From Fibrobacterales bacterium (GTDB lineage Bacteria; Fibrobacterota; Fibrobacteria; Fibrobacterales; JAOPTW01): a DNA stretch of 53,727 nucleotides. The position numbers and the translations under genes are program-made. Position 1 is the first letter of the stretch. Every line of letters begins with the position of its first letter. Location: contig JAOPTX010000042.1 in NCBI GenBank assembly GCA_051532055.1, positions 1 through 53,727 of the forward strand, given 5' to 3'. Positions 1 to 53,727 of this stretch are shown piece after piece. The notes under the pieces were generated by a model. The model saw only the letters and a list, made by a program, of their open reading frames with translations. It was not told the origin of the DNA and did no database searches.

Positions 1-2
1 TT

Positions 3-599
3 GGTAATCCGTCAGATTTAGGCGCACAGCCTAGTTATAGTACCACTGGTGGTGGTTGGATTAAAGATGGACATTTTAATGCTGAAACTGCAGGGATCTA
101 CACTTTGACTATGAGTGTTGGTTCGGTGTCAGGAACTGCAACAGTTACTGTTGTTGAAGCTGGAACAGACCTCGTATCTAATGGAGATTTCAACAATGGT
201 ACAACCAACTGGTTAATTGATGGATACAATGGTGCATCTGTGAGTGGCTATGTAAACAATGGCGAATACACTGCTGCTATTAGTAATGGTGGAACTAAAG
301 CATGGACTATTCAGATGAAACAAAATGCTATTTCGCTCGTTCAAGGAAGACAATACACCATCCGTTTTGATGCACGTGCAGCGTCTAATCGTACTGTGGA
401 TGTTAAACTTGAAACTGATGGGTCACCATGGGATAACTATGGTAATCTTTCACCGACAGCTATAACTACAACAATGGCTACCTATGAACACACCTTCACT
501 ATGAATACTACTGATTTGAATGCACGACTGGTGCTCAATCTTGGTGGTAACAGTGCGGATGTGGTATTCGACAATATCGAGGTTATTGAAGTTCCTTAA
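3..599 (+). CDS. 3' end of a large secreted protein (Big-2-like repeat followed by C-terminal CBM4/9 domain); 5' part lies outside the window
   Basis: Frame is open from position 3 (GNPSDLGAQPSYSTTGGG...). 'LVSNGDFNNGTTNW...WTIQMKQ...Y TIRFDARA...DVVFDNIEV' is CBM4_9-like and very similar to the CBM4 domains of 31923..39497 (ETDGSPW.NY). Confidence 0.8.
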   Translation, partial: GNPSDLGAQPSYSTTGGGWIKDGHFNAETAGIYTLTMSVGSVSGTATVTVVEAGTDLVSNGDFNNGTTNWLIDGYNGASVSGYVNNGEYTAAISNGGTKAWTIQMKQNAISLVQGRQYTIRFDARAASNRTVDVKLETDGSPWDNYGNLSPTAITTTMATYEHTFTMNTTDLNARLVLNLGGNSADVVFDNIEVIEVP

Positions 600-626
600 A
601 TAATGGAATACACCGCAGATATCATT

Positions 627-656
627 AAGGCTCGCTTCACTTGGCGAGCCTTTTTT
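627..656 (+). terminator. Rho-independent terminator
   Basis: AAGGCTCGC / GCGAGCCTT stem followed by a T-run, just after the stop at 599. Confidence 0.85.
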
Positions 657-840
657 CATTTACAATAATGAGATGAACAACCTGGCGATAGCTACGGATT
701 GTAACCCTCCCATAAAACTATCGATGTTATAAATAGGATATTCTTATTATTCCCTCAGTTGAAATGGGGGTAATTACACTAAAGAATGATAATGGCGTCC
801 GCTTACTGCTAGTAACCATTAACTAAACTGTACTCCTTTA

Positions 841-848
841 TATCTTTG
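841..848 (+). promoter_or_regulatory. TAnnTTTG (-7-type) promoter element
   Basis: TATCTTTG just upstream of the 864/876 start; the same motif recurs upstream of several other genes in the window. Confidence 0.4.
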
Positions 849-863
849 TGAAGAACCCCTAAT

Positions 864-1385
864 GTGAATATAATAATGCGTAACATAACAGTAAAATCAA
901 CAGTACAGAGAATATGCTTGATACTACTCTCTGTACTGTGTGTTCAGTGTGGATATATGCTGGGTCTAGAAAACGACGGAAGAGCTGAATTGTTATCTGA
1001 CCATGAACTACAAGGTTGTTGGCAGGCAGATAGCTATAGAGATTGGTATGGTACTGGTGAGTGTATTGAGTATTGTTTTTATAAAAGTACCGCTCGACGA
1101 TATAGTAATTCCGTAGATGAGTATGGAGATCACAAAGATACCCTAGATTTTATATATGAAATCAATGTATTTAATAACCTCGGTGAGTTTATACATAATC
1201 TAGTTCTCAACACATTTGATACTGTAAATAATGAAACCATAATTGGGGGTGATCAATTGATTGCAGTAACAACATCTCAAAATTATATTCATTTTGATGG
1301 ATTCCATCATGCCTTAGAAGACAATGCATATTATCCTATAGATTCAATTACCGGGTTAAATAAGGATGGTAATACATGCAGATAA
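864..1385 (+). CDS. Hypothetical exported protein, probable lipoprotein
   Basis: 173-aa ORF with hydrophobic N-terminus ending in LCVQC; lipocalin-like 'LQGCWQ'. The true start may be ATG 876. Confidence 0.65.
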   Translation: MNIIMRNITVKSTVQRICLILLSVLCVQCGYMLGLENDGRAELLSDHELQGCWQADSYRDWYGTGECIEYCFYKSTARRYSNSVDEYGDHKDTLDFIYEINVFNNLGEFIHNLVLNTFDTVNNETIIGGDQLIAVTTSQNYIHFDGFHHALEDNAYYPIDSITGLNKDGNTCR

Positions 1386-1933
1386 AATCTTTTTTTGTAT
1401 TAGTGCTTGTTCTTGTAAGCCTCGGGAGTGCAGGTAATCTATATATCTCTCCAGGTGTTCAGTACACTACCATTACCACTGATCGTATTGTGTATCCACA
1501 GTATGTGCCCGGGGTGAGTTTCAGTGTAGGGTATGAGTTTAAGACTACAGAGCACTACCATTTAGCTCTTAGTTCTCGATATATAAGTTCAGGGTATGGG
1601 TGGAGTAATCATACCGGATCAGTTGAAAGTACAGTCCGCTCTCATGCTATTGGTGCAGGCATTATAAATCGCTGGATTATCAAATCGTTTGATATTGTAT
1701 TTGGTTTAGGGTATATGCAGCTACTCTCATTGAAAGATAATGAAGGGAACCCAATAAAGCATAAAAAGCACGGGATTCAGTCTCACAGTGGCATTGGCTA
1801 TAGACTTTTTTCATGGCTGAGCCTGAGATTACTCTATACTTGGGAAAGCTATTATTTTTATAACAAGAATCCCGGATGGGGCAGAGGATACACCCCCCAT
1901 GGTTTTCGTTTAGAGTGGTGTGTGTACATTTAA
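1376..1933 (+). CDS. Small outer-membrane beta-barrel protein
   Basis: Signal peptide, alternating aromatic/Gly strands (SFSVGYEF, FGLGYM, GIGYRLF) and a C-terminal amphipathic strand; overlaps the upstream stop. Confidence 0.7.
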   Translation: MQIKSFFVLVLVLVSLGSAGNLYISPGVQYTTITTDRIVYPQYVPGVSFSVGYEFKTTEHYHLALSSRYISSGYGWSNHTGSVESTVRSHAIGAGIINRWIIKSFDIVFGLGYMQLLSLKDNEGNPIKHKKHGIQSHSGIGYRLFSWLSLRLLYTWESYYFYNKNPGWGRGYTPHGFRLEWCVYI

Positions 1934-2319
1934 GAACTCTCTTGAGCGTTACAGGGTCCTACTTAGATAATATTGTATGGTGAGCTGATGAGTTCTATAA
2001 TCTGTAAGTAAAGAATAAAGAATATTCAATGTAAAACTTTTGTGCACTGCGAGTTATGTTTGTAAATGAAGGCCTCTATCTCCCGGGTTTGCTGAGAATA
2101 TTGAAAAAGTGATTTCTAAAATATAAACCTTAATTTTGTCAAGACTTATAATTTTGTTGCAATCAATATTTGTTTATCGTTGGTGAACATTACTTAAAGA
2201 GAATTCATACCATTCCTTTTTAACAAGAAATGCATAAAATACATTTGCCAATGTAACGTAATAATTTTTATTACCCATACAGTTATGCTCATTTTCTAAT
2301 CAAATACATAAGGAACACA

Positions 2320-3162
2320 ATGTCAATATTTAAAAACAAGACACTTTTAGGGGTTACAACTTTTAGCGCAGCACTCATGTTTTTTAGTGCATGCACTGAC
2401 TCTCCTCTATCATCAATAAGTACAGATTCTAATGAAAAAGTAGAAACCTCTATTCAAGAAGGTTATACCAAAAATGATAATACACATGCTATTGAAGAGA
2501 TGACAACACCATCTATTGTAAAAAAAGGTACCAGTGAGCAATTACCAGTTATTGGATATGTAGGTAGAAATATTGGTGATCACTCAATAAATATGGATGA
2601 TGAAGACTATAAAAATGCTAGTGAAATGATTTGGAGTAGCGAGGCAAGGTCTGAAGAAACTGCTTTCAGACAAATCGGAGGGTTTTTAGAACAAACAACA
2701 ATAACGTTCAACACCTATGAAGTTTCTGAATTAGAAAGAATAAATCAGGACTATGCAGTCTTATCGGTATCTGGCGATTGTCCAACCAATGGATATAAAT
2801 TTACCCGTTATTTTGACAATCAAGATTATAATAACAAAAACTCAATTTCTGGAGATTTTGAAAACATTTGGCAAACACCAGGAAACACGTATATCTCCTT
2901 TTGTTTAGTTTTAGCTGACCCAGATAGTAGGTCCAAGTCACCATACCATTTTGGTACTAGTAATCTAATTTTGGGAGTTGGTGATGACACAGACTTTGGA
3001 AGGGGCTACATTTATATTGATGACGAAGATTCAAGAAACGCAAACAGATGGGACACTGATCACACCGACCTCCTCCCTCGTATGCAAGAAATCGTATCCG
3101 GTGGTAGAAATACAAAAATACATATCCGCTGCTCAGCTTATCAACCAACTCTAAAAGATTAG
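2320..3162 (+). CDS. Lipoprotein with apextrin C-terminal (ApeC)-like domain
   Basis: AAGGA RBS and lipobox FSAC. Three D-x-(E/Q)-D-x-x-N motifs (MDDEDYKN, FDNQDYNNKN, IDDEDSRNAN), plus GDCP, NTYISFC and RNTKIHIRC segments. Confidence 0.6.
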   Translation: MSIFKNKTLLGVTTFSAALMFFSACTDSPLSSISTDSNEKVETSIQEGYTKNDNTHAIEEMTTPSIVKKGTSEQLPVIGYVGRNIGDHSINMDDEDYKNASEMIWSSEARSEETAFRQIGGFLEQTTITFNTYEVSELERINQDYAVLSVSGDCPTNGYKFTRYFDNQDYNNKNSISGDFENIWQTPGNTYISFCLVLADPDSRSKSPYHFGTSNLILGVGDDTDFGRGYIYIDDEDSRNANRWDTDHTDLLPRMQEIVSGGRNTKIHIRCSAYQPTLKD

Positions 3163-3190
3163 CTAAAAACAAAAGAGACACGCCATATAC

Positions 3191-3233
3191 AAAAAGCAAG
3201 TCGAAACTATTTCCGGAGATAGACTTGCTTTTT
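3191..3233. terminator. Bidirectional terminator between convergent genes
   Basis: AAAAAGCAAGTC ... GACTTGCTTTTT perfect 12-bp inverted repeat. Confidence 0.8.
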
Positions 3234-3357
3234 CGGTTGCTCATATAGGAATGTAACGAGGGGGTTGCTTAGAGGGATGTGAAGCACGTTAGATAATTAC
3301 AGGTCAAATCAAATAGGCTCTCAAACGTCTACCAACTGTATGGTTAATAATGCTCGG

Positions 3358-3939
3358 TTACCATACATTTTTTTGTCCATTCATAAAAACGAGTGACTCT
3401 TCGAGTGCATTATCAAATATAAGGTTATTGAAAAATGGTTGGAGACGAAGGTCTGCACGGGTTTTATTATTACGTGCCCTGTATTGTGGAGCAGTGGCAT
3501 CTATAATGGTGTCCATGAGTGTGTAGCATTTGAATGAACCCAGATAGAGAAAATCAATTCCAGACTCAATGTTCAATGGAGCAATAGGAACAGTGACTGT
3601 CTTTGCTTTGGTGTTATTAGTTGAAGGATATTTAAATGAAATACCTATTATCGTTTTAGAACTCCCAGAAATGATATCAAGGAAATAACCAGAGCTTATG
3701 CCGTGATTTGATGGTTTTATGATAATATTTTTTGTTGCGTTAGGGGTATAGAGGACTGTTGAGTCAGGACTTTGTATATGCGTATAGAGGAGCGCTATTT
3801 CAGCTTGTAATTCGTTCACATGAATAAATTCGCCATAAATAATTGTTTCACTAGCTGAAAGTGTTTCAGTAGAGAGCCTTGTGGTAACCAAAGTGCTACA
3901 TGAACAAAAGAATAAAAAAAGTATCCATTGAAAGCGCAT
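3358..3939 (-). CDS. Hypothetical lipoprotein
   Basis: 193-aa ORF with short signal peptide and Cys (FFCSC); start overlaps the upstream gene's stop. Confidence 0.65.
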   Translation of the reverse strand: MRFQWILFLFFCSCSTLVTTRLSTETLSASETIIYGEFIHVNELQAEIALLYTHIQSPDSTVLYTPNATKNIIIKPSNHGISSGYFLDIISGSSKTIIGISFKYPSTNNTKAKTVTVPIAPLNIESGIDFLYLGSFKCYTLMDTIIDATAPQYRARNNKTRADLRLQPFFNNLIFDNALEESLVFMNGQKNVW

Positions 3940-4703
3940 TAGAACATCTCCAGTCTATAAAAGAGTGAGAGTGAAAGTTTAAAGTATAAATGCCCTGTAG
4001 AGCCTCGGTTGTTTTTTATAGAATTATCTAATGTAGGGTCATTGAAATGAAACGTTCCCAATGTCATACCCAGTTCCGTATTAATAGAGGCTACATTGAA
4101 TAATCGACATTCGTTCCCCAAGGCGATATTGACAATTGGACCATCTTTTAAAAGTGTGATGTCAGAAACTGGCATTTCTGGAGTTGTAGAAATTTTATCA
4201 CTAAATTTTTGGGTACCATAACCAATTTTAAAATAAGGAAATTGTTCTGTTCCATTTTGAAAAAGGATTTGTTTGCCTAGGGAAAAGTATGCAAGAAATT
4301 GATCAATGGTAATTGTATACTTATTGATAGTCTGGGGTGAACCATTAAACAAGTCGTTATTTACACGATATTCAAATTGAGAATATTCTACACCAAGTTT
4401 AAGAAAACGGCCCCAGTGGATATAGAATTCATAACTAATGGGGAACTGCTTTATTTCAGCTATATCTGAAAGGTCAATGTTTACCTTTATTGGTTCAAAC
4501 ATAGCTTCATGAACGGTATTAGCTTCATCCTCATCAGTATTGGGGGGAATTACAACTAGGAACCCAATATTAATACCAAAATCAATTTTTTCTTTTGAAC
4601 GTTCATAACGTTGCCATCGAGACTTAGACTCGTCACCAGTCAGAGTTATTGCCGAAACAGATGTTAAAAATAAAAGTGGCACTATGATAAAAAGTCGGAG
4701 CAT
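3939..4703 (-). CDS. Outer-membrane beta-barrel protein
   Basis: Signal peptide, beta-strand pattern (LKLGVEYS, PYFKIGYG, YFKLSLSLFY) and terminal Phe; TATATTTG element at 4730-4737 on the minus strand. Confidence 0.7.
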   Translation of the reverse strand: MLRLFIIVPLLFLTSVSAITLTGDESKSRWQRYERSKEKIDFGINIGFLVVIPPNTDEDEANTVHEAMFEPIKVNIDLSDIAEIKQFPISYEFYIHWGRFLKLGVEYSQFEYRVNNDLFNGSPQTINKYTITIDQFLAYFSLGKQILFQNGTEQFPYFKIGYGTQKFSDKISTTPEMPVSDITLLKDGPIVNIALGNECRLFNVASINTELGMTLGTFHFNDPTLDNSIKNNRGSTGHLYFKLSLSLFYRLEMF

Positions 4704-4911
4704 ATTACTTGAGGTTTCATTCGTCTCTCCAAATATAATTAAGTTGGTACCTTATAGTGACTGAACCCATATACCAACCAAAGAGATGTCGTTAGCTCGC
4801 CTTGCTTACGATACGTAAGCATAAATCATTTTCTAACATGATAAACAGAGGCCCGTAGGGCCAATTGCTGTTCCAATTTTAATATATTTTAGTCTTTATT
4901 CGAGGGCCTTT

Positions 4912-7900
4912 ATGAATAAAATCTTTAAACTTATGGGACTATATCTAGCTATTGCATGGAGTACCGCAATGGCAGGAACTTTTTCTGGTACAGGGACAAT
5001 CAGTGACCCTTACCAAGTCAAAAACTATACCGATTTACAAAATATAGAATCAGATCTAACAGCTCATTATAGAATCGTTAATGACATTGATGCTTCTGTA
5101 TCTCAGAGTGGTGGCTTTATACCTATTGGAGAGAAGGCTCGTTTTCAGGGTTCTTTAGAGGGTGGTGGCTTTTCTATAACTCATCTCATTATTAAAGGTA
5201 CTGTATCACCGGATTCAATAGGTCTATTCAAACATATAGATACCTCAGGCGTTGTCGATAGTATTCTTCTCCATGTAGAGATAGAGGGTGACTCAATTGT
5301 TGGCGGTATAGCTGCTGTTAATAATGGAACAATATCTAATAGTGTTGTTCATGCTACTATTAAAGGAAATCATACTGTAGGAATTTTTGTTGGAGTCAAT
5401 GATGGGCTTATAACGAACAGTCACAGTAAAGGCATGGTTTTTGGTGCTGATAGTATTGTCGGTGGAATAACGGGAATTAATAAACAAACCATTGAAGAAT
5501 CGGTAAGTTATGCTAAGGTGGATGGGGTCCATAATATTGGAGGGATAGCGGGAATAAATAAAGGTTCTATTGTTCTCACTTCAAGTACTGGATCTGTAGA
5601 TGGACGTGCACAAGTTGGTGGGCTCGTGGGTTGGAATGAAGCTCGTATTAATAAATCATTCAGCAGCGCGACAGTTAAAGGTGGAGGAAATGTTGGGGGA
5701 CTTGTTGGGTTCCAATATAGAGGAACTATTGAAAATTGTTATAGCTCTGGATTTGTTGACGCCAGTTATGCCGGTGGACTTATTGGCACTTTCTATTCTG
5801 GTGTCGTAAAATCAAGTTATACGGTTAGCCGAAGCCGGTATATTGAAATGGGCTGGGCAACTATGGGAGCGGCGCACGGACATGCATATTATGATGTTGA
5901 CAAATGTAAGGTTGAAGGTGTGTATTGGAGTTCAGAAATTGCCTCTTGGGCATGGTACTCAAATACAGGTATATATTGGGATACTATCACAACCGATTTG
6001 TCCAAAGATCAATTTTCTCTCAAGAGTTCTTTTAAAGAATTTGATTTTGACTCAATATGGGTCATGAAAGAAGGCACGGGTTTTCCTGAGCTTCGTGGTT
6101 TAACAAATGCTCCTTTTGGGATTAATGATACCTCATCAGAATTTACAGATAATAGTAGTTTTACAGGGTATCTTTCAAATGATATCATGGCAGATGAGGT
6201 TCCAATAACAGTGTATCAATTAACTGGGTATTCTGAAATACCGGGTTCGAATGATGATATCATGATTCTGTATAGGCCTGGGGTAATATATTCAAATAAT
6301 GATACCGTGTGGGGAGGTGCAGCGTATATTACCAGTCCCTTTGATAATGAGATCACTCTTTCATCCTATGACGATTTGAAAAAAATAGGTAACGACTGGA
6401 AGTACCCTCTCAACGGAAAATACACCCTTACCAATGACATTAATGCACGCGATTCAAAATATGAAAATTCTGGATTAGGGTTTGAGCCAATAGGGTCTTT
6501 TGAAGGTAAGTTTGAAGGCACTTTTGATGGTGCAGGTTACAGAATTTATAATCTGTATATAAATAGACCAACTAAAAGAGGTGTAGGCTTATTTAGTGTG
6601 TTAAGCAGAAATGCAACAATTATGAATATTGGCATCGATGGTGATATTACTGGTAGAAATTCTGTAGGAATCCTTGCAGGCTCCTATAGTACAGAAATTG
6701 GGGATACCATTACTATAAAAAACACTTATACGAACGGTAAAGTAATGGCAAGGGGGCGTACAGATAATGATGGCTATGACGTTGGGAGATTTGTTGGGGA
6801 AACTCCAGTAAGTGGTGTTAAAATACAGGATAGTTATAGTACAGCCCTTCTTATGAAAACTCACGTTAATAATTACAATGAGATGGAGGAGTTCAGTTTT
6901 TCAGCAGGGGAATTGGAGCATACAAGTAGCGATGTACTGCGAAAACTCAGCCCTGTAGTAACTAATGTTTTTGCTCTTAGTTATAACATTATATTTGATA
7001 AGTATTATAGATTTGATAGGACTGATTATTGTTTATATAAATATACTTCTGAAGGGCCTACTAGTATTGAGCTCGAAGATACACTTTCAATAAAAAATCA
7101 TTTAACTAGGGATTCAATTTCCTGGGATCTTGAGCAAGGGTATTTTCCGTCATTAAAAGCGGTTAACGATCCACCCATGGGAGTACCTGATAGATTTGCA
7201 ACCTATCATGTAAATACCGATTTAGAAGACGTTCTTGTGAATGACTATGATGCTGAGAATGATTCGATACATACCGCTCAATTTATGGGTTATTCTTATT
7301 TAAACAGTACTAGAGACTCACTCAGTTTATTGTACCGGCCTGGCTCAGTATTAAAAGAAGGTGATACGTTGTGGGGAGGAATGAGTTATGCTATTGCTCC
7401 TTGGGATACTATGGAGATCAGCTCCTATGAAGATTTAAAAAAGATTGGGAATCATTGGAATTATCCTCTAAATGGAGTGTATAAACTAACTCAGAATATC
7501 AATGCCATCAATTCTAGATATGAGGCAGATGGTAAAGGATTTTTACCAATAGGTAATGCTCAGCTTGACTCTGTTCTTTCTGACACTGTCTCTGGAGCCT
7601 TTATGGGCTCTTTAAATGGTAATGGCCACGTGATCTATAATTTGTATATCAATAGGCCTGATGAAGACCGTGTGGGTTTATTTCGGGATATTAATGGGAT
7701 AGGAGAAGTGAGTAATGTAGGAATCTCAGGGTCTATAACAGGCCGGAACTATGTAGGGGCGCTAGCCGGTGAATCACAACGTCATAGATATTTATTGTCT
7801 AATGTATATAATTCAGCAACGATAACAGGAAAGAAGTATGTGGGTGGTTTGGTGGGTAATTCACAGACACCATCATATAACTCTTATAATACTGGTATTG

Positions 7901-9384
7901 TAAAAGGTAATACTTATGTTGGAGGGTTGTTTGGGGATCCGCCTGGAATTGCTACAAAAAGTTATAGTATTGGTAGGTTGACAGGGGATGATGCTGGTGG
8001 GGTGTTTGGCGATAACTATGGGCCTACAGACCCTCATTCCTATTGGAACATAGCTCTTTCTAAAAGTAATGTGGCACATAGTGGAACCAGCTTGACCTCA
8101 TCTAAAATGAAACAAGAAGGCTCATATGAAAAATGGGATTTTACAGATATTTGGGGAATAAAACAAGACGTTAGTTATCCCTATCTAAGAAATATGGTAA
8201 ATGCACCTATTGCAGTAGAAGATTCATTAGTAATAAAAAAAGAAACTGCTATTACTGTCTTTTTACATAACGATTTTGATTTTACTTTAAATTCTCTACC
8301 TGCTATTATTTCTATCGATTCAATAAAAGGTGCGGGCTCAATTAAAGATGATACTCTTTTTTCCTTTACTGAGAATATAGATAAGGTAACCGCCTCTGTA
8401 ATATACCGAGCAGGTACGATATTGTCTAATGGCGATACTTTATGGGGCAATCAAGCGTTTGCAGAGCTTACGAACCATATCAATGATCGTCCTATAGCTC
8501 ATGATGATAGTTACAGTATGAATGAAGATGATGTACTTGCAATTGAACGTGATTCTTTTTTGGAAAATGATAGTGATGTAGATTTAGACAGTTTGTCTTT
8601 CAAGGTAATTGGAGAACCGAGTAATGGTGAATGCCGTTGGTCATCATGGGGAATATACTATGAGCCATCTCCAGATTGGAATGGTACCGATACTATTATT
8701 TATTCTATATCTGATGGGGAATACTTTGATACGGCACAAGTGGTAGTTACAGTACTCCCTGTTGATGACCCTATACTCATCGGGGAGCTTCCTGCTGAAA
8801 TCGTGTATTACCCAAAAAAGAGTTTGGGTGAGCCAATTTTAACAATTGTTGCTGATGACATAGACCGTGACCCTATTACCTATGACGTCGCAGGTATTGA
8901 TAGGGGGAGTATAAAGATTATCGATAATCAACTCTATTTGGCTGATAGCTATGTACCTCCAGAAAATGGTGATACATTGAATGTAATACTTATTGGGATT
9001 ACTGAGTTTACAAGTGATACTACTGAGGTAACTATTATTATACCGACATCCGATGTTTCTTTGAGTAGTGGCGGTGAAGTGCTTTCAGGTTCTTCTCAAT
9101 CCAAAGATTTGATTGTGGGGGATACTACTGTGCATCTTTCTATTAACAACTCACGCTTAGGGATCTTTTCATATCAGTTGAACAGAAGTGTTTTTTCCAT
9201 AGAGGCTCAAGGTGACTACCACGTAAAAATCTATACAATACTAGGGAATCTAGTTATGGAAGTGTCAGGTACTGGTCCGCGTAACTTTTATAACCGCGAA
9301 ACATTAACAGAGTCGGTATATGTGTTAGTTTTTGAATCAATCACCTCTGGGTATAGTCAGAGACGATTGATATCAGTTAAGTAG
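4912..9384 (+). CDS. Secreted GLUG-repeat (beta-helix-like) surface protein with Big-9/cadherin-like domain and T9SS-like C-terminal domain
   Basis: Signal peptide; 'GTGTISDPYQV', 'F.PIG..F.G.FDG.G..I.NL.I' and many VGGLVG repeats; 'NDRPIAHDDSYSMNED...ENDSDVD' Ig module; C-terminal 'VKIYTILGNLV...VYVLVF...RLISVK'. Confidence 0.8.
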   Translation: MNKIFKLMGLYLAIAWSTAMAGTFSGTGTISDPYQVKNYTDLQNIESDLTAHYRIVNDIDASVSQSGGFIPIGEKARFQGSLEGGGFSITHLIIKGTVSPDSIGLFKHIDTSGVVDSILLHVEIEGDSIVGGIAAVNNGTISNSVVHATIKGNHTVGIFVGVNDGLITNSHSKGMVFGADSIVGGITGINKQTIEESVSYAKVDGVHNIGGIAGINKGSIVLTSSTGSVDGRAQVGGLVGWNEARINKSFSSATVKGGGNVGGLVGFQYRGTIENCYSSGFVDASYAGGLIGTFYSGVVKSSYTVSRSRYIEMGWATMGAAHGHAYYDVDKCKVEGVYWSSEIASWAWYSNTGIYWDTITTDLSKDQFSLKSSFKEFDFDSIWVMKEGTGFPELRGLTNAPFGINDTSSEFTDNSSFTGYLSNDIMADEVPITVYQLTGYSEIPGSNDDIMILYRPGVIYSNNDTVWGGAAYITSPFDNEITLSSYDDLKKIGNDWKYPLNGKYTLTNDINARDSKYENSGLGFEPIGSFEGKFEGTFDGAGYRIYNLYINRPTKRGVGLFSVLSRNATIMNIGIDGDITGRNSVGILAGSYSTEIGDTITIKNTYTNGKVMARGRTDNDGYDVGRFVGETPVSGVKIQDSYSTALLMKTHVNNYNEMEEFSFSAGELEHTSSDVLRKLSPVVTNVFALSYNIIFDKYYRFDRTDYCLYKYTSEGPTSIELEDTLSIKNHLTRDSISWDLEQGYFPSLKAVNDPPMGVPDRFATYHVNTDLEDVLVNDYDAENDSIHTAQFMGYSYLNSTRDSLSLLYRPGSVLKEGDTLWGGMSYAIAPWDTMEISSYEDLKKIGNHWNYPLNGVYKLTQNINAINSRYEADGKGFLPIGNAQLDSVLSDTVSGAFMGSLNGNGHVIYNLYINRPDEDRVGLFRDINGIGEVSNVGISGSITGRNYVGALAGESQRHRYLLSNVYNSATITGKKYVGGLVGNSQTPSYNSYNTGIVKGNTYVGGLFGDPPGIATKSYSIGRLTGDDAGGVFGDNYGPTDPHSYWNIALSKSNVAHSGTSLTSSKMKQEGSYEKWDFTDIWGIKQDVSYPYLRNMVNAPIAVEDSLVIKKETAITVFLHNDFDFTLNSLPAIISIDSIKGAGSIKDDTLFSFTENIDKVTASVIYRAGTILSNGDTLWGNQAFAELTNHINDRPIAHDDSYSMNEDDVLAIERDSFLENDSDVDLDSLSFKVIGEPSNGECRWSSWGIYYEPSPDWNGTDTIIYSISDGEYFDTAQVVVTVLPVDDPILIGELPAEIVYYPKKSLGEPILTIVADDIDRDPITYDVAGIDRGSIKIIDNQLYLADSYVPPENGDTLNVILIGITEFTSDTTEVTIIIPTSDVSLSSGGEVLSGSSQSKDLIVGDTTVHLSINNSRLGIFSYQLNRSVFSIEAQGDYHVKIYTILGNLVMEVSGTGPRNFYNRETLTESVYVLVFESITSGYSQRRLISVK

Positions 9385-9683
9385 GTGGAGGGGGCTCGGG
9401 CTTATGCCGCGCGCCTCAGCCCTAATAGTTAGCAAGTATAACCAATAACAAACCCCTGTAATAATGCGTGGCATCAATTTTACTCATTGGTTATTTTGAC
9501 CTGAGAAAAAGTACTATAACCATGGGTTATTGCTGTTCTCGACCCGTTCTCCAGGGTAAATGAATGTAAATAGGAACTCCTCTTCAAGTTATCACCACAA
9601 TTACAGTATATATTATCTCTATAGAAATAGGGCAAAGTTCTTAGGACTAAAATCTGTATTATTTACGTTTAGGGGGGGGAGTT

Positions 9684-11273
9684 TTGATAGCATTGAGATC
9701 TGTTATTCTCGTATCAATATATATAACGTTTTTTTTAACGGCATGTTCAGAGGCAATTGGTGACATTTCTACTTTGGAATCTTCAGATGAGACCATGAGT
9801 AGTTCAGGAAAAATTCAAATGGTCGATTCTTCTGTTGAAGAGCCTTTTGAAAGTTATTCGCTTGTTGATCCTAAAGATATAACAGGTTATACGCAGAGTG
9901 CCTTTAGTAGTGACGTATCAACTGATTCCATAACCGTGTCTTCAGAAAACACTCTGACATCCAGTAGTGTCATTTTCAGTAGTAATGAAGGAGTATCAAG
10001 TTCGAGCATCGCGCTCAGCTCTTCATCTCATGAGGCTACAGCAGCAGAAAAGCGGGCGATACTCAATGATGCAATTGATTATGTCTTTAACGATGAGAGC
10101 GAACCAAAAACATTTAATATTCTGATAGACCCAGCAGATCTTTCTGCTATGGATGCAGCGCCCAAACAAGAGGTCTATTACCCCGGTCACTTGGTTTTTG
10201 AAAACGATACTATTCAAGAGATTGAAGTGCGCTATAAAGGAAGTTATGGAGCATGGATTTTTTGCACTGACGGCGAGGGATGGGATAATAATGGGGCAAA
10301 AACCTGTGTTAAACTTTCGATGAAAATTAAGTTCAATACAGATTTAGATCCTGAGAGAAAATTTTTTGGTATGAAAAAGATTGCATTTTACCATATGCAC
10401 TTCTATAAAGATCAACTCAGAGATAGGCTTGCCTATTGGATGCATAGAGAAATGGGCCATGCGGCTCCCCGAGTGGTGCATGCCAAGGTTAAAATTAATG
10501 ATGAGCTTGTAGGGCTTTTTGCTATGATCGAAAATATTGATGGATGGTTTACCCGTGCCCATTGGGATGACGGGGAAGGGAATGTGTATAAAGAAGCCAT
10601 GCCGTTTATATCTAATAAAGTACAGTCTAATGAAGCGTTGAACGAAAAACTGAAAACAAACGAAGATGAAAATCCAACACATACTATATGGCAAGGGCTC
10701 GAAGGAGATCTTTTGAACGCACATGGAGCCGAGGCGGTTAAAGATGTATTGAGAAAATGGTTTAATGTTGATGAGCTGGTTAATACGGTGCTCACTTCTG
10801 CAGCGATAGACCATTGGGATAGCCCATTCTATAGGGATAATGGCCATAACTCATATTGGTACGCAGATACTACTGAAGGTAAGTTGTTTGCAATTCCATG
10901 GGATATGGATAATGCTTCTTTTAAAGCAGGTGAGGGAAACGAGTATGTGAACTTTAATAAGGCAGATGAAATCCGTAATGCACTACAGTGTAACTCGGGG
11001 CGTACTAACAAAATGGCAAAATATTGGCTTTGCTTTCCCGATGAGACTAATGCGGCACTTGATAAACTTTTGTATGAGGTGTATCCTCAGATAAACGGTA
11101 AGATTGATACATGGGTGGCGCAGATTACCGATGCGCATGATGAGGTCCGCGCTGCTCAACCCGGGTCATTTCCAAATACAGGAGCCCTTACCTATGAAGA
11201 ATGGCAAAGCAGTGTGACGGCAATGAAAAATCAACTTGAACAGGGGTATCAAGTTGTGAAGAGTTGGCGTTAA
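9684..11273 (+). CDS. CotH-family kinase lipoprotein with Ser-rich linker
   Basis: GGAG RBS before TTG; lipobox LTAC; CotH motifs VRYKGS, K.SMKIKF, LRDRLAY, APR, G.VYK, HWDS...HNSYWY, IPWDMD. Confidence 0.85.
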   Translation: MIALRSVILVSIYITFFLTACSEAIGDISTLESSDETMSSSGKIQMVDSSVEEPFESYSLVDPKDITGYTQSAFSSDVSTDSITVSSENTLTSSSVIFSSNEGVSSSSIALSSSSHEATAAEKRAILNDAIDYVFNDESEPKTFNILIDPADLSAMDAAPKQEVYYPGHLVFENDTIQEIEVRYKGSYGAWIFCTDGEGWDNNGAKTCVKLSMKIKFNTDLDPERKFFGMKKIAFYHMHFYKDQLRDRLAYWMHREMGHAAPRVVHAKVKINDELVGLFAMIENIDGWFTRAHWDDGEGNVYKEAMPFISNKVQSNEALNEKLKTNEDENPTHTIWQGLEGDLLNAHGAEAVKDVLRKWFNVDELVNTVLTSAAIDHWDSPFYRDNGHNSYWYADTTEGKLFAIPWDMDNASFKAGEGNEYVNFNKADEIRNALQCNSGRTNKMAKYWLCFPDETNAALDKLLYEVYPQINGKIDTWVAQITDAHDEVRAAQPGSFPNTGALTYEEWQSSVTAMKNQLEQGYQVVKSWR

Positions 11274-11573
11274 TGTTTTTATCAGGGAACGGCTCGGGGG
11301 GTAATAAACATAAATTCAGTGCTACTTACAGCGTAATTACCTTTCCAGGCGCCGAAGACCTTAGGATTTGACACTCCTCGTAGTCATTCCAAAACGACCT
11401 TTCATTGTTGCCAGTAAAAGATCGACGTAAGTCGATAGCTCTCCTTTGCTTACCTAGGGTAAACATGTGGAATATTATAGACTCAATTACCACTAGATGT
11501 GCTTACACACCCTATATAGATGAGTATTAATAGCTATTTTTCTGACACCATTAAATAAGAAAGAGGGCATCTT

Positions 11574-14486
11574 TTGAATCTATTAAAAATTACGCTATTA
11601 CTCACTGCACTATTTATTTTTTTAGGCTGTAGTGAAACAGATGCACTATCGGGTAACGATACAGAAAATATCTATACACTCGAAATAGCAATTCCAAAAA
11701 ACTTGCATATTGATAGCGTGGTTGTCGAACAGGTTTCGGGCGATTCAATAATCACGACCCGATACTACGATTCAGAATTCTCTATTATCGAATCAGACAG
11801 TTCCCTGTCTATGGTTACAATTCCGATCCCTACAGCTTCACTCCATAATGAATTACCTGCTATAGAATATACGGGTTTTTCTTATGATGTAGCCGTGGTT
11901 TCAGACCATAAAGATTATGCGGTTACCCAAACTATGGTCGATTATCATAGTAAAAAGGGAGCCAATGATTCGGCTAATGCCGTCTTATTCGATTCTCTTT
12001 TTATTGATCACATGCTTCTGCAGGGGAGAGACTTGTCACATCAATTCTATTCAGCATATCGATCTAAAATAGATACTGATACCACGATTCTTATTACGAG
12101 CCTACTGGATACTTTGGTAAGTCGTGGAGATGCTCATGCACACACTACTCTAGAAGCAATGCTCCCGCCAGAACTCGACCTACAAGAGACCGTACTCAAT
12201 AACCCCGAAGTAACCAATGAACAGTATGCTGTTTTTGGTAAAAAGAAATTTCACTTTAAAGGCTCGGTGATTGGTAACCTATTAAATGTATCACACATTG
12301 ATCTTCAATTCCTTGGTGCCAGCTCAATTGATACCCTTCATATTGAGACCCAGTTGAATTCTACCAATGGACTGTTCACCGCACAACAAGTCATCGATAT
12401 TTCCCGCATTATGGGACCACACGAAGTTACCGTTCTCGTATATGATCTTAATGAGAAGGTTACGGGGATTTACATTGATTCTATTGCTCTCGATAGCGAA
12501 GCACACATTACCTTTCCTCATGTTGATATCACCAATGCACTCCCAAAGGTTACTCTTGCTAAATTAACAGCGGGATATATTAACGATACGGTTCATTTAG
12601 AATACCAAATAGTAGATCGATATAATAACCGTGCAGGTCATACGATAGAAGTACAATATGGCACAGGCCCTTTTAGTGTCTTAGAAGATACCATTGTGTC
12701 CTTTCAGTTACCGAGTCAACCTCAAAACAATGTTTTTGTTCGGCTAAAAGTAACCGATGGTGATGGTAACATCAGTCTTGATTCAACTCAGATTATAGTA
12801 GTAGCGGGACTCCCTGATGTAGCATTTACCACTACTCCACCTGTTGTTGATACCCATGATTCTCTCTATTTAGAATGGAATGGTACCGATAAAAATGGGA
12901 GTATTATTAACTATGCCTTATCAACAAATACCATGGATTGGATAGATGCAGGTACTGATACATCAATCACTATTGCACCGTTAACTCAAGTAGGTATGCA
13001 TGCAATATACGTGAGAGGGGTTGATGATGATTCAAATGTTGTATTTGATTCGCTCATGGTTGAAGTCTTATCAGGTATTCCTGATGTTTCGGTCATAGTG
13101 AACAATGATACCGTAACGATCAATGATGCTATTACCATAGAAACTGTAGCCCGTGATACGTTAGGGACCATTGTTTCAATGGCGTGGAAATCAGGTTTTG
13201 TTGGCAGCTTTGTTGCGTGCACCCCAGATACAGCCTTTAATGTAGTGGCTCCAGCGCAAGCTGCAGCACACCCTTTTGTGATACGAACTATTGATGATGA
13301 TTCAGTTGTGGTGTTCGATACTGTTACCGTCGAGGTAATCAATGATGTACCCACAGTGAATATTATCATACGTATGGTTAATAGTACCAGCTTTACCGGT
13401 GTTTTTGAGGCGGTTGTAACAGAGGAACTGGGTACAATAGAAGGCTATTTATGGGATTTTGATATGGATGGTGTATACGACGACTCTTCGAAAACCCTCA
13501 GTACGACAAGCCATGTTTTCCCCACATTTGGTACATATCAAATTATGGTAATAGCAATAGATGATGATGGAAATAAAGGTGCCAATACGGCAACAGTTAA
13601 AGTTGCTGAAATTGAAAACTTTACGGGCTTTACCCTTTATTTAAATGAAGAATTCAGTACGCCCATTTCAATGGGCCCTTCATCCTTAACACCCGCTCAC
13701 CCCATTTGGACTTGGGGAGATGGGGCAATCACGGGGAGTTATTCACGCTATACCAAAAACAATATCAGTTTTGGTGATAGCACTATGAAATTAACCCTGA
13801 GAGATGAAACCATACCGAGTTCCAATTCTCTTATACAATCCGAAATAATTGCAGAACAATTGTTTTCTGGGGGTGAATTACGATCCAATTACAATGATTT
13901 TAGATATGGTATCTATAAGGTACGCATGAAAATTCCACCGGTCACTCATTCTACATTCAATACCTTTGGGGCTGTCCGACATTCTCCAGGTATTGGTATG
14001 AGAGAAGTCTATTTTGATTATGTTCCTAATCATGATTTCAATCCTGGTGATATTCTGTCCGGTATCATTAATAACACCGATATATACCCTGATACCAATA
14101 TTAGTTTTGATATGGCTTTTGCTACAATTTATCCGGGGAGTGGTGATAATGACTATAGTGAATTACAGGATTGGTCGCCCAATGATGGTGAATGGCATAC
14201 CTATACTATTCAGTGGTTACCCGATAGTGTAAGCTGGTCTATTGATGACGTTTTGGTGAGAACCTATAGAGAAGATGTGGCTAATATGGAAGGCAATATT
14301 GTACAGATCCCCGATGATTACAGTACGTTTCTCGTGAATTACTGGCTCCCCTCATTTAGCCAAATACCCGATGAATCTGAGTTCCCTCTGGTTGCCGAGT
14401 TTGACTGGGTGCGATTCTATCGATGGGATCAAGATGCGCTCATAACACCATTTCACACTCCCATAAGTATTAGTCCCTTGCGATAA
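11574..14486 (+). CDS. Modular lipoprotein: conserved N-terminal domain, Ig/PKD-like repeats, C-terminal GH16-fold domain with degenerate catalytic motif
   Basis: Lipobox FLGC; repeated '..DDD.NVV.D...V.V' modules; WDFDMDG PKD; 'SGGELRS...FRYG.YKVRMK', 'WHTYTIQWLPDSVSWSIDD' and 'FDWVRFY' are GH16-like; REVYFD replaces ExDxE. Confidence 0.75.
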   Translation: MNLLKITLLLTALFIFLGCSETDALSGNDTENIYTLEIAIPKNLHIDSVVVEQVSGDSIITTRYYDSEFSIIESDSSLSMVTIPIPTASLHNELPAIEYTGFSYDVAVVSDHKDYAVTQTMVDYHSKKGANDSANAVLFDSLFIDHMLLQGRDLSHQFYSAYRSKIDTDTTILITSLLDTLVSRGDAHAHTTLEAMLPPELDLQETVLNNPEVTNEQYAVFGKKKFHFKGSVIGNLLNVSHIDLQFLGASSIDTLHIETQLNSTNGLFTAQQVIDISRIMGPHEVTVLVYDLNEKVTGIYIDSIALDSEAHITFPHVDITNALPKVTLAKLTAGYINDTVHLEYQIVDRYNNRAGHTIEVQYGTGPFSVLEDTIVSFQLPSQPQNNVFVRLKVTDGDGNISLDSTQIIVVAGLPDVAFTTTPPVVDTHDSLYLEWNGTDKNGSIINYALSTNTMDWIDAGTDTSITIAPLTQVGMHAIYVRGVDDDSNVVFDSLMVEVLSGIPDVSVIVNNDTVTINDAITIETVARDTLGTIVSMAWKSGFVGSFVACTPDTAFNVVAPAQAAAHPFVIRTIDDDSVVVFDTVTVEVINDVPTVNIIIRMVNSTSFTGVFEAVVTEELGTIEGYLWDFDMDGVYDDSSKTLSTTSHVFPTFGTYQIMVIAIDDDGNKGANTATVKVAEIENFTGFTLYLNEEFSTPISMGPSSLTPAHPIWTWGDGAITGSYSRYTKNNISFGDSTMKLTLRDETIPSSNSLIQSEIIAEQLFSGGELRSNYNDFRYGIYKVRMKIPPVTHSTFNTFGAVRHSPGIGMREVYFDYVPNHDFNPGDILSGIINNTDIYPDTNISFDMAFATIYPGSGDNDYSELQDWSPNDGEWHTYTIQWLPDSVSWSIDDVLVRTYREDVANMEGNIVQIPDDYSTFLVNYWLPSFSQIPDESEFPLVAEFDWVRFYRWDQDALITPFHTPISISPLR

Positions 14487-14658
14487 TGGCCTCTGTGGAA
14501 ATAAATCAAAATATGTTGGCTCTGGATGAAGGAGAGATTGTAAGCCTCCTTAAAATCCACTCTTTCTATTCCTATAAGTCTCTCGTTGTTTAAGCTATTA
14601 CTCGCTGTAAATTTTGTTGGCGTTGACTTTACTGATGAGTATCAGAGAATATTCACAA

Positions 14659-16791
14659 TTAAAACGAAGTAATGAGTTGGATCAAGAAATTTCTTCCTTC
14701 CATACCGGGTAAGCTATTGTAAAGGTAACTATGTAGGTCTGGTTGCCAGTGTTTATAATCAAGTAGGTTCCTTCCATATACTTGTATTTTAATTTCAGGA
14801 TATGGTAAAGAAAATATGGTGTGTATATTTAATTGTAAATGGGCTGAGACATCAATAAACGCGTTAGGTGAAGGGTTGAGCGGGAGGACATCAACAGGCG
14901 TACGGTCGTCTGGAATCGCTTTGTAACTATCTGAATAAATAACAAAAGATGATAAGGAAAACATTGGGACTTTATAAGAGATTCCACACTTTATTTGGTA
15001 ATTGGGACTGAGAGTAAAATTTGTAATTGAATCATTGAAAACATTTTGATTCCAGGTTATTGAATTGGTACTAAACCAATTGTTATACAATGTGAATTTA
15101 CCTTCATACTCAACGCCATACGATACTCGTTCATCCAGATTGTCTTTAAAATTTGAATAGGTAACAACAGTATCTCCAATTGTCACTTCTTTGGGGTGTG
15201 AGCTAATGAGATTTTCTGCTATAGCATAGTAGCCCGTGAGTGACGATACAATTTTTGAAGTTGAATACAGGAGTTGAAAGTCATTCGTAGTTATGATTTC
15301 AGGCTTCAGTTCGGGGTTCCCTTTGTCCAAGTATACAATAGAAGAATCTGTAGGGCTAGTGATGAAATTATTATATAAATACTCAGGTGGGTTGGGTGTC
15401 CGAAATGCTTGAGCCAAAGAGTATTTGATGGTAAATTTGTTGGTTAGATTGTAGAGAGTTGCAAATCTCGGTACCAGTGCCGCAGTATATTTAAAGGGCT
15501 TATTGTATTGAAACCCCACATAGAATGCTAGTTTATCAAATACAACATCAAGTTCTGTCATAAATGAGAGATATTGAAAATCATAAGGGATCGTTAAAGT
15601 GTTCTTGTCTGATTTAAGTCTTCGATAATGCAACCCTGATTGAATAGAAATATCTTTGTTTATGATATAGTGTATTCTGGCGTCACTGTTGTATTCTATT
15701 CCTTCTGTATGGATCAGAGTATTAGAACCCAGAATCCATTTAAATATTTCTCTATGTCTAAAGAACGAACCGTCAACCGAAAGGTTTTTATTCAACTGGT
15801 ACTTGATAGTAGCGCCGAGCATTTGAGAAAGACTTGTATAATTGAGCTGCGTATATATAGCATTGGGTTCAGTAAATACTTGTTGAAATGAAGGATTAAA
15901 GAGATGAGATATGAATTTATTTGAATAAGCATTTTGGTAGAATAGTGTAATTGATTTATACCGTATCTCTGCAAAATAATAATCTTTATTTTCTGGCGTC
16001 TGTATTTCGAAGGGTGAATCCGTTATCGTACCAGCTGGATTTGCTGGCTCCAAGGGTAGGGTATGATTTCCATTTGATTTGAGCGCTATGCCATCACTTG
16101 AGGCCAACAGATAGTTGCCATGTACGATAACATCGCCAAACTGTTCCCAGGCATCAATACCATAATGACGAGTATTGTATTCTCCAATTTGAAGATTTGT
16201 TTGTACGTTATATTCAGGAACGGCATCTTCAGTAATGATGTTAATAACACCGTCAAAAGCGTTATTACCGTATTGGACTGAACCTGGACCTCGTATAACT
16301 TCAATTTGCTTTACACGGTTAATAGGGAAGGTATACAGATAATTATAATACGTTCCGTTGCCTCCAATATTCCGTATAGGGAGCCCATCAATGAGGTAAG
16401 ATATATTCCCCTTTAAAAAATTAAATTCACTTCCTCGTATAGATACAGTATTAATTGAATGTCCGATATTACTCATTACATTAGGAAGCCTGTTAAGGGC
16501 CTCGAATACAGTATGTGCTCCAAAAAGTTGGAGTTCTTCTCGAGTTATAATTGAAATTATCCCTGGGACAGTACTGATATACTGGTGTTGTTTTGTAGGG
16601 CTATAGACCTTTACATTAAGAAGCTCTTCAAAGGGAATGGTAAAGAGTGAATCGAGAGCTGTATTATTTGCACTTGCTGGAATCACTAGGCAAACACTAT
16701 AGATAAGTATTAGAAGAGTACTGTTGCATGAACGCTGCAGTTTGGTTAATATTCTCTTTGATACCATAATGGAACCAGCTTTGTTCGTCAT
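14659..16791 (-). CDS. TonB-dependent outer-membrane receptor
   Basis: 'FEELLNVKVYSPTK' N-terminus; plug motif 'IEVIRGPGSVQYGNNAFDGVINIIT'; 'AFRTP', 'GNPELKPE', 'GRNL'; terminal Phe. Confidence 0.9.
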   Translation of the reverse strand: MTNKAGSIMVSKRILTKLQRSCNSTLLILIYSVCLVIPASANNTALDSLFTIPFEELLNVKVYSPTKQHQYISTVPGIISIITREELQLFGAHTVFEALNRLPNVMSNIGHSINTVSIRGSEFNFLKGNISYLIDGLPIRNIGGNGTYYNYLYTFPINRVKQIEVIRGPGSVQYGNNAFDGVINIITEDAVPEYNVQTNLQIGEYNTRHYGIDAWEQFGDVIVHGNYLLASSDGIALKSNGNHTLPLEPANPAGTITDSPFEIQTPENKDYYFAEIRYKSITLFYQNAYSNKFISHLFNPSFQQVFTEPNAIYTQLNYTSLSQMLGATIKYQLNKNLSVDGSFFRHREIFKWILGSNTLIHTEGIEYNSDARIHYIINKDISIQSGLHYRRLKSDKNTLTIPYDFQYLSFMTELDVVFDKLAFYVGFQYNKPFKYTAALVPRFATLYNLTNKFTIKYSLAQAFRTPNPPEYLYNNFITSPTDSSIVYLDKGNPELKPEIITTNDFQLLYSTSKIVSSLTGYYAIAENLISSHPKEVTIGDTVVTYSNFKDNLDERVSYGVEYEGKFTLYNNWFSTNSITWNQNVFNDSITNFTLSPNYQIKCGISYKVPMFSLSSFVIYSDSYKAIPDDRTPVDVLPLNPSPNAFIDVSAHLQLNIHTIFSLPYPEIKIQVYGRNLLDYKHWQPDLHSYLYNSLPGMEGRNFLIQLITSF

Positions 16792-16937
16792 TTATTCTAC
16801 GTATCCACTTCATTATTATAAAGTATAATTATGAAAATGTCCCGATTTTAATTAAAAAAGTGCCATATAAGCAGTATTGACTCTAAGCTATATAAGTTGT
16901 ACACTTAAGCTAAGTGACTTAACACTGTAACACAGAA

Positions 16938-17468
16938 TTGATAATGGTTCGTTTTGTAAATATATGTGTTTGTATATCATTATTGATATCCATTTGTTTT
17001 GGACAAAAAAACATCAATGAAGTTAAGGCTGTTTTTATATGGCGATTAGTTTCATATATTACATGGCCGAAAATTGATAACGATTCTATAGTGTTTTCTG
17101 TGTATGGAGATTGCGCTTTTAATGATTTACTGCATAGACTGTCAAAAAATAAAAAAATGAAGGGACGAAAGGTAAACGTTAAAAGTATTCCATATTCGGG
17201 AATGGAAGAGAGTGATCTTATTTTTGTTTGTAGTGATTTTAATACATTGCAGGGAATGATTAAGCATTGGAACAAAAAGTCAGTTCTATTAATGGGGGAT
17301 AGTCCAGCTTTTACCAAACAAGGTATACATATTAATTTTTATGTAGAGAATGAAACCGTCCGGTTTGAATTGAATGAATCAGCCTTGAATGGTGCAGGAA
17401 TAACCGTTGATTATCGGCTTAAAAAAATAGCACGATTGATAGATTCTAAAGCATTGGAGGGTCAATGA
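16938..17468 (+). CDS. YfiR-family (DUF4154) periplasmic protein
   Basis: 'EVKAVFIWRLVSYITWP', 'GIHINF...VRFELN..AL..AGI.V...LKKIA' match YfiR/HmsC-like proteins. Start is TTG 16938 or ATG 16944. Confidence 0.8.
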   Translation: MIMVRFVNICVCISLLISICFGQKNINEVKAVFIWRLVSYITWPKIDNDSIVFSVYGDCAFNDLLHRLSKNKKMKGRKVNVKSIPYSGMEESDLIFVCSDFNTLQGMIKHWNKKSVLLMGDSPAFTKQGIHINFYVENETVRFELNESALNGAGITVDYRLKKIARLIDSKALEGQ

Positions 17469-19381
17469 TATTTCGATCGGCCCATACCATTCAAAGAACA
17501 TTAATAAAAATTATTTTGTCTGTAACTCTCTTTTCAATCCTCGCGTTAAGTGCATTTTATAGTATCACTAGTTTCATTACGAGTAAATATAATCTGGCAA
17601 ATAATGCTCAGCTTCAAGTACATCTCATAAGTGAATACCTTATTACTCCTCTTGATTTTGGGTACACTGATGAAGTGACAGACGTTATTTATAAACTTAA
17701 GGAAGTTCCCAATATATCAGATGCGATCGTGTATAACACTCATGGGGCTATTATAAGCGCATATCATAGAGGGGGGGCGTTTGAACCTATTATACCAGAC
17801 TACGATAATCGAACAATAGTATTTGATAAAGAGTGGCTCCACTTGTTTTACAAAATAACCTATAATGGAGAATACAAAGGACAACTCTATTTTAGAGTAA
17901 CAACAGCAGAAATATATTCTGAAATCATATCCCATATTTTTACTACGCTTATGGTCTGTGTAGTGGTAATCGCTATTGCATACGCTATGGCTAAGAGCAC
18001 GCAAGGCATTATTTCCCAACCGATAATAAGACTCGCTGGCGTTACTTCCCAAGTATCTGAAACAGGAGATTACTCTATGAACCTTGAACACAATTATTCC
18101 GGAGAAATTGGGATGTTGTATGATGGTTTTTTAGAAATGCTTAATCAAATTAATGTGCGTTCTAAAGAGCGAGACAATGCAGAAATTGAGCTTAAACAGT
18201 TTCAAAACATATTAGCTAATACTATTGATTCGATGCCCTCAATAATTATAGGAGTTAATGCTCATGAAGAAATAACGCTCTGGAATAATCAGGCTGAGAT
18301 CGTGTTGGGTATCAATGCATCCGTAGCGTATGGCAATAATTGTACATTAGTCCTCGCGAAGTATTTTCCTGATTTAACATTGATTAAAAATGGTATTATT
18401 AAAAACGAAATTCAGACTTTACGAGTACGGAGTGAGAGAGAGGAAGGGACTGTAATAGAAGATGTTACCGTATTTCCATTAATAGGAGAGGGTGCTTCTG
18501 GTGCAGTTATTAGAATAGATGATGTTTCTGAAAAGGTTAAAATGGATGAAACGTTGGTTCAAAGTGAAAAAATGCTCTCTGTCGGTGGCTTGGCAGCGGG
18601 CATGGCTCATGAACTCAATAATCCTCTTGGCGGAATTATACAAGGCATCATAAATTTAAAAAATAGGTTAACTAATTTTGATCTCACTAAAAATAAGGAA
18701 ATTGCAAAAAAACTACAGCTGAATCCCCAAAGCCTAATACAATACCTGGACGAAAGAAAGATCTTAAGAATTCTCAATGATATTGACTCTTCAGGAAAAC
18801 GAGCAGCTGAAATTATATCTAATATGCTTGATTTTTCGCGTAAAGATACTCACGAAAAAACAGAAAATGATATTTCAGAATTGATAGATTCTATTATTTT
18901 AATTGCATCAACTGATTTTGATATCAATAATAATTATGATTTTAAGTCTATAGAAATAGTCAGAGAGTATAGTAGTTCAATACAGCCTATAATTTGTGAG
19001 CGTTCCCTGATACAACAGGTAGTCCTCAATATTTTTCGCAATGGTGCACACGCTATGTTCGAAAATTTAAATACTCTTAACGAACAGGGTCGTATGAATC
19101 GCCCCCCACGTTTTATTATTCGATTAAATAATGATACCGATAATAATCTAGAGATTAGCATAGAAGATAATGGTCCAGGTATGCCGGAAAATGTCCGTAA
19201 AAGAATATTTGAACCATTCTTCACTACCAAATCTGTGGGGATTGGTACTGGGCTCGGGTTAAGTGTTTCATATTTTATAATCAGAGATAATCATGGTGGA
19301 GATTTAGTCGTTGATTCGGTAGAAGGAGAAAAGACGACGTTTAAAATTATTCTCCCTTATACGACACACACCAAGGTTTAG
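17465..19381 (+). CDS. Membrane sensor histidine kinase (periplasmic sensor, HAMP, PAS, HisKA, HATPase_c)
   Basis: Two TM helices, HAMP 'GEIGMLYDGFLEML', PAS 'WNNQAE', H-box 'AAGMAHELNNPL', N-box 'QVVLNIFRNG', 'DNGPGM', 'FEPFFTTK' and 'GTGLGL'; ATGA overlap with yfiR. Confidence 0.92.
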   Translation: MIFRSAHTIQRTLIKIILSVTLFSILALSAFYSITSFITSKYNLANNAQLQVHLISEYLITPLDFGYTDEVTDVIYKLKEVPNISDAIVYNTHGAIISAYHRGGAFEPIIPDYDNRTIVFDKEWLHLFYKITYNGEYKGQLYFRVTTAEIYSEIISHIFTTLMVCVVVIAIAYAMAKSTQGIISQPIIRLAGVTSQVSETGDYSMNLEHNYSGEIGMLYDGFLEMLNQINVRSKERDNAEIELKQFQNILANTIDSMPSIIIGVNAHEEITLWNNQAEIVLGINASVAYGNNCTLVLAKYFPDLTLIKNGIIKNEIQTLRVRSEREEGTVIEDVTVFPLIGEGASGAVIRIDDVSEKVKMDETLVQSEKMLSVGGLAAGMAHELNNPLGGIIQGIINLKNRLTNFDLTKNKEIAKKLQLNPQSLIQYLDERKILRILNDIDSSGKRAAEIISNMLDFSRKDTHEKTENDISELIDSIILIASTDFDINNNYDFKSIEIVREYSSSIQPIICERSLIQQVVLNIFRNGAHAMFENLNTLNEQGRMNRPPRFIIRLNNDTDNNLEISIEDNGPGMPENVRKRIFEPFFTTKSVGIGTGLGLSVSYFIIRDNHGGDLVVDSVEGEKTTFKIILPYTTHTKV

Positions 19382-19613
19382 CGAATCAAAGGTAGTGTGC
19401 TCTCATAGTATTCGGCCAATGATTAGACTATAATTCGATGCTCTAGCATTATTGTGTACTCACTGGTATAGATTAATTTACAACGGCAATGAAAGAGTAG
19501 CTCCTTGAACACATAGTAATTTGTTCAGAAGAATTGAAAGAAGGCCCATATTTGCTATATTGAGCCAAAATTACAACTATGTAATCCAGTCTCTAAAACA
19601 AGCGAAGCCCTCT

Positions 19614-22553
19614 ATGAGATACCAACTATTATTACTCATTACAGCATTTGTCGTGGTAGTATGCTCTTGCGAAAACAGTACTCAAGTCAATTCTCGAGCA
19701 TACGAAGTCAATGTTAAAACGCCGAATACTATCAAACTAGACAGTGTTGTGGTCTCTACAATTATTAGTAGCGATACCGTATTGACCCATTATGCTTCAG
19801 ATGATATGAGCCTCATTTACGAAGACTCAACCGAAAGAACACTGAAGATAACTTTTGACGTAGAAGCTCAAAAGAGCCAACATATCAGTGTAGAATATAC
19901 CTGCTATGTTGAAGATATCCCCATTATTACCAAAAAGAACCGATTTACCATTACCGATGATACACCTGAGTCAGATGTTTTTATTGATTCTTTGATGATT
20001 GAGACCCTAGAAGAGTATCAACAACTAGTGGGTGTTGATGTCGCGGTTAATGCATTCTTATTTGATTCTCTCTTCATACACTATATGCTTGATACGAGTA
20101 ATACTAACCCTGATAGATATTATGATTATTACAAGTTACGTGAAGGCGTTGATACGACGAACTTTATACATCAAACCTTGTTAGAGATCGAAAAACGTGT
20201 CGCTTCGCAAGCGCCTATGATCATTTATAAGGAACTTCCTGAACCGATACTTGCGGCAGTGTTAAATACCCCAGAACCACTCATTTTCTCAGGTACTTTT
20301 ACGGCACACACAAAAGAAGTAGCGACAGTCATCTTAAGTATGTCTGGTGATAATTTCCCTGAACCTATTACGATTCACGTTGATTATGATTCTACAATGG
20401 GTGAGTATTCTGGGTATATAGAACTCTTAGAAATGAGCAATACCTTTACTATAGCAATACAGGTGTTCGATCACAATGGGTACTTAACAGGGTTTAATAC
20501 AAAAGATTTTACTTTTTTATCTCGCTCTATTGAACTCCCACAGTTTGATCCTTGGAACGCAAAACCATGGGTGTCAATCCCTGGCATACAGCCAGTATCC
20601 ATTAATGATACTCATGAAATGAGCTACAGTGCAGGTGATTCAATACATGCGGGAACCCTCATAACTACTGAATATCGACAAGGAGAGGGAACATGGGTGT
20701 TGGTAAGCGGTGAAGTCGTTACGTTTACAGCCCCTGACACAGAAGCTTTGAATTATCCATTGTATATCAGAGTTATGGACAACGACTCTAATGTAACAGT
20801 CGATTCTCTTTATATAACAGTAGTGAGTGATTTACCTACTATTAATTTAGCTGCAAGAGATGCGCTTTATGATGTTGCAGACTCTATTTATTTTGATTGG
20901 ACGGGAAGTGATCACTTTGGAACTATTGTAACCTATGAATTAGCCGCTGAAAAGGATATGAAATGGCTCAATGTAAGTCAAAGTAATTCTCTTGGAATCA
21001 GAAGTCTAAACGAAGCAGGTTCATTCAATTACATTTTAAAAGCTATTGATGATGATGCAAATGTGGTCTACGATACCCTCACCGTTACGGTCATAGAAGA
21101 CCCGCCACTCATAAGTACTGTAACTATTACAGGCACACCTCATCAAGGAAACACCCTTACAGTCAATTATACCTATTCTGATTTTTTAGGAGATCCAGAA
21201 GGCGCTTCAATTATTCAGTGGTACTCAGACGGTGAAGCGTTAGTTCTTGCAAACGAACCGACATACAATATCCAACATCCAGATAAAGGTAAAAAAATAA
21301 GTGTGGGTGTTATTCCCGTTGCCCTCAGTGGAGGTGTACCCAAAGGTATTGAAGTTATTTCAGAAGTATCTGCAGTCGTAACTGGCTTCACCGCTCCAGT
21401 CACGGGTAATATTATTGTCGATTTACATGATCTCACTATAAATGACCTCATTACTTTTGGGTTAAATCCAAATGATGCTGAAAGTGATCTTGTGGATACG
21501 GTTTGGTGGGATTTTAATAATGATGGTTTTTATGAGACGACCTCTAATGCTAATGAAGAAATTACTCAATCATTTTCAACAGTAGGTGAGCATACGGTAC
21601 AGGTATATATTCAAGATTCAGTAGGGAACAGAACAAATAAATCTATTATCGTGCCCATTATTCAAGACGCACCAGTGGCAAAGGCAGAGATGTTTGACTT
21701 AGGCAGCGTTACTACTGAACACATCACCGTAAGTGGCTCACAATCTATTGATGGCATTGGTCATATTGTAGAGTTTGCGTGGAGTGCCGGTGGATTGCCT
21801 TTTACACCAGTGGGTCATGATGCCGGGGATACAACCTTTGTTCTTCCCGAAACACCGAACTCCAATTACCCTATTGTGTTAAGGGTCACTGATGACGACG
21901 GTTTTGTAAATTTCGATACCCTTACGGTAAATGTAACTGATGGATTGATAGACAACAGAGATGGTAGGCAGTATAGAGCTGTATCGATAGATACCCTTCA
22001 TTGGATGGCCGAAAATTTAGACTACGACGCCGGAGAGGGCTCCTATTGTTTTTACTTTGATGTTCCGGGGAGTACCCATACAGAAGCACATAAAGACTCA
22101 ATAAAAGCGGTGAATTGTGGTACATACGGGAGGCTTTACAATAACGCTGTAACGGTATCGAATGATCATGTAAATGGAAAAGATGTGTGCCCAATGGGAT
22201 GGAGATTGCCGACTCTCGCCGAGTGGCGTCATACGTATAATTTTGTAAGTACAGAAGATCCAACATATTCAAATAATGAGCATTTAAAGTCAAAAGAAGT
22301 ATGGGCATTTGGTGAAGGTGGCATTGATACCTACGGCTTTTCAATACTTCCTGGTGGAAACTGTGTTAGTGAAAATGCATGTAATGACGCATTAGGTTCA
22401 AATGCATTATTATGGACTTCTGATTATGCAGGGATTGCAGGGGGCGTGCATAGGCATTGGTCAATAGTATTTGAAAATAACAATAGTGCTGTGAGAGAAT
22501 ATGATGGTATAAACACCTATGGTTTTTCTGTTCGCTGCGTTGAGGATCAGTAA
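19614..22553 (+). CDS. Modular lipoprotein: conserved N-terminal domain, Ig/PKD repeats, C-terminal FISUMP (Fibrobacter succinogenes major paralogous) domain
   Basis: ATG 19614 gives the signal MRYQLLLL...VCSC. C-terminus 'DNRDGRQYRAV.I....WMAENLDY...YGRLY...CPMGWRLPT..EW...YGFSILPGG...GFSVRCV' is TIGR02145-type. Confidence 0.85.
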   Translation: MRYQLLLLITAFVVVVCSCENSTQVNSRAYEVNVKTPNTIKLDSVVVSTIISSDTVLTHYASDDMSLIYEDSTERTLKITFDVEAQKSQHISVEYTCYVEDIPIITKKNRFTITDDTPESDVFIDSLMIETLEEYQQLVGVDVAVNAFLFDSLFIHYMLDTSNTNPDRYYDYYKLREGVDTTNFIHQTLLEIEKRVASQAPMIIYKELPEPILAAVLNTPEPLIFSGTFTAHTKEVATVILSMSGDNFPEPITIHVDYDSTMGEYSGYIELLEMSNTFTIAIQVFDHNGYLTGFNTKDFTFLSRSIELPQFDPWNAKPWVSIPGIQPVSINDTHEMSYSAGDSIHAGTLITTEYRQGEGTWVLVSGEVVTFTAPDTEALNYPLYIRVMDNDSNVTVDSLYITVVSDLPTINLAARDALYDVADSIYFDWTGSDHFGTIVTYELAAEKDMKWLNVSQSNSLGIRSLNEAGSFNYILKAIDDDANVVYDTLTVTVIEDPPLISTVTITGTPHQGNTLTVNYTYSDFLGDPEGASIIQWYSDGEALVLANEPTYNIQHPDKGKKISVGVIPVALSGGVPKGIEVISEVSAVVTGFTAPVTGNIIVDLHDLTINDLITFGLNPNDAESDLVDTVWWDFNNDGFYETTSNANEEITQSFSTVGEHTVQVYIQDSVGNRTNKSIIVPIIQDAPVAKAEMFDLGSVTTEHITVSGSQSIDGIGHIVEFAWSAGGLPFTPVGHDAGDTTFVLPETPNSNYPIVLRVTDDDGFVNFDTLTVNVTDGLIDNRDGRQYRAVSIDTLHWMAENLDYDAGEGSYCFYFDVPGSTHTEAHKDSIKAVNCGTYGRLYNNAVTVSNDHVNGKDVCPMGWRLPTLAEWRHTYNFVSTEDPTYSNNEHLKSKEVWAFGEGGIDTYGFSILPGGNCVSENACNDALGSNALLWTSDYAGIAGGVHRHWSIVFENNNSAVREYDGINTYGFSVRCVEDQ

Positions 22554-22714
22554 ATACCTAAACATAAACGTGCCGCGGGTGAATGCGGTGATGATGCAAG
22601 GATGAGTGAGTTTCATATGTGACTTCTATCACATCCATAATACTTGTCCTTAACTATATTTCTCATGAAATAAATATGAGTACACACACCGTGTATAATA
22701 GTGAAATCCACAAT

Positions 22715-24268
22715 ATGAAAAAGATGAACATGTATATAGCTTTCGTTGTGCTTAACCTTATGATCACAGTTTTGCTCTCTTGTAAGGGCGTAACCGCAAA
22801 AGAATCAGCCCTAACCAATGAAAAAATACCGTGTGTAACTGATACAAGTAACAAAGGAGGGGGTCTTACCGAAGCACTTACTGACATAGACGGTCAAATG
22901 AAACGACGGACGGGAGTTTTTGTTTTAGAGGATGGCGCGAGCTCAATGATGCATCGTGCGTGGTTTACTCATACGGCTGAGCACTCCATAGACATACAGT
23001 ACTTTATTTTTTCAACTGATAATATAGGTCTCATTGCCTGTGATTACCTCGTTCGAGCTGCTGACAGAGGGGTGAAAATCCGGTTGCTTGTAGATGACTT
23101 TATGGTAGATACAAAACTTGAAGATATTTTGTTACTCGACTCTCACCCCAATATCAGCATAAAGATCTATAACCCAGGAATTACTATTGGTAAAAATTTA
23201 TTGGGTACCGTCAAAAAACTCATCACTGATTTTAAGGGTAGCAATCAGAGGATGCATAACAAAACATTTATTGTCGATAAAAAAGTAGTTATTACCGGCG
23301 GAAGAAATATTGCCGATGAATATTTTGATTTTGACCATGAATACAATTTTCGAGATAGGGATGTGTTATTGCTCGGAGGCATGACACATGAAATTGATCA
23401 ATCATTTGAAACTTTTTGGAGTAATGATCTCAGTGTTCCTATTCTTGATTTAAGTGATACAGTCTATACAAATACTAATGAAAATCGATTTGATGGTCTG
23501 CATAACTATGCATGTAACCCCAATAACTATTGGCCTCAAATACGTTCGCACATGAATAATTTCCCCCAAGTATTTAAAGAAACCATTGAGTCTGAGAACC
23601 TTCTTTGGATTGAACATGTGGAATTTGTTTCGGATGAGCCAGGTAAGAATGATAGTGATGACATGCTTTTAGGGGGAGGAACATCAACAGACGCGCTTAT
23701 GAGCCTCATGCAAAATGCACAGTACTCAATTGCAATTCAGTCACCATATCTGGTGACTACGAGTCGTGGACAAGAGCTTTTCAAAGCTATTTCTGATAAA
23801 GGGGTAACGGTGAGGGTCTTAACCAATAGCTTGGCCTCAACAGACAACTTGGATGCATTCAATGGGTATCAACGAGATAGGGAAACACTCTTAGAGACAG
23901 GAATACGGGTTTTTGAGTTTCGACCCGATGCCAAAATTAGGAAAAAGATACTGACCGGTGCGTTACAAAAAACGCTTAATTATACCCCAATATTTGGACA
24001 TCATGCTAAGACAATGGTAATAGATGATAGTATTACCGTTATTGGTACTTTTAATCTTGATCCGCGGAGCGCTGATCTCAATACTGAATGTGTGGTTATT
24101 ATACACTCTAAAATGGTAGCGAAGAAAGTAATGTTCGGAATCGAAGAGGAGTTTAAGCCTGAAAATTCATGGGAAACAACTCTTGAGTTTAATCCTGATT
24201 CTGAAGTTCCATTATTAAAAAGAATTAATACCTGGTTTAGGCGGGTAGTTCCAAAGAGTATTTTGTAG
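22715..24268 (+). CDS. Phospholipase D family protein (ClsC/YmdC-like), probable lipoprotein
   Basis: Two HKD motifs (RMHNKTFIVD, HHAKTMVID), GGRNIADEYF, FNLDPRS..LNTE; signal peptide ending LLSC. Start inferred at ATG 22715. Confidence 0.88.
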   Translation: MKKMNMYIAFVVLNLMITVLLSCKGVTAKESALTNEKIPCVTDTSNKGGGLTEALTDIDGQMKRRTGVFVLEDGASSMMHRAWFTHTAEHSIDIQYFIFSTDNIGLIACDYLVRAADRGVKIRLLVDDFMVDTKLEDILLLDSHPNISIKIYNPGITIGKNLLGTVKKLITDFKGSNQRMHNKTFIVDKKVVITGGRNIADEYFDFDHEYNFRDRDVLLLGGMTHEIDQSFETFWSNDLSVPILDLSDTVYTNTNENRFDGLHNYACNPNNYWPQIRSHMNNFPQVFKETIESENLLWIEHVEFVSDEPGKNDSDDMLLGGGTSTDALMSLMQNAQYSIAIQSPYLVTTSRGQELFKAISDKGVTVRVLTNSLASTDNLDAFNGYQRDRETLLETGIRVFEFRPDAKIRKKILTGALQKTLNYTPIFGHHAKTMVIDDSITVIGTFNLDPRSADLNTECVVIIHSKMVAKKVMFGIEEEFKPENSWETTLEFNPDSEVPLLKRINTWFRRVVPKSIL

Positions 24269-24316
24269 GAGAGGCTATTCCACAAAATAGTGAGAGAGAT
24301 AGGTGTTTATAAAATA

Positions 24317-24350
24317 AGAGCCCCCTAAAACCAAGAGTTTAGGGGGCTCT
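24317..24350. terminator. Bidirectional terminator
   Basis: AGAGCCCCCTAAA ... TTTAGGGGGCTCT 13-bp inverted repeat between convergent genes. Confidence 0.8.
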
Positions 24351-24372
24351 ATTTAATCACCTAACAATACTA

Positions 24373-25062
24373 TTACTCGATCATACTTGGTGATGCAATA
24401 GTTACCCAACCAAAATTTGGGTTTGGCCCTGGGTCAGACTCACCAACACATACTTGGATATAGTTTACGAAATTATGACTTCCAATATATGGAGTATAGT
24501 TAATCATTTGTCCTGCAGTTCGGTAGTTACATTCAGGACGATCTCTATCGCTGATTCCTTGAAGTCTTACCGCTTTAGGGGCGATCTCTTGAGTAAATAC
24601 TTCTACTTCATAGAGGGAAAAACCGTATTGAGTTGCGCGTGTGTTCAGTTTTAATTTGATGTAGCGTGCATTTCCAAACATATATTCAAGTACCTCGATT
24701 CCACCAGTTCCAGTACGACCTTGGTAATAAGTATCTTCCCAAGTTACCCCGTCAACTGATCGAGAAACTTGATAATTTGTTGCATAGGCATTTTCCCATG
24801 CGAGTACGATTTTATGTACCAATATTTCTTGTTGAAGATCTAGAATCAGTTCTTGGTTATCAGCAAAGTTTGACGCCCAACGAGTACTCATATCGCCATC
24901 AATGACATTTTCAGCAGGGTAACCCGATTCTGACCCGAGTGGTGCCGTTGCAGTAATGCCATGAATTTTTTGAGATGATTTATCGATGTTAATGTAGCCT
25001 GCTGATGCGAATGAAGCGCATCCGAGCACTGCAGCAACAGTAAGTAGTAATGATAATTTCAT
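24373..25062 (-). CDS. Secreted F5/8 type C (discoidin/CBM32) domain protein
   Basis: AAGGA RBS; signal peptide; 'IDGDMSTRWAS...LILDL...IVLAWENAYATNY...DGVTW...ARYIK...YGFSLYEVEV'; short C-terminal two-Cys extension. Confidence 0.88.
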   Translation of the reverse strand: MKLSLLLTVAAVLGCASFASAGYINIDKSSQKIHGITATAPLGSESGYPAENVIDGDMSTRWASNFADNQELILDLQQEILVHKIVLAWENAYATNYQVSRSVDGVTWEDTYYQGRTGTGGIEVLEYMFGNARYIKLKLNTRATQYGFSLYEVEVFTQEIAPKAVRLQGISDRDRPECNYRTAGQMINYTPYIGSHNFVNYIQVCVGESDPGPNPNFGWVTIASPSMIE

Positions 25063-25600
25063 ATGTGTCCTTAATTAAGGGTAAACAATACAGAAAACGC
25101 CCATCGTTTCTGTAATACTAAGGATAGTAATAGTGAGAACATGATAATGTGCTTACTGACTGGTGCACAATTAAGCGTACCCAAAGCGTACCGAAATTTG
25201 TGAGGTGGGTGGGGGCGGAGCTATATCTAGCAGAATAAGGTGGATTTATGGAGTCTGCTCATATGAACTTCTATTTAAACACCCTCACTCAATTGAGTAA
25301 ATCCAATCGAAATGTTACTGTTTTTAGTAGAGAAACCCCTGAATCAATAGAGCCCATCATTTCTCTGGTTGAGCTAGAATGTATTTACCTGGAAAGAATG
25401 ATATGTGTATCGATAATGTCCATAAAGCCGTTTTGGATGTATATAATTATCATGTTCTAAATGTGGACGTGTGTGAATAGGTATTATTAACCCCAATTTG
25501 AGGAGCTTGAGGGTGATTTTGATGCTATTGGTGTTAGGAGGCGTTGCTTCATTTTAAATGCAATTTTAGATTTACTATATTTAACGCATTGATAATAACG

Positions 25601-26269
25601 ATGAGAGCATTAATGACTATACTTAAGTATGTTGTTTGGGTATTATTCTTATTACAGCCAACAATAGCACTATCAAATAGCTTACCCAATGATTCTACGA
25701 GCAACGTTGACTCTCCTATAGAAGGGAGTGACCGTAAAAAAAACTATGCAATACTAACATTTACTTCAACAGGCGCAGTAACACTAGATGATGCTCAGAG
25801 CATCACTGATAGATTTCAGAGTGAACTCCATAAACTGAACACTCTTGTGTTAATTGAACGAAACCAAATTAATTTGATACTTGAGGAACAGGGCTTTCAA
25901 ACTTCAGGCGCCTGTGATACTAAAGGGTGCCATGTAGAAGTTGGTCAACTTCTTGGTGTCGACTATATTATTACAGCCTCTATAGGCAAGGTTGGAGACT
26001 TATATACAATCTCCTTAAAAATAATTGATGTAGAAACAGGTATAATAAAATCACACTTTTCAGATGATATGCGTGGTACTGTCGAAAATGTATTACTCAC
26101 GGGTTGTAAACGGTTAGCGTATATGGTTGTGAATGGCAGGGAGCCAGAGAATGATGTAACAATCCCTGTTTGGACTTGGGTCGCTAGTGGTGTTGCAATA
26201 GTAGGGGGTGTAATAGTGTATATACTTCTTAATAATGAGCCTGAGCAACAAGAGGTGCATTATTATTAA
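25601..26269 (+). CDS. CsgG/HfaB-like exported protein with C-terminal membrane helix
   Basis: 'LIERNQINLILEEQGFQTSGACD...EVGQLLGVDYII.ASIGKVG...LKIIDVETG' CsgG-like fold; hydrophobic C-terminus. Start inferred at ATG 25601. Confidence 0.75.
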   Translation: MRALMTILKYVVWVLFLLQPTIALSNSLPNDSTSNVDSPIEGSDRKKNYAILTFTSTGAVTLDDAQSITDRFQSELHKLNTLVLIERNQINLILEEQGFQTSGACDTKGCHVEVGQLLGVDYIITASIGKVGDLYTISLKIIDVETGIIKSHFSDDMRGTVENVLLTGCKRLAYMVVNGREPENDVTIPVWTWVASGVAIVGGVIVYILLNNEPEQQEVHYY

Positions 26270-28097
26270 TATTAGGTATTTATTCGCTGTTGTATTCGGG
26301 CTAATGCCTTCTCTTTGGGTTGTTAATTGCTCTGATAGCCCTACTTCAAATGAATCTAATGCGGTTTTTCATATTCCTATAGCTCAATCTGTAGATGAAT
26401 CAGAGATAAGAAGCTGTGAGGTTAATGTGATTTATGATGATTACATAGATGAATATGTGATAACCATGGACAATATTCTATTTGAATACCCTAATGATAC
26501 AACTAAAAATATGATTGTCTCATTATCACTCATAGAAGATAAAATGCCTGATGTTGAATATACCGTTGTTCTAAAAAGCGGCGTTTCTTTTACTAAAATA
26601 TATTCCATCGGAAGTGGTGAATCCTTGGGGGGAATCGGAAATTATAGTTCATCAGACAGCGTTGTTGAATCTGTTTCATCAGTGCGAAATGGAAATGACG
26701 ATTCCTCTGTCAGTAGAATAGAAGAGAATCTGAATAGTAGTGCTTTGTCTAATAGTTCAGAACACTACACACCCATTGTCATTTATGAAGTTAATAAAAA
26801 TGTGTGTAATGAAGAAGTCACGTTAAATGATGTTGAGTCTATTGTTATTGGTAAATTGTATATAGAGTCATTTTCAGATGATAACACATTTATTACGAAC
26901 TATAGTATAGCCGTTGGTTCTTTGAATACTGTAGATTTGTCAAAAATTAGTTGGAATCAACAAGATTCTCTTGGATATTTATTAGGACCTGGTGAGTATC
27001 AATTAAAATATTGGTATGTTAGGGAGGTGGTCCCTGACACTATTGTAGTTATTGGGTGTTCTATTGCCAACGTAGAAGTATCAACTACCAGTGAGTCTAA
27101 GAATTATTTAAAAAGTACTTATGGCGAAGGAGACCCATACGGCGGTGGTAGTACGTATACTACATCTGTTGAATTGGATAATCAAGGATCTGCATGGGTA
27201 TCATTAGGTGAAAAACTTATCGAATTTAGTGAAGGTGCACAGATCCATACATTTTTTAGTGATTATGCAGCTGATACAGATCGTCATATTAAAGACTTCA
27301 AATTTACCTCAGATGGAGGCCTTTGGATCATTTCACATGAAATGGGCGGGAATAGTCTCGAGAGATTAAAATGGGCAACCTTTTATGATGGATCAATTTT
27401 TACTGAATATAATAGTTCAAATTCCCCTTTAGACAACGACGATACGCAAAGGTTGTATATTGATAATAATGATACTCCATGGTTCAGTAATTACTCTGGA
27501 TTAAAGAGACTAAATAAAGACGGGTGGCATACTTGGAATACTTCAAACTCAGATTTAGAAAAAGGAGGGATTACCAGTATTGTTCAGATTGCTACCGATG
27601 AATATTGGGTTGCCGTTTCAAATACAAAGGGAGTAGGTGGTATCTATTTATTAAAAGAAGATGAAATAACCGAAGTATATGATCCACAAAATTCTAACCT
27701 TCCCAATGCTTCTATAAGTAGTTTAATACTTTCAAATGATAGTACTGTTTGGATTACACTAATTGGATACTCAAGTGATTCTGTTGACTCTATTGGTACG
27801 ATTTGTCGATTAAAAAACGGTAGTATACATTGCTTCGAAGAAGGCGATGTGAATATAGAGCATTTTGGTCTAGTGCATCAAGATTACTGGGGAACAGTAT
27901 GGGTATCAATTGACACAAAGCTCTATCGCTATATCAACAACACATTTGAATTTATACACGATTATGAAACTAATCCAAGAGATATAGCTGTAGATAAAGA
28001 AGGTGTTATTTGGGTAACTCATGGGGCAAGTAATTTAGTAACAACAACGGAATATTCTAGAATAACTCATTATTTAGATGGTTCGAGTTCGTGGTAA
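26235..28097 (+). CDS. Lipoprotein with Ser-rich linker, FlgD-Ig-like segment and C-terminal beta-propeller (two-component-regulator-propeller type)
   Basis: Signal ending VVNC; 'WNQQDSLGYLLGPGEY'; repeated 'D..G.LW', 'NS.NS.L' blades; paralogous to the next gene. Confidence 0.75.
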   Translation: MSLSNKRCIIINIRYLFAVVFGLMPSLWVVNCSDSPTSNESNAVFHIPIAQSVDESEIRSCEVNVIYDDYIDEYVITMDNILFEYPNDTTKNMIVSLSLIEDKMPDVEYTVVLKSGVSFTKIYSIGSGESLGGIGNYSSSDSVVESVSSVRNGNDDSSVSRIEENLNSSALSNSSEHYTPIVIYEVNKNVCNEEVTLNDVESIVIGKLYIESFSDDNTFITNYSIAVGSLNTVDLSKISWNQQDSLGYLLGPGEYQLKYWYVREVVPDTIVVIGCSIANVEVSTTSESKNYLKSTYGEGDPYGGGSTYTTSVELDNQGSAWVSLGEKLIEFSEGAQIHTFFSDYAADTDRHIKDFKFTSDGGLWIISHEMGGNSLERLKWATFYDGSIFTEYNSSNSPLDNDDTQRLYIDNNDTPWFSNYSGLKRLNKDGWHTWNTSNSDLEKGGITSIVQIATDEYWVAVSNTKGVGGIYLLKEDEITEVYDPQNSNLPNASISSLILSNDSTVWITLIGYSSDSVDSIGTICRLKNGSIHCFEEGDVNIEHFGLVHQDYWGTVWVSIDTKLYRYINNTFEFIHDYETNPRDIAVDKEGVIWVTHGASNLVTTTEYSRITHYLDGSSSW

Positions 28098-28099
28098 TT

Positions 28100-29926
28100 A
28101 TGGCCAAAAAAAACCTTCAATATCTAATCTTTTTTATCGTTTTCTCTGCTTTAGCTGTACAAAATTGTGTATTTGATGAAAAGGCTACAGAAATTAACGG
28201 TATTTTTCACATTCTAATACCAAACACGATTCCAATTGGTGATATTGATAGCGTTGTAACACTACTAAAGTATGATAAAAAGAGTGTTAAGAAGACTACT
28301 AATAAACGGCAATTTAATTTGGAGTATCATTCAATAGAAGAACTTCGGTTACTTATTGATTACAGCTATCCAGTAGGAGCTAGTCCTCACTTGGTTTACC
28401 AACTATACCATACAAATGGTAACTATTTTACAGGAACTTATAGAGTAGGTTTTGAGGATACTTTTGATGAGATTACCCTTATTGAGATCAATCCTGAATT
28501 TATAATTAGTTCTGATGATAGGTTGAGTTCATCGAAGGTTGATGATTTTAGCAGTAGTCACATTGATGAACTTAGTTCCGAAAGTACAAGCAGTAGTGAG
28601 GTGCCTGATACACAATCTTCAGAAAGCCAGTTAGTTAATTTACTTTTGCTCAAAGATAATTGTCCTGATACCCTCATAGAATTTGATACGTTAGCTGTAA
28701 TGAGAAATACACTCGTTGTTGAGACATTTACAAAATCTGGGCAATTTAAAAATCGCACCTTCAAATACCTGGATTCAAATGAGTTCTTTAGCCTCGACTC
28801 CGTAGAATGGGTTCAAGAAGATAGCTTAGGGTATCAATACATACCTGGCGAATATATGATTAGGTATCTCTATAATGCATATACAAAGCAAGGGTTCGTA
28901 AATGGAGGAAACTGTATATGGGTAGATGCAAAAAAGGGGCAGTATAGTACTCTTAAAAAATTTGAAGAATATCATTTTGGTTTTGATAATATGTTTATTC
29001 ATGATGTTGCCTTAGACACCAATGACCAATTACTTGTTGGTTTTGAAAAGACCATGATTCACCACTCGGGTTCATTTGTAATTGATTCAAGTTATCACAA
29101 CTATGAGAGTGAGAGACTCAGAACCATGCGCAGGTTACAGGTTGATTCTGAAGGAAACTCATGGTTTAATTCGGAACCTTTTGATGGCGTATCTACTGAT
29201 CGATATGTAGTCAAGTTTGATGGCCTTGATTTTACAACTTATGGTAGTGATGTTGTTTCGTTATTTGAATATGAGATTGAACAAATTTATACCGCAAATG
29301 ACGGGTCAGTATGGTTTTTGACTGACGAAGGATTCGCTCGATATTTTAACAAGGCATGGACTGTTTTTAATACAGAAAATACAAATAAATTGACTCATTC
29401 TAGTATTACAGCAATAGTAGAAGCTGATGAGGGTGAGTTTTGGATTGCTGGCGGTTACAGTGTATCAACTCAATCAATGGGAATCGCTCAATTAATTGGA
29501 GATTCCATTGGTGAGGTCTATAACTCCACTAATTCAAATTTGCCCCATGACAAGATTCTCAGCTTAGAATATTCCTCTAAAGGGGTGCTATGGATAGGTC
29601 TATATGAACAGCCGGGTTATAATGACGGTGAACTTTGTATGCTAAAAGATCAAAATATTACTTGTTTTAATAGTGAACTTTTTAAAGGAAAGGGTGTTTC
29701 TGTCATACAAGAAGACCGTAGTGGACAAATCTGGTTAAGTATAGGGATTTCAATATTTATTTACAATGATGATGTTCTTACCCACTTATTTGATATAGAC
29801 TCTTCAGCGAGAGCAATTGTGATTGATAAAAAAATGAATGCCTGGGTACCTTCATACATTCACGGTTTTACTCGTATTAGTTATCCTAAAAATAGAGTTT
29901 TTCTAAATGGAGAACAGACTTGGTAA
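28100..29926 (+). CDS. Tandem paralogue of the preceding propeller lipoprotein
   Basis: Signal ending VQNC; 'WVQEDSLGYQYIPGEY'; 'EVYNSTNSNLP', 'QEDRSGQIW' blades. Start is ATG 28100 (or GTG 28091). Confidence 0.75.
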   Translation: MAKKNLQYLIFFIVFSALAVQNCVFDEKATEINGIFHILIPNTIPIGDIDSVVTLLKYDKKSVKKTTNKRQFNLEYHSIEELRLLIDYSYPVGASPHLVYQLYHTNGNYFTGTYRVGFEDTFDEITLIEINPEFIISSDDRLSSSKVDDFSSSHIDELSSESTSSSEVPDTQSSESQLVNLLLLKDNCPDTLIEFDTLAVMRNTLVVETFTKSGQFKNRTFKYLDSNEFFSLDSVEWVQEDSLGYQYIPGEYMIRYLYNAYTKQGFVNGGNCIWVDAKKGQYSTLKKFEEYHFGFDNMFIHDVALDTNDQLLVGFEKTMIHHSGSFVIDSSYHNYESERLRTMRRLQVDSEGNSWFNSEPFDGVSTDRYVVKFDGLDFTTYGSDVVSLFEYEIEQIYTANDGSVWFLTDEGFARYFNKAWTVFNTENTNKLTHSSITAIVEADEGEFWIAGGYSVSTQSMGIAQLIGDSIGEVYNSTNSNLPHDKILSLEYSSKGVLWIGLYEQPGYNDGELCMLKDQNITCFNSELFKGKGVSVIQEDRSGQIWLSIGISIFIYNDDVLTHLFDIDSSARAIVIDKKMNAWVPSYIHGFTRISYPKNRVFLNGEQTW

Positions 29927-30038
29927 TTCGAGTATACCTTGGTATAATTAATACTTTGTTACTATACTCACTGTAAATGTGAATTTAATACAAGCGCAGC
30001 ATAAGAATACCTACCGAATAAAGTCCAAAGGGCCCACT

Positions 30039-31568
30039 ATGAGCAATCCAACCTTACGCGAACAACTTTTTAATGAAATTCTTCTTGCACGACAACGAGT
30101 CTACGAAGTGCGTAAGCCAACCCCTTTGGAAAAACTTGATATTGGAACCGGTGCAGATGTGTGGGTAAAGCGGGAGGATAAAATCCCCATTTATGCCTAT
30201 AAGTGGCGTGGTGCGTATAATAAGATGGCTACTCTTACCGAAGAAGAGCGACAGCGCGGTGTGGTGTGTGCCTCAGCAGGGAATCATGCTCAAGGAGTTG
30301 CACTGTCGGCAGCTAAGCTCAATTGTACGGCGACTATTTTTATGCCCAGACCAACGCCAACAATGAAACGAACTGCAGTGGCTAAACATGGGGGCGATCA
30401 TGTAACCATACGACTCGTTGGTGATACTTATGATCAAGCCTATCAAGCTGCGAAACAATTTGCTCAAGAAGAGAATAGTGTCTTTGTACATCCTTATGAT
30501 GATTTAGCGACAATGGGTGGGCAGGGAACTATTGCTGACGAAGTAGTAATGTCAGGAACTGGCGATTTCGATATCGTCTATCTCCAGATTGGTGGTGGAG
30601 GCATGGCAGCATCAGTCGCCTGCTGGCTTAAGCATTTCATGCCCAATATACATATAGTAGGGGTAGAGGCTGAAGGACAAGCTTCTATGAAGGCTGCTAT
30701 AGATCATGGCGAACCGGTGACCCTCAACGAGCTTGATATTTTTTGTGACGGTACCGCTGTGCAACGTACGGGTGACCTTACGTACCCCCTCTGTAAAGAA
30801 CTCATTGATGAATTTATAACCGTGAGCAACGCAGAGGTCTCTACCGCTATACGTAGTTTTTGGAATTGGCGCCGTCGTATTGTTGAGCCGGCTGGCGCTC
30901 TGGGGCTCGCGGGTCTCTTATCACAAAAAGAACGCCTTGAGGATAAACGTGCCTTAGTCGTTACCTGTGGTGCAAACATGGATTTCTCTCAGTTAGCAGT
31001 TATTGCTGCAGAGGCTGGCATCGATGGAGAAACCCGTCATCACCTTCGTTTTAGTATTACTGAAAAAGAAGGCGCACTCCTAACATTGATGGGAGATGTA
31101 TTACATGACTGTAACATTGTAGAGTTTCAATATGGAAAATCACATGAGTCAAAAGCCTTTCCCGTGATTGGTTTTGATGGATCATCGGAGAAGCTTGAGT
31201 TGGTAAAACAACGATGTGAAGAAAATGGCATTGGTGTGGATGACGTCTCAAAAAGTGAAGATATACATTTTAGAGTAATACAGTACAGTGTCGAGCTCTT
31301 TACTCAACCCTTGATGATACACTATGAATTTCCTGAGCGTGTCGGTGCGCTTCACGAGTTTTTAGAGAGCATAAAAGATTCTGCTAATATTTGTTATTTC
31401 AACTATCTCTATACCGGAGAACGTGTTGGCCGTGCCCTTGTTGGGTTAGAGTTTCAGACTCTTGAGCAACGGGCTTTTATGCTCAAACGACTCCAAGAAG
31501 ATGAGATACTGAGTCAGCGACATAAAATCATTTCCCCAGATGTGGCAAGCCGAATATTGAATTGCTAG
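30039..31568 (+). CDS. ilvA: Threonine ammonia-lyase (biosynthetic, with C-terminal regulatory ACT-like domains)
   Basis: KRED, PLP-lysine motif YKWRGAYN, ASAGNHAQG, HPYDD...GQGT, GGGG, EPAGAL, GANMDF, FPERVGAL. Start inferred at ATG 30039. Confidence 0.92.
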   Translation: MSNPTLREQLFNEILLARQRVYEVRKPTPLEKLDIGTGADVWVKREDKIPIYAYKWRGAYNKMATLTEEERQRGVVCASAGNHAQGVALSAAKLNCTATIFMPRPTPTMKRTAVAKHGGDHVTIRLVGDTYDQAYQAAKQFAQEENSVFVHPYDDLATMGGQGTIADEVVMSGTGDFDIVYLQIGGGGMAASVACWLKHFMPNIHIVGVEAEGQASMKAAIDHGEPVTLNELDIFCDGTAVQRTGDLTYPLCKELIDEFITVSNAEVSTAIRSFWNWRRRIVEPAGALGLAGLLSQKERLEDKRALVVTCGANMDFSQLAVIAAEAGIDGETRHHLRFSITEKEGALLTLMGDVLHDCNIVEFQYGKSHESKAFPVIGFDGSSEKLELVKQRCEENGIGVDDVSKSEDIHFRVIQYSVELFTQPLMIHYEFPERVGALHEFLESIKDSANICYFNYLYTGERVGRALVGLEFQTLEQRAFMLKRLQEDEILSQRHKIISPDVASRILNC

Positions 31569-31855
31569 GATAAAGGGACTCAGCCATTGGATTGATTCTC
31601 TGTTCGAAAATTAAACTCAACCCCAGCATATTCAATTGATTACCGGTGAAACTTGTTTTTCAATAATCCAGTTTTTCTAGTTTGAAGTATATAGAGCATA
31701 CTCAGTACTAATACCTGTAACAAAAAACCAAAGTATCCCTTACATCTCATCTTATTGTAAATGTGCCCTTATATAAAATCTTAGTCATCCATGGAATAAA
31801 AGACAATATCAACAACAGTTTTTGAACACAGAATGTGTTTATTGAGGATTATAGT

Positions 31856-31863
31856 TATTTTTG
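31856..31863 (+). promoter_or_regulatory. TAnnTTTG promoter element of the large CotH gene
   Basis: TATTTTTG about 60 nt upstream of ATG 31923; GAAGGA RBS at 31912-31917. Confidence 0.4.
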
Positions 31864-31880
31864 CCGAGCAAATAACATTA

Positions 31881-31904
31881 CATACATACATACATACATA
31901 CATA
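31881..31904 (+). repeat. (CATA)6 tetranucleotide simple-sequence repeat
   Basis: Six perfect CATA units directly visible, ending 7 nt before the RBS. Confidence 0.95.
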
Positions 31905-31922
31905 TACCAATGAAGGACCCAC

Positions 31923-34900
31923 ATGATGAGAGGGCACAATCACATGATAAGTCATGTTTCCGTACGCACGTACACATTTCTGATTTTCTTACTTACCACT
32001 AGCATACCCCTATGGGCAGGCTCTGTGGATGACATAGATTTTTCTGTAGAACGGGGTTTCTACGACAATCCTTTTGATGTAGTACTCAGTACTGAAACAT
32101 CAGATGCAACGATCTTTTATACGCTTGATGGCAGCGACCCTTGTGGATCTGCAACGGCACAATCAGGATTAACTCCTGTTACAGTGACCGTTGATCCAAG
32201 TTCAACGTATGGCGGACTTCGCCCAATAACTCCAGCGGTAACGCTTAAAGCATGCGGTTCAGCACCTTCTGAGGATGACGACAGTGACATCGCTGTTTCT
32301 ACCTACCTTTTTATTGATGAAATTGTACAGCAATCATCTAATACTCCTGGGACAGGCTGGCCGTCACCGAACACCGGTTCGGGTCAGCACTATGACTACG
32401 GCATGGATGGAAGTGTTGCACCTCTCAGCGAAATAAGAAACTCACTTCTTTCTGTACCAACAATATCTATGGTAACAGAGCTTCCTAACCTCTTTGATCC
32501 AGGTTTTGGTGTGTACGAGAATGCAACTGCTGCAAAGGCAGATGATCCTTTTGGTAATAAATGGGAGCGTCCTGGTTCTATTGAACTGATTAATCCTAAT
32601 GGTGATGATGGTTTTCAACAGAATTGTGGTATCCGCCTTCGTGGTGGGTATAGCCGCAGTGACTGGAATCCTAAGCACTCTTTTAAAGTATACTTTGACA
32701 AAGACTACGGTCCAAAATACCTTGAGTTCCCGCTTTTTGGTGATGAAGGCGTTCAGAAATACCGTAAAATTGGTTTTCGTACTGCACAAAACTACTCATG
32801 GAACATGTGGGGTGATGAGGGTGATGACAGTCGGAAAAACACCTTTCTCCGTGAACCACTTGCTCGTGATATTCAACGAGCTCAAGGCCGTCTCCACGCA
32901 AAAAGCTTTAACTTTCACTTGTATGTAAATGGTGTCTATTGGGGCTTGTTCATGGTTCAAGAGGCTGCTAGTGCAAAATTTGCAACACAATACCTTGGTG
33001 AAGACAAAGATTTTTATGATGTCATCAATACTGAAGGTGGCAAAGCCGATGCTACTGATGGTTCACTCGATATTTATTATGAGTTGTACGAAAAAGTAAA
33101 ATCGGGTAACCTAACCGATGCTGAGTATTATGCACTCCAAGGACTTGCTTCTAACGGTACAGACAAAGACCCATCACAGTTTCATTATCTTGATGCCGCT
33201 AACTTGATCGACTACATGCTCGCTATTTACTACACGGGTGACAAGGATGCTCCTATTTCTTCATGGCACAACAACGCATACCTTAATAATTTCTATGGTA
33301 TTATTAGCCAAGTGAATCCTGAAGGGTTCCAGTGGGTGCGTCACGATGCAGAACATTCATTTGATGTTGGTGAAGAGAACCGTGTCGGTCCGTATGACCT
33401 TAATGGTAGAGAGTATTTTAATCCACAAACACTGCATGAGAAGCTTATAAGTAATGATGAATACAAAATGCTCTTTAGAGACCTAGCGTATCGTAACTTC
33501 TATAACAATGGACCGATGACTACTGATTCTGTTCAGAGCATGCTTTCTCGTCGCATTAACGACACAGAAGGTCCTATTACCGCGGAATCAGCTCGTTGGG
33601 GCGACCAAAAAAGCACAATCCCACGTACAAAAACTACTTGGTGGAGTGCGGTATCTAATCTACAGAACTTTGTTACCAACAGAACGAATGTTGTGAAACA
33701 ACAATTGAATGATATTGGTTGGTTCACTGATCGTAAACCTCCTGTTGCGACTCTTGATGCATCAGGTGCATTGATTAATGACCGTTTTATCCCTTCTAAT
33801 GGTGATAACGTTGTCGAGCTTGATCCTAATGCAGTAAATACAACAGTATACTATACTATTGATGGCACTGATCCACGTGCCCCTGGTGGTTCTGTTTCAG
33901 CTACAGCTCAATTTGGTGGAAACTTTGCAACAGTTGTTGGCGCAAAGGTTATTAAGGCTCGTAATCGTCAAACTGATGGTGCATGGAGTCCGGTCAGAGA
34001 AATCTTCTTCACTGAATCAATTGGTGAGAACGTAGTTAAGTTTTCTGAAATCCACTACAAACCCGATGAACTTGATGGTGATATCGATGAAAACGCATTA
34101 GAGTTTATTGAAATTACAAATGCAAGTGACCATGCTGTAAGTATGGCTGGCGCCAAATTTAGTAAAGGTGTGTTATATACTTTCCCCGCAGAAACAATTC
34201 TTCAAGCGGGTGAGTATTATGTTATTGCTAAAAATCCAGGTGAGTTTACTCGTCGTTATGGATACATGCCCAATGGACACTACTCTGATGAACTTGATAA
34301 TGGTGACGAACAAGTTGAAATGGTTGATGCATTTGGTCAACGAATTGATAACGTTACCTATGCAGATGAAGGCGAATGGCCAGAATCACCCGACGGTGAT
34401 GGACCATCACTCAATATCTTAAATCTTACTGCTACCACCAACTCTGATGATGCATCTAACTGGACGGCTTCATATGTTCTTCACGGAACCCCAGGATTTG
34501 AAAACCCTGCAGACGTTCCTGTTTTAGTAACAATTGCAGTATCGCCGGTTGAATCAACTATTGGTGCAGGTGCATCGGTTACTCTTGTAGCTTCTGCGAC
34601 TAACCAATATGGAACTCCTTATACTGCGAATTACACATGGACTACCACAGGGACTGCTTCTATTGTAGATGGCGTATTTACCGCTTCTGAAGAAGGAATA
34701 TATGTTGTAACGGTAGAGGCTGAAGGTCAATCTGCTGTTGCGCAAGTTGAAGTTCTTGCCGCTTCTGTACTGACAAGCTTCTCTATAGCTCCCGCTACAG
34801 GGATCTCCTTAGAAATCGGTACTACTCAACAGTTTACTGCAACAGCGTTAGACCAATATGGAAACCCCTATGATACTGAAGTTATTTGGGCGGCAATCGG

Positions 34901-37900
34901 TACAGGCCATCTCACTTCTACAGGCTTATATACTGCTACTACAGCAGGCCAACATAGTGTCACTGCATCTGCAGGAACATTTTCAGATAATACTCAAATT
35001 ACAGTAACTGCTACTTTGATTAATGTTGCGGCGGGTAAACCTGCCACTGCTTCGACCTCAGAAGCTTCTAATTTAGCTCCAGAATTTGCGGTTGATTTTG
35101 ACGGAACTACTCGTTGGTCTTCACAATTTAAAGATGACCAATGGATTATGGTAAATCTTCTTGATGCGTATGACATTTCAGAAGTCGTTCTCGAGTGGGA
35201 AGCTGCTGCGTCAAAACACTACGAAATCCAAGTCTCTGACAACGGGACAGACTGGACAACAGTATTTACAGAAACAAATGGCGATGCTGGCAGAGATGTT
35301 ATATCAATTGCTCCCGTTTCTGCTCGTTATGTCCGTATGTATGGAATTACAAGAGCGACGCAGTGGGGCAACTCACTCTGGTCATTCGAAGCATGGGGAA
35401 CAAAAACTATTACATTCCCTGTACTTTCGTCTATAACTCTCACACCTCTTGCAACAACAGTTACGGTTGGTGAAACACAACAATATACTGCGGAAGGTTT
35501 TGATCAACATGGTAACCCTATAGATGCAGACTATTCTTGGAATATATCAGGTAACAGTACGATTGATGGAAATGGTCTTGTTACAACAATTGAAGCGGGG
35601 ATAGCTTCGGTAACAGTAACATCGTTAGGTTTGAGTGCTACTACTCAGCTTACTATAAGAGAAATACCTGTTCTCACTACTATAGAAGTTTCACCTGCAG
35701 CATCAACAATTTTCCATGGCGGACCTCAGCAATTTATAGCTCGTGGATATGACCAATTTGGTGTTGAAGTAAGTGTTGACGTTGATTGGACTGCTACTGC
35801 TGGTGAAATTCTTTCTGATGGAACATATATCGCCTATGACCTTGGTACCCATACCGTAACTGCTACTGATGGGCTTATCTCTGGAGTTACAGAAATCAAC
35901 GTTATTAGTCTCCCTGTATTGACTACGATTGAAATCACTCCTGGATCAGCTGATATTGCAATCGGTGAGTCACAACAGTTTACTGCTGTCGCATTTGACC
36001 AATATGGCTCAGAAGTAACTTCAAATATTGTATGGAGCACTACTGGTAATGCTACTATTACTACGACTGGTCTATTTAGTGCTGCATTAAGCGGAGATTA
36101 CACAGTGACAGCTGAAACTGATGCAGTTATCGCTACTGCTGCAGTGGTTGTTTCTGAAGTGAACCTTGTTCAAAATGGTGATTTCTCTAATGGCCTCACA
36201 GACTGGTACCTCGATCTCTATAACCCGAGCAATGCTACAAGTACTGTTAATGGAGATGGTGAAGTAGTTATCGACATCATTACTCCTGGATCTGCACACT
36301 GGAACATTCAATTTGGACAACTGCATATCCCTATTGAAGTAGGTAAAAAATACCGCTATAGCTTTGATGCGAAAGCGGAATCTGATAGAAGCCTCAGCAC
36401 TCAAATTGAAACTGATGGAAGCCCATGGACAAACTATGCAAACCTAACTGAAGTGCCAATCACCACAGTTATGACAAACTACTCATTTGAGTTTGTTGCT
36501 CAAGAAACAGACCTTGATGCACGTTTAGTGTTTAATGTTGGCGGTATTAACTCAGATGTAACGCTCAATAACATTAAGATTGTTGAAGTTGCTGAATTTC
36601 CAAATCCTGTACTCACTACCATTGCAATAAGTCAAGATACTCAAGGGCCCGTTCGCCCTCGTCAATTTGTTTATTTTGAAGCTATTGGGTATGACCAGTA
36701 CGGAAGAGTTATTGCTTTTAATGCTGAGTGGGTTGCCGGAAGCCAGGTACATGTGTTCCCACTAGAAAACAATACTGCTCGAGCGTATGGTGAATCTCCT
36801 GAAGAAAAAACTGTAACGGTACAGTCAGGAGCAGTGTCTGCTACAGCAACATTTACTGTTTCTTTTGGACAAGCTGTTACCCAAATAGTTATTGTTCCTA
36901 ATGTTAGTGAGCTTAAAGCAGGTGAGTCAGTACAATTACAGGCTCTTGCAAAAGGTCGCGATGGTTCGGTTATTGAAGGCGTTGATTTTATCTGGACGAG
37001 CTATAGAGATGCAATTGCAACCGTTGATGCAAATGGTCTATTAACTGCCATTTCAGAAGGTACTGCTCAGTTTTCAGTGACTGCTGATGCATTAACAATA
37101 TATTCATATCCAGAAATAAATCCTACACCGGTTCCAACAACTATTTCGATATCTCCATCAAGTGGTACTATTGGGTATAATGTAACAATGTCTATGCACG
37201 CAATACTTCGCGATCAGTATGGTACAACAATACCTACAGATTTTACTTGGTCAGCAACGGGTGGTGAAATTGACGTAACAACAGGTGAATATACCGGTAC
37301 TGAACCTGGCGCTCAAGTTATTACCGCAACTGCTTCGGGGATTTCTCAGACTGCAAGTATTACGGTAAATGCACCGGTAATTAGATCTATTGAAGTAACA
37401 CCAACTAATACAACTATTGCTTTTGGTGGCACTCAACAGTTTTCTGCTCAGGCGTTTGACATGAGTCACAATGCGGTTCCTGGTCAATTTGTTTGGACTG
37501 CTACAAATGGAACGATTGATATAAATGGTCTTTTTACTAGTTCAGTAGAAGGTGATGCAACTATCACTGCAACTTCTGGATCTATTTCTGGGAGCGCTAT
37601 AGTAACGGTAAGTGATGCACCAGTACTGACTACCATTACAGTATCCCCGTTAACAAGTACTGTTAATTTTGGTGAAACCCAACAATTCACTGCCGCAGGA
37701 TTTGATCAATTTGGTAATTCAATTGCAGCTGTAATCACATGGACTACTGAACACTGTACCATAGATCCTAATGGTCTGTTTGTTGGAGTTGTAGAAGGTG
37801 TAACAACGGTAACTGCAACATCTGGGGCAGTTTCTACTACGGTAACTATTACGGTAAATGATGAACCTGTTTTAACCTCAATGACTCTAACTCCAAGAAC

Positions 37901-39497
37901 GGCAAGTATTTCAATTGGCGAAACGCAACAATACACTGCTCAAGCCCTGGATCAAAACGGTGCTGTTTTGGATGTAACATATAATTGGAATGCAAGTGGT
38001 GGGATTATAAGTACATCTGGTTTGTTTACAGCAACAACAGCTGGTTCATTTATAATTTCTGCTGAAACTGGCGGACTGGTCACTGAAGCGACAATCATTG
38101 TTTCAGATGCTCCTCAAAATATTGCACTCAATAAACCAACGACTGCTTCATCTATAGAAAGCGGTAACCAAGCATCTTCTTTCGCTGTAGACCCATCGAC
38201 AGAAACTCGTTGGTCGAGTCTACACTCAAACAATCAATGGATCGCTATCGACCTCGGTGGAGAATTTGACATCAGCTCTGTTGAATTAAACTGGGAAGCC
38301 GCTGCTGGTGAATCGTATGATATTCAAGTCAAAACTGCTGACAATACCACATGGACAACTATTTATAGTGAAACAAATGGTAATGGTGGCATAGAAAACT
38401 TTGATGTATCTGCGAGTCGCGTAACGGACATTAGAATGTATGGCAACACTCGTACTACAATCTATGGCTTTTCTCTCTATGATTTCCAAGTAATGGGATC
38501 ACCTTCAGTAGCACTTCCTCCGGTACTCGACCACATTCAATTTCCACCAACAGTACCTTCAGTTATTGTTGGTGAAGTTGTTCCCTTTGCAGCAACGGGA
38601 ATTGATCAATACGGTGCGCCAATTGCTGCTGTTATTACCTATTCAACAACAGGTGGTACTATTTCAGTATCAGGTTTATTCACTGCTACTGAACTTGGGT
38701 CATTCGTAATTACTGCAGAAGCTGAAGGTATATCAGCGACGGCAACAATAACGGTTAACGCAGCTCCTGAACTTGATGGTGTATTATTCAATCCTACAAC
38801 TTTAGAAGATGTATTAATTGGTGAATCAATACAATTTACGGCTCAAGCGCTCGATCAGTATGGTAACGCATTTCATGATGTCACCTACGAATGGATTATG
38901 CAAGGAGACTGTGGAACGATGAGTAATACTGGTTTATTCACTGCTACTCAAGTATCAGCGGGAAACCTGTGTTCACCTCGTGTTGATATCACACCAAATC
39001 ACCCTGGTAATACACAAATGTTAGTACGCGCAATTGCTGTTGTAGTGACTGACTTTGTTGCAGTGAACATGCTTGTTAATGGTGACCTATCAAACGGTTG
39101 GTCTAACTGGGACATGGGTATCTATTCAACTGCATCTGCTACTCGTTCGGTGAATGGTTCTATAGGAACTATTGCTATCTCTAATGGTGGAACAGCTCAA
39201 TGGAACATTCAGCTGAATCAGATTGGTGTAAACCTCGAAGACGGTGAAACATACCGCTTTAGCTTTTCGGCAAGTACTGTTGATAATAGAACGATAAGCG
39301 CAACACTTGAGAAAGCATCATCTCCATGGAGTTTCTATGGTGGAGCTGCGAGTGTAGCACTTTCGCCAATTACTAAAGATTTTGAGTATGAATTCACTAT
39401 GAGTGGTTCAGACAATGATGCTCGTGTTACCTTTAATTTGGGTAGTAACAGCAACGACATCAATATCTCTGATATTCAAGTAGTAAAGCTCCCATAA
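31923..39497 (+). CDS. Very large secreted CotH kinase: Fn3/CHB_HEX_C-like, CotH, lamin-tail domain, many Big-2 repeats, two F5/8 type C and two CBM4/9 domains
   Basis: 'FSVERGFY...IFYTLDGSDP'; CotH 'GIRLRGGYSR...PKHSFK...LYVNGVYWGL...HDAEHS...ESARWGD'; LTD 'FSEIHY..EFIEITN'; repeated 'DQYG' Big-2 units; 'TRWSS' discoidins; 'NGDFSNG..W' CBM4 domains. Confidence 0.88.
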   Translation: MMRGHNHMISHVSVRTYTFLIFLLTTSIPLWAGSVDDIDFSVERGFYDNPFDVVLSTETSDATIFYTLDGSDPCGSATAQSGLTPVTVTVDPSSTYGGLRPITPAVTLKACGSAPSEDDDSDIAVSTYLFIDEIVQQSSNTPGTGWPSPNTGSGQHYDYGMDGSVAPLSEIRNSLLSVPTISMVTELPNLFDPGFGVYENATAAKADDPFGNKWERPGSIELINPNGDDGFQQNCGIRLRGGYSRSDWNPKHSFKVYFDKDYGPKYLEFPLFGDEGVQKYRKIGFRTAQNYSWNMWGDEGDDSRKNTFLREPLARDIQRAQGRLHAKSFNFHLYVNGVYWGLFMVQEAASAKFATQYLGEDKDFYDVINTEGGKADATDGSLDIYYELYEKVKSGNLTDAEYYALQGLASNGTDKDPSQFHYLDAANLIDYMLAIYYTGDKDAPISSWHNNAYLNNFYGIISQVNPEGFQWVRHDAEHSFDVGEENRVGPYDLNGREYFNPQTLHEKLISNDEYKMLFRDLAYRNFYNNGPMTTDSVQSMLSRRINDTEGPITAESARWGDQKSTIPRTKTTWWSAVSNLQNFVTNRTNVVKQQLNDIGWFTDRKPPVATLDASGALINDRFIPSNGDNVVELDPNAVNTTVYYTIDGTDPRAPGGSVSATAQFGGNFATVVGAKVIKARNRQTDGAWSPVREIFFTESIGENVVKFSEIHYKPDELDGDIDENALEFIEITNASDHAVSMAGAKFSKGVLYTFPAETILQAGEYYVIAKNPGEFTRRYGYMPNGHYSDELDNGDEQVEMVDAFGQRIDNVTYADEGEWPESPDGDGPSLNILNLTATTNSDDASNWTASYVLHGTPGFENPADVPVLVTIAVSPVESTIGAGASVTLVASATNQYGTPYTANYTWTTTGTASIVDGVFTASEEGIYVVTVEAEGQSAVAQVEVLAASVLTSFSIAPATGISLEIGTTQQFTATALDQYGNPYDTEVIWAAIGTGHLTSTGLYTATTAGQHSVTASAGTFSDNTQITVTATLINVAAGKPATASTSEASNLAPEFAVDFDGTTRWSSQFKDDQWIMVNLLDAYDISEVVLEWEAAASKHYEIQVSDNGTDWTTVFTETNGDAGRDVISIAPVSARYVRMYGITRATQWGNSLWSFEAWGTKTITFPVLSSITLTPLATTVTVGETQQYTAEGFDQHGNPIDADYSWNISGNSTIDGNGLVTTIEAGIASVTVTSLGLSATTQLTIREIPVLTTIEVSPAASTIFHGGPQQFIARGYDQFGVEVSVDVDWTATAGEILSDGTYIAYDLGTHTVTATDGLISGVTEINVISLPVLTTIEITPGSADIAIGESQQFTAVAFDQYGSEVTSNIVWSTTGNATITTTGLFSAALSGDYTVTAETDAVIATAAVVVSEVNLVQNGDFSNGLTDWYLDLYNPSNATSTVNGDGEVVIDIITPGSAHWNIQFGQLHIPIEVGKKYRYSFDAKAESDRSLSTQIETDGSPWTNYANLTEVPITTVMTNYSFEFVAQETDLDARLVFNVGGINSDVTLNNIKIVEVAEFPNPVLTTIAISQDTQGPVRPRQFVYFEAIGYDQYGRVIAFNAEWVAGSQVHVFPLENNTARAYGESPEEKTVTVQSGAVSATATFTVSFGQAVTQIVIVPNVSELKAGESVQLQALAKGRDGSVIEGVDFIWTSYRDAIATVDANGLLTAISEGTAQFSVTADALTIYSYPEINPTPVPTTISISPSSGTIGYNVTMSMHAILRDQYGTTIPTDFTWSATGGEIDVTTGEYTGTEPGAQVITATASGISQTASITVNAPVIRSIEVTPTNTTIAFGGTQQFSAQAFDMSHNAVPGQFVWTATNGTIDINGLFTSSVEGDATITATSGSISGSAIVTVSDAPVLTTITVSPLTSTVNFGETQQFTAAGFDQFGNSIAAVITWTTEHCTIDPNGLFVGVVEGVTTVTATSGAVSTTVTITVNDEPVLTSMTLTPRTASISIGETQQYTAQALDQNGAVLDVTYNWNASGGIISTSGLFTATTAGSFIISAETGGLVTEATIIVSDAPQNIALNKPTTASSIESGNQASSFAVDPSTETRWSSLHSNNQWIAIDLGGEFDISSVELNWEAAAGESYDIQVKTADNTTWTTIYSETNGNGGIENFDVSASRVTDIRMYGNTRTTIYGFSLYDFQVMGSPSVALPPVLDHIQFPPTVPSVIVGEVVPFAATGIDQYGAPIAAVITYSTTGGTISVSGLFTATELGSFVITAEAEGISATATITVNAAPELDGVLFNPTTLEDVLIGESIQFTAQALDQYGNAFHDVTYEWIMQGDCGTMSNTGLFTATQVSAGNLCSPRVDITPNHPGNTQMLVRAIAVVVTDFVAVNMLVNGDLSNGWSNWDMGIYSTASATRSVNGSIGTIAISNGGTAQWNIQLNQIGVNLEDGETYRFSFSASTVDNRTISATLEKASSPWSFYGGAASVALSPITKDFEYEFTMSGSDNDARVTFNLGSNSNDINISDIQVVKLP

Positions 39498-39531
39498 GAG
39501 CGCTATACACTTGAGTTTGACTCAATATTTT

Positions 39532-39563
39532 AAAGGCAGTGGGATTTTCCACTGCCTTTTTTT
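39532..39563 (+). terminator. Rho-independent terminator
   Basis: AAAGGCAGTGG / CCACTGCCTTT stem followed by a T-run. Confidence 0.9.
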
Positions 39564-39611
39564 GTGCCTGAATCAGCCACCGTATATCACTGATTTTTCT
39601 ATCTTTGGCTC

Positions 39612-41963
39612 ATGAGTCAATCACATCCACCAGCAGAACCCACAATACCACAGAAGATCATTTCTGTCGATACGTTTGTATCGGTCCTTTGCCGTGGCAT
39701 CGATCTTAATGAAAGTACCTATAGCCTCGATAGGGCAGAGAAAGAAGCAGTACGATCATTCACGGTAGAACAGACCGACAAAACCATCAATTATCCGGTT
39801 GGCTATCACTATAAACGGGATGATCTAACGTTTCTCTTTGAAGGAACGATCACGGCTCTGACCCACGATGATCAATTACCCTTGATAGAGACTGTTGCGA
39901 TACATGATCCACGTAATATCGATGCAGCTCATCTTATTTGTAAAACACTTGCCTACCTCTATGGCAAAACCGAAGAGTACCATCAAGTTGAGGGTGTCAT
40001 TAATTGGTATTCATTAGATGGTGTATTCAGTCATAGTGAATCTGCTATATATTCACTCTCAGAGCTTGAAACCTTCTTTGAAGACCAAGTACAGCTCTAT
40101 CTTGAGGTGAGTAAAAATAGTATCTACTGGATGTCGGTACGGAACGAATCAATAGCCGAGAGTGATTTCCCCTTTGCCCCTTTTAGAAAAGGGCAGCGAG
40201 AGATGATGGCAGAAATATATACTGCAGCAAAGAATAAAGGTCAAGTACTGGTTCAGGCACCAACGGGGATAGGGAAAACCCTCGCGTCACTTTTTCCGGC
40301 AATTAAGAGCTTGGAAGCTGGGTTCACAGAGAAAATATTTTATCTCACGGCTCGGACAACAGGTCGCGAGATTGCAGAAAATGCATTAACAATATTGCGT
40401 GATCGGGGATTACGTATCAAGTCCGTTACCATCGTCTCAAAAGAGAAGATTTGCTTTATAAAAGACAATCCCAAAAGCTGTGATACCTGTAAATACGCTA
40501 AAGGCTATTATGAACGGCTCAATCCCGCCTTAATCGAAGGGAGGCAAAAGGATGCTCTTACTCGTGAAGTAGTTGAAGAGGTTTCTGAAAAGTTTGGTAT
40601 CTGCCCCTTTGAATTCTCTCTTGATATATCCATGCTGTGTGATGTCGTTATATGTGATTTCAATTATCTGTTTGATCCCTTTGTATCCCTCAAGCGGTAT
40701 TTTGGGAGTAACGGAGGGGAATATCACTTTCTCGTAGATGAAGCGCATAATCTGGTTGATCGAGGGCGAGATATGTATTCTGCTGAACTTGATAAGGCAG
40801 ATATATTGGCCATTCGCCGAGAACTCAAGCCCTATAAAGATTCGGTAAAGTATATCTATCGTGACCTCGGTAAGGTTAATACTTGGTTTTTAAATAAGCG
40901 TAAAGAAAAAAGGAGCACAACCACGGAGTTCATAGAACGAGAGTTTCCCGAAGAGCTTCTCTGGAGGCTGAGAGCTGTGGTTCGTGCAACAGATGATTGG
41001 CTCGATCTCAATAAAGGGGGGCCGTATAAAAAGGTACTCTTGGACACCTATTATACTATTAAGAAATTTGTAACGATAGCCGAATTATATAATGAACGGT
41101 TTCGCTGTATCTATACCCCTGATGCAAAGAACCTTGTGTTGAAGCTGTATTGCATAGATCCTTCTGAGCAACTCCACAAAGCATTGATGTATGGCACATC
41201 TACAGCTGTTTTTTCAGCCACACTATCTCCTATGCACTACTATAAACAGTTGTTGGGGGTAGATTCGGATGCACAAGTGGGGGCGCTTCCTTCTCCTTTT
41301 CCTACTGAGAACCTCAAAGTACTCATTGCAGATACCATTGAGACAACCTATAAACAACGGAATGCCTCTCTGGGAAGTGTTGTTGATTCTATTGATGCAT
41401 TGGTGAATGCAAAGCCGGGTAACTATATGGTCTACTTTCCTTCATATGCCTATATGAATCATGGAGTTGAGCAGTTTATATCTCAAAACCCCCATGTGAA
41501 AACAGTCGTGCAAGAGTCGGGGATGGCAGAAGATGAACGGACCGCATTTATAGAACATTTTCATGAGTTTGCAGAAGAACGCAACGCCCAAAACCCTCAA
41601 AGTCTGGTAGGATTTGCAGTAATGGGCGGAGTATTTAGCGAAGGGGTAGACCTGATAGGGGATCGCCTTTCGGGAGTGGCAATAGTTGGTGTTGGTCTTC
41701 CAGGCATTTCTACCGAACGGAATTTGGTCAAAGATTACTTTGATACCCATCGTGTGGGATTTGAGTATGCGTATATGTATCCTGGAATGAATAAAGTGTT
41801 ACAGGCGGCAGGAAGAGTTATTCGTACAATGAGTGATAGAGGGACGGTTTTGCTCATAGATTCTCGGTTTTCACGATGTGAATATTCGGAGTTATTTCCT
41901 CCGGAATGGAAGCCTATTTTTATAAAAACACCCTCAGAGGTCTCTGAAACCCTATCTTGTTAA
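39612..41963 (+). CDS. DinG/Rad3/XPD-family ATP-dependent DNA helicase with Fe-S cluster and degenerate N-terminal nuclease-like domain
   Basis: Q-motif RKGQ, Walker A APTGIGKT, four Fe-S Cys (KIC..CDTC..ICPFE), DEAHN, SATL, FPSY, FSEGVD, QAAGRVIR. TATCTTTG ends 4 nt before the ATG. Confidence 0.92.
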   Translation: MSQSHPPAEPTIPQKIISVDTFVSVLCRGIDLNESTYSLDRAEKEAVRSFTVEQTDKTINYPVGYHYKRDDLTFLFEGTITALTHDDQLPLIETVAIHDPRNIDAAHLICKTLAYLYGKTEEYHQVEGVINWYSLDGVFSHSESAIYSLSELETFFEDQVQLYLEVSKNSIYWMSVRNESIAESDFPFAPFRKGQREMMAEIYTAAKNKGQVLVQAPTGIGKTLASLFPAIKSLEAGFTEKIFYLTARTTGREIAENALTILRDRGLRIKSVTIVSKEKICFIKDNPKSCDTCKYAKGYYERLNPALIEGRQKDALTREVVEEVSEKFGICPFEFSLDISMLCDVVICDFNYLFDPFVSLKRYFGSNGGEYHFLVDEAHNLVDRGRDMYSAELDKADILAIRRELKPYKDSVKYIYRDLGKVNTWFLNKRKEKRSTTTEFIEREFPEELLWRLRAVVRATDDWLDLNKGGPYKKVLLDTYYTIKKFVTIAELYNERFRCIYTPDAKNLVLKLYCIDPSEQLHKALMYGTSTAVFSATLSPMHYYKQLLGVDSDAQVGALPSPFPTENLKVLIADTIETTYKQRNASLGSVVDSIDALVNAKPGNYMVYFPSYAYMNHGVEQFISQNPHVKTVVQESGMAEDERTAFIEHFHEFAEERNAQNPQSLVGFAVMGGVFSEGVDLIGDRLSGVAIVGVGLPGISTERNLVKDYFDTHRVGFEYAYMYPGMNKVLQAAGRVIRTMSDRGTVLLIDSRFSRCEYSELFPPEWKPIFIKTPSEVSETLSC

Positions 41964-42076
41964 TAATTAACAGATGATAAGTGTGGAATTTCGTCAAAAG
42001 GGCACACTCTTCGATTAAAATCTCTCTATGAGTTCTTATATTTAAACACAAATACGAAAAAGAACTAAGAGATACT

Positions 42077-44305
42077 ATGAGTGAACAATCAAAAATTTAT
42101 TATACCAAAACAGATGAAGCGCCCTTCCTCGGAACCATATCGTTTTTACCGGTTATCGAAGCGTTTTTAAAATCTGCGGGTATTCCATTAGTGTTAAAAG
42201 ATATCTCTCTTGCGAGTAGAATCATTGCAAAATTCCCTGAATTACTGAAGCCTGAGCAGGTCATTGAAGATGCCTTGGGTGAACTTGGTAAACTGGTAAA
42301 GCAACCAGGTGCCAATGTTATTAAGTTACCTAATATCAGCGCATCCATTCCTCAACTTAAAGCGGCTATTGCTGAACTACAGGCGGCTGGTTATGCGGTA
42401 CCTTTGTATCCTGACGCACCTCAAAATGATACTGAAAAAAGCATTAAAGATTCTTACACAGCGGTGTTAGGGAGTGCGGTAAATCCGGTACTTCGTGAGG
42501 GTAACTCTGATAGACGAGTACCAAGTGCGGTAAAATCCTATGCTCAAACACATCCACACTCAATGGGAGCATGGAGCGCTGAAACTCAGAGTCATGTTGC
42601 TACTATGGGCACGGGTGATTTCTTCTCGAATGAACAGTCGTTAGTTGTTGCTCAAGATACCGTTGCCTCAATAGAGCATATCAAGCAAGATGGTTCTGTA
42701 ACGGTGCTCAAAAAAGAATTACCGCTTCTTGAGAAAGAGGTGATAGACATTAGTTATTTGAGCAGTCAGGCCCTCGATAGCTTTTTTGAAAAAGAGTTTG
42801 CTGATGCCAAGTCGAAAGGATTACTCGCGTCGGTACATTTAAAAGCGACCATGATGAAGGTGTCTGACCCAATTATTTTTGGTCATGCAGTAACCACCTA
42901 TTTTGAAAGTCTCTTTACAGAGCATGCCGCAGAATTTAAAGAGCTCGGAATCAGCCCCTCTCTTGGTTTTGGTGATATAAAAAATAAAATTCAGGATCTC
43001 CCTGATGATAAGAGAATTGCTATTGAAAAAGGTATTGCACAGTGCCTTGAGCAGGGTCCTGACCTTGCGATGGTCGATTCAGACCGTGGAATAACTAATC
43101 TCGACGTACCGAGTGATGTCATTATTGATGCCTCAATGCCTGCTATGATTCGTGCAGGGGGCAAAATGTGGGGGCCAGACGGCGCACTTCAAGAAACAAA
43201 AGCACTTATACCGGACGCATGTTATGCGGGCATCTTTCAAGAAGTGATAGACTTCTGTAAAGAGCATGGCGCATTTGATGTAACCACAATGGGCAGTGTT
43301 TCAAACCTTGGCCTTATGGCGAAAAAGGCAGAAGAATACGGGTCTCATGACAAAACATTTAAGATTTCTGGAAACGGTACGGTTCGTGTTGTCGATGGCA
43401 ATGGTGCAGTACTGTTAGAAAATAATATTGAAGATGGTGATATCTGGAGAATGTGTCAGACCAAAGATGAGGCCATACAAGACTGGATTCAATATGCAGT
43501 AAAACGTGCTCAAGCAACAGGTACTCCTACAGTATTCTGGTTAAGCTCTGAGAGAGCACACGATAAAAACCTCATAACTATGGTTCAAAAACACCTTGAT
43601 CAAACCGACCTCAATGGTGCTGATATCAGCATTAAATCACCAGAAGAAGCCTGTCGCTTTTCATTAGAGCGTTGTCACAAGGGTGAAGATACCATTTCAG
43701 TTACCGGCAATGTACTCCGTGATTACTTAACCGATCTGTTTCCTATATTGGAAGTAGGGACCAGTGCAAAAATGCTTTCAATTGTGCCACTCCTCGAAGG
43801 GGGAACACTATTCGAGACTGGAGCGGGCGGGAGTGCACCAAAACACATACAGCAGTTGATCAAAGAAGGACACTTGCGTTGGGATTCTCTCGGTGAGTAT
43901 TTAGCACTTGCAGTGTCGTTAGAAACCTTTGGTGCGGATCAGAATAACGCTAATGCGAAAGTATTGGGAGAAGCGCTGAATAAGGCGAACGAAAAATACC
44001 TCGCCGAAAACAGATCACCCAAGCCAAAGGTGAATGATATGGATACCCGTACTTCACACTATTATGTGACTCTGTATTGGGCAGAGGCATTGGCAGCTCA
44101 AGAGGCAAGTGCAGAACTACAGGCGCTCTTTGCTCCTATTGCTAAAGCACTTACTGAACAGGAAACTGAGATAGTACAACAGCTGAATAGTACTCAAGGG
44201 AGAGCAATTGATCTTGGTGGGTATTATCTTCCGAGTGAAGAGAAACTTGCTCAGGCAATGCGTCCGAGTGCTTTGTTTACTGAGATACTGGATCGTATAG
44301 GTTAA
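42077..44305 (+). CDS. icd: Monomeric NADP-dependent isocitrate dehydrogenase
   Basis: [81 protein letters not shown]; 742 aa. Confidence 0.97.
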
Positions 44306-44367
44306 TATAGGCTAATATTTCACTCTTTGGGAGCTTCACGTATCGTTATGCGCCCTCTCTTATTATT

Positions 44368-44399
44368 AAGCACTCATCTTTCTGGATGGGTGCTTTTTT
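44368..44399 (+). terminator. Rho-independent terminator
   Basis: AAGCACTCATC / GATGGGTGCTT stem followed by a T-run after icd. Confidence 0.8.
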
Positions 44400-44511
44400 G
44401 TTGGCGAATTCTCATTGGCTGAACTAAAGAGCCTTAACACCGTTCATAACCTGAATTGTGGCTACGGGACATGTTATCGTTTAAGAAGGTATTTAAGATT
44501 AGAATATCACA

Positions 44512-45855
44512 CTAAGGGGTAATACCCATAGTGGTGACATCGGTGATGGTAATAAACGTCGTATCTTTTATATAACTAAAAGAGTTCTGATTTACAGTAT
44601 CTAACAAAGGGACAGAGGTAATAATCGGATATGTGCCGGCTGGAATTGTAGTGACGGTTCTCCCATCTGCATAGCTAAAGTCAGTCTTGTCCCAATACCC
44701 TATTTGAACAAGCGTATCCAAGAACTCTACGCTGTGGAGGTTCATTACTTCATTATCACCATGAGAATAGAGTATACCAAGAGGAGTGGAATCTAAATCG
44801 AGAAATGAAAGCATCAACCATTCTTGGGGGCTGCTCCCTATTGCATAGAATTGTACTGCAGTTTGATTGATATTCGTAAGGGTGACTGTTATGGGTATTG
44901 AGTCAATCATGGCGAAAGTATTGTCTGGTATTCTTGTAGTTACTTTAAAGTCACCATATATCTTTTCTGACAAAATAGGAACAGAAGGAGTCTCGGTTTG
45001 AGGGGGATCAGTAACCGTATCAATTGATGAAGAGCTCAATACTGGTTCACTAGAGGAGAGTAACACTTCTGGAGTGCTCGATAGTATGAATGAAGACGAA
45101 CTTGCATGTGCACTACTCACTGTGCTGCTTTCATTGGCTGTATCAGCACTTGAAATAGTGCTACTACTATTACTTGCTTCTTCAGAACCATCAACACTAT
45201 TGTCGTCATTTTTATCGTCACTAGTATCGATAGTATCGCTCGATGAAAGGGTAAAGGTCGTTATATTGAGTGGTACAGAAATAGAGGTTTCGGTTAATTC
45301 GGTCCCTACAGATTCTATGACAATAAGGCTTTGATCAGGAACGGAATCTTTTGTTGTATCAAACTGTATAACATCAAAGTGATAAGTCCCATTACTGTCT
45401 ACCATAAGGGTGTCGCTATAAAACAGGAGAGCATGTATCGGGCGCGATCCTGGAAGTATCGAGACAGGAGTCACGGGGTAGTAAACGAGTGAGTCAATGT
45501 GAACAAAGGGGACGGTATCAGTAAGGGATATATTAGGAAAGAGCGTACCGAGGGCACTGCTTTTCGAAAGGATATCGTAGCGTGTAAGGGGGAGATTGTC
45601 GAATACAAATTGCCCGGTGTGATCAGGCGTTGTTGATTGAACAATGGTGTGAGGCTCATCCGTACGATACAAGTTAATAATAAGGGGAGCCTTATCTGCA
45701 GTGCTCGCTTTTAAGAGTGAAACAGTATTGGTGATGATAGTACCACCGGTTATGCGCCCGGTTCCATTATCTGAGTCTACAGAAACTGAACAACCAATTA
45801 AAAAACAGCCTATGGATAACAACAGCATTATAATGAGACTTAAAAAGCTTTTCAT
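44512..45855 (-). CDS. Lipoprotein downstream of the TIGR02147 gene (carboxypeptidase-regulatory-like N-domain, Ser-rich linker, possible BsuPI-like C-domain)
   Basis: ATG 45855 overlaps the upstream TGA (ATGA); lipobox LIGC; 'GGTIITNTV', 'PDHTGQFVFDNLP..RYDI'; Ser-rich linker; 'VTLTN...W...PAGTY'. Confidence 0.7.
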   Translation of the reverse strand: MKSFLSLIIMLLLSIGCFLIGCSVSVDSDNGTGRITGGTIITNTVSLLKASTADKAPLIINLYRTDEPHTIVQSTTPDHTGQFVFDNLPLTRYDILSKSSALGTLFPNISLTDTVPFVHIDSLVYYPVTPVSILPGSRPIHALLFYSDTLMVDSNGTYHFDVIQFDTTKDSVPDQSLIVIESVGTELTETSISVPLNITTFTLSSSDTIDTSDDKNDDNSVDGSEEASNSSSTISSADTANESSTVSSAHASSSSFILSSTPEVLLSSSEPVLSSSSIDTVTDPPQTETPSVPILSEKIYGDFKVTTRIPDNTFAMIDSIPITVTLTNINQTAVQFYAIGSSPQEWLMLSFLDLDSTPLGILYSHGDNEVMNLHSVEFLDTLVQIGYWDKTDFSYADGRTVTTIPAGTYPIITSVPLLDTVNQNSFSYIKDTTFITITDVTTMGITP

Positions 45856-46691
45856 GACGTCCCTTTCCCCTTGGATAAAGAACGGGAGAGAGGAAAAAAC
45901 TGAAGGTTGACTTGAAAGCATTTTTCTACGCGATGTTGTCTTTGGAGAATATCGGCAAGGGTATTTTGAAATTGGGCTACCGCTTGTTCAATCTCGGTAT
46001 ATCCTTCATGTGATACACCCGCAGTGCAGGTTAGAATATTCCGTTCTTCTGCAGGTATGCGTTCAAGTGCTTCTATTCCCATACCCATCATATCTTTTTG
46101 ATGTTTTCGGAGGGCAACATAGTCTTCGGGGTCTGTAGCGGCAATAACCGTGTCTGTCTGAGTATATTGGTCGCCATCTTTTTTAATAAGATTCAGTTGG
46201 AGCAATAACTCAATAGATTTCCGTATCTCTTCATGTGAAATAGTTGGAGTAATAGAGTATCTGAGGTCATCGAGTCTGCCCTTAAAGAGGGAAGAACAGG
46301 CGAGTTCCCGTATGACCGGTGTGTACCATTTTCTAAAATAATGGTACTTCTTTGATTGGATCTTAGAGGTTTCTGGATTTTGAATGCTCTCCAATATAGT
46401 CAAAGCATTCTCTTTCTCTCTATCGCTTTGAGCGTGCTTGAGAGAAAGGAGTTGATAAAAATATTCACATTCTGGGGGAGAAAGCTCAAAAAGAGGAAGG
46501 ATCGTTTTAAGAGAGCGATGTGATAGGGTGTTCGAGCCGTTGAAAATTCTCGACAAATAACTTTTTGATGAAATATCGATTGTCTGTGCAAGGTTCTCTA
46601 GCGTTGTACCGGGGGTAGTAACTTTTTTCTGTTTGTACCACTCACGGATGTAGAGACTGTAGTCGAGATAGTTGTATATATTCACATGCAT
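45852..46691 (-). CDS. TIGR02147 / DUF4423 family protein (N-terminal HTH, putative regulator)
   Basis: 'IYNYLDY..YIREWY..KK', HTH 'LAQTIDISSKSYLSRIFNG', 'YFRKWYTPVIREL', 'SIELLLQLNLI', 'IPAEERNI', 'FQVNLQFFPL'; 279 aa. Confidence 0.88.
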   Translation of the reverse strand: MHVNIYNYLDYSLYIREWYKQKKVTTPGTTLENLAQTIDISSKSYLSRIFNGSNTLSHRSLKTILPLFELSPPECEYFYQLLSLKHAQSDREKENALTILESIQNPETSKIQSKKYHYFRKWYTPVIRELACSSLFKGRLDDLRYSITPTISHEEIRKSIELLLQLNLIKKDGDQYTQTDTVIAATDPEDYVALRKHQKDMMGMGIEALERIPAEERNILTCTAGVSHEGYTEIEQAVAQFQNTLADILQRQHRVEKCFQVNLQFFPLSRSLSKGKGTS

Positions 46692-46696
46692 AGAGG

Positions 46697-46814
46697 CAAA
46701 TATAAGAAGTCTACAATTAAGTGCACTACTTGGTGCACTAAAAATCTGTATAGGCTGTTAAAAGAGGGAATTAGTGCACTTATTGGACTGATGAAATTAT
46801 TTAAGTGCACAAAT
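46697..46814 (-). promoter_or_regulatory. TIGR02147 promoter: four GTGCAC palindromes plus TATATTTG element
   Basis: GTGCAC at 46721, 46733, 46774 and 46805; TATATTTG (minus strand, 46697-46704) lies 5 nt before the ATG. Confidence 0.6.
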
Positions 46815-46903
46815 CCTGGTCGGAATTACAGGCCCGGATTACGAGATACCATTTGCCTAACAGGATGCTCCCATCTATAACTTATTGTTTCTATTATTAC
46901 TCC

Positions 46904-47851
46904 ATGAACAGAATTGACCGCATAGCAGCTATCCTCATACAACTGCAGTCCAAACGGATTGTGACTGCGCAAGAAATTGCAGAACGTTTTGAGATAAGTA
47001 TTCGTACCGTATATCGCGATATTCGCACTCTCGAAGAGGCGGGTGTACCCATAGGTGCTGAAGCGGGGGTTGGGTATTATCTCATGCCAGGTTATTGTCT
47101 GCCTCCCGTACAATTCACCAAAGAGGAGGCCGGTGCTCTTCTTATTGGTGAAAAGTTTGTAGAGAAAATGACTGATAGTGCAACGCAACAAACCTATCGC
47201 TCTGCAATGTTTAAAATAAAGTCGGTACTCCCTGAGACAGAAAAAGATTTTCTTGAGCAACTCAATAGTACCATAGCGGTACAGCGCAGTGAAAACTTTG
47301 AGCCCGATACTGCCGTGAAAGCAATTGAACAGATACAACGGGCCATTGCTGATTCTCATATGTTGAGTATTGAATATACTTCACAAAAAGGGGATGTAAC
47401 AAAACGGACGTTAGAGCCTGTGGGTCTTATCTATTATATGAGTCATTGGCATCTTATAGGGTATTGTAAGCTTCGTAATGATTATCGCGATTTCAGAAGT
47501 GACCGCATTAGTTCCATCGCCATTTTAAAAGAGCGTTTTAATAAACAAAACCGTTTAACCCTCAATGAGTATCTTACTGAGTATGAGAGTGACGTCTCAC
47601 TCGAAAAAGCAGTACTTACCATTAAGAGTTCCGATGCAAGTATGATGGACAGTAGTAAATACTATTTTGGATATCATTCAGAAGAAAGAAAGGGCGCAAC
47701 CACAGAGTTGACGTTCTACACCTCTGATTTCACCTATTTTGCCCACTGGGTTATCAGTTTTACTAATAGGGTATCAATAGTCTCTCCATCAAGCTTACTT
47801 ACCAAGGTGCGAGGGCTTGCACTCGAGCTCTCAGACCACTATTCTGAATAG
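46904..47851 (+). CDS. YafY-family HTH-WYL-WCX transcriptional regulator
   Basis: MNRIDR...TAQEIAERFEISIRTVYRDIRTLEEAGVPI..EAGVGY HTH; WYL 'R.LEP...WHLIGYCKLRNDYRDFRSDRI'. Start at ATG 46904. Confidence 0.93.
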   Translation: MNRIDRIAAILIQLQSKRIVTAQEIAERFEISIRTVYRDIRTLEEAGVPIGAEAGVGYYLMPGYCLPPVQFTKEEAGALLIGEKFVEKMTDSATQQTYRSAMFKIKSVLPETEKDFLEQLNSTIAVQRSENFEPDTAVKAIEQIQRAIADSHMLSIEYTSQKGDVTKRTLEPVGLIYYMSHWHLIGYCKLRNDYRDFRSDRISSIAILKERFNKQNRLTLNEYLTEYESDVSLEKAVLTIKSSDASMMDSSKYYFGYHSEERKGATTELTFYTSDFTYFAHWVISFTNRVSIVSPSSLLTKVRGLALELSDHYSE

Positions 47852-47912
47852 GATTTTGTGTTATTTAGGTTGCCTACCCATCTAAGCCTTATGTATAAGG
47901 ATCAAAACATGC

Positions 47913-47928
47913 TGACATAGGGTTGTCA
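47913..47928 (+). promoter_or_regulatory. TGACA-N6-TGTCA inverted repeat, likely YafY/WYL operator
   Basis: TGACAtagggtTGTCA lies between the WYL gene and the GyrI-like gene and is followed by TATGAT (-10-like) at 47940-47945. Confidence 0.65.
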
Positions 47929-47997
47929 CTCCGGGTTTGTATGATTGTATATAGGTGATCATGGTGGTCGCCACACACAATACACAAGGAAAGCCTT

Positions 47998-48468
47998 ATG
48001 TCACAACTTACTATCGAAAAAAAATGCATTGCCCCTCTTACTCTTTTAGCCGCAACGATTACTACGACCTTGAACACCCTCGTACAAAATATTGGCAATA
48101 TCCCCTGTGAAATTATGGAGGAGATAGAGGCGAAAGGTCTTGTTGCTTCGGGTCCTGCGGTATTTGAATATGTGGGTTGTACGGATGACCTTGAAAAAGA
48201 GTTCACTCTCTATATCTGTTTTCCTGTAGCTGCTGACAGTACATACGAAGGCACCTATGATTTAGTTACCACTAAACCCTTTGATTGTTTAGAGACCAAC
48301 TATACCGGCAGTATGCAAGACTTAGGGCCAAAGGGATGGATGCCATTTATGGGCGCGATTATGCAGGATGGCGCATCGGTAACGGACGTCTGTCGTGAGG
48401 TCTATACCAATTGGGCTGGCCCAGAATCTGATGAGAATGTGATTGAGTTGCAAATGGGTATTAAATAA
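47998..48468 (+). CDS. GyrI-like small-molecule-binding domain protein
   Basis: AAGGA RBS; 'GPAVFEY...LYICFPV...YTGSMQDL...REVYTNW..P.S.ENVIELQMGI'. Confidence 0.85.
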   Translation: MSQLTIEKKCIAPLTLLAATITTTLNTLVQNIGNIPCEIMEEIEAKGLVASGPAVFEYVGCTDDLEKEFTLYICFPVAADSTYEGTYDLVTTKPFDCLETNYTGSMQDLGPKGWMPFMGAIMQDGASVTDVCREVYTNWAGPESDENVIELQMGIK

Positions 48469-48716
48469 GTCTAGAGCTTTATTACTATACGTTGTAACTA
48501 ACACATATCTGTGTTAATAATTGTAAATAGGGTCGTGCCTCTAAAATCTTGCCCTAATTACGGAGTTCTTTTGACTGGATGAAAATGTATCTGTGATGTA
48601 GCGAGTTTTACATTGTATCAGTGTATCGATATTTGTTTGTCCGTTAAGACTTCTCAATGGAGACTCTCTCATCATTATTTTATTACAGGTGTTCACAATA
48701 CTCAATATTTCCAATA

Positions 48717-48750
48717 AAAGACGCTACCTTAATTAAAAGATAGCGTCTTT
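48717..48750. terminator. Hairpin / probable terminator
   Basis: AAAGACGCTA ... TAGCGTCTTT 10-bp inverted repeat. Confidence 0.6.
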
Positions 48751-48790
48751 ATATAGTGTCTAAAATTTGGGGGCTCATATCAGCAGCAAC

Positions 48791-48909
48791 ATTTGTGCAC
48801 TCAATATATTGTTTCAATCAAATATGTGCACTCAGTCAGGTTTTTTTAGGGTTATTTAGAGTGATTTGTGCATTTAATTATACGTGAAATGATACGCGTC
48901 ATATATTTG
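48791..48909 (+). promoter_or_regulatory. Second, inverted copy of the GTGCAC-array promoter
   Basis: GTGCAC at 48795 and 48826, GTGCAT at 48868, TATATTTG at 48902. 33/44 ungapped identity (hand count) of 48791-48834 to the reverse complement of 46771-46814. Confidence 0.65.
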
Positions 48910-48914
48910 TGACT

Positions 48915-48959
48915 ATGCCAGTGAATACATACAATAGTACCTCTACTCGATACCATTGA
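48915..48959 (+). pseudogene. Remnant of the 5' end of a TIGR02147-type gene (MPVNTYN...)
   Basis: ATGCCAGTGAATACATACAA vs ATGCATGTGAATATATACAA (start of the 46691 gene), 17/20 identical, at the same distance from TATATTTG; stops after 14 codons. Confidence 0.55.
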
Positions 48960-49016
48960 TCAGATAGATTTTGCCTATATAAGAGACACAACCTTTATAC
49001 CCCTAGAGAGACGATT

Positions 49017-52016
49017 ATGAAAAAATTAATTCTTGTTTTTACAATAACGATATCATTTATTTTGTTTGGTTGTTTAACAACCAATGTATCAGATTCAAGA
49101 GATTATGTGATTTCTATAGAAAATAGCAAGCTTCTGATGATTGATAGTATTGTGGTGAATCGAAATGTAGGTGGTAACGTTGATACATTGACGTATGCGC
49201 ATAGTGAAGATTATGATGGTCTTGCACCCCTTGTAAAAATTTCGTTCCCTATTGCATCCGATGTAAATGTTTCGGTAACCGTTGACTATCGATGTTATTC
49301 ATATGGGCTTCCGGTTATTGATAAAGGCCGGTCGTTTCAATATACAGAAGCAGAAGGTCAAGTACGCGGTGGGATAAATCCTCAAACAGTATCTCTTCTT
49401 GGGGAATTTCAGAGACGCATTACTACCGATGCAACTCTTGATAGTTCTGGTCGTGCAAGTGTTTTTGACTCACTTTTTGTTGACTATATCTTGTTTAAAA
49501 ATGATACCACTCAGGTTGACCCAACGGTGTTAACCCTTTTTGAAACTTATAGCTTAAAAGAGGGGGTCGATGTTGCATTTTTAGTGACCGTTCTCACGGA
49601 TACCCTTTCGGAAAGAGGGGTGAATTCTGCTGCGGTAACCCTTGAGTCAATTATCGGGGTTTCTGAGTTAGAGATTCTTGGGTATGTTTCGCTGTATAGT
49701 GATACGGTCACTGTCATTAATTCGGGTGAAAATGTGGCGGGGGGTGTTGAAACCCCGTCTAGTTCCATAGAGATTGTAGTGAGTTCTAGTGAAGAGGATA
49801 AGTCGAGTCAAGCTTCATCCTCTTTATCTTCTTCATCGTCACCCTCATCCTCATCTTCTTTATCTTCGTCATCCTCTTCTTTATCATCATCTTCATCGTC
49901 GTTATCCTCTTCTTTATCATCATCATCATCGTTATCTTCTTCGTCGTTATCATCTTCATCATCGTTATCTTCATCATCGATATCATCTTCATCATCGCCA
50001 TCCTCCTCTTCATCTGTATCATCATCATCGAGTGTGCAACAAATTCATACTATTATTTTTCAATCTTTTGGAAATGGTACCGTTTCTACTGCCCCTTTTG
50101 AAGCAATTGCCGGAGTGGCAGCACAAGTGCCTGGTGTTACTCTAAACCCTGCTGATGGGTATGCATTGAGTGAGTGGGTTCCTACATCGGGAGAGTGTAC
50201 CGTTAATAATAGAGAACCGCTTAATATTACCTGTAGCAAGTCAAGTATACTCTATGCAAAATTTGAGAAAATAGAGTACACCATTACGGTCACTAAAACT
50301 GGAGCTTGTGGGACCGTTGGAACAGGGCCCTATAATTATTCTGTTGGAGCAGGTGCGGTACTGCTCAGTATTACTGAGGGAGACTATTGTACGGTATCAA
50401 GCGTATCATCAACAGGTTTAGAAATAACTCAAAATGGAAGTACCTATTCTGTAACAGGAATTAAGGCCGGGAATTTTAACCCGAACGGTAACGCCTTTAA
50501 TGTTATGGTTGCTTTTGAAAAGGTTGCTGTACCCCAAGTTGATATTAGCTTTGCGTGCTATCTAAATGGAACCAGTATCAATTGTGGCGAAGTTCACACG
50601 GCAACACTCAATACTATTGTTTTAACAGAGGAGAGTGGTCCTTATACATTTACGCCATCACCAAAAACAGGGTATGATTTTGGTGAAATAAGTGTTGGCT
50701 CTAAAGTTATAACTAATGGAAATACCATTAGTTATAACTCCTCCGGAAGTGGTGTGGTTATTGTTAATTATACGAGAAAAGAATATGTAATTCCTGTGCA
50801 ATCAGGGGGGAATGGTACAGTAAGCCCTACAAGTGCACCTTTAAGCCATGGTGAGGCTACTGGCCTTACTGTTGTAGCAACTCCCAAATTTGGATACCAT
50901 TTAAAATGGGTTGGGTATGATGGCTGTGTGATCAATGATCAAATATCATTAACGGTGACCTGTAATGATGAAAATGGATATATTCAAGCGGAGTTTGAAA
51001 GGTACTCTGTTGCGAGTGTTTCTTCCGGAAGGTTTCACACAATGATATTAGAAGAAAATGGTATGTTATGGGCTACTGGGGGTAATAGTTATGGTCAACT
51101 TGGTAATGGCACGGCTGTAGATAGAAGTACTCCCGTTCGGATTATGGCCAGTGTTGCGAGTGTTTCTGCAGGGGCATTTCACACATTAATATTAAAAACA
51201 GATGGTACATTATGGGCTACTGGGCGTAATAGATATGGTCAACTTGGCGATGGTACTACTGTAGATAAAAGTACCCCCGTTCAGGTTTTGGCCGGTGTTG
51301 CAAGTGTTGCTTCAGGAGGGGATCATACAATGATAGTAAAAACAGATGGCACTTTATGGGCTACTGGGAATAATGGTCTTGGTACATTTGGTAATGGCGC
51401 AACGGTAATGAGAAGTTCTCCCATTCAGGTTAGGAGTGGTGTTGTGAGTGTGTCTGCAGGGCTATATCACACAATGATATTACAAACAGATGGCACTTTA
51501 TGGGCTACTGGGCGTAATAATACTGGTGAACATGGTGATGGCACCACTGAACAAAAAAGTACCCCCGTTCAGATTATGACCGGTGTTGCGGAGGCTTCTG
51601 CAGGATTTAGTCACACAATGATATTACAAACAGATGGCACTTTATGGGCTACTGGATATAATGCTGATGGTCAACTTGGTGATGGTACGACTGTAGAAAA
51701 AAATAGCCCCGTTCAAGTTATGAGTGGTGTTGCGAGTATCTCTACACACCTTAATCATACAATGATATTACAGACAGATGGCACTTTATGGGCTACTGGG
51801 TGGGGTTATTATGGTCAACTTGGTGATGGTACAGCTGGAGATAAAAGTACTCCCGTTCAGGTTATGACCGATGTTGCGAGTGTTTCTGCGGGGGCATTTC
51901 ACACAATGATTTTACAAACAGATGGCACGTTATGGGCAACTGGACGTAATGAAAATGGTCAACTTGGTGATGGTACAACACTAGAAAAGGTCATTCCAAT
52001 TGAAATACTCTTTTAA
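49017..52016 (+). CDS. Modular lipoprotein: conserved N-terminal domain, poly-Ser linker, InlB-B-repeat-like modules, C-terminal 7-blade RCC1 propeller
   Basis: Lipobox LFGC; FDSLF motif; long Ser run; 'GNGTVS...P..GY....W' modules; seven 'HTMILQTDGTLWATG.N..GQLGDGT' repeats. Confidence 0.88.
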   Translation: MKKLILVFTITISFILFGCLTTNVSDSRDYVISIENSKLLMIDSIVVNRNVGGNVDTLTYAHSEDYDGLAPLVKISFPIASDVNVSVTVDYRCYSYGLPVIDKGRSFQYTEAEGQVRGGINPQTVSLLGEFQRRITTDATLDSSGRASVFDSLFVDYILFKNDTTQVDPTVLTLFETYSLKEGVDVAFLVTVLTDTLSERGVNSAAVTLESIIGVSELEILGYVSLYSDTVTVINSGENVAGGVETPSSSIEIVVSSSEEDKSSQASSSLSSSSSPSSSSSLSSSSSSLSSSSSSLSSSLSSSSSLSSSSLSSSSSLSSSSISSSSSPSSSSSVSSSSSVQQIHTIIFQSFGNGTVSTAPFEAIAGVAAQVPGVTLNPADGYALSEWVPTSGECTVNNREPLNITCSKSSILYAKFEKIEYTITVTKTGACGTVGTGPYNYSVGAGAVLLSITEGDYCTVSSVSSTGLEITQNGSTYSVTGIKAGNFNPNGNAFNVMVAFEKVAVPQVDISFACYLNGTSINCGEVHTATLNTIVLTEESGPYTFTPSPKTGYDFGEISVGSKVITNGNTISYNSSGSGVVIVNYTRKEYVIPVQSGGNGTVSPTSAPLSHGEATGLTVVATPKFGYHLKWVGYDGCVINDQISLTVTCNDENGYIQAEFERYSVASVSSGRFHTMILEENGMLWATGGNSYGQLGNGTAVDRSTPVRIMASVASVSAGAFHTLILKTDGTLWATGRNRYGQLGDGTTVDKSTPVQVLAGVASVASGGDHTMIVKTDGTLWATGNNGLGTFGNGATVMRSSPIQVRSGVVSVSAGLYHTMILQTDGTLWATGRNNTGEHGDGTTEQKSTPVQIMTGVAEASAGFSHTMILQTDGTLWATGYNADGQLGDGTTVEKNSPVQVMSGVASISTHLNHTMILQTDGTLWATGWGYYGQLGDGTAGDKSTPVQVMTDVASVSAGAFHTMILQTDGTLWATGRNENGQLGDGTTLEKVIPIEILF
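49803..50033 (+). repeat. Low-complexity poly-Ser linker (TCN-rich)
   Basis: Run of TCA/TCT/TCG/TCC codons punctuated by TTA. Confidence 0.9.
51004..52011 (+). repeat. Seven tandem 144-bp (48-aa) RCC1 repeats
   Basis: TATGGGC at 51067, 51211, 51355, 51499, 51643, 51787 and 51931: exact 144-bp period. Confidence 0.92.
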
Positions 52017-52180
52017 TTTTATACTGTTAGTTTCTTTTAAACAGGTCGAGTCCATATTGGAAAACTATATACCCGATGGTAGTGATAGGGCTCTTTAAAC
52101 TTGATCACCAGATACATCAACTATATGTTGCATTGTGTAGATATTGATGAGTTGGTGATGATATAATCAAAAGGTGAATA

Positions 52181-52217
52181 AAAAAAGGTGAGGGGCAGAC
52201 CAGTCCTCACCTTTTTT
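52181..52217. terminator. Bidirectional terminator
   Basis: AAAAAAGGTGAGG ... CCTCACCTTTTTT perfect 13-bp inverted repeat between convergent genes. Confidence 0.85.
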
Positions 52218-52254
52218 ATGGTGCGTTTAATAGTATACACAGTTAAACGACCGA

Positions 52255-52863
52255 TTATGCTGCGTCCGATGCTTCCTCAGGGTTTGTTTCGATATCCGTA
52301 TCAAATTCTGAATGAGTATGCTTAGGAATTAAAGTATCGACTTCTTCTTCAGACATTGAACCTTCAAACGAATGTTCTGTTACGCTTGTTTTTGATTTTT
52401 GTGACTTTGCATTTAAGCGGCTTTGTTTGCTGTAAAATTGACTCTTTGTTTCTTTGTCCTCGATATAGACCATCTCTACCCAGGTACGAAGATATTTAAT
52501 TGACTCTTCCAATAGGGTAACTGTAGTATCTCTGATGATACGGGGTTCAGAATAAGTAGTACCATCAATTGTTGAACTCTTATGCTTTCTCCCAAGTACA
52601 GACCCAAGCTCAATAGCACGATCTAGTTCTTGCACGGCAACCTTTACCTCTGCTAACTCAGAAATAATCTGTTTACCAATTCTACCGAGGTCAAAAAGAT
52701 CTTGAATGGTATCACTGATTCTGCTCCCATCAGATATTTTACGAACTATCTCTTTTCGATTGGCGTCATTGGCACACACAATTTTAACGCGACTGAGTAA
52801 CCGAGTTCTCAACGTTTTAGCTTCGGCAAAGATGTGAGGCCAGCTCTCTTTGTGATTGGGCAA
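52255..52863 (-). CDS. Hypothetical helical protein, possibly 5'-truncated
   Basis: 202-aa ORF with protein-like composition ('DTIQDLFDLGRIG'); TTG start with an in-frame TAA two codons upstream and no clear RBS; followed by a terminator. Confidence 0.55.
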   Translation of the reverse strand: MPNHKESWPHIFAEAKTLRTRLLSRVKIVCANDANRKEIVRKISDGSRISDTIQDLFDLGRIGKQIISELAEVKVAVQELDRAIELGSVLGRKHKSSTIDGTTYSEPRIIRDTTVTLLEESIKYLRTWVEMVYIEDKETKSQFYSKQSRLNAKSQKSKTSVTEHSFEGSMSEEEVDTLIPKHTHSEFDTDIETNPEEASDAA

Positions 52864-52969
52864 GAATTAATGATACGTTTCGGGGATAGGGTCCCTGTGG
52901 AATGCATTTATTTACACAAAAACTATGATCCCCTTTATATAGAGCACATGGAATTGTAGTGTGAGTCTA

Positions 52970-53123
52970 AATGGTTAGTGATATCGGCTTCCGGAGTTGA
53001 GTTCTGGCCTCAATGGTTGGTGATATCGGCTTCCGGATTTGAGTTCTGGCCTCAATGGTAGGTGATATCGGCTTCCGGATTTGAGTACTGGCCTCAATGG
53101 TAGGTGATATCGGCTTCCGGATT
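52970..53123. repeat. 42-bp tandem repeat (about 3.7 copies)
   Basis: Unit GTGATATCGGCTTCCGGATTTGAGTTCTGGCCTCAATGGTAG starts at 52978, 53020, 53062 and 53104 (last copy partial), with 1-2 substitutions per copy and no spacers. Confidence 0.95.
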
Positions 53124-53315
53124 GGGTATATGGCAAAATTGTTACCGAGAAATTATAAGGGTGCCTTAACAATTGGAAGAATGGGGTAGTACCGTAGCCT
53201 AGATGTATCAATAATCCTTCAATCGTAGCCTAAAAGTCATTTATTTACTGTAAAAGGGTGAGATTCCCTGTAATACTCCCGATACACAACCTTTTCTATT
53301 CTTAGAATCTTCTAG

Positions 53316-53612
53316 CTATATCAGCTGTTAAAACAGGGGGGAGGGGCGACAGGTGGAAATAATGGATATCTTTGTATAGGTGATTCTGGTGGACCTTGGA
53401 TATCACAACGTTCTTCCATAGGGCGCTCTGATATTGTTTTAGGTGTATCATCAAGGGTTATGGGTGATGCGAATGGTAAATGCTCTAAAAACAATGGAAA
53501 AGAGTATGCCACTCCATTGAGTCGTCATATCGGTTTTATTGAAAATACCATTGGGATGACCTGTGAAAGTTATGGAATTAATGGACATGATTATAAAAGA
53601 TGCTGGAAATAA
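53316..53612 (+). pseudogene. C-terminal fragment of a trypsin-like (S1) serine protease
   Basis: Frame not in the ORF track: ...GYLCIGDSGGPW...IVLGVSSR...C...YAT.LS.HIGFIENTIG..C...YKRCWK*. GDSGGP starts at 53379; in-frame TAG at 53313; no upstream His/Asp region. Confidence 0.7.
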
Positions 53613-53680
53613 TACTGCACCTGTTTTGTATTAACTGTAATATTCATTCAATTAAAATACTTTAGGGTATTAATAATAAA

Positions 53681-53705
53681 GGGGGCTCTATTGAAATGAG
53701 CCCCC
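53681..53705 (-). terminator. GC-rich hairpin, probable terminator
   Basis: GGGGGCTC ... GAGCCCCC flanked by A/T-rich sequence. Confidence 0.55.
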
Positions 53706-53727
53706 AAATTTGCTCCAACAATATAGA

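Follow-up and report, generated by a model that had tools for sequence, protein, structure and literature searches.

The sequence comparisons presented here modestly favor a reading in which an array of GTGCAC palindromes is the private operator of the TIGR02147/DUF4423 protein encoded beside it, and in which a second copy of the array, followed by a stub of the regulator gene, is a duplicate likely allowing control of an RCC1-repeat lipoprotein gene in trans. Many of the approximately 50 TIGR02147 paralogues in this genome likely read a short word of their own. The window, i.e., the whole stretch of 53,727 nucleotides that was analysed (contig JAOPTX010000042.1), belongs to genome G000; G001 is a genome of the same genus. 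The relevant features are as follows, with the −35 position of copy 1 inferred from the −10-like box.

44512..45855, minus strand: predicted lipoprotein, 447 aa, with an ATGA overlap with the regulator stop
45852..46691, minus strand: TIGR02147/DUF4423 gene, 279 aa, with profile matches above cut-off
46699..46704, minus strand: TATATT, likely −10 box, 7 nt before the regulator ATG (predicted leaderless transcript)
46709..46714, minus strand: copy 1 site 5, weaker, GTAGAC with GTACAC as its G001 counterpart, within the inferred promoter spacer
46721..46726, minus strand: copy 1 site 4, GTGCAC, 12 bp past site 3, overlying the inferred −35 position
46733..46738, minus strand: copy 1 site 3, GTGCAC, 72 bp past site 1, shortly before the inferred −35 position
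46774..46779, minus strand: copy 1 site 2, GTGCAC, 31 bp after site 1, identical in G001
46805..46810, minus strand: copy 1 site 1, GTGCAC, 106 bp 5′ of the start of the −10-like box, identical in G001
46904..47851, plus strand: HTH_11-WYL (YafY-like) regulator, a neighbour outside the system, not beside the cassette in G001
47913..47928, plus strand: TGACA-N6-TGTCA dyad preceding a 156-aa gene, the likely site of the WYL protein itself
48795..48800, plus strand: copy 2 site 1, GTGCAC
48826..48831, plus strand: copy 2 site 2, GTGCAC
48868..48873, plus strand: copy 2 site 3, GTGCAT here, a perfect GTGCAC in G001
48880..48885, plus strand: position of copy 2 site 4, lost, likewise in G001
48902..48907, plus strand: copy 2 TATATT, likely −10 box, kept in G001
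48915..48959, plus strand: decayed 5′ stub, sister copy of the TIGR02147 gene, here a 14-codon frameshifted ORF
49017..52016, plus strand: RCC1-repeat predicted lipoprotein, 999 aa, with a purine-rich start signal at ~49005–49010

Both arrays have the arrangement described in the first-pass annotation. Read on the minus strand from 46810, copy 1 carries GTGCAC at offsets 0, 31, 72, and 84, TATATTTG at 106, and ATG at 119; read on the plus strand from 48795, copy 2 carries GTGCAC at 0 and 31, GTGCAT at 73, ATACGT at 85, TATATTTG at 107, and ATG at 120 (window position 48915). A fifth, weaker site, 12 bp past site 4 in copy 1, is added here to the four described previously. The fourth site of copy 2, earlier termed transition-degenerate, differs at 4/6 bases and is better termed lost. 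The ATG at offset 120 is present but starts the decayed regulator gene and not the lipoprotein, the start of which is located at 49017.

The similarity of the two copies exceeds chance. They are collinear, as had been claimed, with a local alignment score of 98.5 versus a control mean of 33.3 (sd 8.5). The best unrelated score among 1465 control upstream regions is 64.5, with only copy 1 and copy 2 scoring higher; of the 49 TIGR02147 upstream regions compared, the next-best reaches 46.5. The identity over the first 44 nt, given earlier as 33/44, is 31/44 on recount. The palindromes are indeed better conserved than the spacers, with 17/18 identical bases in the first three sites and 55/102 at the remaining positions (Fisher p = 0.0006). 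GTGCAC pairs spaced 31 bp apart occur three times in the whole genome, and two of these are copy 1 and copy 2.

The regulator has an orthologue in G001 with 95% protein identity. In copy 1, 24/24 site bases and 81/96 other bases are kept between the two genomes, compared with 89/110 identical four-fold sites in the regulator gene (Fisher p = 0.028 for site conservation). Copy 2 is identical at 105/114 positions versus 343/446 four-fold sites of the RCC1 gene (p = 2e-5); these neutral yardsticks are confined to the two local genes, since four-fold-site identity over 35 orthologue pairs ranged from 0.38 to 0.93. Copy 2 is conserved above neutral and lacks the site at the inferred −35 position, both observations being new here. 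The homology blocks shared with G001 start at window positions 46841 and 48789, which is 31 and 6 bp beyond site 1 of the respective array; in G001 the copy 1 block, the copy 2 block, and the WYL homologue are each found on different contigs.

A further new observation is that what follows copy 2 is a decayed 5′ remnant (the stub) of the regulator gene itself. In G001, the ATG of the stub is deleted, while the following codons still resemble the N-terminus of the regulator, and 40/48 bases match the first 58 nt of the window regulator gene. Among 232 family genes, the top two scores with the G001 stub are those of the window gene and its orthologue (71.5 and 68.0; the next is 41). The stub is eroding between the genomes while the copy 2 promoter is conserved, and the orthologue of the RCC1 lipoprotein sits behind the same promoter in G001. 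The comparison supports copy 2 as a cassette promoter that lost its regulator. To this extent, the earlier proposal of regulator-less cassettes, on which the protein would act in trans, is supported. The RCC1 lipoprotein, however, does not resemble the usual cassette partner, so that a promoter captured by another gene describes copy 2 better than an intact cassette lacking only its regulator. A candidate 3′ regulator remnant just before the RCC1 start was rejected, as it scores no better against the 3′ end of this gene than against others. An array-less RCC1 paralogue in G001 shares the same last ~20 bases, which are therefore ascribed to the lipoprotein's own start region.

Copy 2 could instead be a constitutive promoter or a decaying relic with passenger sites, copy 1 being the real operator and trans control being absent. 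Its site 3 is mismatched in G000, its site 4 is gone, the RCC1 paralogue just mentioned lacks the array, and between genomes the spacers (88/96) are kept much like the sites (17/18), so that a comparison at this distance does not set the sites apart. Between the copies, in contrast, the three upstream sites stand out from the spacers in a way that neutral decay would not give, and conservation of the promoter exceeds that of synonymous sites, which makes a relic unlikely. Binding of the array by the divergent WYL protein is suggested by position, as the array is located 94–183 bp 5′ of the WYL start in G000. However, the array stays with the TIGR02147 gene in G001; there, the closest WYL homologue (69%) occupies a different contig, and the 3.5 kb surrounding it contain no GTGCAC. 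Moreover, WYL and 156-aa genes are accompanied in both genomes by their own, different dyad, TGACA-N6-TGTCA. Two loci in G001 have the identical 16-mer, and one of the two lies between a WYL gene and a homologue of the 156-aa gene; no paper giving this dyad for a WYL protein was found among the listings of a literature search. These data support assignment of the array to the TIGR02147 gene rather than the WYL gene, and WYL binding is extremely unlikely. The palindromes might also serve as methylation targets of an epigenetic switch. Methylase motifs of the GTGCAC or GTNNAC type exist, and among the closest paralogues most words conform to GTNNAC. Neither motif shows a marked genome bias (GTGCAC at 0.93 and GTNNAC at 0.97 of expectation), however, and methylation leaves unexplained both the repetition of one variant per promoter with fixed flanks and the non-GTNNAC words of other groups, rendering it very unlikely.

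The Fibrobacter-type LexA box has the consensus TGCNC-N4-GTGCA. It was reportedly described by Mazon et al. in 2004. GTGCAC, assigned by the first-pass annotation to TIGR02147, also contains the half-site of this box, a fact that was missed; both LexA-box halves are contained in it, and the array could be a set of LexA half-sites in an SOS-controlled promoter. The box is in use in G000, where TGCNC-N4-GNGCA-type dyads precede uvrA, recA, lexA, dinB-like, and dnaE2-like genes, and N4 is the only spacing enriched outside genes (26/49, approximately half from one repeat element, versus 10/72 for N6). With a matrix built from copy 1, the lexA promoter is the second-best match genome-wide, and copy 2 is only fourth of 306 clusters, behind lexA and one other. 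Sites 4 and 5 of copy 1 form a two-mismatch N4 dyad, and copy 2 has windows scoring 11–12 bits with the LexA matrix. In contrast to real boxes, the window sites are single or N6-spaced (sites 3 and 4), and their scores are far lower: the LexA matrix (8 boxes) gives its own boxes 13.9–23.8 bits leave-one-out, whereas the maximum for copy 1 is 6.6 in G000 and 7.0 in G001, values near the 95th percentile of controls. In addition, the best copy 2 windows lie at different positions in the two genomes, and LexA does not explain the GTATAC or GTAGCC arrays of sister paralogues. LexA control is consequently improbable. About as improbable is a reading in which the main factor binding the array is a different one, i.e., a C27- or C57-type TIGR02147 paralogue or another regulator. 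C27 carries GTGCACG twice and shares R48, C57 has GTGCAC beside GTAGAC, and the recognition-code tests described below are weak or null; yet, the array moves with this regulator gene, was duplicated along with its 5′ end, and has a T after GTGCAC where C27 has a G. Finally, GTGCACT(T/C)A had been proposed as an operator common to the whole TIGR02147 family, in line with the conservation of the array, its tie to a TIGR02147 gene, and the upstream GTGCAC of C27 and C57. At least two GTGCAC are present in only 2/48 paralogue upstream regions, and other paralogues carry different conserved repeated words, which refutes the family-wide form and leaves a common operator hardly credible.

The preferred reading, a private operator, is in keeping with the diversity of these words. 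TIGR02147 matches number 52 in G000 (50 over cut-off) and 50 in G001, and 13–56 copies are found in each of the 15 Fibrobacterota genomes listed, with 8 and 12 in two at a stricter cut. The closest paralogues have related but different repeated words (GTATAC three times, GTACAC/GTGAAC, GTTCAC/GTGAAC, and GTAGCC twice). In genus g6 (five genomes), a word learnt from an orthologue group is recovered in the held-out member in 37/80 cases versus 0.44 expected from non-members, or in 30/67 without two groups in which the word is a ribosome-binding or −10 sequence. Because orthologous promoters share ancestry, this recovery shows group-specific footprints and not which protein binds. Repeated 8-mers number 0.68 per upstream region in 47 family genes of G000, compared with 0.15 in shuffles (maximum 0.34) and 0.26 in 1465 G000 controls (p = 0.002); the excess over controls is not significant with 6- and 7-mers (p = 0.19 and 0.14), and within-promoter homogeneity of the G000 family (z ~4.9) is inside the control range of 0.7–5.2. 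A literature search conducted mostly without subscription papers returned no DNA target or function for TIGR02147/DUF4423, with DUF4423 appearing in one table entry.

The protein matches TIGR02147 with 205.5 bits (cut-off 50, residues 3–270) and PF14394 (DUF4423) with 98.9 bits (cut-off 30). On the basis of modelling and fold searches, it is predicted to harbor an XRE-type HTH (~8–91), a winged HTH (~112–184), and a C-terminal alpha/beta part. The N-terminal HTH domain is modelled confidently (pLDDT 81–90) and resembles XRE, controller, and cI HTHs, although all matches are weak (E 0.058–0.3; Z 6.5–7.2): C.BclI is the top profile match (E 0.058), the cI N-domain follows at E 0.3, and the fold search with residues 8–91 gives Z 7.2 to 3pxp and 6.5 to DdrO. 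The ATGA overlap of regulator stop and lipoprotein start (45852–45855), noted previously, is borne out by the sequence, and in G001 the lipoprotein orthologue likewise follows the regulator orthologue. Profile searches with the 447-aa lipoprotein gave no family above cut-off and no nuclease family match. The lipoprotein is the obvious candidate for a signal, if any, to the C-terminal DUF4423 part. Genome and metagenome scans found no close relatives of the regulator outside the genus (best 29–33% identity), so that a deeper footprint is impossible.

No part of the protein is more group-specific than the predicted recognition helix. When the 279 columns are ranked by sameness within groups and difference between them, column 48 comes first, with columns 54, 51, and 47 ranking 4, 5, and 10, whereas the winged-HTH helix (153–165) ranks 75–277. 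Similarity of upstream regions is predicted by identity at five helix columns over and above what the remainder of the protein predicts (t = 6.15), a value reached by 0/150 random column sets (maximum 6.13). A one-residue code set beforehand (D48 for GTNC[TG]C and R/K48 for GTNNAC) failed on 148 held-out genes: the GTNNAC average is 0.50 for R/K48, 0.50 for D48, and 0.86 for others, and the D48 half is nominal at 200 bp (p = 0.02) and gone at 150 bp. Transfer of 17 genus g6 matrices to the nearest-helix paralogue in G000 and G001 is null, with 3 and 4 of 17 in the top five versus ~1.8 expected. In a second transfer test, strict matches place 4/19 in the top tenth (p = 0.11) and looser ones 13/49 versus 4.9 expected, with four definitions tried and pairs that are not independent.

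The controller (C) proteins of restriction–modification systems (C.AhdI, C.Esp1396I, C.BclI, and C.PvuII) offer a close parallel. They have an XRE-type HTH, as is predicted for the window regulator, and C.Esp1396I is among the weak fold matches of the latter. C proteins have sites upstream of their own gene that differ between family branches, with a distal activating site beside the −35 and a proximal repressing site on it, as well as leaderless mRNAs and overlap with the downstream gene (PMC2632904). No clear −10-like box was found for C genes in that paper (PMC2632904), in contrast to the window regulator gene, which has one. The latter also differs in its 279 aa and three domains, including a second, winged HTH and a C-terminal domain (the C.BclI chain has 77 aa), in its predicted lipoprotein partner in place of a restriction endonuclease, in the dozens of paralogues per genome, and in its short words spread over ~100 bp. 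The window regulator thus appears to resemble the C-protein system in layout without being a member. An autoregulated XRE protein with several sites is, in itself, known already. Lambdoid cI/Cro repressors act at multi-site operators (PRM). The window regulator has a putative XRE/cI-type HTH, several sites at its own promoter, and a predicted leaderless message but no peptidase domain or phage context, and its chromosomal paralogue expansion is tied to lipoproteins.

It is proposed that the N-terminal HTH reads a 6–7 bp word (~GTGCACT), probably with base contacts from K43, S44, S47, R48, and N51 of the predicted recognition helix. TATATT (46704–46699) is quite likely the −10 box of a leaderless regulator–lipoprotein transcript. 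By analogy to controller proteins, binding at sites 1–3 might activate and sites 4–5 might repress at higher protein levels, such that lipoprotein level is set by feedback; this scheme is rather doubtful, and plain autorepression is the alternative. Somewhat less doubtful, if still short of even, is the suggestion that the RCC1 lipoprotein follows the window protein without feedback, copy 2 having kept sites 1–3 and lost site 4 because the feedback site would be dispensable once no regulator gene is downstream.

More speculatively, and on balance unlikely, TIGR02147/DUF4423 proteins would make up an extensive natural set of activator–repressor switches insulated from one another, each recognising its own word through a diversified recognition helix and setting the level of one surface lipoprotein by controller-like feedback on a leaderless promoter. 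In this reading, new regulons would arise where the promoter, once duplicated, no longer has its regulator or its repressing site and comes to drive a different gene. The window would show this step under way, and the present paralogue, the word of which is identical to the LexA half-site, could also touch SOS promoters such as that of lexA. If true, dozens of orthogonal regulator–operator pairs per genome would explain the one-by-one tuning of many surface lipoproteins and provide a ready parts set for studying diversification of DNA-binding specificity. Few gene families of Fibrobacterota are as large as TIGR02147, and the locus offers a concrete candidate protein–site pair with a built-in control, i.e., a natural second promoter with three sites kept and a fourth lost in two genomes.

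Short exact pieces from a single marine metatranscriptome (contigs, share 0.09) cover the IDH, WYL, and RCC1 genes and the regulator–lipoprotein junction; none cover either promoter, and as contigs they are uninformative on starts or levels. A sigma-70 scanner called neither the copy 1 nor the copy 2 promoter, as expected from the absence of a canonical −35. Among genus g6 family genes with a box found, 52/97 have a similar −10-like box 6–8 nt before the ATG. Helical periods of 10, 10.5, and 12 all score in this genus, the promoters of which are related to one another. Its same-strand site spacings (n = 81) cluster at 10–13, 18–25, and 70–73 bp, with 19/81 in the last cluster, into which the 72 bp from site 1 to site 3 of the window also fall.

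The GTGCAC array before the TIGR02147 gene of the window is a real, conserved feature and, with a fair degree of probability, a private operator of the adjacent TIGR02147 protein. A duplicate of the array, orphaned and probably regulated in trans, precedes an RCC1-repeat lipoprotein gene. The genome (5.17 Mb, 39.6% GC) harbors 52 TIGR02147/DUF4423 matches, and a second genome of the genus, G001, harbors 50. The orthologue of the window regulator (L071) is 95% identical. The relevant features of the window are as follows.

46810, minus strand: first GTGCAC of copy 1, the four-site array before the regulator gene
45852-46691: regulator gene, a TIGR02147/DUF4423 member (family profile search)
46904-47851: HTH_11-WYL regulator (family profile search); with a gene for a 156-aa protein without known family, it occupies 46904-48468
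48795, plus strand: first GTGCAC of copy 2, the collinear second array
49017-52016: gene for a predicted lipoprotein with RCC1 repeats (family profile search)
31923-39497: gene for a 2524-aa exported multi-domain protein with, by eye, many Ig-like and carbohydrate-binding-like repeats; an NCBIfam search finds no family over the cut-off

Re-measurement on the sequence returns every offset that the first-pass annotation assigned to the GTGCAC sites of both copies, and its view that sites are more conserved than spacers is borne out, with 17/18 bases shared over the first three sites and 55/102 over the rest. Its count of 33/44 identical bases over the first 44 nt becomes 31/44. The fourth site of copy 2, described as degenerate, has four of its six bases changed, here as in G001, and should rather count as lost. 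The copies align with a score of 98.5, the best unrelated among 1465 control upstream regions reaching 64.5. A weaker fifth site lies in copy 1, 12 bp past site 4. In G001, the four sites of copy 1 are intact (24/24 bases), and the other promoter positions (81/96) drift at about the rate of the four-fold sites of the regulator gene (89/110). Two blocks common to both genomes, window 44516-46841 (G001 contig C42) and window 48789-52850 (C12), each begin just outside their own first GTGCAC, and the IDH gene of the window maps to C13. Judged by synteny, the array goes with the TIGR02147 cassette. On C42 of G001 (L022, L033, L066, L070), the regulator-lipoprotein cassette lies inside a lipoprotein-rich island, with two further intact TIGR02147 genes and a 5′-truncated one within 32 kb.

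GTGCACT(T/C)A had been proposed as a general TIGR02147 operator, a proposal that fails in the window's own genome, where at least two GTGCAC occur in just 2 of 48 family upstream regions. The closest paralogues carry GTATAC three times (C14), GTAGCC twice, 31 bp apart (C30), GTACAC/GTGAAC (C90), and GTTCAC/GTGAAC (C8), words mostly kept in G001 among the matches listed. Another genus, probably Fibrobacter, was sampled through 135 family genes from five genomes (30/31 and 30/34 matches in two, all in the rest). Close to the promoter, each orthologue group tends to have clear words specific to it, many of them repeated or arranged as dyads whose half-sites are 9-12 bp apart; leave-one-out analysis recovers the word in 37/80 cases (0.44 expected), or 30/67 after dropping two groups whose word is a ribosome-binding or -10 sequence. 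In the window's genome, repeated 8-mers reach 0.68 per family upstream region (shuffles, 0.15; controls, 0.26; p = 0.002); the excess of 6-mer and 7-mer repeats in these regions is not significant, and a within-promoter homogeneity test gives a value inside the control range. In the Fibrobacter-like sample (L109-L243), 19/81 same-strand spacings place the proximal and distal sites at a distance of 70-73 bp, most of these cases coming from one related clade. Sites 1 and 3 of the window are 72 bp apart, as in these spacings.

It is very improbable that the array sites are LexA half-sites, even though, of 306 genome clusters ranked with a copy 1 matrix, the lexA promoter takes second place and copy 2 fourth place. 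The lexA promoter ranks high because a LexA half-site lies within GTGCAC: the LexA box of this genome, TGCNC-N4-GNGCA, is of the Fibrobacter type and precedes uvrA, recA, lexA, and others. The close pair in the window is spaced by N6. A LexA matrix gives real boxes 13.9-23.8 bits but does not exceed 7.0 in copy 1; in copy 2 it reaches 11-12 bits, at non-matching places. LexA has been characterized in F. succinogenes (PMC3091678, cited for this point only).

LexA-type boxes in the genome of the window (contig:position)
C15:229525
C15:234917
C37, before 20401
C37:112175
C44:69399
C44:73453
C38:84316
C16:72662

The genes behind these eight boxes, named from reading translations, are uvrA, lexA, recA, dnaE2-like, dinB-like, SRAP-like, dprA-like, and helicase genes. 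The neighboring WYL protein could also be thought to read the array. Its closest relative in G001 (69%, contig C1) has a locus without GTGCAC. Window position 47913 carries another dyad, TGACA-N6-TGTCA, of which identical copies accompany WYL and 156-aa genes at two G001 loci, in one of them between the WYL gene and the homologue of the 156-aa gene; the WYL protein is therefore an unlikely reader of the array. The dyad is likely the WYL operator, with the 156-aa gene as its target. By eye, the 156-aa protein recalls GyrI-like binders, a resemblance that the searches did not bear out.

The two copies remain alignable past the ATG at 48915, over the opening codons of the regulator. In G001 this ATG is missing, and the stretch matches the first 58 nt of the window regulator at 40/48 bases; against 232 family genes, its top matches are the window regulator (71.5) and its orthologue (68.0), the next scoring 41. 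Copy 2 is thus a duplicate of the regulator promoter, followed by a degraded remnant (stub) of the 5′ end of a sister regulator gene. Its promoter part is identical at 105/114 positions between the genomes, compared with 343/446 four-fold sites in the RCC1 gene (p = 2e-5), and, unlike it, the stub gathers indels. blastn detected copy 2 and the stub only when queried with the G001 sequence. A start signal of its own precedes the RCC1 gene and recurs in a G001 RCC1 paralogue without an array. The earlier idea of a cassette that lost its regulator is half upheld: the decayed stub agrees with it, but the RCC1 lipoprotein does not resemble the usual partners and, by eye, lacks their short glycine/threonine-rich tag after the cysteine. 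Copy 2 is better understood as a captured promoter than as an intact cassette. On contig C40 of the window's genome, for which no family gene is listed, a 99-bp stretch at C40:4121-4217 repeats the region upstream of the C106 paralogue (75%) and is a possible second orphaned promoter.

Both copies carry TATATT, ending 7 nt upstream of the ATG. Of the 97 Fibrobacter-like genes in which a similar box occurs (of 135), 52 have it at 6-8 nt from the ATG, as do 7/32 in the window's genome, suggesting that the regulator transcripts are leaderless. Given a 17-bp spacer, the -35 position would be covered by site 4, with site 3 immediately upstream and site 5 inside the spacer. A comparable layout has been described for R-M controller proteins, in which a distal site activates and a proximal site on the -35 represses; their mRNA is often leaderless, and the controller gene overlaps its target (PMC2632904). 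Copy 2 retains sites 1-3 but not site 4, a state that would fit the disappearance of feedback once the regulator had been lost. The gene next after a family gene is usually lipoprotein-like: 25/38 downstream ORFs in the window's genome and 97/125 in the Fibrobacter-like genus pass a strict lipobox pattern (background, 398/3430 genes of the former). In the former, the short tag after the lipidated cysteine of partner lipoproteins varies with the regulator clade, taking the form G-x-I-T-G-x-T-x-I-x-N-T for the window gene and the paralogues nearest to it.

In the predicted regulator structure (mean pLDDT 83.9, pTM 0.66), a helical domain at the N-terminus is joined through a linker modeled with low confidence (109-111) to a winged HTH, which is followed by a C-terminal part. 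The matches from fold and profile searches are no better than middling: XRE-type proteins (8-91), ArsR/HxlR-like wHTHs (112-184), and Kfla_6221 (112-268); no sequence homologue with a solved structure is better than E 0.058. When the 279 columns are ranked by group specificity over 16 orthologue groups, column 48 comes first and columns 54, 51, and 47 rank 4, 5, and 10, the wHTH helix ranking low. Identity at columns 43, 44, 47, 48, and 51 adds to what the remainder of the protein predicts about upstream similarity (t = 6.15; 263 non-redundant genes, pairs non-independent; 0/150 random column sets as high, one nearly), an effect visible only at protein identities of at least 35-50%. Specificity thus probably sits in the N-terminal HTH, with no code derivable. 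A residue-48 recognition rule, fixed before the data, failed on 148 held-out genes. A first matrix-transfer test between paralogues was null and a second mixed, with single clear cases, e.g., C155 and C58, near the top.

No paper on TIGR02147 was found in the main texts of the open-access literature, and an earlier description elsewhere is possible. DUF4423 appears as one proteomics table entry (PMC12546842). Thirteen copies of an imperfect inverted repeat of ~75 bp, bounded by CAAC and GTTG and often between genes for exported proteins, occur on contigs C3, C45, C46, C47, C83, C89, C100, and C115 of the window's genome. The TIGR02147 gene at C89:3676 has one of them ~230 bp upstream. To us, these repeats look like integron attC sites.
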